DNA from: Catajapyx aquilonaris
Lineage: Eukaryota
DNA length: 64,000 bases
Reading direction: 5' to 3'
Assembly (NCBI GenBank): GCA_000934665.2
Contig: KZ537994.1
Span: 62,001 to 126,000 of the forward strand
The translations under genes were made by a program, and so were the position numbers. Positions 1 through 64,000 of this stretch are shown here, piece by piece (the stretch's first letter is position 1; each line of letters opens with the position of its first letter). The notes under the pieces are model-generated. The model was not told the DNA's origin. It saw only the letters and a list, made by a program, of their open reading frames with translations, and did not search any database.

Positions 1-261
1 AAATGTATGCACAAGGAGCAGGCTAACTGCTTATGAATAAGCTAGGAAGCATGAATCTCATTGTAATTATGTAATTAATTTTAAAATTTTTAAAAAGACA
101 ATTAGGCTGGACATAATTATTGTACATAACTGGGTAGTGTTATTCATGAAATGATGTGAACGTGGGAGGTTTCACAAATAAGGAAAAGCTTCCATTAGAA
201 TTAATTGTAATTATTTTTCAGGTGTAAAAGGCAATAAGCATCGACCAGCATATAATTAGCA

Positions 262-1336
262 ATGGCTTTGCAGCTGTTTGAGCAGAAGGATGTGGTGAAG
301 ATATGTGCGCCAATGGTGAGGTATTCCAGGTAAGTCCACATGCAACGACCCAGCAGTTAGCGTACAATATTTTTGACCGTTTGTTCTTCGTAGGCTTCCT
401 TTTCGTCTACTAGTCCGCAAGTACGGCTGCGACTTGGCATACACACCGATGATTATGGCTGATTCGTTTGTGAAGTCCAAGCAGGCCAGGGATGAGTTCA
501 CGACCGTCCCGTCTGATCGCCCGCTCGTGGTCCAGTTTGCGGCTAATAATGCGCATGATATTGCTCTTGCGTCTGAACTGGTTGCGGGTCATTGTGATGG
601 AGTGGGCATCAATTGCGGCTGCCCACAGCGATGGGCCCTACAGGAAGGGGTTGGCTGCTACCTCATGCGGCACCCAGAATTGATTCAAGACATGATCCGC
701 CAGACACACTCGAGGGTGCCGGTCCAAGACTTTACCATTTCAGTGAAGGTTTGTTCATACTGCATCGTACGTGTGTCAATCCCTGGAGAATTTACTTTAT
801 TGTTTCTATGCCAGATACGGCTACATTCAGATCTGCGGCAGACTGTTGAGCTGTGCCGACGAGCCGAGTCGGCTGGTGCATCATACCTATCAGTGCATGC
901 CCGTCGTGTGGACCAACGTCGGGAACCAGCTGATATGTCTGCACTGTCGGTGCTGACCAGCAGTGTGAACATTCCTGTGGTGGCCAATGGGGATGTACGC
1001 AGCTTGTCTCATGCCAGGGAAGTTACTGCTGAGACTGGAGCCAAAGGAGTGATGGTTGCTCGTGCTCTGTTACGAAACCCAGCCTTGTTTGAAGGATGGG
1101 AGTACACTCCTACATGCTGTGTGAAAGACTGGGTCAAAATTTCAGCCCAGACAGGAACCCTCTTCCCCTGCTTTCACCACCACCTCATCTACATGTGTCA
1201 GGACAGTATCTCTCGAGCTGAGAGGAGATACTTTAATGTCCTCTCTAGCACTAGTGCCGTCATGGACTATCTGAACCAACACTATTTTATGGAGGACAAT
1301 GCCAACTCTCTCTCACCAGATGATGTGAACAGCTAG
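262..1336 (+). CDS. DUS4L: tRNA-dihydrouridine(20a/20b) synthase, DUS4-like (3 exons, 314 aa)
   Basis: Exons 262-329, 394-748, 815-1336 join in phase via GT-AG introns. Motifs ICAPMVRYSRLPFRLLVRKYGCDLAYTPM, PLVVQFAAN, INCGCPQRW (catalytic Cys), PVVANGD, GVMVARALLRNP and C-terminal CFHHHLIYM match the Dus4 family. Possible 5'UTR acceptor at 220-221; AATAAA at 1465-1470. Confidence 0.93.
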
Positions 1337-2643
1337 CAGTTGGTGTAAAACCATTCCTGACATGTGTTAAGGCAGTGAAGACTGGTGAAAATTTATTTTT
1401 AATTTACAAACTGTAAATCTTCCTAATGTTACAGGGTCTTTTATGTGACCGTGTTTTTACCAAAAATAAAGATGCGGACAATTCCATATGCAAACTAGGG
1501 ACCCAGTGAATAACACTCAAACTTCCAGGGTTACTCTTTAGCAGAACTTTATTTCTCATTTGAAAATTTTAAAATAGAAGCACAAACAAGCCATGTGCGC
1601 CTGTGAAAACCACAAGACAAGTTTACTGCACTGTACCCAAAAAATCCACGAAATGCCTCTGAAATGCACACGTCATTACAAGTGTGCTAAGGGGACTTGA
1701 TCAGCTACAATTTGCCATCATTACCAAAGCATGTATATAATAGCAATAATAATTATAATAACAAGGGGATGGCTATAATAACAATAATGCATTTTACTCT
1801 CTGGTTGGAGGTGGAATAGAAGGGAAAGCCACATAATAATAAGAGGGGATGGAACTCTTTTTGTCTTCAGGGAGGTGCATGGAATAGGTACAAGGTTTCA
1901 AAAATGAACAAATCAGTTTGGCCTGAAATCAATCCTATTGACCACTCAGGTCCAACGGAGGCAAATTGGTAACACTTATGGCACAAAAGGAATAGAAATA
2001 AGGCAGGTTATTATACACGGTTTTTCTTCCTCACTGTTTGTCTCCAAAGGCAAATAAAATGCCCTCAGCAGGAAGGTTAGGACAAAAAAAGCTAGTCTTT
2101 TCTTTTTATTATAACACGAATAGCCTTCACCATTACAGTATTTTCTTCCCCCGGGAAGTATACAGTAAAATAAAGCAAGCGTCCTAACCTAACCCCCAGA
2201 GTCTTCTGGCAGCGTCAAAATTCACAATCAGACTTCATTATTTTTTTAAAAGCCCCCTCCCCCCCCCTTTCGTGGTTATTAAACATTTTCACCCTCTGTA
2301 CAATGTCACGAAGCACTTGCAAAAAATTGCCATTAATGACTATGTAATTCAGTCTCAAACATTGTCCTAGAACAATCAGTAAGGAGAGGCCAGGAAAAGG
2401 CATGGGTAGTAGAGGGGGGTTGTGACTGGGCCGGATTATTTCCAGCCTCGAGTCTCCTGCTCTCTTACCCTTCTCCCAACCCCCTTTCACTCGCATATCT
2501 CTCACTCTCTTTCAGTAGAGTGTTAGGACTTCATTCTCTTATGTACACACTGAGAAGCACCTAAATGGAGAGTCGGAGTAACAAGGAGGGTGCTTGCGCA
2601 TTGATAAAAATTGCATCACAATAAATTACAATCAGGTTGGATT

Positions 2644-5600
2644 CTACGATCCGGAACCTGTGCTGTGGTGGTGGTGGTGGTGGTGGTGGTGGGGAGGGTT
2701 AGGACTAGGCGTTGACGCAGACGGTGGTGACAGTGATGGTGAGGGTGGCGGAGACAGTGGAGGAGGTGACGGTGCTGGTGAAATGGGGCGGATGTGTGGG
2801 TGCTGGTGGTGTGTTGCAGGTTGTGGCTGCATGTACCCCCACTGCCCAGTGGGGACCAGATATGTGGTGTTGCCCCTCACTCCCTGGACAAAGGGAACCA
2901 TGCCCATTTGCCCTGTGCCTGTTTGGATGTAATAGCCAGCTATGGTCGGCTGCTGCACCTGTCTACACTCTACCTCCCTGTCATCATCATCATCCTCATT
3001 GTCAATGGGATGTTGCTGGTGGTGGGAGCCCCTGGGAGAAGCGAAGAAGTCGCTGGACTCACTTCCGTGAGACCTAGGGGTGGAACGAGACTGGGGGTGC
3101 TCATGGGTGGGAGTTCCAGGGAGTGACGAGGAAGAATTCAAGCCTAGACCAGGCACAAAGGAGAGGGATGGGGTGGAAGCAGGACTGCTTCCATGGCTTC
3201 CACCGCGGCTGCCGGCGTGGCTTCCAGAGTGACTGCCACCATGGCTTCCAGAATGGCTACCTGCGTGGCTGCCACCATGGCTGCCTCCTTGGCTACCCAT
3301 GTGACTGTTTGAATGACTTCTGCTCTGCTGCATTGAATAGGGTGCAGGGGGAAAGGGACAGAAAGCAAATAATTGTCCCATGGCTGGTGGTTGCTGCTGC
3401 TGGTATTGTTGTTGCTGTTGCAGCAGTGGAAAAGCCTGGGAGCTCTTCTGCTGGGTCCTCATCTGGTGAAATGAATCCAACTCCTGCTGATGTTTGCGCT
3501 GCAAGTCCTCGCGTTCTGTCATTTGCCTGCATAGTGGAAAGCAACATTTGTTACTGAAAATTGCAAAGTTGCAAATTCTTTCTTATAAAATAGCCCCATG
3601 TCATGTGAGAAGTATGAAGAGTTTATTTTGCAGCTTCAAATGTTTAAAAAGCTACAATCCCTTAATGTATTTAAAAATGTAATTGCTACATTTTTCATTA
3701 ACCACCACTGCTGATAAAAGCTCAGATGTTTGTGTTTTGTACCATTACATGTGAAAGTCTAAAAAAAGACTGGTTGTCTCCACATTGTGGCTCGGGACAT
3801 TTATTGGACATCACTGATAAGATATTTTATACACCGTAGCTGAAACTTTCACTTGTGTGCTACTCTTAAAAATGGCAACACTCACTTTCTAAGGAGTTGC
3901 TGGAGTTCATCATCAATTCCACTCTCTTCTTGGCCTTCTCTCTGTATATCCGTCTGCGATTCCTTCTGCAATTCCGTGAAACTGTCTGACTGTAATATGA
4001 AAAAACAATGACAGTCAGATCGAGATGTGGCAGCCATTCCTAGGCCATAAGCAGAAATTAACTCCATGGGAGGCTACACTGCTGTAGAGCAAAACAACAC
4101 ATTAGCTCACATGTGAGATCATTGGAAACTAATCACAACTCCCCAACACCACATTTATCTAAACCCACAGGACAAAACCATTTGGCTCCAGCAGCTTCGT
4201 GGCCTGCAAAACATTGTGCCTATGCATTATGTGCATACCTACACCGGTAAGTGATGCACTAACCTGAAAAAAGCATCTATTAACTACCTGTGAACTTTCC
4301 CAAGCCCTTTGTTAGTCGACAAAGACACAGCTGGACATGACATGTACAATGTGACACTTGCATTGCTTTGAGAATCTCCAACATGCATGTGGCACATTGC
4401 ACGTTAAGACGAGATAGGGGGACAGCACAATGAGCAGCAGTTGAGGATGCAACAACATGAGAGAGCCCCCTCACCCTTACCACTCCTCCCTTCTTCCCCG
4501 ACATGCGTCTGATTCTCTCCTTGGCTTGATGAACCTTCTCAGGAGGGCTCCTCCTTCTGACTAGTTCTTCCTCTTCCCCTCCTTCATCCCATCTGGATCT
4601 GCGAAATCTTCCCATTCCTCGCATATTCCTTTCCTCAGCCACTGCTTTCAATCTATATTGGGATGGTGGAGGTATCACATGTGAGTAAAACATGTCATCT
4701 CCCCAGTCCTCATCTTCTTCAGTGTCCCCCTCTGTCTCTGTGCTCTCTTCTTCCACTCCCCACTCATCACTTGACTCCTCATGGGGCATAGCATGTATGG
4801 TATAGTAGTGGGCCTCATTGTGCCTGTTATCCCCATGAGTGTAGTGCCTTCTCCTCCCTCCTGCTGGCTTGCCAGAACCGTGCAAATCATACATGCTGTG
4901 AGCACTTCTCATCCGACTCTTCAGAATATCCCAAGGCTCTTCCATACTCCGACCATGCTGGTGTCTCCTTCTTCCACCATCCTCTTCTTCCCAGGAGAGT
5001 TCTGCCATGGTCTGCGATCGCCTTAGTCTAGGAGCTTGTTGCTGTGGTATCCCATACCCCTTCTTAAGGTCAGCAGCACTGCCTGTCCATCGTCGCTGCT
5101 TTGGACGCCCTTCCATTACTTCCGCCTCCCTGAGATCGGACAGGCTGCCATACACAGCCTTCTTCTTTGGTTTAGCTGAATCCACTGAAGGATAGCGGAC
5201 ATACGGGGGGGTTCCATGCTTGGTGGTGGTGTCTGACTGAGTACGACAGACAAGTTTATGACTGCCTGAAGTGGCACTGCAATGAGTCTTCTTGCCCTTC
5301 TTCTTGTAGCGGCCCTCTGCAACATATGGCCGGTGTGGAGGTAAAGAGAGCTCTTCTCCAGGAATTTTCTTCGGCAGCGAAAATTCAGAAGGAAGTGACA
5401 CGGGGACTTCGGTGTGAAAGATGTTGTTTCCAGAGCTGCCCTTATTGGTATTTGATTTTGGGTCAGCCTTGCTCCTCTGAACCCAAACAAAGAAAAAGTG
5501 TAATAAATTATTGGGAGGGTGTTACTAACAGATAAGTTGCGGTACATGTGTGAAAAATGTATCATCTTGCTGAACCAAATCAGGGTTAAATTAACGTAAT

Positions 5601-8600
5601 TTGAATCTGAGTATCAGTGAGGTATTCTGATTCCAAACATTTATGTGGGTTATTTCTTTTCCATACATGTCATGGACAATAATTATACTTTAGTTCTCCT
5701 TTAATCTTGAAAACTCAAAAAAAAAGTCAAAGGGGTGTGTGTGCACATGATAATTTAAGGACAGTAAAGGGCACCCAACTATTACCGCTACTATTTGTAA
5801 AAAACTATACTGCAAAAAAATGTTTAAAATCAATAAATACTAGACCTTTGGCATTTTCCTTATAGATGACAGAAAAAGGCAAATTGTGCAGACACCACCA
5901 CTTCTTTGCAGGCACTTCACATAATAAAACTTGATATGCAAACTGCGCCTTTCTTCCTAATGGATCATGATAGCTGTGTGATTCATATTCTTACTGATAA
6001 GAAGCCTTTCATTACTTAATTTTCCCCAGGGGCATGAAGACTGTAGACTAGGATGATGAGTCATTTCGGTGACATTCCAGAGTGTGAAGGTCATTTTTGT
6101 AAACAATGGGCACTGAGATGAAAGCAATTAAGGTCACTTTTGGATATGAACTACATAACCACAGGTCATTATTTTGTATTTGTACAACAAGAAATGTTAA
6201 AAAAATAAAAAATAATGTTGACCCAATATGAATACACTGAAACCTGTCTGTAGAGGAATCACTCAGTTCTAAAAATTAGATTTCCTTACCATAAAGATAG
6301 TATTACAATGGAAATCCTTCATCAGGACCAAACACAAGTTCCACAATGGACACGTTTCTGCTGAATCAAGGATCTGATACGGACAGGTTTCACTGCGTTA
6401 CACTGACCAACCCACTCTGGAAATTACCAGATATTTACTGCACTGTAAAGAAACAACGGGAATGTGTCCCATACACTCAATTCCTCACGATAAGACATGT
6501 ATGTACACTCGTGAAGGATTCCTAAGGTCAGCCTCGCAAACAAAATAATGATAAACAAATCTAATCACAACTTAAAAGGTAATTCTCTCTCTCTCAATCT
6601 CGCTCCACCCCTTCTCCCCCTCCTCTTCCTCACCTCCATTACTTGATAACATTGCAGAGATTTCTTCATGGAAGCACAGATATCCTATGTATCAGGTTTA
6701 TCTTTTGATAAGTTGTAATATCCATTAATATACAGGGTGGTGCACTGCCCAAGTCCATAGCCTAAGCACTATAAGGGAAGAAAGGTCACTCTGTGACAGG
6801 CCTGTGGCATCTTAGGGGATCCTCTTTTAAATTGCTGACTTCGAGACCTGAATGATTATGGATTTTGATTTTGGAAAGGAAATGGATCATTCCATGAAAA
6901 CCCAAGCATACACTGATATAACCCATCATATCCTTTTCCACAGGATAAAATACTCCTTCATCTCATCAGGATCTAACTCAGGACCTCTGGCGAAAGGCTG
7001 TGACAGCCTACACCGAGGGTGGTCAAACATTTTTCTCCGTGGGCCGCAGAGAGATTTTTAAAAAATTGACGGGCCGCATCTAACAAAAAAAATTTCAACT
7101 TATAAAAAAGTTTACAATTGAATAGTTTGGTGGAAAAACAGGATATGTCCACTTTTGTTACTTTCGAGAAAACAAAGAAAAACTTAATTCCCGGAAAATT
7201 TAAAAAATGTTTCTTATGACAATTTTTTGTTGAATAGGATGATACCAAAGTCAACATGCACCAGAATATGAAGTTTGAACGGCGCATATACACATTCTAC
7301 AGTGGAGTATAATGTGGACAAGTCTTGTTTTAGCACTGAATGAGAACCAGACATGTCCAAATAAATGATTTTTGTGTGTATGTAGTTATGAGCATGGACA
7401 ATTTTTTCTCTCAATTATAGGCATACATAGTGATACAAACTCATCGCCTATCAGACATTCAGACTCCTCATCACTCTGTTCAGTCATACAGCAGCACTTT
7501 AGTGACTTATACTAATGGGGCATTCCACGTCAACTAGGACCACTTTTCCGACAAATATTTTCCGATTTCAACAAATATTTATGAGTTTATAATAGTTGTC
7601 ATTGTACGATGTAAGGAACTGAGATTTTGTCTCTCTGTGACACGTGCTTGCGAAACTACATGGTGTGTAATTGCGATTTTTCACTCATTTGACGCTGTCA
7701 GGGCTTGTAATGGAGGCCCCTAACCTCTGAACCCCTAAAGTGAATTCAAATCTGATACATGATTTTGGAAGCTCTTCTAAAGGCCTTTAATAATATCGTC
7801 TTGAAAATAGCCGGGATAAAATCTTTCAATTTCAAGAGGGCGCGGGCGGTTAAATGTTGATTTTAATATAACTCAAAGTTCGGAACTTTTGGGATTTTTT
7901 GAATGGACCTGAAAATGAAGCGTGAAATGTGTGAGCTTCATGTTTCCAAAAAGTATAGAAGGTGACTTTTGGAATTTCACCCGCGAGAGTGAGAAAACTC
8001 ATCCGGTGCACGCTCTGGACAGTATGCTGGTCACTTGGGAGGGCTGTATTTCCTCAGTAGACTACATGACAGGTCTGAATTCTGTACCAAAAGATGCAGA
8101 ATGGCCACAAGATGGCAGAACCACCCATAACTCATTTTCGGGCAAAAGTGGACATATCCGGTTTTTCCACCAAACCCATCAATTATATATCCATCAGTTT
8201 AAATGAACTTCCATTAATTGCATAAATTTTTATCTTTAATTTTCTGACAATCGATAAAATTAGCTAAATATATCAAGAAAAATGGCCTGTATAAATAAAA
8301 AACAATATTTTTGTGAATTTAAAAGAATTAAAAAGAAACGCACAGGCATAAAATTTCCTATTTTAATTTTTCAACATTTTCAGGAATACCGAAATTTTTG
8401 CGCAGGCCACACAAATTGTCTTTGCAGGCCGCAATTTGCCCACCCCTGGCCTACACCATCAACCTGCCATATGTTGCTTCTCTAATATAGTGTCTGCAAA
8501 CAGGCCACAATTTCTACTCTGTTCATCAGACAATGCACCAACCTGTGTGTACATCTTTGGAACAATATGGCAAGAGGTACACTGGAAATGTTTTTTTAAA

Positions 8601-11600
8601 AAGCACCTTTATATGAAAACATGCTCTGATGCATGTCATTTTGCCATGTCTTAAGTTTGTAGTGTGAAACTTGAACATGTACACAGCATCCAATACTCTC
8701 ATTGTAGTTTATAATCCAATATTTTCCTGACTTTCCCAAAGGTTCCTTAGTATGCCTGCCTATAACTCACTACTGGCACCCAGCATCTTTACGTGCAATA
8801 ATGAGAACCCTCGGCCAAGACCACTTCTCAAAGTGTTACACAATTTCATCAACATTGTCATCAACACCACAATACAATACTTTTCCAGCAGAAACTTATC
8901 AAGACATTTACAATGTATAAACCTAACACTTGGAGATTACCATTAAATGCTGGCCAAAACCCTCCAAGTGAGCTCCTCACAATGAAACTAGACTGAATGT
9001 CGCACAAGTGCAAGTGAAATGTCACCATAGGGTTACCTTATCCCACATTTGAATGAACAATGAATGCCCGCATGAAAGATTAGATAAAATCACGGTAGGC
9101 TATAATCACATTTGCTCATGCAATGTTGCTTTTTGAATTAAGAGTGCTGCAGAAATATGAACATTTTCTAACCTGTGATGGCATCGCATTCATAGTTGGG
9201 TTGAGATGCAGAATGCTCATATCAGGTGAAGATGTGCTTTCCCTAGAGGAAGGTGGCAGCACGGAGACGAGGCTCTGGTTTTGGGCCATGGCCAGTAAGG
9301 GCACCAGTCCTCCACTTGGGGACTGGCCCAGCACCGGCAGCAGCCTTCCTCCTGGCCCCATTGAAGAGTGTGTATGGCCGCCAGGAAAAGTATAGTATGG
9401 GGTGTTGCCCAGCATCTGTGCGCCATGGAAGGTGGGTGGTGCAGAGGAGACACTTGAAACAGTGTTGGTGGATGATGACGATGGCGAGTCGGGGAGTGGC
9501 AGGGTGCAGGGTGGAAAGGCTGTTGGAGCTGGAAAGTCTGGGATAAATGGGGTGGGAGTGGGAGGCGTGAGAGCAGGAGTTGCAGTTGGAGTTGTCGGAC
9601 TGAGTGCAGGTGCATCCTTTTCAAGAAGTTTCTCAAACACCTCATCTTTGTGTGTCACTATGCAGAAACGACCTTTGCGCATTGGGGATGTCTCTGGCAA
9701 TGATTCTGAAATTGCAAAGAACATAGAATCATCGTAATTGTGGGCCACAACACATTCACGTCAAAAGAAATTAAAACCCTACAGAAATTAAAATGATTTA
9801 GCAACACACTCACCAGTCTCTGCCTTTGCCGCTTCATCAACAGCTGTAACCTGAAACCTGGACACCTTCTGGACAAGGCCGAGGCCATCAGAAGTGATGA
9901 TTGCCGCATCACTTAGTGACCTTGCTCTTACATAGCTTTGGTTGCTGAAGTGGCCAGAGCCTGTTGGAGATGGTGCGGTGGGAGAGGGTATTCCAGGAGA
10001 CGGGATTCCCACTACAGGCATTACAGGGGTCTCAGCACCAAGTTGTGGCACTTGCATCCCTGTTAAAATGGGGGCTGGGGCTACTGCGGCCACATTCTGG
10101 AAAGGGTCAGTTGCTAGCGTTGCTCCACCAGGGACGCCCTGGGGAATCACCTGGGTACTCATCAGTGGGATGGGATGGGCTAAAACTTGTTGGGGGTGGC
10201 CCTGCATGGGCGGTAAGTGGGCAGTTATGAGAGGAGTGTGCAGATCACGGCCACGATACCCAGAGTGGATCTTGGCCAGTTCCTGATCAATAAAAAGTGT
10301 AACATATATATTCAGTCATAAAATTCCTCTGTGAATAAAAGTCAAGCCCCAGAGGAATACCACACTCTGAGAACAACAACTATAAAATTCTCACCTGCTC
10401 CAAATCATGCAGGTCAATAGCATGTGGTCTGGGCCTGGCTGTGCGAGTAACATCCTCCTTAACTTGGACTTGAGACATGCTAGCAGCCGCTGAGCATGGA
10501 GCAGATGCAGAGGCAATCACAGTAGTTGCAGTGCTTGAAGCAGAAACCTGTATATGACCTTGCTGCTCCTGCAGCCCAGTCTGTTGTTGCTGTTGATGCT
10601 GCTGTTGTGCTTGCATCTGTTGTTGCTGTTGATGCTGTTGATGCTGCTGTTGTGCCTGCACCTGTTGTTGCTGTTGTGCCTGCTGTTGTGCCTGCATCTG
10701 TTGTTGCTGTTGTGCCTGCTGCACTGGCATCTGTTGCTGCTGTTGTGCCTGCTGCACTGGCATTTGTTGTTGCTGTTGTCCCTGCTGCACTGGCATCTGT
10801 TGCTGTTGCTGTGCCTGCTGCACTGGTATCTGTTGTTGCTGCTGTTGATGCTGCTGTTGTGCTTGCATCTGTTGCTGTTGCTGTGCCTGCTGCACTGGTA
10901 TCTGTTGTTGCTGCTGTTGATGCTGCTGTTGTGCTTGCATCTGTTGCTGCTGTTGATGCTGTTGATGCTGCTGTTGTGCCTGCACCTGTTGTTGCTGTTG
11001 ATGCTGCTGTTGTGCTTGCATCTGTTGTTGCTGTTGATGCTGCTGTTGTGCTTGCATCTGTTGTTGCTGTTGATGCTGCTGTTGTGCTTGCATCTGTTGT
11101 TGCTGTTGATGCTGCTGTTGTGCTTGCATCTGTTGTTGCTGTTGATGCTGCTGTTGTGCTTGCATCTGTTGTTGCTGTTGATGCTGCTGTTGTGCTTGCA
11201 TCTGTTGTTGCTGTTGATGCTGCTGTTGTGCTTGCATCTGTTGTTGCTGTTGATGCTGCTGTTGTGCTTGCATCTGTTGTTGCTGTTGATGCTGCTGTTG
11301 TGCTTGCATCTGTTGTTGCTGTTGATGCTGCTGTTGTGCTTGCATCTGCTGTTGTTGCTGTTGTGTTTGCATCTGTTGTTGCTGCTGTGCCTGCTGCTGC
11401 ACTGGCATCTGTTGTTGCTGTTGTACCTGCTGCTGCACTGGCATATGCTGTTGCTGCTGCTGCTGCGCTTGCATTTGTTGTTGCTGTTGTGCCTGCTGCT
11501 GCACTTGGATCTGCTGTTGCTGTTGTGTTTGCTGCTGCATTTGCATTTGTTGTGCCAGTTGTTGTGTTTGAATCTGCTGCTGCTGAACTTGTGCAAGTTG

Positions 11601-14600
11601 ATGTTGTGCCTGTTGCTGTACTTGCTGCTGATGCTGCATTTGTGCATGCTGTGCCTGTAACTGTTGTTGTTGCTCCTGCTGCTGCTGTACTTGGGTGTGT
11701 TGCTGCTGTTGTGTTTGTTGCACCTGATGTGGCTGAGGCTGTTGCTGTAGTTGACATTGTGGCTGTGCCTGAGCCTGTTGCTGCAATTGTGGTGGTTGCT
11801 GTGTCTGAGGATGCTGTGGTGCTTGTGGTGGGTGTTGTGCTTGAGGCTGTTGCTGCACCTGTGGAGGCTGTTGCACTTGAGGCTGCTGTTGTACGTTTGG
11901 AACAACTGATGGTACGATCTGATGCTGCATTTGCTGTGGCTGTTGCTGTAGTTGTTGTGGTGGTGGTGGGAATTGTTGCTGTTGCTCTGGGATGGCATCA
12001 GTGGTGGCATCGATGTTCTGCAAGCATTCTGCTCCTACCTGTACACCCGAAGTAAAATTCTTAAGACAGATGGCCATACAACAACAGATACTTATAGCAG
12101 TGTAATTAGCGCAGTTATTAACCCATCAAGTGATGCAGATACTCTGTAGAAAGGATTTTAAATGATGGAACTTCTAATGCAGTGTTTCTCAGACAATTTT
12201 TGAGTACCACCTAAGTACACTGGGATAAAAGGTCCCACTGCCCTCTCAGTCACCTATCCCATAGGAACCTTTGTCAATGAACAATCCATTTTCCAGCAGT
12301 TGCAGCCCTCTTGGAGGGCCTTCTTGGCAAATTGTACTTTCAGAACCAATTCTCTAATAACTTGCAATATGTGAATCTATGAATATTTGGTCTACATTTA
12401 AGTTTTAACCAGTTTTAACTTTAATTTAAGTTCAATTGCATCATGGTACAAAACATCCTTTAATCCAGTTACAATGTCATTATGCAAAATATTCACTTAA
12501 ATTCATCATACCAGGCATAAAACAATTTCTCTCCATTCTACATCTACCTTCCCTGATTGGAACTTGCCTGTGTGGGGCCTGGCACAGGGACTGCCGCTCC
12601 TTTTTGTTGCAGTGACTGCATGTACTGATCATATGTTTGGGTGGCTTGTGGAGTGGCTGGGTGACTTCCCGACCCACCACTCTCCACTGTTACATCAGAA
12701 TGTTGAAATGTCAGCTGAAAAAGCTTCTGCTGCAGGTCTGCAATTGTATGGGGATGGCTGAAAATGAAAGAGAGAGTAGTCAATCTCAGGGAAGGAGAAA
12801 TGCAACCATGAAGGTAAAAACAAAACCACTTAAGACTGAGTGATGCATAATAAATGCCCAGACAATGCTAGGAATGACAAAGTATGGTAACATGTAGTGT
12901 AATACCATCTAGCATCTTCAACAGTACCTGTTGTCTCCTGTGCTATCAAATGAACTCTGCTGTGAAAGCCTGCTATGACTCTCTGCCGGCATGATGGTGC
13001 TGTCAGGTGTATTCTGCTGCGGGGTAGCGTAAGGGGTGCCTTGCTGGGGAGTTAAGTGCTGTGGAGTCGCATAGTGTGGAGTGGTTGATCCTTCACACTC
13101 TACCCTGTCTTCTGCAACACTGCCATTTGAAGTCGACGGGCAGATTGTCACATTTGTTTCGCTCTCCTGTCACAGAGATAATACCACAGTTACTTCACAG
13201 TGAACATTTTTCAACAAATATGACATCACATCACCTGCTTCATACTGTCTGTACTGTATCTGATAAGAAATTCTTCTTGCTTTTATAAGATAGTCACATT
13301 ATGAACAGAGGTCAATGTCCATAAAGATGTGCAACAAGGTCTAAATGTATGACTAGTCTGCGGTCACAATATTTACTCTGACATACTGCATTTTATAACC
13401 ATGTGGTTCATGTTGCAGAATGACGTAGTAGGAAAACTGGCAGCTTTGAAGACCCTAATTTGAATCCCAGCCCGTATGAAAAGGGATTTCTCATTTTGAG
13501 GAATTTTATAAAGTTCTCTTCATGATCGGTTGGGTTTTCTCTGGGTTCTCCCTCCAGTGCTGCTTCCATCCACAATTAAGTGATAATTTATACAGGGTGA
13601 AGGGAAACTCGCGGACAATCGCCAGGTAGACTGCTAGTACTCATATAACTAATATAGGGATGTGCAATTAGTTTTGGACGCAGTTGCATATTTAATGTCT
13701 ATGGCGCCGTCAACGTTTCGTGACGTCACATCTGTTCCCCCAGCTTAACAGAAGAAAAAGCCAGCTCGAGGGCCTCCGAACATTCCAGCCTTGAGTACGT
13801 AACAGATTGTCCATGTGCAGTAGGTGATCAAATCCTGTCATAGAACGAATCAGGGTGCAATACACGTGCATTTTGTCATTTTTACCTAATGTTTTACCAT
13901 CCAGCCCTCTACACGTTAAAGGCAGGTGCTGCACACATTAACTACGTAACTACACCCAAAACTAATTGCACATCCCTATATTTGTTTTGTGAGTACTATC
14001 AGGCTACCTGGCGATTGTCAGCGAGTTTCCCTTCACCCTGTATACTTGAGTGATCAAACCCAAATCCTGCATGCCAAAGGTGTCATTATTAAAGCCAGAA
14101 TTTTTAGGCAAATGCCTATTTAGTTCCTTTACAGTTGGGATGTTTTGTGAAGAGATCTATCCGTTTCATAAGTGCAGGATGTGGAAAATGTTAAGTTTTA
14201 TAGTGCCTAAAATTGCCTATTTCGTGGTTTTGGGAACAATTTGGCCTATTCAGGCTTTTTGCCCCTTTTCATGCCTATTTGGCCTTGTTTGGAATAGTTT
14301 TTGAACTTTTGGAAACAATTTCGGGACTTTCTGGGCCTATTCCAGACCATCAGAGGCATGTTTGTTTTTTTTGGAGTATTGTTTGTGTTCCTGGAAGGAC
14401 CACAACTGTTCAGAAGTAATACAAATCATGTTGCCATGACACATATGAGCCGGAAGGCAGTTCCAATCAGAGGAAAATATAGAAAAATATTTGGCAACAT
14501 ACTGCTGTGCAAGTGGAAACAGGCTGTAATGGTAGAGCAAGTGATATTTGTCTTCTGACCAAGTTTTGTGATTTTCTTCAGATTATTATCATTGTTATTC

Positions 14601-17600
14601 GGTTTTTGTTAAGGTGACCTTATATTTATACTTTAGGCCTATAAAATTTGTCTAGCTTATTAAAATTTTCTGTAGCATTATCCTTCACAATTTAGTAAAA
14701 TTTTGTGCCTACTTGAGGTTTCTATGTGCTTAAAAATCCGGACTTTAGTCATTATGTACCTTGTAAGTTTTCAAACTGATACCATATGGCAGATGTACCC
14801 TTTTTTCAAAGACCTAGAGTAAGTAATCAACTTTGGTCATGTGAATAAACTGGCTGGAAACTGTTATGCAACCTTTGTTGTACTACATGTTGCATATCCT
14901 GATGACATTTGCAGGTCATTTTTTCCATCAATTGTCCCCTCTGCCAACCTTTGCTCAACATTCCTTATCTGTGCGAGATAAAAACTGGACTTTTACTTTG
15001 ACAATAACTAAATTATGTGTTAACAGTAGGTGGCTATTCGAATATTTCACCAACTGTAAATAACAATGAAAACGGGTGCCAGGGTCAAGATTACTCTTAA
15101 TTATGCAAATTACTTCACACATAACCAATGTAAAAGTAAATACGCCATAAACGTGATACTAAGAAGACATTTACAAGCAGCCCAGACCCACCTGGCAATG
15201 GATTAGAATATATTGGTCGTAATGCAACTTGTATGGGTTCCAAAACAGAATGGCATTTATTTACCTCATCCAAATAACTCTCAGGGGCAGAAGTTTGAGC
15301 AAGGGGTTGAACTGTCTCCACCACAGGACTCACCAAAAACCTGGACACCTGGCGTGTTACCTGAAAGGGAAAGTGTAACATGCACCACACTCCATGGATA
15401 ATTGCTGCATGCGTCCATACTCCAGGCATCATTACAACAAACTTCCACTTATGTATGAATCCATGAGTGTACTCTACCTGCTCTGACAAATTAGTACTTG
15501 AAACTGGCTTAGACTTGTGAACAGGGCTGCTCTGCGCTGAAAGCGATGTAAAGTGGGAGAGGATGTCTTGCTCTGACTTGCACCCCAGGGACGAAACAGA
15601 CTCTTCCTTCTGAAACAAGACGAACACCAAGGACCAATTACAGAAAGCACTCACAATGGAAAAACAAAAAGGATAAGCATACCATTGAATTTGCAATCTG
15701 ACATGCGAAGCTAAGGATATGCCACTACATAACAAATGCATGTAACACAAAACAGAATGAGTTGGAAGCCACAACTAGACACTACTTCTTGTGCTATCTG
15801 TACATACATTGCACTAATTTCAGATCTGTAATAAGAAGCAGAGTGTACATAAAAGATACGAATTTTTCTTTATCCAAATACACAGGCTTTATATGGGAGT
15901 ACACTGGGACCAGCCTTTTGAGCTGGCTATAAACGAGGGTTGCTCATAGCCAAGGTTCTTATAACCAGAGTCGGCTGTACAAGGTGTATAAATGATAAAA
16001 TAAAAGCATGATAGTACAGGTGTAGGAAGTCATTCTGAATCAAAAAGTCCTCTGACTTTTGTCACAAAAAGTAAGGCTAAGTCGTTAAGGCACATGGGGC
16101 ACATGGAGGAAAATGCTTTAAATTGTATTTGATGAAAGCCTCACTGGCCAGGTTATAATATTCAAGGCCTCTGATTTAGTACTATACAAATTAAAATGAA
16201 CACAAAAAGAAGAATAAAAGTAAAGAATGCTTATCTCATCAGAGTTACATGATTGCAACACATTCTAAATCATTGCTACTTGCAGGGTTTTTTGTTAGTA
16301 TTTAAATCTAATACATATTTTTGAATATTCATCTGCTTGTTTGTACATTATCGATGCAAATCAATATAGGAGCACTCTAATATTGTCCACGGGAAATTCT
16401 GTCATCCTGAATGTCATAAACACATTGGATTTGACCTCTGAGGACTTTTCATCAGAGGAAATTTCAACTTAGAATGGCATCCTACACATATCGCATCACA
16501 CTTATAAAATATTTCATTACCTATACACCCTAAATGCACCCTAATACACCAATACCTACCAGTGGAGTATATTTCAGTACCATGAAATTCATACATAACA
16601 TCCTAATCCCATAGAATCTGCCTTGCATGATGCATCAGTTCATACACTCCAGTCATTATTATAGTCTCAGGGAATCAATACAAAGCAGAGACTAACTAGA
16701 CCTCGCCAGCAAAACAATCACCATTTCTTGAGCCACCCGCAGCAACATAACATAACAAGCTCCTCTTCAAACCTTCATTACCTCTGAAGCCATTTTGGGA
16801 TGACGGGTGAAGGAGAGAAGCGTGTGCATGATGTTCCTCACTTGGGAGGGTCAGACAATCTTGTCTTGTCAAAAAGATGCAGAAAGGAGTGTACCAGGTG
16901 GAGAGAGGGAAGAGGAGGAAGCAAGACGAAAGGAAGGTGCCAGGGCCATGGCAACTTACCGATCTGTGCCGCCTGCGAGCACGAGCAGAGCGCTTAAGTG
17001 AGCCATGTCTGGTCAGAGAGCCTTGTTTCACCTACAGTATGTGTTAGAGGAAGGTAAACACACCAGCAACAGAGAAGAGAAGACAAATGCATGACAACAA
17101 TGGGACTAAACATCACCAGTCACACATCAAGTCAGTCAATGCCCAAGCAACTACAGACTGCATTCTGAGCTACACTTCCAACAGACCAGCCATGAGAGAA
17201 GGTATGAATCACATTATTATACAAGTAGCCTACAATCTTTACACACATGTATAAGTATATCTCAACTTCTTTTTTTAAAATGTCCAAAACTGTTGCACAC
17301 TTCTAAGTCAATACAGCTTCCTAAATAAATATTTACAAAAGTATATAGCCTACCAATACCCTTCTGTTGAATATGGTATTGGCATACAAACCACTGCGGA
17401 GATATTTCTAGGTTGCACATAGGCAAGCAACTGGAAAAATTCTATGCACAATAGGGGGGCGAGTTCTCCTTATCAACAAAGACAAAAAGAAAAAAAAAAC
17501 AATGGCATTCCTCACAAAAATTGGCACCAAAAAAGAACTTTTAGAACTGCCTTGGCAGGTTCCCATGTTGCCACATTCCTGCATGTCAAAAGTAGGGTTT

Positions 17601-20600
17601 CAATTGCAATGATCTTAGTGAGGGGGTATCAACTTCTCATTGAAGTGTGCAATGGCAGTGAAATTACATGGGTTCGCTTACTGGAAGTTTCCAGGAAACT
17701 CTGAAGTCCATACAGGAAGCCATGCCATCCTCTCAGGAACTCACAAAGAACCCATGGAATACCACCCACGAGACACTTGGACTTTACGCAGCAGCCATTA
17801 CGTCCACAAAATTTTAATGCTTTCTCAAGGAGGCAACATCTAGTTTTCAATAATTTTCTACAGGAAAGACTATCAATGGTTTCTCTGTGGTTATATTCAC
17901 AAAATAGTATTGTCTAACTTCATTGATTTCCTTTCCATATCACCTGCCCTTGTACTGCAGTTATTATGACCACTTAATCTCTGGACTCCTACCAGTTTCT
18001 TATCATCACATCCACATTCTAGAAATGCAGGAGGGAAGGTGGAGGGGGGGCGGGGAGAGGGAGAGAGAACAAATTTCAAGTGTTCATCAGTTGTGATCAT
18101 ATTGTCTCTCATACTAGTTTGGATCAGTTTGTCTCAGACCTCTCCGACGGCACAGAGCAGAGAGCACTTATCAAGGACCACAAACAAAAAGATATCACTG
18201 TCAATTGAAAAGGAATGAGATTACATACGATGTCCAATCCAGGTTGCAGGAGAGGTTTGGGTGGGGTACCATCGGGACCAACAACACAACGGGAATGCCA
18301 TGTTTTCCAATTGTCATTGCTTTGTGTGGTTATCCCACCCCTACTTTTGCTGCTGCCTTGGAGCAGACACCTTACTCATGGTGTGCCAACTCCTTTTGTG
18401 TTGAAGGTTTTTCGTGGCCCTAAGCTACTTATTGTGAGCAGTTTCTTTGTAGTAGTTACTCTTATTGATTGCCCCAAAAGCATTAGCTGTTAATATTAGG
18501 CTGAAGTGAATCATCTATCAAAGCTCTGAATTACAATGAATTTCTGATGTGCTCAAGGCCATAATCCCAGAAGTGCAAAGTTCCAGGCTGAACCTGCTTC
18601 AGGAAAATGGGGATGTGGCACATTCGAAGTCATTTTAAAAATGCTGTGATACGTTCGATATGCTAACTGGCAACACTGTGCTGGCCATATCATCTCTCCT
18701 GCTTATGCAAATCCTGAACACAAAAGTTTACTGCATGTGGTGGTTTTCCAGAATTAAGGCCATTTTTAAAGCAATGTTTGCATACCTCCTTGGCAGTTAG
18801 GTGTGACAGGTTAGATTCGACCTTGCTTTTTTACTGTCAGTCCCATGCTTGAAGAATGAATGCATTACTACTGACTGTCACTCCAAGTAACTATGCCCAT
18901 TTTCATAAAAATATAGCGAGGTGGGTGACATTTTACATTTTTTAATGCCGATTAGTCCTGGAATTTCCCACACTTAATTTTCCTGTTTGGTGAATGACTG
19001 GTGGGAAAAGATGTTGATCAACACAATTAAAAGTAATTGATGCAAAACAATACTCTCAATAGAGTTTAAAACTGTCAATCCTAGAATAATGCAACAGTGA
19101 CAATAATGATCTGAGATCATTGACTTGACTGTCAAATAACCACAAAAACAAGATCAACTCTACAAAAATACAGGTATAAAGTTACCCTTTGCATTGAGTC
19201 CAGAGAAGAATCTCTATCATGAACCCGTCTCATGCTGCTGGGGCTCATCACTTGCTCCAAAGGATGCCTTGCAACTGGAAGGCGGTCAGGAAATTCCTTC
19301 ATCTGACACACGATGTCTTGGATTTGCTCTATAAACATCTCTGACTGGGTCTCGGACAGAAGATTCTCTTGCAGCTGCCAGCAAAAAACATACTATTTTT
19401 GAAGCACATCACTAAATGACATAGGGTATAATATTAGAAATGTAATTGCATATTAATTTACAAATGTTTCCAAGTGTATTCAGACACTTTTTCTGAACAC
19501 CTATGCATAACTGTAATTGTGTAATGGAAGGACAGTGTACTTCCACTACACAATTACAACCAAACGCTACAAAAATTTCACTCACCAGGTTTTTTGCTAT
19601 GTCTGAAGGAATCATGTCTTCTGAATCAAATTGGAAGGTGACAGTTTTCTGCTTCCCTGTGTCCAACTGACACTCCACAACGCTAGCATTCACACTGAGC
19701 ACTGACAGTTTTGGTCCTTTGTCAGCTGTTTTCCTTCTCTTACTTGCTTTCCTTTTTTCATTTTTACGGTCATTAGGATCCCCAAACTCTCCTGCTGAAT
19801 CTGTTACACACCTGTGGCAAAGACGGAAGTTTATCAGTACTTTCAAGTCTGCAATTCAGATCATTTGTAATTAATTGGCATTTCAAATCTTTACAACTTT
19901 ATTAAAATTGGATTGAAAAATGCGGAAAAATGTCCCTGTGTGCAGTTAATATGTGCTGCTTTGTGGCAGCACATATTCAACAGGGAATTCCCTGATGAAT
20001 GAAAAAGAATTTATTTTTCCAAGTATTTTCTAGTCTATGCTCATCATTCACATCCTGAAGTTTCTGGAGAAGCCAGATTCATGATGGGCACTGTTGCCTG
20101 AATGCACATGAGGAGAAACACAGCCTTCAAACATTAAGAGACATAGAGTTGCACATACCCCTCAGGAACTGCCAGGTTTGAATCAAGAGCGCCAGATGCT
20201 GCAGGAAGACCCTGGGTGGGGTCAGATGGAGGCTGAGGTCCTGCTGGTAAGTCCACAATCTCAGGCTGCTGCTTCTGATACTCCAAGGCAGAATCAATGT
20301 CTAAAGGCTTGAAAAACAAGAAAATACAAATTTTTAAACCTTTTATAATTTGCATCAGGCACTCCCCTAATTTTTCTAATGAAGATGAACTTTATGCACT
20401 GTCATTAGTCCTGCACAAGCTTGGATCCCCAGTATGACTAAAATCTTACAAATATAAGTGGTACACCTTTGCATAAATTTCTATAGCACTTTTATTCCCA
20501 AATGCTTGCTTTGAGCCATACCGTATAATTATTGTATTAGTTAAAATCCCCCCCCNCCCCCCTCTCTCTCTCTTTAGCAGGCTTGCTTCTCCACTTGTTA

Positions 20601-23600
20601 CATTAACTTATTTCCTTCCTTAATCATTACCAGATTTAAAAAGTACAATTTGGCAATAAATCATTTCCTAAAATATTCCCCACACTGCATCATCACATCA
20701 CAACGACGCAGATCTTTAGACATTACACTAGTACACCATGCCAATCTAATAACGTTTCAGACATCACATGGTTACCACATTTTGTTGAGCTCACTTGCTG
20801 CCAAACCTATCTTTTCATGTGTCTTGGTCATTCTCTATGCTCATACCTATTCTGGAGGCAACAAACTCATGGTGAATGATCTGGACTGTTTGGAGTTAGC
20901 TCAAAGACATTTCACTTGAACTACTGGAGAATGACGCATGGAAATGCCTGACTGCATATGGCTGCCTTATCATGGGCATTGCTCAGCCTTGAACAGTTCA
21001 AGTGGTGCATTTTTGAGCACCCAAACCTCTGTCCAGACCTCTCACTTGCTTAGTAATCTTCAAAAACAATTTGACATGTGAAAACCAAGGTGTGACCAAG
21101 GTATGATCAAAGTAAGGTTGGTGGCAAGATTAACAACATTCACTTATAAAATCACAGTACAAAAAATGCCTTTGATCCACACTGTGATGTGTCCATTTAT
21201 TCCAGTAGTATCCAAAGATCTGTGCCATCATGTGGCTATGAATCGTTTTGTTGATTTAAAAAATATACATACTGGCTAAACTGTACTTACTTTTGCAAAA
21301 TGAAAATTTTTAATTCCTATTTATGCTCAAGCACCCTTGAAGGGCCCAGTTTTTTTTCCAAACTACGTCAAATAACCCTAATTCCACTCCTGATATCATT
21401 AATTAATTATTTTAAGATGTATTCTCACATATGTAATGACATGAGTAATATTCTGATTGCAAATCACTCGATTTACCCAGCCATGCTCACCTCTTCAAGT
21501 GCTATAATTGGTTTCTGAGTTGTACACTATTCTACCTAAAATTAAAAATAATATAACATGTTCGTAGAATACTGCATTAAATTCCCTAAATGTGTCCCCC
21601 TAAAAGGGCCCTGCCCTATCACGGGGTTACATATATAAATAAATAAATAAAAATTCCCTAAATATGCATTCACACCCCCCCCCCCTGTTATGCATATTTC
21701 TGTTCAATTAGCACCTGTGAGAGTACACTTAACATGCATAAGGTGACCATATACCACTCAAAAATTCCTTTCTATAAATACTGTGTATCAAGCTGAAGCA
21801 CATGGACCATTCTCATCTATTTTTTTCTTCCACTCTAGTGAGCTAAATGAAAATCCATAATTCAATATAAGTTACAGTGTCACAATTGGGAAGCGACAAT
21901 CATAATATAGCCATTATCCTTTACAAATAAGAATACAGTGCATGTGTTTCAGTAACAACAAGACACCCTTCCATTCAACATGTTTGGGATAAACATGTGC
22001 AGGTTCTAACATATGCTTTAAAAATCTGGAGACCCTCTTTTAATACACTTGAGTAACGAGTAAAGATAAAAACCTTGGCTGATGAGCACACCTTTTGAAT
22101 AATTACTGATCTCAGATCCTTCATCTCACATGCCCTTGCTTGAAAGCAGCATGTAAACTGCCAATGTATTTCAAGTTGCAGCCCATATGCAAAACTCAAG
22201 TGACCCGAACAGAACAGTCGAGTATTACTAACACACATTTGCATTACCTAAACACTAAAGCCAACATACGTCAGGTATGAAAGGTGGCACAACACATAAG
22301 CTGATTATCCTACTAATCCCACCCTTTCAAAAACTGTTTTACTCGCAACAAACTTCACGTGTGTTGAAAAAATTAACTGCATCTCCTAACAATCAAGCAA
22401 AAAATTAAGCATACCAATTTCTCTTCAATGTATTGTTCATGTACATTAAGGCTCCAAGAATATCAACTGAAGATCTTGATTTTGCTGCATGCTCTTACCA
22501 CTAGCAAGTTCGATAATTAAAATTTAGAGTCTGTCTTCAAAGATTTACTTCTGATGCAAAGTAAACATCAATGCTCCAAATGTGGCTGGCAGATGGTGTG
22601 CGATAACAGGAGGCCATCTTACGTCAATGGCACACCTACAACTTCTTGGCAAGATGGAAAGTAAGTTGTAGAGTTGCAAAGACAAGGTGGTCTAAAAATT
22701 CTAGTTTAAAAAAATGTAGAGTAGGATGACTTCCATTGGTGGGAGACAAGTTCTCAAGTCTCTTCTGGCTTCCACTGTTGAAGATTGTTGCTAAAAGAGT
22801 GGATGCCTTTGACTCTGCACAATATCACATTGTTGCTGAACAGAAATCCAAATCATGCCTCTCTTAGAGCACTGATGTCAATATTTTAAGTAGTGACTCC
22901 TCTTTGAAAACACACACTTATTGCAACATTTAACATACTAAATTAAAATAAAACACTGAAATTTGCAAAAAAATATAAAAACCACTAGCGAAGCAACCTT
23001 CAACCTTTTTCTTGTTTCCAAACCATTTTGCTTCACGCAAACTGTGACAGAACCTGATACAATATTGCCCAGTGATTACACCCAATAATGGTATGGCACT
23101 CGGCACTAATTGAGGAGTGTGGTGGGAAAAGGCGATAACCCACAAAAGTATCATTTTTCAGGAGAGTGAATTGAAGTTTGCATTCTCTTCACAAATCATA
23201 GGGAATGCCGGTTTTTGCCTAGTTCGTGTTGCAGTCTCGTGCATGATACGTGAACTTGGAGTATACCAAACTGTTTGTCATGTCTTTTACATAGTTGCTA
23301 GGTGTTTAGGTCAAAAATGACAAAAATTAGTCCACCACACCCTTCAATAAATTACATGCATGTAGGGTACTTTTATAGCTGAACCATATATCTCTGCAAA
23401 TCTGTTACACACAGGTCTGCAGAACCATGGTTGAAGATTGCTGTCTTAGTTTGATGATTCCAAACTGGTGGTATACATGATTCATAAAGACAACATGCTC
23501 TCCAGATTTGCGCACACATTCTGACTTTGTGACATTATTTCTAAATACTTTTCCTGAACCTGCAAACCACAAGTTGTAAAAGCCAATACAGAAAGAATTA

Positions 23601-26600
23601 ATACTATATACTTGATTATGAGTGATAGTTGACCAATTAATGAGTACAGTTTTACATATTAAAATTCAGGCATATAAGTGGGACTATCATTATTGTTGCC
23701 ATGTCATTTCCAGTGATATGACTTAAACCCGTAAGGATTTGCACATGCACAGAAACTGGAAATAAATCTTTGTGAGACAAGGGCTAACCTTGGCAAGAAA
23801 CTGAGGAGTTGCATTTTTATCTTTAATTCAAAGGACCACTAGAGAACAGGTTCCATGACCCCCCACCTAATTCACATTAACCCTGACCAATAATGTGCAA
23901 TTTTTGACACTTCTTATGACTTGCCACCAGAGGGTCACTGAACCTAGAGCTAAATAACTGATTTTTTTGGCATTAGAAGTGCACTGACAATCTACAAGAA
24001 TAATTTCACAATTTACTAAAATTGCAACCTTTAAAATGAAAATAAACTCTGTCATTACATTGACAGCACCCTGCACCTATCTCGCAGCTAATAATTGTAC
24101 TTTTCCTATCTGTCATTAGGCCCATTTATATATTTCCCATCAGTGGATTAAGGTCGGCACAACCTGGTGACATGGGTCTCTTAATGTGTTAAGATCACAA
24201 TTTAGAGAATTTTATCAGTCAAAGCTAACAAACGATATATTACTCACAACTGTTAAGTCTCAAGTGTTTAAATTTTTAAAATGTGAACCATGACTCCTGT
24301 TATAATCCTCTTCAGGTGAAAAATGACCCAATGTGCAGCAACACTCACCTACACTTTTCCAAAACAGCAATTCAAATCGAGGTTGAATTTGGGTTCAACG
24401 GACAAATGCAGAAGTGTTATACCTACATCATTTTCACATTCCCCAATACAATTTAGTAACTGCACTGCTACAAGAACACTGGAACCCCATATCAATGGGC
24501 ATACTTAAAATATTCTCATACTTTGCCTCTGCTCTAAGCATGAATGAGTTTTATGTCCTCAGCACTTGGTAATGAAATGTTATTTAGTGTTGAAAGGTCC
24601 ATGATTGTGTTATGGATTGATCCACCTGCGCTGCCTCAGGAAAGTAGCTGTGATGCTAAAAAGTGAACAAGAGGAAAGTAGCATAAATAAATGAGATTCC
24701 TGCAGTCCACTTCAAAAAGTAAATCCCAGCCCACATATTTGGTAAGGCCATGGAACACTTGTAAAATTACACAGACAAGTGTCACAAGCTTAGTTGCAAG
24801 AGTTGGACAACACACTTCTAAGGAAGAGAAGTGCAAATACCGTAGTGTGAATGTGAAGTTTCCAAGTGCTTAGCCTTATTCCGTTTGCATGAATCTGTGG
24901 TTCAGGTCAGGACTTGAACATTTTCTCTGACAAACACATCCTACAGATTATGCTAAGCACTGCCAAATAAACCATGCATATATCGTGCCACCAAAATATG
25001 ACTGCAATAGGCATTAAAGGTGCACCAAACTGAAATGCCAAGACATACACCCCCAAATATTATTAGAAGTTACGAGACATCAACAGACTACTAGGTATTT
25101 CATGCCCAATGCAAGGTTGCCCCACACTGAGATGGAAGGAATGAGCAAACGGGAAAGAGAGACAGAAGAGAGAGGAAAAAAAGATAAGAACAGAAGGAAA
25201 CAAAGGAATATATTCTTGATTTTTTTCCCCCCCAGCATGTGAGTGATACCTGCAGCTTAAACTGGGCTAGTCTTGGTAACTTGCCCTGGTCAGGCAACCC
25301 AGCTGAGGTGGAGCTTTCCAAAAGTCCTGGGTCAGCCTGGCATGAATGCTCCACAGCAGCGTCTGAGACAGTAGATGTGGCGAAGATGGAGGAATCCGCC
25401 TGGCAACCCAAAGTAGGTGTGGGTTGCACAAGTGGAGCAGCAGTTGCAGCATCAGGTGGTAGAGCTTCAGGCCATGCTGGGGGAGCCAGGGTGGGGTCAG
25501 TGGTCTGCGGGGTAGGCAATTGAGGGGCACATTCTGAGTAGGCAACGCATGTGTCCTCCAGGAAAGGGGAAGTCTGGGTGGACTTGGGGGCACAGGAGAT
25601 GTCTGGCAGCAGAGACGTAGCTTCCATCTGGATCTTGCAGGTGTCGTCACTAGCAGGCTGAGCCAAGTTATAGGTGTGAGAAGAGTCTGGGGCCATGGCG
25701 AGAAGCGACGGGACAGTGGTTGCGGTAGTTGCAGTAGTAACTGTGGCAGTGGTGGTGGTGGCTGCTGTCACCACGACCACTGCCTCCAGCTGGTGGTGTG
25801 AGTTGTCATCAGCAGCAGCAGGGAGAGTGGCCACAAGAGGCAGGGGATTGGCAGCAAAGGATAGCACAGAGGCATGCAGCACATTCAAAGCCCCCTCCGA
25901 GCAGGTGGCAGCGGCACCAGCAGCAGCACTTACTTGCTGCTGCGGCGGCAGGGCCTCACAAGCAGGTCTCGTGGGGGCACTGTCCGGGACTTCTGGGTCT
26001 GCCTCATTGTGCGTTGGGGGGGTAGGAATCATGCCAGATTCCAGACTAGTTTCATCACGAGGGGTGGTGGGCATGTCCAGTGTTGTTGCATCAGCCATGA
26101 GAGGAGGGGGATCCGTAATGACAGTGGTGGAAGTGGAGAGAATTCCACAGTCAGGCGGGAGAAGCAGTGAAGCAGTGGGTGCATTTGGTGCTGGGAGAGC
26201 AGTGGGCACATTGGTTGCAGGAATGGCAGCAGGTGCCACAGGTGTAAAATCAGGAGGAGGTATGGGTGGGGCACACAAGTGATCAGCATTGAGGGGAGCA
26301 GGAGCCAGGGGTGTAGATGCCATGACAGGGACCATCATTGGAGTGGCTGCGGGTGGAGGTGGATTTCCTAGTGTTAGGGGTGCAGGAGGAGGTGCCAAGG
26401 AAGGGGTGGGGACTGGCAGCATTAAATGTGATACTGGCACTGAAGCTTGGGCAGTTGGAATGGTGGCTGAAACAGGCATGTTTGTTAGGAGAGGAGGTGG
26501 GGCTCCAACAGTCGGTGCTGGCCCCTGAAATGAAGTGCTTGTTTGATCCATTGCAGGGGTAACAGGATACTGGACAGGTGGTGGCATGGTATGTTCCAGC

Positions 26601-29600
26601 ACTGCTGTTGGCAGTTGTGTGGATGTGGATGAGGAGGTGGTGGCAAGAGCAGCAGACACGGAGGATAGTGCCGCAAAGCTCCCTGCGACAAGGCCTTGGT
26701 TCAAAGCATCCCCAGAGGTCAGCACAGATGCCTGGTTAGTAGTGGCTGCATTGGTGGTGGTGGTCAGGCCCGATGGAGGAGGAGGGGCTACTCCAGAGGC
26801 AGAACTCGCAGGCTGGCCGGTAGCACTTGGGATCGGCAGGGCTTCGCCTACCTGAAGCTGCTGCTGCGGCTGCTGTAGTTCTTGTTGCGATTGTATCGCC
26901 TGCATCCCAGCCACTTGGAAGCCCTGCACATAAACTTGTTGTGCTTGGAAGGTTGCTCCACCATTACCTGGAGGGAGCATTCCATTGAACTGGCCAGGCA
27001 TGGCCACATAGCCCTGTGTTGCAGCTCCTGGAGCAGCCTGACTGAATGCAGGCACTGGCACCTGCTGAAAAGACTGCTGGACAGGAGCCTGACCCTGCTG
27101 GTAGGGCACCTGGAAGGCTGGTGCCAAGTAGCCTTGAGAGTAGAACGGCTGCTGCACCTGAAAATTTAACCAATGTTAGTTTTTACAGTTCAAGCATAAC
27201 AAACTGGATGGGTCACAAACCAACATTAAAGTTATACCACTATCTTGAAATGTACTTCACATGGCATCATTTGTAAAATATGCAATTTACTGTATCCTAC
27301 TATTCTTCTGTAAACAAAAACTGTGCCTTAGTGGCAACTACAAACATTTAGTGTACAGCACTCAGGGTGGATGAACAAATCCCAAGAATTACACTATCAT
27401 TGATGACTGTTACCTGGTGTGCTACATGTTGCCACTGCAAGACATAATTTCAATATCTACACCTACTTAATAGATCATTTCAACAGGTATAACACTCCTA
27501 GGTTACAACAGACATATGGGTCCGGTTACTGTGAAAACCAGCCAAAAAATATAACTTTGCCTTCCAACCACTGCATGTCATTGGTTCTCATTGAAACTTT
27601 AACACTCCCACTGGATTTTTAGAGTAATAAAGCACATGCACACTAGGAACCTTCCTGCACTGGGTCAGTTTAGATGTTACTCATTTTTTCAAACAATTGT
27701 TACAGAAATATAACATTTCAATAACTCATGTCTCTCTCCTCTCAGTTCATCATAAGATTTTTCTCCATGGCAAAAAAGCCTGCAGCCAAAATCTCTCTGC
27801 TCTCACTGTGTTCCCCAGTAAATAGGTCAATGAACATGCCATCACCAGTCATCATACCTGCGCCTGTAGATAAATTGCTTGTCCTTGTAGCAGAGGATTA
27901 TCTCCTTGTTGCAAAGTCACATAACCCGAGTCTGGTGATATCTCAGCTAGAAACCAGAAATGGTAAATAAAAGGTCATTAAAACCAACCTTCTTCAGCCA
28001 TGATAGCAGCACAAAACAAATCAGTGTCACTAATAAGTCCACCATCTGAGAGCACAAGTAGAATCACAATCTAACATGAGGAGATACAGTAGTTACATCT
28101 TGGAACGTTTCCACTGATTGCAAGTCACATTGTGGAATTTATCAGCACTTGAATTGAAGCACACCTCATCTTTCAGATAAATATGAGGCCTTTTGAGTGT
28201 CAATAAGAATGACTCACTACAATAAGCTTCAAAAATTAGAATTAGCTAAATAACTTCTTCCAATGACCCCGCTAGATGGAGCACTTGGTAGGCTATATAA
28301 TTATGATTACTTGATATGCTCGAACAGCAAATCATTAATCTGTATCAAATACACGCAACATAGGCAAGCTTGTGACACCCTGTCAGACAACCAAAATATT
28401 ATGACACTTGCTTCAGTTTCCAGGCACTACCAGCATGACACTTGGGCATGAAGATAAGAATTTCTTATAGTGGACCTCATGTAGGGACCTACATTTAAAC
28501 TATTCTGCAATATTGGATAACTGACAAGTGCTGCCACATTGGGGAACCTGGCAAAGGACACCTTTTAGGATTGGTTTTTCCATATACCACAATAATTTTT
28601 CAGTCAAAGTTGTTTGTTAAATTAAATGCATGTCGAGCAATGGTGTAGTAGTTCGTTGCACAGCCTTCCACCTCTGAGGTACCGAGTTCAATTGCCAGAT
28701 TGGGCAGATAAACTTCTTATGAGGGTAATTACTGCATTATGAGTTCTCCCATTTCTCACCACAATCAGAAATCCATCAGCAGCTCAGAAATTGAATGTTG
28801 GATTGTGGAAGCAAGATCCCAATTTAGCTTTTCAGAAATTCAAAAACCTCTGTGCAAAAAGCTTGCTGCTAAAAGATTCCCACACCAAAAGTCCACATCA
28901 GTTATAAATGTATGAGTGAAAAGGACGACCAACCTTGGCTTGCCTCTGGGACAGCTAAAGTGTTGTTGTCAGTCACTTGGTTGGAAGTGGCACCTTCTGC
29001 TCTCTCTTGACCACTTTGAGGTTGCACTTGCTGCTCTTGCTGCTTCCTCTTTTCCTCCCTCTCTTTCGCCAATGTTTGGATCTGTGTCCGAATCATTTTT
29101 GCCACAACACGAAAATCTTCTTCCAAAATAATTCCAGATTTTGCCTGCAAGGTAACACCAGCAAAGATTTCAAAAAAATGTAAGATGCCTTCATATTGTG
29201 GATTGATTACTACAGCTCTCCGATGTGGGCCTTTTCTCTTTCATGAGCCTAGAAATACATTAGGCCTATGTTTGTGGCCATCTGAATATAAGTTGTGAGA
29301 AAGCCTCTGAGAGTCCTACCTCTATCCAAATACGGAGGTACTGCAATTCAAACTAGTCAAGGATGGATAAAAACTAAATTAACCACCTTGTCACAGAAAA
29401 GTTTCAAAATTGCACTTTATAAACCAAAAGCGAAGTATGACTGTAAGTAAGTTACAAGCCCTCAACCTGCCATAATTTTCCAACCTGAATGCCTACACTC
29501 TGATGAATGTGTCCCAATGCCAGGCCACGGACATTATGCCCAACACATGATGATTTTAAAAGTGGATCATTGCTTTGGATTTTCTAAGGTAAAGAATATT

Positions 29601-32600
29601 CCTGGAAGGATCTAAAGATATAGCAATCATTCTGACCCAATGAATATAAATGCATCATATTGGAATTTCAATCTCACATACAGCTTTCAGTTTATAAAGT
29701 ACAATAGTGAACAATGTCTGGCAATATGTTTTGAATTGCCTTTGTCTATGAAGTGAAATCATGCTTACCATTTCTGCAGCAATCTTATCAGCATTGTCAT
29801 TCTGCATGTCAAATTCAAACTGAATGGCTTCATTCTCTTTGTACTTGGTGCTTCGCTTCTTTGGATCAACCACTCTCAGTCGGAACTCCACCTTTTCAGA
29901 CACTGAAACAACTGCCTCATCTCGTGACACCATCTCCAGTTTTAAACCAATGTCTTCCCCAAAAAATTCATGGTTCAGCAGCTCTCTCACACTTGGTCTT
30001 CATATGAAACAGTAAAAGATGTGTCAATCTTTTAGCTCTGATTTTCACTCCATCCCCACTCACCTCTCCTCCTTGATTAGCCTAGTGCACTTGTCAATGA
30101 TTTCCTTCAATTCTGGAGCATCTACCTTGTCGTAGCTCATGGGACGCACACCCTAAACAGAAATAAATAAGCATTTCAATAACCTTTTCCTAAAGGAGCC
30201 CCAGAAAATTATATCAGATTGCCTTCATGTTTGTGTAAACTTGTGAAGAATTATATGAGTAACAAATAAAAGAGTTAAAAAGTAACCACTTCTACAAATT
30301 GCACTACATTGCCATCCATGACATTGGCATTTAAGAATACACATTTACAATAAGAATGCCTCAGAACAATGGAGACCTCAAAATTGCCACCCCATTTTGT
30401 AATACCAGAGACAGTCTGTAACAAAAAATGCCTATGGTGCCAGAAGCACATAACAAAATCTGTCATTCTACCAGCGGATCATAAACAGATGAATTTCCAT
30501 TCAAGTTAAGCACTCCACAATCACAAATCATTACTGTCATAGGAAATCAGTGTGCTTGCAACTTTTTCTTGAAATAAATTGTAAATGCTAATACAGTGGA
30601 GCATCGATTATCCGAATACCGATCAACCGAAGCATCGGTTAACTGAAAGCATTGGAGTAGGCAAATTCAAATTTGCGAGCGAGATTGAGCGGGGGGAAAA
30701 AATCGAGACTCAGCTCTGAAACAAAAGAAAATACATGTGTTGGACTTTTTTTTCCTAAACCGTAGGTCTACTTTAGTGTATGTAGTGTACTGTATACTAC
30801 TTTATGTAAGGTATATGTAATTTCAAGACGGGACTGTGATACAAAATATACAGTTTTGTGTTTAATATCACTGTTTCTTTGTTTCATATTGCTCCTATGA
30901 CATCGGTACAATTTTTTTTCTGTAAATGATAGGTTATCCGAAAAATTAGTTATCTGAACACCCCCAGTCCCCCCATTGTTTCGGATAATCAATGCTCCAC
31001 TGTACTTCCATTTCACTTCAACTGGCATGCATTCCAATTGACTGGAACAATAGGAGGCATAGGCTTGGCTCTATTGCCAAGATGGGTTGCCTGTGACTTG
31101 AGATTGTGATTTTAAAATAGCATCTTTTCCATGCTCACAAGCAACACGCTTTTGTGTCTGTCACTCTCCAGACATTTCACACAAGAAATGCCACTGCCCA
31201 TGTCATATTGATGACGTATGCAATTTCCCTTGTAACTCCCTTTCAAAGCAGCAATGGTATGTTACTCACACTGACAACTTTCTTATATATCTGAGCAGGT
31301 CCAGAGCACTCAGCATATGGATACTCAGAAGTAACCATCTCCAGCATACACATCCCAAAAGCATATACGTCCACACTCTCATCATAATGTTCTTCGTACA
31401 TCTCAGGTGCCATAAATTCAGGTGTTCCTGAAAACAGACTGTGAGTGACTGAAAAAAACACATTTAAAGCAATGGTTGCATACCTATTATTGACTTAGCA
31501 AAGGATCGATTCTTCAGGGTTGCAAGGCCAAGGTCACCTATCTTCACACTTCCAGTTGTCCCTGTTATGAAAATGTTGTCACATTTCAAGTCACGATGGA
31601 TGATTGGTGGAGTGCGTGAATGCAGAAAGTACAGTCCTTTCAGAATCTGCCTGCACCAAGATTTGAACACTTTCATGTTCACTTTCTTGAAACGGCGAAG
31701 GTAGCTGCAATCATGATAATAAATTTCAGTTTCACTCCTTCCAATGTATCAAATGCTCATTCAACAGGAAATCCACATATGTCACCACTTACGTTTTAAG
31801 AGTGCCTGAAGTCATCAGTTCAGTCACAAGTACAATGTACTTTCGTTTTGACTGACTCACTTCCCAGTAGTCATAAAATCTGACAATGTTTGGATGTTGC
31901 AAGCCTTTTAGCATCTCAGCCTCTTCTCTAAACCTCTGCCTCTCATTCTTGTTCAGTTTCTTTTCCTGTTCATGGTAGAGAGACCACATCAGCAGGTATT
32001 CCTTTTTTTCCTACTCTTTTATTTGGAGGGAGAGGGGAGAGAAGTAAGTTATGTCTACTCTTCCATCCTGAAATATTTTAAAAATTTCTTTACAGTTCAC
32101 AAGATATTGTAAAAATCATGTTGAATGATTGTGTGAACTTCAGGAGTTCAATAATGCTACGCATCTCTGTAAGCTAGGCAAATCCCTTTCATTCTCTTCC
32201 CAGATATTGCAAGACAGTTGGACATACAACTAAAACTCAGGAAACTAAACAAGAAAACTGTTATCATCTGAAGTCTACTGCCGAAAGGCAGACAGAGTCA
32301 GATTCAATTCAGAGAGAGCTCCACTTACCCCAAAATTCTTCTTCAATGGTGGAAAATTGATTTGCTTATCATTTATTACCATATTTACCGAATCTAATAA
32401 GTCATGACCCTAGTTTTAAGTTTAGTCAAATTTTAGAAAAAATCTTGGGCTTTGTACCTCAATCTAAGTTGCATCCTATTTTTTCCGGGAATGTTAAGGC
32501 AAAAAGTGCCTCTTAAATTGAAGTAAATAGGGTATGTACTGATTAAAATCAGGGAATAAGACATTTTATCAAGAACCACTTCTGCAAGGGGTAGATGTAA

Positions 32601-35147
32601 AATAGTGGCAACAGAAATTTACACCCCCTAGTGTGTAATTGTTTGAACCTTGTTCATGAACGTCTGCCACACTTCTGGAAAGCAAAAGGCACCATCAGCA
32701 GAGCTTTTCTTGTTGAAGTGTACTCTGCTTTTTAAAGTTAGCATCACCCTTCCGAGAGAAAAAACTTACTGAGAGGTTTTTTTAACTTTGCAGTGTCACA
32801 GTCTGATTGAGTGGAAAGAAGCCCAAGCAACAATCTGGCTATACAAAGATATAGAAATTGATAGATGGAGAGAGAAAAGAAGGGTGGTATCTATCTTGGT
32901 CTGGTTCTTCCCACAAAGACCTCTCCTGCTGACCCTTGGCAAGAAATGGTATATGGTAGAGAATTCTTCCTCATGATGTAGTGAATATTCTAAACATTGT
33001 GTCTTCTATATTATCCATACACTGTCTTGGTGAGTATGTATTTACACAACTTCACAGCCTTGCACAGGTGCACCCTAATGTCATGTACATTTGTGAAACT
33101 GTGCCCACCTCACTTGCCACACAGCCTATTACAAACACCACATATTACAGCAAGAGGTGAGTGTGTTGCCACTACTTTATATTCATCCCTCGTAAATTAG
33201 TGAAGATGATTATCATATTCACAAGGTTAGCTCTCTTTTAAGTAATACAATTTCATCACACCAGCTTTTCCAAAATACTGTACCTGTAACTCGCACCATG
33301 CAACAGCTACGCCTGTCTGTGTGTCTAGTCCACGGTATACAGTCTTGAAGCTTCCCCTCCCAATTTCCTCATCAAACTTGAGGTACCGTCCATCCTGTGA
33401 TACATCCACTGCTTTCTCCTCCCCTTCGTCCTCAGCAGTGGCCTCCCTGGCCTCTTCCTTCTCAGCCGCTAAACCACCTTCTACACCACCATCAACCACA
33501 CCTTCAACCACGCCCTCTACCTTCACTTCTTCCTCCCCCTCTGCCCCCTCTTGGGGTTGCTCCACCTCCCCACCCTCTATCACTGACATCTCCTTCTCAC
33601 TCTTCTCCAAGTCTTGTTTCTCACTCCCCTCTTCTTCCTCTTCATCGTCCTCATCTTCTCCGTCCTCCTCTTCTTCCTTGCCCCTCTGTTTAACACCACT
33701 TGGTTTATGTTTTGCACCACTCATCACTACCACACCCACTCCCTTACCCGTCCTCACTACACTGCTCCCACTACCAGATGCCCCCTCCTCTTTGACCACC
33801 TGTGGATCCTCCTCAATTGTGGCAGGCCTCTTCTTCTTGAGCACACTCAACCCTCCTAGTCGCTGCCTGGTTGGAACACCAGTCAGACGTCCAAGTAACC
33901 CAGTAGGCTTCCTCCTTTCTGCTGAAGGGAGGTTGCCTGGTACTGATGGAGCTCCTGCCCGAGGGCTGGTCACCCTGGAGGTGGGTGACTGTCCGCCCAC
34001 TCCTCCAACACCCAGGGTTGACTCACCACCAACAGCAGGCTGAACTGTCCGCTTGCGGAGACGCATGGCTGGCTTTGTTGAGGATGATGGGTTTCCACCC
34101 ACAGGAAAGCTCTCCTGGCTTGGAGTACCTACCAAAAGTCACAGTAATAAAAACAATGTTCATTTGCAACAGTCCTCATAAAGTGCCAGCAACAATCCTG
34201 AACACGAAAACACAATTATCACCTTCGTGTAGGATGGTGCAACTTCCTTTAGGATCTAGATTCCTCAAGATAGTTTGAGACATCATAACTCTAACAGATC
34301 GTGTCAATTTCAGCATCAGGACAAAAATGGATCACACTCTGGTCTAGTGGCTGTCTACTCGTCAGCCAAGCATAAGGTTCTCGGTTCAAATCCCCTCCCT
34401 GTCACATTTACTTGGTCTGGTCTTTTTCCACTTTTCACCCGGCATATCCAGGCTAAAATCAGTATAATCTACCAGAGCAAGTTTGTCCTAAAGCAGGCTT
34501 ATCTCAAGGAATCTGGATCTGAGAGGAAGTTCACATCTTTTTGCACCACCCAGTACATGCAAAGTACTGCTAAGTAATACCTTCTTGACATGTGCTTCCC
34601 TTGGCTAGAAAAGTAAAATTAGTGATTCAATTAGGCACGAACAAATGTGACACTCACTGGCATAGTCGCTCCTTTTACAGTTGCACGTAATGCAGAAGAA
34701 GCACAAGCACATATCCACCAAGAAGATGTATGTGTCAGAGAGTATCCAAAGCACAAGAACAACTGAGAGCCTCTCTGACAACTGCTTTGTTCCTCACAGT
34801 GCCAGTGACCGCAATAACAAAAATTCTGGGAACTTCCTCTGAGATAAGTAAGAAGTCACGAGCAACATACCTTGACAAAGGGTATTGTCCTCAGCCAGCT
34901 GTTCCTTGCTGGCTGAGGAATGCAGAGAGGCTAAAGATGCTGATGATGAGGTGGATGATGCTGAGTCCAAGATGGTCTCCCTCTGTTGGTTCTTATGTCT
35001 ACTGCTACCCCCAGCATTGTTGTTGGAGCCGGAGCTGGAGCTGGAGCCAGAGCCAGTGCTGATCCCACCCCTTTCCCGGCCAGCACGTTCATGTTCGCCA
35101 TTCACAGCTGCTACGCCTCTGGTGCTGCTCCCCTTCCCTTTACTCAT
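2644..35147 (-). CDS. Wnk: Serine/threonine-protein kinase WNK (with no lysine), 24 coding exons, about 3373 aa if all exons are included
   Basis: Phase-consistent exons in transcript order: 35147-34871, 34128-33284, 31965-31793, 31704-31484, 31427-31270, 30152-30064, 29997-29769, 29144-28934, 27946-27858, 27157-25250, 20307-20159, 19811-19586, 19374-19186, 17031-16960, 15609-15478, 15360-15265, 13166-12928, 12757-12568, 12038-10395, 10282-9814, 9705-9173, 5476-4481, 3989-3886, 3526-2644 (sum 10122 nt, divisible by 3). Has the WNK kinase signature, PF2/CCT-like domains, RFxV/I motifs (RFLV 15331-15342, RFQV 9848-9859, RFCI 9659-9670) and a C-terminal coiled coil with HQ ([20 protein letters not shown]). 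Exon usage in the disordered regions is less certain than in the kinase. Confidence 0.93.
6235..6395. mobile_element. Small pogo/Tigger-like MITE
   Basis: TIRs cactgaaacctgtc / gacaggtttcactg (1 mismatch); TA on the left, right TSD decayed. Confidence 0.6.
7014..8448. mobile_element. Non-autonomous hAT (Charlie-like) DNA transposon
   Basis: Imperfect TIRs cgagggtggtcaaa / tttgcccacccctg; exact 8-bp TSD gcctacac at 7006-7013 and 8449-8456; subterminal ggccgca motifs; no transposase ORF. Confidence 0.8.
10560..11990 (-). repeat. Coding poly-glutamine region of WNK with a 36-bp tandem array (about 10 near-identical copies, 10981-11340) encoding [12 protein letters not shown]
   Basis: Plus-strand unit tgcatctgttgttgctgttgatgctgctgttgtgct repeats directly, flanked by degenerate CAG/CAA-rich variants; lies inside exon 12038-10395. 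Confidence 0.95.
13593..14040. mobile_element. Tc1/mariner-type MITE with long (about 110 bp) terminal inverted repeats
   Basis: cagggtgaagggaaactcgc... / ...gcgagtttcccttcaccctg, inverted match continuing through gggatgtgcaattagtttt / aaaactaattgcacatccc; TA on both sides. Confidence 0.9.
14090..14747. mobile_element. Non-autonomous DNA transposon, hAT-like (8-bp TSD)
   Basis: Imperfect TIRs taaagccagaatttttaggca / tgcttaaaaatccggacttta; exact 8-bp TSD gtcattat at 14082-14089 and 14748-14755; internal gcctat motifs. Confidence 0.75.
28635..28770 (+). mobile_element. Degenerate tRNA-derived SINE head
   Basis: A-box-like TGGTGTAGTAG (28641) and B-box-like GAGTTCAATTG (28684), followed by gagttctcccatttctcacc; no intact cloverleaf. 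Confidence 0.45.
30594..31002. mobile_element. pogo/Tigger-like MITE
   Basis: TIRs cagtggagcatcgattatccgaa / ttcggataatcaatgctccactg (1 mismatch), TA on both sides. Confidence 0.9.
32379..32532. mobile_element. Degenerate Tc1/pogo-like MITE remnant
   Basis: TA|ccatatttac ... gtaaataggg|TA, imperfect termini. Confidence 0.35.
34335..34480 (+). mobile_element. Degenerate tRNA-derived SINE head
   Basis: A box TGGTCTAGTGG (34340-34350) and B box GGTTCAAATCC (34383-34393) at Pol III spacing; stems not intact. Confidence 0.5.
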
Positions 35148-35787
35148 AGCACTTGTGACAGGCTGGAGCTGATGCTGCCTCCAAATGCAGCCCACCTTAC
35201 AGACATCCTGATTGTTGTCGACAGATGCTGCTCACAGTTCTCCTCAGCATCCCTCTGCACTTCAGAATCGATATTTCTAGGTATTACCAATCTGCAACAA
35301 AGAGGATTCTTGTAAGATCTTTTCAAATGCATCCATAAATCTGAATAGGTACTAATATCCTTTGTTCTCTCTTCAAGAACACAAAAGATGCGTCATATTA
35401 CCAGTAGCTATTTCTCAGAATTGAGTGCATTTGCAAATCTTTGTTAATCAACTTGCAGCTAGCAGTAACATGCATCGTCTTATTTTGTACACTTCCCTCC
35501 AAGGTTCCCGTATTTGCTGCCACAAAGTGCAACAACTTGTCATAAAATATTTCCACATTTGTCATGCATCATCACAAATATTCAAGGCAACGTTTCAAGG
35601 ATTGTTCAAGTCAATGGGCCCGAGCTCCATTCTGTCTCCTCCATCCTGGTTCCATGCCTTGTAGCTTTATTGTGACACTGCTTTGTCAGCTTCTTCTTAC
35701 ATGTACTGGCAATGGAACAGTGAAATTTGGGAATTGATGTCACTAACTTTCAATTGTTAGTTTCATCACTGACATTGTGGAAAGTAC

Positions 35788-35821
35788 TGTAATTCTTGCC
35801 ATTGCAATGGCAAGAATTACA
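35788..35821. repeat. Perfect 34-bp spacerless palindrome
   Basis: tgtaattcttgccattg|caatggcaagaattaca is its own reverse complement. Confidence 0.9.
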
Positions 35822-38800
35822 AGAATGACTCTTGGAGAAATGCAGTAAATTCCGCTTCACATTTCTAAGATATTATTACATCCCAATAACATTTGAGGGT
35901 AATCATTACCGATTATTCTTAAAATAATGAACACTGGTATGCATAAGTGTAAGTTTCATAAACTCAAGTCCCATATGCCCATTACATGAGAATGCCATCA
36001 AGTGTGAGTGCCTGTCCACGAAAACATAATTATCAATAGTGGTAATGGGAAAGGCTGGGTACTGTACCAGCATCTGCAACCTTCACATCAGGCAATTCGA
36101 GAAAAGCTGTGGTTCAATGTGCCTTAGGTTAGAGACAATTCAAAGAGCTCATTAACTTGTTTGAGTCGCATGGTTCAAGGGCCGCAGACAATTCAGACGT
36201 CTTCTTGCTTGATGTGACAGTCACAGTCTTAAGGATATTTGAGAACTACAAACTAATTGTAAAGCATAATCCACATACTCCGCTAAGAAAATCTACGTAT
36301 ATACTTGAGCCATCTCGTCACCTGGTCATAATCGTGTCACAATCAAAGCCTCAATCACTGCCATAGATACAGCTGGAATGGAGAGCAGTAGTTTGTCTCA
36401 CTTATTTTTTGTGAAATTTTTGGGTACAAAAACACACACACACACACACCCACATTGGACAAATATGGAGTGCCTTAGATTAACATGAACCTATACCATG
36501 AGATCTGAATATATGCTGTAAAATAGTACCACTGCAGATCAGGCCTATTCACAATACTACAAAAGTATGAATAAGAAGAGACCTGTATAAGTTAAAATGA
36601 TCTTAAAATATGTGATGAAATGCACTTGACCTATTTAATTCAGCTTATGCGATTCAGCATGCTCAGATAAACCAGCTATATAATGCAACATGGATGACTG
36701 GTTAGTCAGCAGCAATGCATATGGTTAACACTGACCTTTTCAATGTTCTTTCTGTTTGGTACTGGCAAGTGTCCCATTTGGACTCTGCTGACCACTTTTA
36801 CATTTCAAAGAAACAAGTAATGAAATTCTGATCTGGCGTGCCTGAGGATTCCACTGGCGCTGTACCAAACACGCATCTGTAACCCACTGCTTTCATATCA
36901 CATGACCTGAATTACTGGCATACACTGTAATCTAGTCAACAAAAATACTAAATCAGGTGTGTGTACCTCATTTATACTTTTATCTAACACTGCAAATTAG
37001 GAATGGCCAGCAAATGTATACACTCTTAGTTGTTTTGATTTACAGTCATGTGACATTATGTAAAGGGCATCACACCATAATCACTGTTGAAAATGTATAA
37101 TCTACAGGGTGGTGTTAAGTTCTTCCTGTTAATTCTTGTGCAGTTTACCAACTTGTCACTCTCAAAGATTCCCACCTTTTAAATTACCAACTATATTCGC
37201 TGACTGTGCTGTCATGCAGTTTGATTACAGAATGAAACTGAGAACTTCACCAGCATGGAGAGAAGGCTTCAAAACTCTTTCCGCATGAGAAATTTCAATG
37301 GCCGATCAGGTGACTGAGGTGGAGTGCTAACAACTACACTATTTTGCTGCTCTGTCAATAAGTAGCTAGTGTGTAGTTAAATGCTGACTAAATAACCAAT
37401 CAGAAAATTCTTCACCGGTGACATATGGCAATGGAATGTTATTTTCCCCTCAATTTATGCCAATCTATTGTAATGAATACTGAGCACATGGACGTTCAAT
37501 AGGAAAACAGCAGGCAACAACTTGCATGCAGCCAGTTTTCGCATTATGTTGCAATGACAAAGAGGGTCTATTGTCGCCAATCATACACACAAACAATTCC
37601 ACTCTCCCATATCTTTTGAAAGCTTTGGATCCAGTTCTGGATAATATTTATCAGCACCTACATCGGTCAGTCAAGTTCCATGTCCCTCATCATAATTCCT
37701 TTTATATTATCGTGACCTTACTGGACCAAAAAAAGGGTTCAGGATGGAGACAAAACAAACACAATTAATTGTTTTGAATTCCTGTCTACTATCTAGTGTA
37801 GTCTTAGTGCCCCAGTCTAAACCTCTTCTCAGACTGCATTGTATTGCTTACTACTCGTAAATCGGCTGCTATCATGCAAGTTTCATTCCTTCCTCACCAT
37901 CATTCATAAAAACGTAACTGTTCCGGAATGACACTGTATAAAGCCGTAATTGTCACGTGGATCTACCTGGATCATTGGACGTGTTCACATTTTTAAATAA
38001 TAATTTTAAAAGTCGCAACAATCGTAATTTAGTCGCCCGAACATTGGCCTCACATAAGCTATCGAATACTTTCCCGTGAATACATGTCTCCATATCGCAC
38101 ATCCGACTCATACACCGGATTTCTGAGTCAGGCACCGGCGACATCCCCCCCTGGACCAGGCGCCTTCCTCGCTTAAAAAAAAACATAGAGATGTGTCATC
38201 CATGTGACATCATGACGAACGGTTAAACCCCAGCTCGAGAAATCTGTTCGGATGTAAGCACTTATGGATAGTGGTTATCTGGGCATTATCTCTGATTTAA
38301 AAATGAGATACGATTCACATCCTCGAGGCCACCTCTGGTGAATACTCATATTACTGAATGAACCCCATTGTGGTGTTCAGTTCTGGCGCATTCAGCCCTG
38401 AAATGTGACATTTTACTCACGCGGACGGCTTGTCATCGCCCTCTGTAACCACATGATTGTATGACATCAGACACCTGCACAGTTCACCGAACCAATGTCC
38501 CTCAAAATGTTTCTCGAGAGCTACCGACGACTCCTTCGTAAATTGTTTAAAATTGACGTCAAGCCGTCAATCGAGCAACTTTGCGTGTCGAAAGTCAACC
38601 CAAGGTCGGGGTCGATTTATTAAGACGCCCGCCCCCTTGGAAACCCGCACTGCACATGACCTTCCTCAAGCTAATGCAAATTTAGGTCAAACCCCTGCTG
38701 CGAACAACGCACTTTGGCTGCTTTAAGATGCACACAACCTTTGCTTCCTGGACTACCATTTACGTGTGCAAAGGTTCCCAATGTATGTGTACACGGATAT

Positions 38801-40332
38801 TGCAACACTGTTCTCTGCTCAAGGCCCGAGACCTGCAGGTGAAGCATAGAATAAACATGACACAAGCAGCCTATTGATATGATGACAATCGCCACGGTTT
38901 GAACTCCCGGTTTGGTGGCACATCCCAGGATGTGCCAATCATGTATGTGCAAATATTTAATATTGTTCCCCCTATCAGGCTGGCTCTTCTGGGACTCTTT
39001 TGATTCCTGGCATGAAATTATGCGCAGGCCAGAAGGCCAATCCTGAATGGGTCAGCAACCTTAGCTTGCACTTCAAGCCCTACAACGTTTTGCAGCATCC
39101 TTTTGAATTAGTTTGGCCTGGCCCATTACGAATGGTTAATCCAAAACTCAGCCCTCTATAAGTATTAATTATAAGTACTGTCTGCTACATAAATAGCACA
39201 ATGTCATACAGCAACTTGCTGATAATAAAGCTATGCACACTAGTAATATCAACTCCATAATTCTTTTCACGATGAATAACTCTGAGGTCACTTTGATGTG
39301 GATCACCAAGCAGATTTAACAGCCATTTGACTGTATATTACACAAGCTACCTGCAACTACACAACACATGCAAATATAGCAGTATCCAAAGGATAGCCTT
39401 AGGAATAATGTATGAACCGTACCTGCAATCAACAGTACAATTCCAAAGTGAAAAGTACAGGCCAACAGATCACGTTGCATATGAGTAACATGACGCTCCA
39501 CAAGACACACTAATAATAACTGACACAACATGCAGCAATGATATTTACTTGCGTACATGTTTCAGTTCTGCTTATAAAGTCACGTGTATCTCTTCAAATA
39601 ATCTACAGATTGAAGCTGCAAAGTACAATAACATGCAAAGTCCACCAACTGCTACAAGGTATTCCTATCATAGTAATACAATACTACGCTGTCACTTTGA
39701 AAATACTGTTTCGTAATAACTGGCAGTACTCACAGCCCATCAGCTTCGCCACAATATCTGTTTCAAGATAGAAGACCGTTCACAGCTACTCCAAAATGAG
39801 CAACGAGTCCTTTCCCATTAGCAACTCTCCTTGAACAAGCCTTATTACCACCACTGAATGCTCAGAGCGATTGCACACAATAACTTCGCCCTTTAAGTAT
39901 AGCTGAAGTCATGAAGACCTACACCCACACATGAAACAACATGCCTATCAACAATGGAATTTTCTTTCGCAACATTAATGCTCACTAAATGTCGCAGCGT
40001 ACTTTAACAATACTCCCTAAAATCCAGATCGGGTTTAAACAGGGCAGGTGTGCCATTTTTTCAAAACACAACTCTGCCCAATGGAGCAACGTGATACATC
40101 CGGGCAACTAAGTGTTTGCTGATTAAAATTTGTAATGTAAAACCTGTGTAGCACATAGCTGCAAGACATTATGCAATAAATTCACTGTTCCATAATTGAT
40201 ACTGAAAATTGACTCATGAGACTTGCCTCAAATTAGGCCATAATGATGTTATGTTACACCCTAGTAATGATGCAGTTGAAGGTCTTCTACCTTGACACTT
40301 TCCCTGATGGTCAATGACTTATAATTGGCCCT

Positions 40333-40430
40333 GGGTGGAATTTTCGCCCAACTGCTAGTTACTGCTAACTTAGCAGTACCAGTGTTGGCTAAGTTAGCAG
40401 TAACTAGCAGTGGGACGAAAATTCCGACCC
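40333..40430. mobile_element. Short palindromic MITE (same family as 52052-52159)
   Basis: Arms gggtggaattttcgcccaactgctagttactgctaacttagc / gctaagttagcagtaactagcagtgggacgaaaattccgaccc. Confidence 0.7.
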
Positions 40431-40776
40431 TGTGATTCTGTGATTTGACTGACATGCCTTGCTTACTTGTTTACCACTAGCAGAAGTGTAAGGCATGTGC
40501 CGTGCCAACTTTTCTTCTGCCGTTACTACCCTTCACAGCCAAGTACACCAATGTACCGCATACATTTCGCGACATTTCGCAATATCTTTGCACCCGTGCC
40601 AGATATATCCGTTATGCCACACACAGCTGCACTTGTGCACTTGCAACCCTCCCGCATCATCACACATCACTGGCAACCTGACAGCACGCATACATCACAG
40701 CACACGCGACAAAAACTCTTATGTAAAAGTCTGCCCCCCGATGGCGCCAAGATGTCGCATCGTGCATTTATTTTAC

Positions 40777-41390
40777 CTGGCCGCCGCTTCCCTGGTCCTG
40801 TCCAGCAGCCCTTGTCATCGCCTCCACTTGCAGACAAACACACTAGAAAATCCTCGGGAAAGCAGTACGATGGAAAATGCGACGAAGGGTCGTCCAGTGG
40901 GGCTCGGGAAAGGTTACGAACAACTGCGAATCAGGTGTTCACGTAAACAAACGGGGGTGGTCAGATGGAGGGCGCCACACACGGGGCAGGCGGGAAAGTC
41001 GTCTGGCCACACTGCTACGGGGGGGAAGGAGCAGGAGGAGGATGGAGGACAAGGCTCCTCCCCACCACTGGGAATGAATAGAACGGGCACGGAACGGGGG
41101 GAGAGAGAGACAGTTCACCTGAATGTAAATCAGAGGATGGGTATTGTTAGCATCGCGAGTTCTTTTGCTTCATTTGTCCCTTTGGAGGCGTCCAAACAGC
41201 GGCTACTCACGGGCCAGAAGCGAGCCAAACGAGGAAGGATTAACCCGACCCCTTGCCTTTGCCACTCCCCCGACCTTCTGCCTCCTGTCTCGTGCCCCCA
41301 CCGCGCAACTCGCGACCCCTCAAAGCCAACCACAACCCTCAAAACTGCGATTCAAATAACCGCTACTGTAATCCGCTACGCACAATGGAT
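40777..41390 (-). promoter_or_regulatory. Probable WNK promoter and non-coding first exon (CpG-rich)
   Basis: CpG/GC-rich segment upstream of the first coding exon, with a minus-strand donor CCAG|gtaaaa ending the exon at 40777. The transcription start position is inferred, not seen. Confidence 0.45.
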
Positions 41391-41392
41391 GC

Positions 41393-41722
41393 CACCCTAA
41401 CTTGCCATTGACGTCATCGTTTTGAGTTGCCAATTCATATAGTTCATGGAAATCTGCCGAATGCACCCCCTTGGAACCTCCGCTCTTTTTAACTTTTCAT
41501 GGAGATGTCCCACTGATTGAGATGCCCTCTCATTCAACAATAAGAATAGTATATAAACACTGTCAACAAAAAGAACGCTTATTTTTACTCATATTGTGTG
41601 AGGGCATTGTTTTCACTGGGCATTTCCATAATCTTCCATAATAAGGGGTGAGTTCGGCAGATTTTCGATGGCTAGGAACGAATTGGGAAACAAAACGATG
41701 ACGTCAATGGCAATTTAGCGTG
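41393..41722. repeat. Inverted-repeat element with about 80-bp arms (unclassified, transposon-like)
   Basis: caccctaacttgccattgacgtcatcgttttg... pairs with ...caaaacgatgacgtcaatggcaatttagcgtg; no TSD found. Confidence 0.8.
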
Positions 41723-41847
41723 CGGATTCAAACGAAACGGCGATCTGACGTTATCAAGGTTTCCATGGAAATACCCTCATATGAGCGGAAAACGAGAGAA
41801 CTATATATGACGTCATCGTCGTTTCTTCAATATTGTTGCTTTTTGTT

Positions 41848-42208
41848 GACACTGTTTACTCATACTGTCCTGTGAGGGTATTTCCACGGAAATTTTGATG
41901 ACGTCTGATCGTTCTCTCATTTTCCGTACATTAAACAGTAGCAACAAATAGCAACAATGTAATAATAAACGATGACGTCAGATTGCCCTTTGGTTTTCCG
42001 CACTTCATACTGGCCGAACGGGGCCCCGTTAAGTATGAACTGCGGAAAACCAAAGGACAATCTGACGTCATCGTTTATTATTACATTGTTGCTATATTTG
42101 TTGCTACTGTCAGACTACTGTTTAATGTAGGCTACGGAAAATGAGAGAACGATCTGACGTCATCAAGATTTCCATGGAAATACCCTCACAGTAACAATAT
42201 GAGTAAAC
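41848..42208. repeat. Near-perfect palindrome of about 360 bp centred on aacggggccccgtt (42017-42030); right arm interrupted by a LINE and resuming at 42938-42955
   Basis: Arm matches such as tgtgagggtatttcc / ggaaataccctcaca and gcaacaatgtaataataaacgatgacgtcagattg / caatctgacgtcatcgtttattattacattgttgc. Confidence 0.85.
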
Positions 42209-42937
42209 TTTATTACAAAAACAATAGCCCTGCCGGAGGAAAGATGGAGTAGAATGGCACTGTGTTGGCTGCTTGATTCGCAGGAGGAACTGCAATGGGC
42301 GAGGTCGGTCAGAGAGTTGTTTTGGGCTGCGGGCTTTTCTTGGAAGGCCTGGCTGACAAATGGGGAAGTTCTTAATAAAGGAGTACTGGTTAGAAATTTT
42401 ATTACTTCCCTGATGGAATCAGACAGAGCGCAGCTCCAAACATCGGCCCGGTATAAATATTACATTGATCTTTCGCCAGATATTGGTCTTGCCCAATATT
42501 TTTTATACTCTCTCCCATTACCATATGTTCGGTTAGTGACCAATCTTAGGAATGCATCCTACACTTTTTATGTCAAAAATTACAAATTTAGTTTTCCCCC
42601 GGGCACTAACTGCACACTTTGCAACAGCAGCGAAGAATGGTCCCTGCACCACTTGATTTATGATTGTCATTTTTCATACGGAATAAGAAGGGCAAGACTT
42701 GGAGGGATTCCAAATCTTCCTCCAGATAAGATTCATTTATTGTTTTCATCCATGCCAGTGTATGCAATTCAGCAAATTTATGCCTTTTTTTCACTTTTGG
42801 TGGCGAGACTGCAATTCTGTGACATTGTACTTTGAACACAAGGGTTGGTGATTTATTTGTAGAAAAGTGGGGAAGTCTTCCCCGATAATGCCTTCGGGCG
42901 CAGTGGGAATAAACATATTATTATTATTATTATTATT
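42209..42937 (+). mobile_element. 5'-truncated non-LTR retrotransposon (3' end of ORF2 with CCHC-type zinc knuckle)
   Basis: ORF 42254-42835 contains CTLCNSSEEWSLHHLIYDC; AATAAA at 42908; (TTA)n tail about 42918-42938; TSD atatgagtaaac at 42197-42208 and 42938-42949. Confidence 0.85.
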
Positions 42938-44309
42938 ATATGAGTAAACAGTGTCGATGAGCTCATGATTATTCAAAACACCTTTTGCAAATAATCTTGC
43001 TCTATTACAGTACTGGATTGAGGGAAATAGAACATTGTAGATAATGTAGAATAATTATACCTCTGCAGCCAAGATTGATGATGCCACTAGTGGTGAAGAT
43101 AAGTCGCGGTGATTTGGTAGCGGCGACGTGAGTTGCGCCTTCCTGTTCCGAATATGCCCGAAATGTCCGAGGCAGGATTGCCAGACCTTCCGAATTGGAA
43201 AGTGTCGTCTGCTTTCGTTTCCCCCCTCCCCCGGTTCCGTTCCACGCAGCGCCTCTGCTGGAAACTGTGAATTAATATTGAGGGATTAATTCACAGTGTT
43301 CCCAATAGTAGAGTCAAGGACAGAACCCGATTTGTACAGATATAGCCTGCTGATATAGCGGACTATTTTAAATCCAGGCTTATACAGCTAGGTCTTACGG
43401 AATCTAAAGTTCGTGCGACCTTGAGAAGGAGAGGTGAATACTATTGCGTTATCCGGGCGGATATAAGTATAGTGACACTATAGCGGTAATAATAATATTG
43501 AGTAGCTGACTAGCTGTTAACCATAAACGAAAAAAATCACGCCAAATGACACTAACTTGTCTTCTAGAACACAAAAACCGCTGCAAAGGAACACAGATGA
43601 ACATGCAGTGCATGCACTATTGACGCCCGGTTTAGTTAATCCAACACATTATGATTATAGATCCAATAAAATCTGAGCATTTTTCAGTGCATGAAAATCC
43701 GTGTCTATGGCATGCGTTAAATCACTTCCTCACTTCCAATTTTTAAAAACTCATAAACACTGATATTCCAGCAAGATTAGCCTCCTATAGTTATTCGCTG
43801 ACTACTCCTTATAGAGAAATGTGTCGTGAATATGATGATGATGACGATGAAGAAAAGATGGTGGTGATTATGAGCCTGTCAGCACATACACTACGCTAAC
43901 AAAGTAATTACTATCAGATGACACGTTGCTCTGAAAACTATAGTACTGTATGACTGAATGCGTTTAATTATTATAATTCAAATATGTGTCGCAAGAAAGT
44001 GGCATTGATAAATGATGATGGGAGCTTCCTTATGGCCCTGAACGCACTGTACACGTAACCATTTATATTGAGGTAACAATCAGCAATCTTTCACAAATGT
44101 GCAACAAATGTCCTTCGAATCTGCTGCTGTTAGAGCGACGGACAGAATGCGACCTCTACAATAAGATGCTCCCATTAAACCAAATGTGGCTACCAAATTC
44201 CATTTGCAAGTTTTTAAAATCGCTTTTACCTGTGCATAGTTTCAAATTAATTGCTTAAGCATTGAAAACTAATTTATTGTTGGCTGTTTCATATACCGAC
44301 GACACGAAC

Positions 44310-44405
44310 GCGTTTCCAATATGGCGGCGCACACTAAGCTGTTATAGCTGTTTCTTTATGTATTAATATCTGTTCCCCGTTATTTAGGTTATTATCGATA
44401 ACTTG
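44310..44405 (+). promoter_or_regulatory. Probable core promoter of the SMIM29-like gene
   Basis: YY1/Pho-type AATATGGCGGC at 44318-44328 and DRE TATCGATA at 44393-44400 in a CpG-richer patch about 700 bp upstream of the ATG; 5'UTR acceptor tttcag ends at 44997. Confidence 0.45.
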
Positions 44406-45091
44406 TTGTTGCAAAAGGTGGTCGGCACAGCAAACGTGCGTAGTCAGGCAGCTTACACAGGTGCTGTAGAGGACTCCAGGACGAGTAGCCGAGCTGGTAA
44501 CATGGGTTTGGTAAATATGGGTGGGTCGGGCTAAAGTGTGGCCTGAGAATGGTCTGATGTCTAGGGCCTGACACTCCCCTGAAACTTGACTCTTGTGACC
44601 TTCAGTTGTCGACAGGTGCATGGAAGGCAGTGGTGTGTATGAGCATAACTTTAAAGTCGAACTGACAGTTGACACTTTGTGCGCAGTGCCAGTGCATTAG
44701 GTTAGGCACATTCTTTCCCTATGTCTTATGATGCATGTCGTACCTCGGTTTGAGAAGCAGTCGACGCTTTCAACTCATCCCGGTTGGGCCATTCCTGTTG
44801 ACACATCTCAGGAAATTAATCTTAGTCATACAGTGTATTTTGTGTCACTGTCACATTATAGTGGCAGTGATGCACTTTTAATCATAAGAACTAGTTAGAT
44901 TTTTTTTTCTTCTAAATAAATAAGAAATATCTGGAATGCTGGTTGCCTCAGTTGCTTTGTTAGGTGTGTTCTAATTTTTTAAAAACAAACTTTCAGATTT
45001 GGAGGTCCTACGATGGTGGTCTTGAAACTGGCTGGTGCAAGCAGTAGCAGTGGTGTCTTCAGTGCGAGGGTGTGACAAACAAGCAGCCAAC

Positions 45092-45893
45092 ATGACTTCC
45101 CGCAACATAACGACTACTAGTACGCCATCAACCATGTCCACCCCAACATCGCCATGGCCATCCCCAGGCAGTGATGCTACCATCGTTAGCTCTACACTGC
45201 CAGTTATAACCACTTCTTTGCCCACAGCAGAAAGTGGTGATGATGGGCTGTCTTCCTCCACCTCCTCCTCGTCTTCCTTGGCACTCCTGCTCATTCCTCT
45301 AGGTGTAGTCCTGGTCCTGATAGCACTCTCTAGTCTGATATTTCTTCTGGTGCGCAAGAGAAGGCTGGACAGGCTCAGGCACCACCTCATGCCTCTGTAT
45401 AACTTCGACCCACAGGAGGAAGGAGAAGACTGGGAGTCTGAACTGCTAGAAGAGGGAATGGATCATCGACAAGCCGCTTCCAGAAAGGTCAGGTTTTGTC
45501 AGTTTATTGTCATATCAACTGTGGCCATGTCAATCTGACAAACATGCTGAGTCACCATTTAAAAAATCATTTCATCCGGCACTTGCCCCAGACTGCATAA
45601 TTTATTGGAAGTGGTCATTATTATTGTGCATGTATTGTACTCACTATTTTGAGGAAAAAGAAAGTTCTGCGCTCAATAAATGATCCAAATGCAGTGTAAC
45701 GTGCCTAAATCTGAGTTGCGCCATTTTGAACTGGTGGAGACTACATGGCTGAAGTGCAGTGAAAACGGTCCTTCAGGACTAAACAAAAATTCTGTATTAC
45801 ATGCAGGTTTTACATAAGCTTATAATTTCTTCAATTCAGAATGGTCAGCATCAGCCAAAGTTATCCTTCAGCCGTGACTCAGATCCGTACTGA
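45092..45893 (+). CDS. Small single-pass membrane protein, SMIM29/C3orf18 family (2 coding exons, 149 aa)
   Basis: Exons 45092-45487 and 45840-45893 (phase 0). S/T-rich N-terminus, TM segment LALLLIPLGVVLVLIALSSLIFLLV, then the family motif RKRRLDRLRHHLMPLYNFDPQEE..WESELLE. Which of the two vertebrate paralogues it matches cannot be decided by eye. Confidence 0.8.
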
Positions 45894-48466
45894 CTAGTGT
45901 GGATTGAAGATGCAGAGGAGTGATGAGGTGGTGACCAGTTCTCCCCGCCTGCAAAACAAAGGAACTCTTTTCACTGGCCTGTTGTCCACGTGTGGCAAGT
46001 CAGTCTGGAATTCTGTTGGTGAGGGTGCTCTTTGTCACTCACATCCTTTTGTGTATATGTATTATATTCAGTTAACCATTGCTAGTCCTTAAAGAGTGTG
46101 CCTCAGGAATATCAGTCAGTTTGACAGACTCACAAGTCAGTTGTTTTTGATTTTTGTGGTAGGTACAGTATGTAATATTATTTTAATGGCCTTGGGAGTC
46201 TGTGATCGAAACTACGGTACTGTATTGCTTTATTAGGCATCCTTTTCCCGTGTGCATCTACCCTCATTTATGGTACCTGGTCTCAAAATGGGCAGTGCTA
46301 GTCAAACGTGGTGGTGTACATTTCCTCCGCAGCACATCTGCCCGTTTCTGTTAAAAATACACGCAATTAGATCTAACATATCTGTAGCTGGAGTCCAGGC
46401 AGTCTTTTGTGTCCATGTCATGGTCTTGTTCTGCTCATTCATTTTTCATGTTTACCTCGGAAGGAGAATTAAAGCGTGACATATATTTTATTAATTTTTA
46501 AGGTTCATCAATATCACCATAGGTAGCTGAGTTGCTTGAATTATTGGCTGTGAACTCATTGTAACATTTTTCATGCCTTCTCTTAGGATCCATTCATAGA
46601 GACAGTTGTATACAGAGATTTGTCATTCACTTGACCGAATGTCCTATTCGTATTCACCTTGTTCTGCCAGGATCTTTTGAAATGGGATTAGGGTGGTCCT
46701 TTGTGCCCATCCTGCAAGACGCACGATAGAACTGGACTGTATAACAACTGACATGGCTTATGGACTCTTGAAAGAAGGATCATGTCAAAGTCACAGCCAT
46801 TGCAAGACAACCACTTCACTCTGAATATAGAATCATCAGAACTATCAAGGGTGTGTGCAACTGTATTTGTGCAATACTTTTGATCTCTTGACCATAAGCA
46901 AGTCAATCTCATTAATATTCTTAAGGTAGATTAATTTCTGAAGGAAATGGAGGTGATCCTTACACAGCCATTATTGTAAGGCTTCGGTAACCAATTATTA
47001 TAAAAGACTTGGTGAAACTGCCATACATTAAGGTAAGTTTTCTTATGTATGCTTTCATACAGTGGGCACACAGCCAACGTGGTAGTATTATTAGACCTTG
47101 TCATAAGACTTCAGCATGTGTATTACAAATCATTGCTTGCATTTTATACTGTGCACATTGCATGCCAGTCTATGTTCACATAAATGAAAGAAACTGTTTA
47201 AAAAAATTCACAATAAATCACCAATGACATATTTGTCTTGGATAGGGTATTCTCTTGGCTGTGGACTGTACTTCTGCAACACATCGTAGCTTTGAGTAGT
47301 ATATTTATAACTAGAGACCACAACAGTGATAGACAATGATTGATCTCAAAGTCAGTCTGTTACAAAAGATTATGGAAATTGTGTTCTGAGAAATTTGAAT
47401 CTTGTCTTGGAAACATTATTTTGATCCACAACACCTACACATTTTTTAAATTTTTATTGTAATTGGTTGAGTATTGGAGAGAGATCTTGACTTCTTTTAC
47501 AGAGATTCCAGAAAGATACTAAATGCTTTAATATCAGCGCCCTAATTTTAAAAATATTTTCAAAAACATGGAAACTTGCTGCATTCATGTACACATGTGA
47601 AATCTAGTACAGTATTTATACTCTTTTTTTTTTTTAATGTGCATCTCACAGTTTTCGAAGTTTATTGAATCTCTGCATGTGCACACTAGTGCACCTGTCA
47701 CATATGCATAACCTGTCTCAATGTTTTTAAAAATTACTGAGTTAAATTATGAAGGTAATGTACTATAGAATACTCATGGTTGGGACCTGCTTATGACACC
47801 GACTCTGGTGTGTGAATTAATCTGCACATTGGAAGCAATGGGAAAGGCCATCATATGAATGGCATTAATTTTATGTAGCAACATAAGCCAGAGGTATTTG
47901 ATCAAGAACAAGAAGCTGTGCTATGAGATCTGCTTTGGCTGCTGCGTGAAAACAATAGATTAAGAATGTGTGACTGGCACAATACTCGGCCCACGTAATA
48001 ACCTTGATATTAGTAACCTTGTGGATAATATTCGATGTAATCCTACCACCTTTTATGGGATGTCCTATGGCTGTGGTTCCTGCTTGTTCAAGCACAAGTC
48101 ATGTGACTAGGAAACTCACTTGGAGAGACCTAGTGGCCTCTCAAATAGTCATAACTGGCTTACAGATAGTTTTTGAGGCATTTTTGACTGGCCATAAACT
48201 AGTGAGAACAGCTCAACATCACTTGATCTGTAATCTGCATTGGTAAATTGATTTGTGTTAACTCGGATGCTGCATTGATGATGTTAGCCCAAGGCTGAAA
48301 ATAAATACCTGCAGACTCTGGGTTGCACTTTGGAACATTTCGGAGTTACGAGCAAAAAGAATGTCACTCTTTCATATCCAAATGCATGAGAAGCTTGAAT
48401 TATGAGGTCTTGCTGATAATTTTTGCCTCCATGCACGTAGCACTTTGAATACATGTCACAGGACAA

Positions 48467-49228
48467 TGTGGGTGACATCAATAATGTAAGCCTGGAATCT
48501 CCTCTTCAAAACCATATACTTAATTTTGTATGTATCCACCCCCAACAGCAGTAGGCGTAGACTTGCGCCAACAAAGTACTAGTTTTCTCCTCTGGTCGGT
48601 GAACAGCAGCCTCAACTTCTGCATTGGAACTGTACCAATGTCCCTTCAGGTGTGTTTTCATTTATGGAGAAATAAAGGAAGTCGCAGGGCACAAGATATG
48701 GGCTGTAGTCTATGTGGCAGATGAGGAAGTGCAGGGAATTTGAGTCTCTGGAGAAGGTGTCGTGCATGTCGAGTACCTGACTGGTCACAAACCTGTGAAT
48801 TCTGAGGTGCATGTGGACATCTTGTGGAGGATTTAGGCATGCGTGAACAGTATGCGACGGAGAAAGGATGTCATTGTTCACCACGATAATGCTAAACCAC
48901 ACTGCAAAAGTGCAGGTGCCCTCCAAAGACTCAATGTCCCCGTATACTTCCTCATCTTGCATAACAGCCGGTATATTGTGCCCTGCGACGTCTTTCTTCT
49001 CCAAAAATGAAGACACGTGTGAAGGGCAATCGGTACAGTTCCAATGCAGAAGTTGAGGCTGCTGTTCCCGCTTGGTGCCTCTCCCACAGCCATGAGTTCT
49101 ACGCTGACCGGAGGAAAAAACTAGCACATTGTTGGCCCAAGTTGACTGCTGTTGGTGGTGGTTATGTAGAAGAGTAAATATATAGTTTTGAAGAGGACAT
49201 TTCAGGCTTTCATTTGACGTCACCCTCA
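48467..49228. mobile_element. Decayed mariner derivative made of two inverted transposase 3' ends
   Basis: Plus strand has HHDNAKPH and a KGNRYSSNAEVEAAV-like segment; minus strand has YSPYLVPCDF (mariner YSPDLAPxD). Arms match, e.g. aacagcagcctcaacttctgcattggaactgtacc / ggtacagttccaatgcagaagttgaggctgctgtt; termini tgtgggtgacatcaa / ttgacgtcaccctca. Confidence 0.8.
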
Positions 49229-50931
49229 TTAACCTGTGACATGTATTAAAAATTCTATGCACATGGAGGCAAAAATTATGAGCATGCCCTCGTATTAGAA
49301 TTATTAATGGGAAGTAGTATCGTAAGAGCATCACTTCAACAATTAGTTCTCTCTATACTTGCACCGCAGCAAAGGACCATGTTGTTTTGCTCAGAACAAC
49401 CTTATCCAAGTTGCAACGTACTAAAAGAAGTTAAAAGACACTTATCCTCCAAATTGCTAACTATGCCAGTTATATGCCAATTTTTTAGAGGCCACATTGT
49501 GACTCCATTCTTGTCAGTCCCTGTTACCATAACAATCTGGATGCTTAACTCCTGGTTAAGAAGAAAACCAGTTTTAATTTATTCTTGTTGCAGCTCAAAA
49601 GATACATTGAGATTTTTTTTTTTTGTTATTATTATGGTAGGCTACTTACAGTATGTTCCAGCAGCCTTTAGAATTGCCAATCAGTCAAAGAAGACCAGCC
49701 TGCAGTGTCTTCAGAGTGATACAGTACTACTTAAGAGTGTTCCCCGCATTGACCTTTTTATATGTGAATCCCATTTGTCCAATAAACCTGTTTTTCATGT
49801 ATTTTAACACCGATTGTTACTTATTGATCAGATTTGACCAAGTTCTGAAGAACATGATAGCTTATATTCCTTTGCTGGCAATGAAATTCTGGACTTGGAG
49901 GAGTACCTTTTGCAGAAGACGCTCTGCTTGGATGTGGAACATATAAATTCACCGCCCACTATAGTCTCTTTATATTTATTATTGCTCGCATATGAATTAT
50001 GATCACACTTACACATGATCAGATCAATTGTTGAGGCAGAAAAGTACCCCCAAAAAAACCCTGATGTAAATGAAAGCCCCCAAACTCCGCTATCGACTTC
50101 AATTATACACATACATATATCCATTGCATGGATTGCGGAGATGGGCATCAGACACTTTTGGATGATGATCTCTCTTGTTCAACAAGAAGCAAATTGGCGA
50201 TCAACTCCTGGTTGATCAGCTTGTGTTATGAGGCATCATAAGATCAGAGTGGAGGATGTGGAAATGAAGGAGCAACGGTCGAGAGCGAAATTAGTGGCAG
50301 ATGAATCAAAAGGATTGGTGCCACCTACTGGTAGGACAAGAAAGCTCCTCACTCGTGAGACCACTACACGTCTGATGTGTGCATAGATAGCCAGATAGTT
50401 GCTTTGGTTTCTTCCCAATCAAACATAAAAACTTGTTTAAATCCACTGCCATTCAATTTTCTTTTTCTTTTGTTGGTGTCACAGTCTTCCTATTGCTGGC
50501 TATGTAAGGAATTTGAGCCTCGGAAGAGCAGGTACTGGCTGGTACTGGACAAATAAATCCATCACTATCAAGGATTTGTTGGTCATGCCCAATTCACACC
50601 CATCTATGCATCTCATACATTTACATCCCAATAATTTGCTTTTTCCATGCATGGTCTCAATGCATTAACTTTTATTAGTCAAGTTTATTGATTCAGATTG
50701 TGCTTGGGATGGCACAGAAAAATGCATTTTCAACAACCACCTTATTTCCCAGCAGTTGTAAACAAGTTCAGGGTTGTTTTTTCGGTACTTTTCACACCAT
50801 TGAAACGATAAGTATGTGATCCCTGAAAATATATGCCTTAAGGCCACCTGAACCTTCTTATATGTCACAAAAATAGTTTGTAAATTTTTTTTTGTAAAAA
50901 ACTCTCTCCCAATATATAGTGAGCAGCACCT

Positions 50932-53900
50932 TTACAACTTTGCCTGACTCTTCTTCAGAAGTTTGTCCAGCTTCATTGCCCTCATCATGTCCCCCTTGAT
51001 CTTCATCTTCCCAGACATGAACGATGCCGTTGATGTCTGCTTGCCTACGATACAAAAAATAGTAATGTAACACAGGAACAATATGCAGTAGTAATACACT
51101 ACTTATTACATGTTTCATAATCAATCATAATGCATTCATCCTTCAAATAGTAACGTCATCACAACAGGCAATAATGACTGTCAATGACAATATCAACCAT
51201 GCAACTAACAATTGAAGATGGGTGATTTTACTTCCTTTGGTATTTTAAAAAAACCTTCTGCACTCTACCTGTTAAAATCTTCAGAAATTCATCTCCATCA
51301 GTTTTAATGACCACGTCAGGTTTTTCACCAGCCTCACCCTCGATGACAGCACCAGAACCATTTTTCAGGTCTACTATCCACTTACCACCCTTGGAACCTG
51401 TCAAGAGGGCAGGAAAATAGTGTCGGTCACACTCTTCAGGAATCATGATCATAAAAATTGCTAGTATCATATTGTGGACATGCAAGTTATACATACCTTC
51501 AATATCAAAAAGAAATACTGTTTTTGTGCTAGACACCAGTTCAGGGTTGATCATGGCCTTCATCTTGGCCATGTAATCTTGAATTGGATTTCCTCCTGTT
51601 GCTCCAGAGGCCGTTGCAGCTTGCCTTTCAAGTGTGTTCCTCATCAGTTCTTCCTTCTTCTGCTGATCAATATCCATATCATCCAAGAAGAAATCAGGTG
51701 TCAACTCAGCTCCTGCCAAAGAGGACACGGATTAGAAGATTGCTCTGTGAATGAAACGTTTAATGCGTACCTGGTGATACTGCATATTGTTCCATGTCAG
51801 TGATGCCTTGTTCCCTCAAAATAACATCATCAATGACGAAGTTTCCAGTGAACTCAGTGGATTTCTTTGTCAGCACTGCATAAGCTGCATCAGCCATGAT
51901 TTCAGATTTTCTGCAGTTGGAGAGAACTGCCGCACCTCCAAGCATTTCCATGGCAGCAGTAGATATAGCTGGAATAAAAAGTTTCTTGATAGGACTACAA
52001 GCCACTAGACTTACTGCTATCATTTCTCACTGGTTTTATAGTGTACATATTGGGTGGAAATTTCGGCTCACTGAAAGTCACTGCTATCCTATCAGTACCA
52101 TTGCCAAGACTGGTACTGGTAAGTTAGCAGTGACTATCAGTGAGATGAAAATTCCACCCTTTATTTTAAATTGTATCAATTTAGGCTGTCTCTGCTTGAT
52201 AATTATTAGTTTTCACTACATTTTCTTACAGATTTCGATATATTCTTTAGCACATTGGTTTACACTGTACATCTCAGGTTCATTTACCTTGAGAATGCAC
52301 TGAAAATGATAAGGTATCAGTATCAGAAAGCTGACACCACAGAATCTTAACTTGTGTATTCAGAATAAAGCCTGAGCTCTTTGAGGTGAGACTCCTACAT
52401 AGTATTTTAATTGCTTGGATTTAGTGTTTAATTATTATTTGAACATTAATGTTTGAAAGTGACATGATAACATTCATACATATGCAAGAATTACATATGG
52501 CACTACACTAATGAGACTGATTTAAAATGGGATTGGCTAATTTTAAAGACTCGTCATACTTTCAATAATATCCACCTGTCACAAGGCTCTTTCAGTGGAT
52601 ATTACTGAATGAAACCATTACAGAAATAAGCCCACAAGACTTCTTCCTGGTCTTGTAACATTTAACTGCAGATTGTCAATAAATTTTTCCAACCAGATGC
52701 ATGACCCTTGGCGTCTATATCTTGAAACTGGCAAATAACAGGTGGCATGATATAGGTTACTGGCTGATACTTTACGTTAGACTGCATAAGGTATCGACAT
52801 TCTTCAACTGCCAAAAGGGGAAAAATCAGTATACCTGTCCTAGGCCAGAGAGCATTGACTGCAACTCCTTCGTCCTTCAACTCAGCAGACATTCCCAGAA
52901 CACACATGGACATCCCATATTTAGCCATGGTGTAGGCCACATGGTTCTTAAACCAGAATGGATTCATGTTGAGAGGTGGGCTGATGTTGAGAATGTGAGG
53001 ATTTTTTGACTTGACCAAGTAAGGGATGCATGCTTTGGACCTGAAATGAAATGTGATATACAAATTATCAGTAAAATAACCTGCACAAAAAATCACAAGA
53101 AGGAGGGACTTACACAAGGAAAGTGCCTCGGGTGTTGATGCTGTGCATGAGGTCATAACGCTTCATGTCAGTCATGGTAGTACCAGTAAGAGAAATAGCA
53201 CTGGCATTGTTCACAAGTATGTCAATGTTGCCAAATTTATTGACAGCATTCTCCACAGCTGCGTTGACCTGCTTCTCATCTCGAACATCAACAACACATG
53301 GGAGGGCTTTTCCACCAGCATCTTCAACTGCAAAAGAACAAAAGTAGACACACCTTTATGGATGATTTTAAATACTACAAATTCCCTTTATTTACAATAT
53401 ACTGGACAATCCAAATGAAAGCAGAAAATATTTAATATTCTGACACGTGTGATGGACTCAAATTGGGCCAATTATCATGCTGTTGTTTTAAGTTTACCTT
53501 TTAAAGCAAGTAGTGATTTTACTTACATTTACTATGAGAACCACCAGTTCAGCAAATGCCAGTAAAGTCACTTTAACTAAAGCCTATCTGCAGTGAGGGG
53601 AGAGAAACAGCATTTGCAAAATATACCTTAAGGAGGAAAAAGTACGTTCAAGGCTAACTTTTTACAGACTTTCTACTTAACATGCAAATTTAAAAATCAA
53701 ATTTCAATAACTTAAATTATCCCCTTTTGTACAACCACCTGCAAAGATTCTTCAACAGAGCAGAAAAACGATGGATGTATGTCATCTTAACATATCACGA
53801 CTAATGTTATGCAGTCTAAGACTTCTAGCTCAGTGATCATTCTAATGAAACAACACAGTGTAAGAAATTTATGTGTTTAAATTTGAAATGTCACATTATG

Positions 53901-54820
53901 CACTACACGACATATTAACCTAAACCTACTTTATTGGGAAACAACATTGTCCAGTGGAAACAACTGACACCAAACAGATGCAGGGTTATGCACATGCCAG
54001 AGAACAGACCTCTCTTGTTTAAGAAAAAATGGTCTGGTCTATTATGATAAGCTTATGACTCTCTTAGTGACTTTCTAGGAAAATTCACCCCACCTACGTC
54101 AGCAAAATTGACACTGACTGCAGTTCTGAGCATTAATCCTTCAATGTATGCACACCTCAGCCATTGGTTATGTAACGAGTTTGTGTTTTTCACAAACTAC
54201 GAAATGTGAAAAGATTCATTGCCTGAGTTGCATAATACTCGTACTAAACCTCTGATAACATCAGTGATGCTCGAATACTTCAATATCATCAGTAAGGTAT
54301 AATCTGCCACCTGATTACATAGCATGCTATTGAAACCATATAAAGCCAACACTTTTAATTTCAGCGAGGCAAAGAAGGCTGCAATGCACACGTCTTGTTT
54401 TAATTGATGCGCAGTTGTAATTCCAGATCAGTACTGTGTAAATTATAATCTCAAAACACTGAATTAAGAGATGCTTAAGTTAAGCTAAGAAATCTCTAAC
54501 ATAGTGAACGACTCACTTTCCTTGGCCGCAGTGAAAATTGTCCCAGGCAGTTTAGGATGTGGCTCAGCAGTCTTGGCCGCAATAACAATGTTGGCTCCAT
54601 CCTTGGCAGCCTTCAGAGCTATAGCCTTTCCAATCCCACGACTAGCTCCAGTGATAAACAGGGTCTGACCGGCCAACTTCCTGTGAATCCAAACGACAAC
54701 TCTTTTACTATTTTCCTACATTAATGCCACTTGCATTACAGTACTCCCCTGGTGTACAAAGGTTTAGTGGCCAGCTGCAAAAGTAATGTCAAGTCATTCT
54801 TACCCAGTGTTCTGCAGCAT
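50932..54820 (-). CDS. HSDL2: Hydroxysteroid dehydrogenase-like protein 2 (SDR + SCP2 domains, 8 exons, 418 aa, PTS1)
   Basis: Exons 54820-54804, 54680-54517, 53327-53114, 53040-52835, 51968-51771, 51712-51497, 51397-51269, 51044-50932, all GT-AG and in phase. MLQNTGKLAGQTLFITGASRGIGKAIALKAAKDGANI (TGxxxGxG), NNASAI, YTMAK (YxxxK), SCP2 domain (W.VDLKNGSG..FMSGKMKIKGD), C-terminal AKL. Confidence 0.96.
52052..52159. mobile_element. Short palindromic MITE (same family as 40333-40430), in an HSDL2 intron
   Basis: gggtggaaatttcggctcactgaaagtcactgcta ... tagcagtgactatcagtgagatgaaaattccaccc. Confidence 0.7.
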
Positions 54821-55557
54821 GATGGCTTGTTCTTAGTGCAACTACGGCTGTGTGTCCAACGACCTCTGATCCTACGTGGGCAGGCGACACGGCTACTTAT
54901 ATCAGTCGAACAGTTCTATCAGGATGACCCCCCTCCTTATCTTCTTCTCCCGGCGGGTTGTTTTCTTCCCGTTGGCAGGCCGGGTTCAGAAGGGAAGGTT
55001 GTACCCGCGGACCCCTGACTCACACGCTCCAGTTGCATCACTACGAAACGAACGATGCACCAATCGGAAGACAACATTCCACAAAAAAATATCCACTGAC
55101 ACATGCGCATTGACATGCAACTTGGTTGTGTAAACCGGCCCTGTGTGGCATTGAAGTCACGTAGCTGCGATAATTCGCAGGTTGGACTTAGTAGCCGTTC
55201 CTAGTCAAAAGCGACTACTTTTCAGTGTGTGTGTGTGTTGTTCAATATTTTATGATAATAATAATGATGGTCCTGTTGACCCCATAGCATAACTTGGCCC
55301 TGGGTGGGCATGATCTTGAGAGTGGTTGTGAGATAAGGATAATCAGTGCGTCTTGTAATCTGCTGGTAGAAATAATCGCACTGCATGCATTATTATTATT
55401 AGACAGGTGCCAACATTATTTTTGTATTAAAATTTTTATCTCCTGGGCCATGCTACTGGCAGATTGATGCATATTGCACAAGGTCAAAATCACGCTAGAA
55501 ATGCGCTACAATTTTTCAAATGCTCTGTAAACCTCTGTCTGTAAAAATTGTGTATTA

Positions 55558-55707
55558 AGGCCATTTCACAAAAAAAATGTCGCGCGGCAAACGGCGCGAC
55601 TTGCGGCAAATTTTTATTTATATTTATTGTTGCCAATTGTTGGCAACAATAAAATTTGCCGCAAGTCGCGCCGTTTGCCGCGCGACATTTTTTTTGTGAA
55701 ATGGCCT
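55558..55707. mobile_element. PIF/Harbinger (Tourist-like) MITE, almost fully palindromic
   Basis: About 55-bp arms aggccatttcacaaaaaaaatgtcgcgcggcaaacggcgcgacttgcggcaaattt and its reverse complement; TTA TSD at 55555-55557 and 55708-55710. Confidence 0.85.
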
Positions 55708-55924
55708 TTATAGGCCTACCAATTATTTTACTGGTATCCCATTTTCTGCTTCAAGCCCTACTATTGTTGCCATATGTCAAAAATGATAGCAACGGTGTTT
55801 GTTGACATTGTTATGCTCAAGGGAAATGAATTTACTGATTGAAGAGGCTATTTTTACTGAGAGCCCATGAAAAAGAGGCAAATACCATCCTTCTTGGTCC
55901 CCAAATCACCCGAGAGCAGGAGAC

Positions 55925-58900
55925 ATGGAAGTAAGTTATTATTACCAAATCAATCTCCATTTCGGATTATACAATACAGTCTCTTCAGGCTCCGGGCAGG
56001 ACTCCGCGCCTGAAGGAGAGCTTACTGGACAGGTTCGGCATGATAATGTGCAAGAACCTGATCCACAGGAAGCGCTATTGGCCCCTCACACTTCTGGAGA
56101 TATTTGGTCCCATCCTAATGGCCTTATTCATCATGTATTTGGGATGTAAAACTCCTCTCTACAAGACAGAAACCCTCGACGATAAGTTGTTTTCCCCATC
56201 CCAAAACCTGTACCAACGCTGGAGTCCTGATGACGATACATTGCCGTCGCTTCTATGGGCACAATCTTCAATAGATGAGTCGGTTCCTCCAGTTGTAAAT
56301 GTTTCCGGGGGATTCAAGGTTATGTACTATCCCAACAGCACATTTGCATATGATATGTTGAAACCGCTGAAAGACAAGTTCCCCAAGGAAGTCGGTAAGA
56401 AAGTAGAATTGTAACACAAAAGCTTTTGTCCATGTGTGACCTGACTATTATGGTTGCAGAACTGATTGGCCTGCAATCTGAGAGGTGTGTTTATGAAAAG
56501 ATCGCTCAGAACTATTTTATAAAGGGTGACCAAAATCTCAAAGGAGCAGTGTTGTTTGATGTGGAGGAGGGGTGGAACGAAACGGAACTGCCTGCAAAAC
56601 TATCATACACACTGAGGTTTCCCATACACATGGTTGATACGCGAAGATTGCACCTTCCGTGGTACATCTCAGCGGAAAGTGTTGCTAAGTCAGGTAACTT
56701 GTAGTTTTAATGATTCCTCAGACTTTAAAATAAGAAGGGTTCTTTATATAGCATTATATGAAATAGAAGCCCAGAACTGAAAACTGTCCAAATTTGTTAA
56801 GAAGCAACGTGGTGAGATTGATTAACACACTTACTTTTCAGAACAGCGTTACATAGAGTCAGGAATGCTTCTGGTTCAGACGACCCTTAATGAGGCATTT
56901 ATTAGAGCACATAGGCGTCAGCCTTCTGGGAAGGGAACCCCTGAAACCAATGATTCCGCCATAAAAAGCACCGTAGTTCTTCAGGTAGGCAGGGTGAATG
57001 GCGACATATTGCACTGACACTTTTTCAATATCACTGCATAAATTTTTTTTACAAATCCCACTCTTGCATTTTATTACCCAGGCTGACACAAGGAGGATCC
57101 CCTTTCCAAGCATGAATATTCGACTTAAGTCGAACGAAGATCTCACCCATGCGACATACTTCGAATCGCACTTTCCGTACAGCCTGCTACTCCACTGGCC
57201 TATTCTGGCTTATGGAATAGCATATGAGAAGGAAAGAGGGATCGAGGTTCGTCACGAATAATGCTTTTGCCCCTTTTTAGAAAATTAACCACACTTATTT
57301 CGTTCACAGGTGATGTTAAGGTTCCTGAAGGTGGGACACTTCATGCGGATCTTCTCCTGGATGCTCAACTCTTTGATGACATTGGTTCCTGCCATTATGG
57401 TATCATCAGTGTTTCTCACCACGAATCTTAAGACGGACACTAGCTTTGATTTCGTGTCGGTGACGCTGCTGGGTATCACCCTGCTTCTGTATTCTACAGC
57501 CAGCATTTGCCTTACTCTTGTCATTAGTTCTGGTAGTGCAGGTGGTTAGTAACATGCCTGAGTATATACAGTCAAATTTTTTAATAGTGAACGAAAGTGA
57601 ACAGAAAATTTGTGTAATATTTCCAGCCTTCACGTCTGCTATAGCAGTAGTTTCTGTGTGGTTGGGAGCCATAGTGTTTTCGTCGTTCTATGTCGGTCCA
57701 TACTACTTCTGGATTCCATATCCGTGGAAAATTGTGTACGCTTCGCTGCATCCCAACGTCGCACTCTTCGTGGCTCTCAGGACAATTTTCCTCTACTACA
57801 TCAATGGCATGTATAGTAGGCTACTTCGCGTCTCTTTGATCCCGAAATGTGTCTCTCGACACTTCATCTTGAAAACACATTGTTTTTCCCATTGCAGGAG
57901 ACAACTTGGACTGGAAAAACGTCGCCCAGGAAGCAGAGATAGTCATTGACGACTTCGTAATCAAGCCTGACGACATCAACATGATGACAGTGCTGATCAT
58001 CCTTGGTGTCCAGTCGGGCGTGTACTTGATCCTGCTGGTCCTCACCCTTTGGTTAGGTGCCACGCCCTTTGGGCTGGTCGGACGATTACTGAACTGGATG
58101 GCAAGTATCAGCTTCTTTCCTCTTTTTTTTTGAAGAATTTTGGTGGAATTTCTGTTACGTTTCTACATTCCCGGTGACAGTGGGTGTGTGGAGGGAGGTC
58201 AGACCAAGCACTGAAGGAGTCACTGAAGTCAGAGGCGAGTGAAGGGGATGACGAGATGGTGCCCCCTATTTTGGGTTGGGGTCCAGCAATGGAGCCCACC
58301 CCGGAGAACATGAGGCCTGCGGTGGCTGTGGAGGACCTGAAGGCGTACTCCAAAAAGGGCAGCAATGAAGGTCCTCTTTCCATCAAGCACATTAACTTAG
58401 TGGCGATGGAAGGCCAACTCACCTTCCTTCTGGGACGCAAGCACGGGGAGAACAGCCTGTGCCTGAAAGTCTTGGCAGGTGAGATGCTGTTGTGCGATGG
58501 TCAAACTATTAATATTTGTCTGAAATTTTATTTTATTTTATTTTCCTTTTTGCAGGCTTGCACGAGCCAGTGTCGGGCAAGGTGCTGATAGCTAAAGGTA
58601 CCGACGGGTCGCTGAATCCTATCGTCAACTACGTCTCAGGATCGAGGTGTTTCTTTGGATCGCTCACAGTTCGAGAGAATCTCATGTTCTTTGCAGTGGT
58701 GAGTCACGCATGAATTTGGAACTTCATTTGGAGCTTTTCAAAAATCGCATTGCACTTGCAATGTGGAAAAATTGCACGTTTAATGGGCAGAACTTGTTCG
58801 CAGATGAGAGGCCTGCCGCTGAAGTCGTTAACAATGACAGTGCAAGACATGGAGGAGAAATTCTCTCTGCTGCACCTGAGCAATGTGCTGGCCTCGAACC

Positions 58901-61900
58901 TTCCAGATATTATGCAGTGCAGGCTCAGCATTTGCATAGGCCTGATGGGCAAGCCAAAGGTACAGTGCATAATTCTTCAGACCCAAAGTGGCTTCCAAAG
59001 GGCCATATACCGAATTGTGCCGACTTATAACACGATTTAATTTCAGATACTCTTACTAGATGAGCCCACAGCCGACCTCAGTCCATCAATTCGGAGCATC
59101 GTCTGGGAATGCCTCCAGGTAATGCATCTCTTATACCAGAACTTTTCTGCGCGGTTTTTCACATCGCCGTGAATTAAAGCAAAACTCTCTTGCAATGCAC
59201 TCAGACTGCTCCCTCCGGAATGGCTGTGATTGTGAGCACCAGCAGCATGGATGAAGCTTTGACAAACGCAGACAGAGTAGCGCTGATCGCCAGGGGACGC
59301 ATGCGCTGCTGTGGTTCACCTCGATTTGTCACCACGCACTTGGGTAAATATTGAAACTTAAGGCTAGACACCATAGGCATGCCAAGGTCATCTGTCGCAG
59401 TCGCAGCATTTTGCAAAAACATATTTCGTTTGGTTCGCTCTCTAAGGCGATGGCATTGATTATGATGGGCCTTATGTTAAGAAACATGTATGTTAAGAAA
59501 GTACTTTTTTCGATATTTGCAATATGCATGTGCTTGATACTTTGGCACGAAAGAAAGTCTCCTTTCACCTGCAATCATGCAGCAGGTGCAATGGACTGTA
59601 GGCTACACCAAACATCATGTCAGCACAGCTCACCACCACTTTTCATCCTGTAAGTTGGGCCGCCCGGCTAACGAATTTGCAGGTTGGGTTGCCCCGAACA
59701 GTCAGGATAACTACCTGCTTGTACTGTACAGTACAGTCAATAATGTAAATACGTACTGCCATACTGTCCTGTACCGTACAATAGTTCAGATTACATTTCA
59801 GACTGACGGCCTTCGAGTTAGGTTTGGTCTGTTGAACATCACGTTTACTTCGTCGTCGTTCCCTCCATCCACCATTCTTTTCAACATAGCACAGCATCAT
59901 AATAATTATGATTCGTCAGGGCTATACTTTTGATAAAACCCTGATTGTTCATGCAGTTCATGATTGATAGTGCAAAACAGAAATATACTTCCAGGATTTG
60001 TCCGTTGCTCCTGTTACAGACCAATACATGCAATCTCCCCCCCTTTTTTAAAAAAATGCCCCCATATCTGCATGATTTCAAAATGGTAATTGCCAGGAGC
60101 TGGATACATGCTGCGGGTGGGCAAAGGCGCCTCGTGCCAGGTGAAAGTGGTGGCCCAGGTGGTGAAGGGCTACATCCCTGACAGCCGCCGGGAGGAGAAG
60201 ATCGAGGTGGAGGCGAACCACGAGCTGGCCTTCTTCCTGCCCAACGAGGAGAGGCTGCACATCTCCCCTCTCATCGACGCCCTGTATGCGCAATCAGAAG
60301 CCCTGGGCGTCTCCTACGTGCGGGTGCAGTACGTTCATTTGAAGGACTTGTACCACCGGTCAGTACAAATAATAATTAAGAAGCACAGGACGGGTAAGCC
60401 ATGGGATTCCATTCACATCTTTCAGGTACGAAGGTGCCGATGTGCCGCCTCCAGATTCTCCATTCTCCTCCTCGAGGGCAGAGGATCTTGATGAAGCTGA
60501 GACAGCGACCTCCTTGGCCGGTGCTCTCAAACTGGTCGCTAGAACGATGAACATGCAGTTCTGGGTTCTTATCCGGAAGTCCTTCTTGCACCTCATGCGC
60601 TGGAGCGGACTCATTGCGACACAGGTGGGTTATAGGCCTCATTACCAACGAATCAAAAAGGTTATCTCCGTCTGATTAATTTTCTCCTCAGTACTTGATT
60701 CTTTTCGGCTTTGCGACCATGAGCACTTTCACGACGCGTGGGGTGGAGATGATAGCCCCGCTTCTGTCGGCGCCGACCATGAACATGAGCACCACGGGGT
60801 ACGACAGACCGTGGATCGTGATGGACACTTCGGGGAATCCGAGCGATTCCTTCGGCCAATTTTACAAAGCCGAGCTGGATACGTACGCAGGGAACCGGAA
60901 GATCGAGAACAGCTACGCCAACCTGGAGACGGGCTTTAAGGAGCTGGGCAAGCATAAGCTCCAGTACGCGCAGCACTGCCTGGGAGGCGCCGACTTCAGC
61001 AAGGAGGACAACGGCGACTTCAATTACACGGTGTGGTACAACCCGTACTACCCTCACAGCGCAGCCCTGGGCATCAACTGGGTCAGCAACGCCAGGCTCA
61101 AGTACTTCACCAAATCGAGGAGTGTTTCCATCGACACCCAGATCCATCCAGTGGAGGACATCCAAACGGTGCTGGTACGTCATGTCCACACGTGCATAGT
61201 GTTGCTATACAGTAAAGTCATAGGTAGAGGGGCGGGGGAGATAGAGGGGACGGAAATGGGACATACCGACAAACTTTCCCTTTTATATACCGGTTTAAGA
61301 TCAGCGACTTCCAACTTGACACGTATACCCCTTTCGTATTTGCAGACTCACTTCATAGATGCAGTGCCGTTCAGGGACATTGACCGAAACGCCATGATGT
61401 CGTCTCTGTGGCTGGCAATAGGACTCATACAGCTGGTGTCCGGATTCGTGGCAGCTCCGGCCCAGGAGCAGCGCACCTTGTCCGCCAAGGTGCAAAAGCT
61501 GTCCGGCATTGGTCCGTGCATGTTCTGGATCACGCGCCTCTTCAGTGACTTCCTCTGGTGGATACCGGCTACGGCAGGGGTTCTCTTAATATTGATCCTA
61601 GGAGATAGCCACGACCACTTTGACGACCTCGAGTACCTTGGTGAGGATCACTCCGGACTTGCCCGTTTTATATCATATGATGATCAGAATCTCATTTTTG
61701 TCGAAATTATTCAAATCAGATGTGTATTCGTAATTATTTTCTATTCTGCAGCTGCGGCAGCCATGTTACTTCTCCTCTACGGATGTTCTGCCCTTGTATT
61801 TGGGTATTTCTTCAGCTTCTGTTGCAACACTCAGCATTTCAGCGCAAAATCGAGCGTCATGTTCCTCATCCTTTTCCACCTTTGGACAGGTAAGACTCCC

Positions 61901-64000
61901 CCCAACAATTTCCCAACTTCGCCAGGAAGAACATTTCCTACGTTCTATATAGTTTTAGCACGACTGAGCTAATTTCGGTTTACTGCAGGCGTGTTGTTTG
62001 GAGCTGGAATACACAGCACTTACTTCTCGCCCAACACGAAGATGTTGGCTGAAACCATCCTGTGGGCTATGCTGTGCATATTTCCGTCTTTGACCATGAT
62101 GCAAGGCCTGATAAACCTGTTCACGCTGAGCCTGAACAACCACCGCTGCCAGTTTATACCACATTCTTTGGTGGCCATGGCATGCTCCTTCCTGCAGAGG
62201 AGCGGAGAGGATGTGATGGGACAGACCTGTGCCGATGTGACAAAACACACCAATTTTGCTTGCTGCAGTAAGAATACCGCAAACACAGAGGTCTTCTTCA
62301 GCTTCGCCATGCCCATGGATCGACTGCACATGTGGGGCAGTAACTGCTTCTTTCCCGAACGTATAGATGATGGCAAAGTCGAGGACAAAGTTAATTGCGA
62401 ATATCACTTCCCGGCCAATGTCCCTGGAATGATGGCGATCTTCGCCATGCTTGTGTTTCAAGCTCTCTTCTACTTCCTGTGTGTATTGCTCATTGAAAAG
62501 GGGATCTTCAGGCATTTGTATAATTACGTAAGTACCCTGATTCAGTGCATGTCCAACGTCCAGGTCAGCATTAAATGTGTAAAAGGCAGACTATACACTG
62601 TCCGCATACCACCAGCAAAATGCGGATAGTCCTGTCGCGTCGTAGTGCCTTGCAAAACACACCATCCTTTTTTTTCAATCGCGTAGTCCAGCTTGCATGA
62701 ACGACTATAGGCTATGTCTAGTTACAATGCGCAATCAGAGATGTTCTTTATACAACCAGCCAGCCCTGTGAATGAGTAGCGGAAAGAAGCACTTTTCTTT
62801 CCGCTACTCGTTCATCCTGGAAGTCTGGTTACCCAGCGACCAACAGAGGCACACGGGTGGCTCTGAAGAGTTAGGATAATCGCCAGGCAATTACGCGTAC
62901 TGGTGTACTACAGTACAATGCTGTAGGCCTACAGTACAATAACCTACAGGAGAAACCAATCCTTAAATTCTCAGGTCAAAGTTCGTTTTCCTTGACGAGT
63001 TGACGCTTCGATGACGCGGATTCTTATATCTGTCTCCTGACAGATTCTCGGCAAGAAGAATACCCTGCAGCCATACCTCGGGATGTCCCTCAGCTTCGAG
63101 CCAGGTGTCCGTCAGGAGCGCGTGGCCGTGAGCGGCTTCGTGCGTCGAGGAGGCCTGCACCAGAGGGCCCTGGTCCTGTACGAGATGACCAAAGTGTACA
63201 AGAAGAAGACGGCCTGGAGGGGCAGTGGGGATTGGCGCAGCCTGGGGTACCCTCTGTACAACTTGAGTCTGAGCGTGCAGCACGGGGAGATCGTCGGGGT
63301 GGTGGGGCCAGTAGGAGCAGGAAAGACCACCCTGGTGAGGATTCTGACTGGTCAGACCACCCAAACCCACGGGGACGCCTTCCTCTTCGGCACCAGCCTG
63401 CAGTCGGATCCGAACAAGTTCCTGTCCATGGTTGGGTACAGCCCCGCGCACGAAGGGCTGGTCACAGAGATGACCGGGAGGGAGACGGTGGCCCTGATGG
63501 GCCAGCTGAGGGGCGTTTGCGGGAGGAAGCTGAAGCACGAGATTAGCAGGTGGTGCAAGGACTTTGGCATCCTGGAGAAGGAGCTGAACAGGGAGTGCAG
63601 GCTGATGGGGGTGGCGCACAGGAGGATCCTCAGCATCTTTAGCGCGGTGGTGGGACGGCCTCCTCTGGTGGTGCTCCACGAGCCCACCAAAGGTCTGGGG
63701 CCAAGGGCCAAGGCCAGACTCCTCGCGGCTCTCCTAAAGAACAAGAAGAAGTTTCGGGCCTGTCTCGTCGTTTCCAGCAGGTATGACAAATGTCCTGAAT
63801 GTTCATGTAGCACTTGCTTCAGGTAGGTCCTATTCTAAGACCATTCTTAACATGCATTGGCAAATACATTTAGATGACATTATGAGTTGTGATGGGTTAT
63901 AAACGCCTGCCAGTTATATCTTCCAATTAATAATACATATGGAATTTCATGCAGCGTGGAAGACTGCCAGAACCTGTGCCAGAGGATAGGAGTGATGATA
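55925..64000 (+). CDS. ABC transporter subfamily A (ABCA3-like full transporter), divergent, cut off by the window end
   Basis: Phase-consistent exons: 55925-55930, 55989-56394, 56460-56693, 56842-56984, 57082-57246, 57310-57544, 57627-57806, 57898-58100, 58181-58478, 58556-58698, 58804-58959, 59047-59118, 59205-59343, 60097-60358, 60426-60624, 60692-61174, 61346-61640, 61752-61889, 61989-62527, 63044-63780, 63955->64000. ABCA hallmarks: MCKNLIHRKR..LLEIFGP, YIESGMLLVQTTLNEAFI, YEKERG, LTVRENL, LLLDEPT, CCGSP, GAGY.L, WYN..PHS, GPVGAGKTT, MTGRET; TMD-NBD-TMD-NBD layout. Confidence 0.88.

Follow-up and report, generated by a model that had tools for sequence, protein, structure and literature searches.

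An ABCA3-type transporter gene of Catajapyx aquilonaris with non-consensus residues at both composite ATP sites

The stretch of Catajapyx aquilonaris DNA analysed here (64,000 nucleotides; the window) carries an ABCA3-type full-transporter gene on its + strand (55925..64000), with 21 coding exons within the window and a 3′ end past it. Both composite ATP sites of the encoded protein are non-consensus, because nine of the 13 catalytic positions in NBD1 and seven of the 13 in NBD2 deviate from the ABCA family. On balance we favour the reading of a genuine ABCA3-type full-transporter gene, specific to its lineage, whose NBDs keep the ABC fold, the catalytic machinery of both sites having been lost. 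The gene is a lead rather than a proven pseudo-ATPase.

Results

A full-length ABCA gene model without stops

Our own spliced model, built from the sequence, joins 21 exons in frame into 5094 coding bases and 1698 aa, with no stop. The exons lie at 55925-55930, 55980-56394, 56460-56693, 56842-56984 and 57082-57246 (exons 1-5), 57310-57541, 57627-57815, 57898-58100, 58181-58478 and 58556-58698 (exons 6-10), 58804-58959, 59047-59118, 59205-59343, 60097-60358 and 60426-60624 (exons 11-15), and 60692-61174, 61346-61640, 61752-61889, 61989-62527, 63044-63780 and 63955-64000 with continuation (exons 16-21), all on the + strand. An earlier note on this DNA had likewise counted 21 exons in frame without a stop, and our count agrees; it had started the gene at 58380, a boundary we revise, since the model instead begins near 55.9 kb and continues past the window end. 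All 20 introns have AG acceptors, and the donors are 19 GT and one GC. The GC donor follows exon 8 (exon end 58100, GCAAGT) and restores the frame. At the same junction, splicing from a GT donor at 58105 to the acceptor at 58181 breaks the frame and was rejected; an alternative in-frame acceptor at 58194, found by reading the sequence, is another way to keep it. The first coding exon, six bases at 55925-55930, is conjectural.

In full ABCA transporters the domains follow the order TMD1-NBD1-TMD2-NBD2, and TM1 and TM7 are each followed by a large extracellular loop. The model has this order, as judged from hydrophobic segments in the expected places and from local alignment with the colinear protein P0145 (1706 aa; P0145 6-1591 against model aa 20-1698), from which approximately 115 C-terminal residues are estimated to lie past the window end. 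The N-terminal half-membrane part (55980..58100, +) comprises TM1, a short ECD1 of approximately 230 aa and TM2-TM6, with hydrophobic segments at aa 38-56, 339-357, 375-393, 398-416 and 492-523. Within it, the stretch YEKERGIE (57223-57246, +) is what we take to be the ABCA 'EKE' hallmark. Scanned one by one against Pfam, the TMD1 exons, which are too short to score, gave no match. Exon 14 encodes a regulatory-type domain after NBD1 (60097..60358, +) that aligns with the equivalent ABCA region and is matched at 60090-60359 when P0002 is the tblastn query. TMD2 with ECD2 follows in exons 15-19 (60426..62527, +), with a TMD2 hallmark stretch (61466-61507, +) and hydrophobic segments at aa 1134-1152, 1181-1199, 1211-1229, 1247-1265, 1281-1299 and 1408-1426; the Pfam model ABC2_membrane_3 scores above cutoff on the ORF at 60680-61969 (1e-08).

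The closest named relatives in a sequence search were ABCA1-like and ABCA3, pointing to ABCA rather than other ABC subfamilies, and the top 13 PDB sequences are ABCA3, ABCA1, ABCA4 and ABCA7. No orthologue was found by a word-indexed search with the NBD2 exon, whose best matches (34-36% identity) were all ordinary ABCAs, nor among the best 150 matches listed by an exhaustive HMMER search of 1.84 billion representatives (26-36% identity), the top two of which are multi-NBD proteins with consensus motifs. A metagenome scan for an orthologue found none and returned one locus at 28%; Protein Atlas gave only generic ABC NBD clusters. A neighbouring DUS-like ORF has matches in many bilaterian phyla, at only 48-56%.

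It is highly improbable that the gene is an artefact of modelling or assembly, with canonical NBD exons lying elsewhere or the contig mis-assembled. The model does come from sequence alone, with an inferred GC donor and first exon, but tblastn with five canonical ABCAs found NBD-like matches in the 64 kb only on the model exons (plus short intron read-through), and the degenerate motifs sit inside long exons, away from the junctions. Per-run DNA contigs (X1, X2 and X4) likewise reproduce the window with no differences except one bubble, all from one sample that may itself be the source of the assembly; a fourth run, X5, gave no cover of the window.

Catalytic residues are replaced in both NBDs

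NBD1 (exons 9-13, 58181..59343, +) was scored at 13 catalytic positions in a MAFFT alignment with 135 ABCA NBD1 sequences. Its Walker A reads LLGRKHGENSL (GRKHGENS; 58427-58459, +), with N in place of a Lys found in 134 of the 135. The Q-loop YVSGSR (58630-58647, +) has G for Gln (Q in 134/135), the signature LPDIM (58900-58914, +) has PDI for SGG (S in 132, G in 131 and G in 133 of the 135), and the H-switch STSSMDEA (59235-59258, +) has S for His (H in 127/135). The D-loop reads ADLS (59071-59082, +) and the Walker B LLLDEPT (59050-59070, +) is kept. Zero deviation is found in 122/135 ABCA NBD1s, against nine of 13 positions in the model. The spliced NBD1 nevertheless matches ABCA NBD1s over its full length, with up to 112.7 bits; a Pfam scan of its single exons, too short to score, gave no match.

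NBD2 (exons 20-21, 63044..64000, +, cut at the window end) was scored in the same way with 155 ABCA NBD2 sequences. Here the Walker A GPVGAGKTT (63305-63331, +) is kept, and the changes fall in the Q-loop YSPAH (63437-63451, +; A for a Gln present in 151/155), the signature region LMGVAHRR (63602-63625, +; GVA for SGG, with S in 153, G in 148 and G in 155 of the 155), the Walker B VVLHEPT (63668-63688, +; Asp to H with the Glu kept, D in 153/155) and the H-switch VSSSVEDC (63770-63967, +, spanning intron 20; S for a His present in 154/155). The D-loop reads KGLG (63689-63700, +). Seven of 13 positions are deviant in the model, and 142/155 ABCA NBD2s have none. Pfam ABC_tran scores above cutoff on NBD2 (1.2e-18), and an AlphaFold2 model (mean pLDDT 86.9, pTM 0.82) matched ABCA3, ABCA1, ABCA4 and ABCA7 in Foldseek with TM-scores of 0.75-0.80 on the query. 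NBD2 is thus confidently predicted to adopt an ABC fold.

Every motif string that the earlier note had given for the two NBDs is present in the sequence where it was placed, including the surviving NBD1 Walker B and the intact NBD2 Walker A, both of which are seen in the model. The assignments hold in both MAFFT alignments (135 NBD1s, 155 NBD2s), so the motifs are not mis-aligned, and the claim that both ATPase sites are degenerate is borne out by deviation far outside the normal family range. The catalytic residues kept are only the NBD2 P-loop and both Walker B glutamates; neither composite site has the consensus catalytic set, and each is without several residues.

The Walker A Lys, Q-loop Gln, signature SGG, Walker B Asp and H-switch His have established roles in hydrolysis. 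Site 1, which would be formed by the NBD1 P-loop, Q-loop and H-switch with the NBD2 signature, should not even bind nucleotide, because its P-loop lysine, Q-loop Gln, H-switch His and signature are gone. Site 2, formed by the NBD2 P-loop and the NBD1 signature, keeps GxxGxGKT and the Walker B Glu, but its partner signature is gone, as are the Q-loop Gln, the H-switch His and the Walker B Asp that coordinates Mg (replaced by His). ATP might at most be held there as a stable ligand, without hydrolysis, and the NBD2 pocket may have a structural or nucleotide-sensing function. Given what the motif residues are established to do, it is a sound inference that the protein would be non-hydrolysing; it is probably membrane-bound and probably no longer an ATP-driven pump. 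The state of the two sites would leave an ABCA-shaped lipid-binding or partner-binding membrane protein without an ATP-driven transport cycle. Roles as a receptor, scaffold, conduit or sensor are speculation.

We consider it very unlikely that the protein is still an ATP-driven transporter whose site 2 splits ATP by means of unusual residues together with the NBD2 P-loop and Walker B Glu. Such activity would draw on GPVGAGKTT and the Walker B Glu in NBD2 and on LLLDEPT in NBD1, and passages of PMC7756269 describe transporters with one working site as common. Site 2, however, is also without the D-loop Asp, in addition to the residues listed above (PDI standing for SGG in the NBD1 signature). 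In the ABC proteins studied, a single mutation at most such positions greatly lowers hydrolysis or removes it altogether.

NBD-focused divergence within an open reading frame

The median identity of the NBDs to other ABCAs is 0.291, compared to 0.470 among those ABCAs. Both domains fall below the family 5th percentile (NBD1 0.286 against 0.505 for the family; NBD2 0.316 against 0.490), and the branch leading to the model's NBDs is, at 1.80 substitutions per site, much longer than the median terminal branch (0.40). In the full-length tree the model's end branch measures 2.13, where the median is 0.7. Identity to ABCAs is 0.183 in TMD1 (family median 0.259), 0.221 in the regulatory-type domain (0.326) and 0.183 in TMD2 (0.216), the last being inside the family range (5th percentile 0.149). 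It is mainly the NBDs, not the TMDs, that have lost identity. At family-conserved non-motif positions, 36/51 in NBD1 are the same or similar but only 27/51 identical; the corresponding values in NBD2 are 31/37 and only 22/37. Most replacements at these positions are conservative. Relaxation extends beyond the catalytic residues, and drift may affect the NBDs throughout.

These observations bear on the alternative that the gene is a pseudogene, young or unexpressed, possibly after a long useful degenerate phase, or else disabled past 64000. We regard this as unlikely. Conserved NBD positions have been lost broadly (retention 0.45 and 0.56 against family medians of 0.94 and 0.95), the searched collections gave no orthologue, and the 3′ end lies past the window. 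Moreover, the only polymorphic patch seen in the per-run contigs holds three non-synonymous changes, one synonymous and one intronic, so that 3/4 exonic changes are non-synonymous. On the other hand, the window contains no stops, frameshifts or lost splice sites: all 20 introns are usable. When neutral substitution of the coding sequence was simulated, 200 runs at d=0.02 acquired 3.7 stops on average and 1% of them escaped without one; at d of at least 0.05 every one of 200 runs acquired a stop, with averages of 29.4 stops for d=0.2 and 47.0 for d=0.4. Neutral loss of 16/26 near-invariant catalytic residues would thus leave tens of stops, and none is seen. GC3 of the model (0.678, compared to 0.39-0.53 in neighbouring ORFs) has not relaxed toward intron GC (0.404), the codon-position composition is typical of coding sequence, and the TMDs stay within normal family divergence. 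The open frame rules out long neutral decay, but a gene that was already degenerate could still have died very recently. Taken together, the open frame despite extreme divergence, the intact splice sites, the composition and the NBD-focused divergence indirectly suggest that the gene is maintained.

A tick ABCA3-like clade is also non-consensus at both sites

A clade of tick proteins, named 'phospholipid-transporting ATPase ABCA3-like' at source, resembles the model in being full ABCAs with non-consensus motifs at both composite sites. Its members are from Ornithodoros turicata (P0146), Haemaphysalis longicornis (P0390), Dermacentor variabilis (P0391), Rhipicephalus microplus (P0393) and Ixodes (P0394 and P0395). 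Their NBD1 has the signature L[NT][AT]GQ and an H-switch with N, and their NBD2 has the Walker A GLQQSGRS (K to R), E in the Q-loop and the signature YGSG[SA]; these variants are conserved across genera, from Ornithodoros to Ixodes. Ornithodoros turicata has the same NBD2 Walker B change as the model (D to H), and two residues, R at the second Walker A position and N in the E-H-L stretch, occur together only in the model and P0146 (1/135 family rows). Unlike the model, the ticks keep the NBD1 P-loop, the NBD1 Q-loop and the NBD2 H-switch, and most motif variants differ. In trees the model lies outside the tick clade, although an AU test does not reject placing it there (p 0.09). The doubly non-consensus ABCA therefore has a precedent in ticks, and the model is a further variant, not unique. 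The automatic name 'phospholipid-transporting ATPase' is probably wrong for such proteins.

A full-text literature search found no paper on the motifs of the tick clade, nor one describing an ABC transporter, ABCA or other, in which both sites are degenerate; in the portions of PMC5844305 and PMC7339416 retrieved, 'degenerate' is unrelated to ATP sites. The suggestion that two degenerate sites are unusual stands for described transporters (PMC7756269); the condition is not unique, given the conserved tick clade.

Discussion

ATP-driven cycling is the defining trait of ABC transporters, and to our knowledge every well-studied one has at least one working site. That a full-length ABC 'transporter' has here been kept long by selection after the death of both ATP sites is a tentative proposal, slightly easier to doubt than to accept. 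If true, it would imply that the ABCA (type II exporter) body can be put to use without hydrolysis, perhaps as a receptor or scaffold that binds lipid and whose NBD2 pocket is permanently occupied or empty. With the tick clade, it would mean that ABCA pumps have repeatedly turned into non-pumps in arthropod-like lineages; if the protein and the tick proteins are distant co-orthologues, the loss could be old and have come about in steps. A maintained member without a working site would be a natural experiment on the ABCA membrane body and the NBD-TMD interface in the absence of hydrolysis. It would bear on the passive share of ABCA lipid handling, and ABC transporters would join the enzyme families with conserved pseudoenzymes.

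Among known systems, the model shares its domain order, and approximately its length, with human ABCA3 (PDB 7w01, 7w02) and the short-ECD ABCA group, and it aligns end to end with ABCAs of approximately 1600-1700 aa, although overall identity to these is only approximately 23-25%. Of the solved structures, the NBD2 of human ABCA3 (7w01) matches best in sequence (2e-44), and 7w01 is also the best fold match to the NBD2 model (TM-score 0.80 on the query). While the alignment with ABCA3 shows all of Walker A, Q-loop, signature, Walker B and H-switch to be consensus in its NBD2, the model is without most of these, in both NBDs. Non-consensus residues across both NBDs, which leave a composite site unable to hydrolyse, are likewise described, in parts of PMC7756269, for the ABCC family (CFTR, SUR), TAP1/2 and ABCG5/G8. 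The same parts report that the degenerate site of full-length human ABC proteins is always NBS1 and that bound nucleotide may remain as a structural ligand in degenerate-site proteins; they define an asymmetric type by one degenerate and one consensus site, and the model, with no consensus site left, falls outside it. Whereas ABCC proteins, TAP1/2 and ABCG5/G8 keep one consensus hydrolysing site, the model deviates at both, one of them without a P-loop.

Structure of the gene and identity of its product

The window DNA is eukaryotic, with short introns, and carries a multi-exon gene on the + strand from ~55.9 kb to the window end. Exon junctions were fixed directly from the sequence via reading frame and splice consensus. 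The resulting model (55925-64000) has 21 coding exons, 5094 coding bases and 1698 residues with no stop, in agreement with the earlier note, which had described 21 stop-free exons splicing in frame. The first coding exon, of 6 bases, is provisionally placed at 55925-55930. All 20 introns end in AG; 19 donors are GT and one is GC (GCAAGT after 58100). This GC donor, belonging to intron 8 (58101-58180), is probable rather than certain: pairing the GT donor at 58105 with the 58181 acceptor puts the exons out of frame, and by our own reading of the sequence an alternative acceptor at 58194, 13 bases downstream, likewise restores the frame at exon 8/9. No solution other than the GC-AG intron or this second acceptor keeps exons 8 and 9 in frame. 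The model extends past the window end, and P0145, a colinear 1706-residue ABCA from the database, continues for ~115 residues after the aligned end. The missing part is expected to comprise the remainder of NBD2 (the second nucleotide-binding domain) and a C-terminal regulatory domain. One sequencing-run contig (record 8), of 4490 bases, has 2741 of them inside the window and the others outside it.

The encoded protein is an ABCA. The exon for the second nucleotide-binding domain (NBD2) matches Pfam ABC_tran (1.2e-18) and the open frame for the second extracellular and membrane domains (ECD2/TMD2) matches ABC2_membrane_3 (1e-08), while the top named database matches are ABCA1-like and ABCA3 proteins from insects and mites. 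The 13 best matches among solved sequences are human ABCA3, ABCA1, ABCA4 and ABCA7, the first being ABCA3 (7w01, 2e-44). End-to-end alignment of the spliced model with ABCAs of ~1600-1700 residues gives 22-24% identity, and its hydrophobic segments lie at the expected positions of both membrane-helix sets. An AlphaFold2 prediction for the NBD2 exon (mean pLDDT 86.9, pTM 0.82) superposes on NBD2 of ABCA3, ABCA1, ABCA4 and ABCA7 with TM-scores of 0.75-0.80.

An artefact of the gene model or the assembly was considered. A tblastn search of the whole 64 kb with five consensus ABCAs returned no NBD-like match off the model's own exons, so this stretch conceals no alternative exons that would carry consensus motifs. 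Per-run contigs from three sequencing runs of one sample were identical to the window over 8.1 kb apart from one five-SNP bubble in a single run; the assembly may itself derive from this sample, and the agreement therefore shows consistency, not independence. We regard an artefact as extremely unlikely.

Several other features were observed in the window. An open frame at 51231-54690 (-), which by its motifs looks like an HSDL2-type protein (SDR plus SCP2), is arranged head to head with that of the ABCA. In the gap between these divergent genes, ~210 bases ahead of the ABCA start, is an inverted repeat (55553-55712; 62-nt arms, 98% complementary, 36 nt apart) resembling a small foldback or MITE-type element. 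Within intron 16, a short dispersed repeat (61235-61292) has a summed contig depth of 244-430 versus ~21-34 elsewhere, with loose ends on both sides in many contigs. Further upstream, the open frame at ~29658-31748 (-), with an HRDLKCDN stretch, looks by its motifs like a WNK-type kinase. A long low-complexity Gln/Pro-rich open frame occupies 10383-12125 on the - strand. Every frame is open there, and AT skew reaches an extreme -0.488 in the 10-12 kb bin. The window contains only one N, at 20556.

Loss of catalytic residues from both ATP sites

The earlier note had read ten non-consensus or surviving motif strings from the translation, and all ten were found where it had placed them. Mis-alignment was excluded by aligning the model with 135 NBD1 and 155 NBD2 sequences taken from the ABCA proteins returned by our searches; the deviations stand. 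Scored at 13 catalytic positions per domain, NBD1 of the model is off consensus at nine (Walker A G4, G6 and K; Q-loop Q; signature S, G and G; D-loop D; H-switch H) and NBD2 at seven (Q-loop Q; signature S, G and G; Walker B D; D-loop D; H-switch H). Within the family, 122 of the 135 NBD1s and 142 of the 155 NBD2s show no deviation at all, and the Walker A lysine is K in 134/135 NBD1s.

In ABC proteins, as is established (review PMC7756269), an ATP site is assembled from the signature of one NBD and the Walker A/B, Q-loop and H-switch of its partner. Read site by site on this basis, the NBD1-centred site keeps nothing but Walker B, and what remains of the NBD2-centred site is the P-loop and the catalytic Glu alone. 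We consider it very unlikely that the protein still acts as an ATPase.

Divergence from other ABCA proteins

No orthologue of the model was found in a word-indexed search (best 34-36% identity), in an exhaustive HMMER search of 1.84 billion representatives (best 150 at 26-36%, the top two being multi-NBD proteins with consensus motifs) or in a metagenome scan (one locus at 28%). An uninterrupted 319-codon open frame at 377-1333 (+), resembling tRNA-dihydrouridine(20a/20b) synthase, has best matches of merely 48-56% identity, scattered across many bilaterian phyla; at no more than 56% identity to anything, it indicates that the source organism is without a close relative in the protein collections searched.

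The NBDs of the model are exceptionally diverged. The model's terminal branch is 1.80 in the NBD tree (median 0.40) and 2.13 in the full-length tree (median 0.7), and its median NBD identity to other ABCAs is 0.291 versus 0.470. Family-conserved columns are retained at 0.45 in NBD1 and 0.56 in NBD2, compared with 0.94 and 0.95. Both NBDs fall under the family's 5th percentile of identity (NBD1 0.286 vs 0.505; NBD2 0.316 vs 0.490), whereas TMD2 is within the normal range (0.183 vs 0.216) and TMD1 at its edge (0.183 vs 0.259); dividing NBD by TMD identity gives 1.61, where the median is 2.05. By these comparisons the loss of identity is domain-specific.

Probable selection on the open frame

When the coding sequence of the model was subjected to simulated random substitution, 2% change introduced a mean of 3.7 stops and left 1% of 200 runs stop-free. 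At 5% or above, 0/200 runs were stop-free, and 20-40% substitution, roughly what it takes to alter between one-third and one-half of the residues, produced 29-47 stops. At the observed NBD divergence, the open frame could not have persisted without selection. All splice sites of the model are usable, and its GC3 is 0.678 (0.751 in exons 14-21) whereas GC is 0.404 in the introns and GC3 is 0.39-0.53 for neighbouring open frames, a rise that could reflect codon bias or local biased gene conversion. Taken together, NBD divergence, stop-free frame, splice sites, GC3 and domain-specific loss argue indirectly for a history in which catalytic residues were lost while the whole protein remained under selection to be made.

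A recent or unexpressed pseudogene would also be stop-free, provided that its death was very recent; the model covers the exons up to the window end. Relaxation of the NBDs is broad and reaches beyond the motifs, with conserved non-motif positions identical in just 27/51 (NBD1) and 22/37 (NBD2), although identical or similar in 36/51 and 31/37. Moreover, the sole variant patch in 8.1 kb, the five-SNP bubble (56454-56507; an alternative 114-base contig of run X4, depth 7 vs 20.8), holds one intronic change plus, in exon 3 (ECD1), one synonymous and three non-synonymous ones. Set against the persistence of the frame, we judge a pseudogene to be a doubtful though serious alternative, and lean towards a maintained, non-hydrolysing ABCA. 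The earlier note's claim of degenerate ATP sites is upheld, and its claim that the protein is maintained and non-hydrolysing is supported in part.

Proposed activity and comparison with tick ABCA proteins

A maintained protein would be expected to fold and insert into the membrane as ABCA does. NBD1 would not bind nucleotide, and NBD2 may hold ATP without Mg-dependent hydrolysis. Closure of an ATP sandwich driving a transport cycle is unlikely because both signatures are gone. Any left-over activity would probably be ATP-independent, such as lipid or partner binding via the TMD/ECD body or passive lipid movement.

Two family sequences have at least three deviations in both NBDs: P0146, from Ornithodoros turicata (3 + 6), and P0267 (5 + 4). 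Orthologues of P0146 occur in Haemaphysalis, Dermacentor, Rhipicephalus and Ixodes (48-63% identity), alongside more distant tick paralogues. This clade (P0146 and P0390-P0398, proteins from outside the window) is annotated "ABCA3-like phospholipid-transporting ATPase". In P0146 and its orthologues, NBD1 has the signature L[NT][AT]GQ and an H-switch Asn, and NBD2 has Walker A GLQQSGRS, a Q-loop Glu and the signature YGSG[SA], motifs common to the orthologues wherever their sequence spans the region. The paralogues P0396-P0398 show further losses (e.g. Walker B ILDSPT and FFDCPT). Departure from consensus at both ATP sites thus does occur among ABCAs, and it has been conserved in soft as well as hard ticks, from Ornithodoros to Ixodes. 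Literature searches found no description of tick ABCAs of this kind.

The model lies outside the tick clade in trees, but a constrained tree uniting the two was not rejected (AU p 0.09). The model and P0146 (one of the 135 family rows) also combine two rare NBD1 residues that are otherwise unseen together. The two may share one origin or have arisen separately. ABC proteins with degenerate sites are already known, and tick annotations contain, without comment, ABCAs that are off consensus at both sites; beside these, the Catajapyx aquilonaris gene is a promising candidate for a naturally occurring ABC transporter that is catalytically dead.
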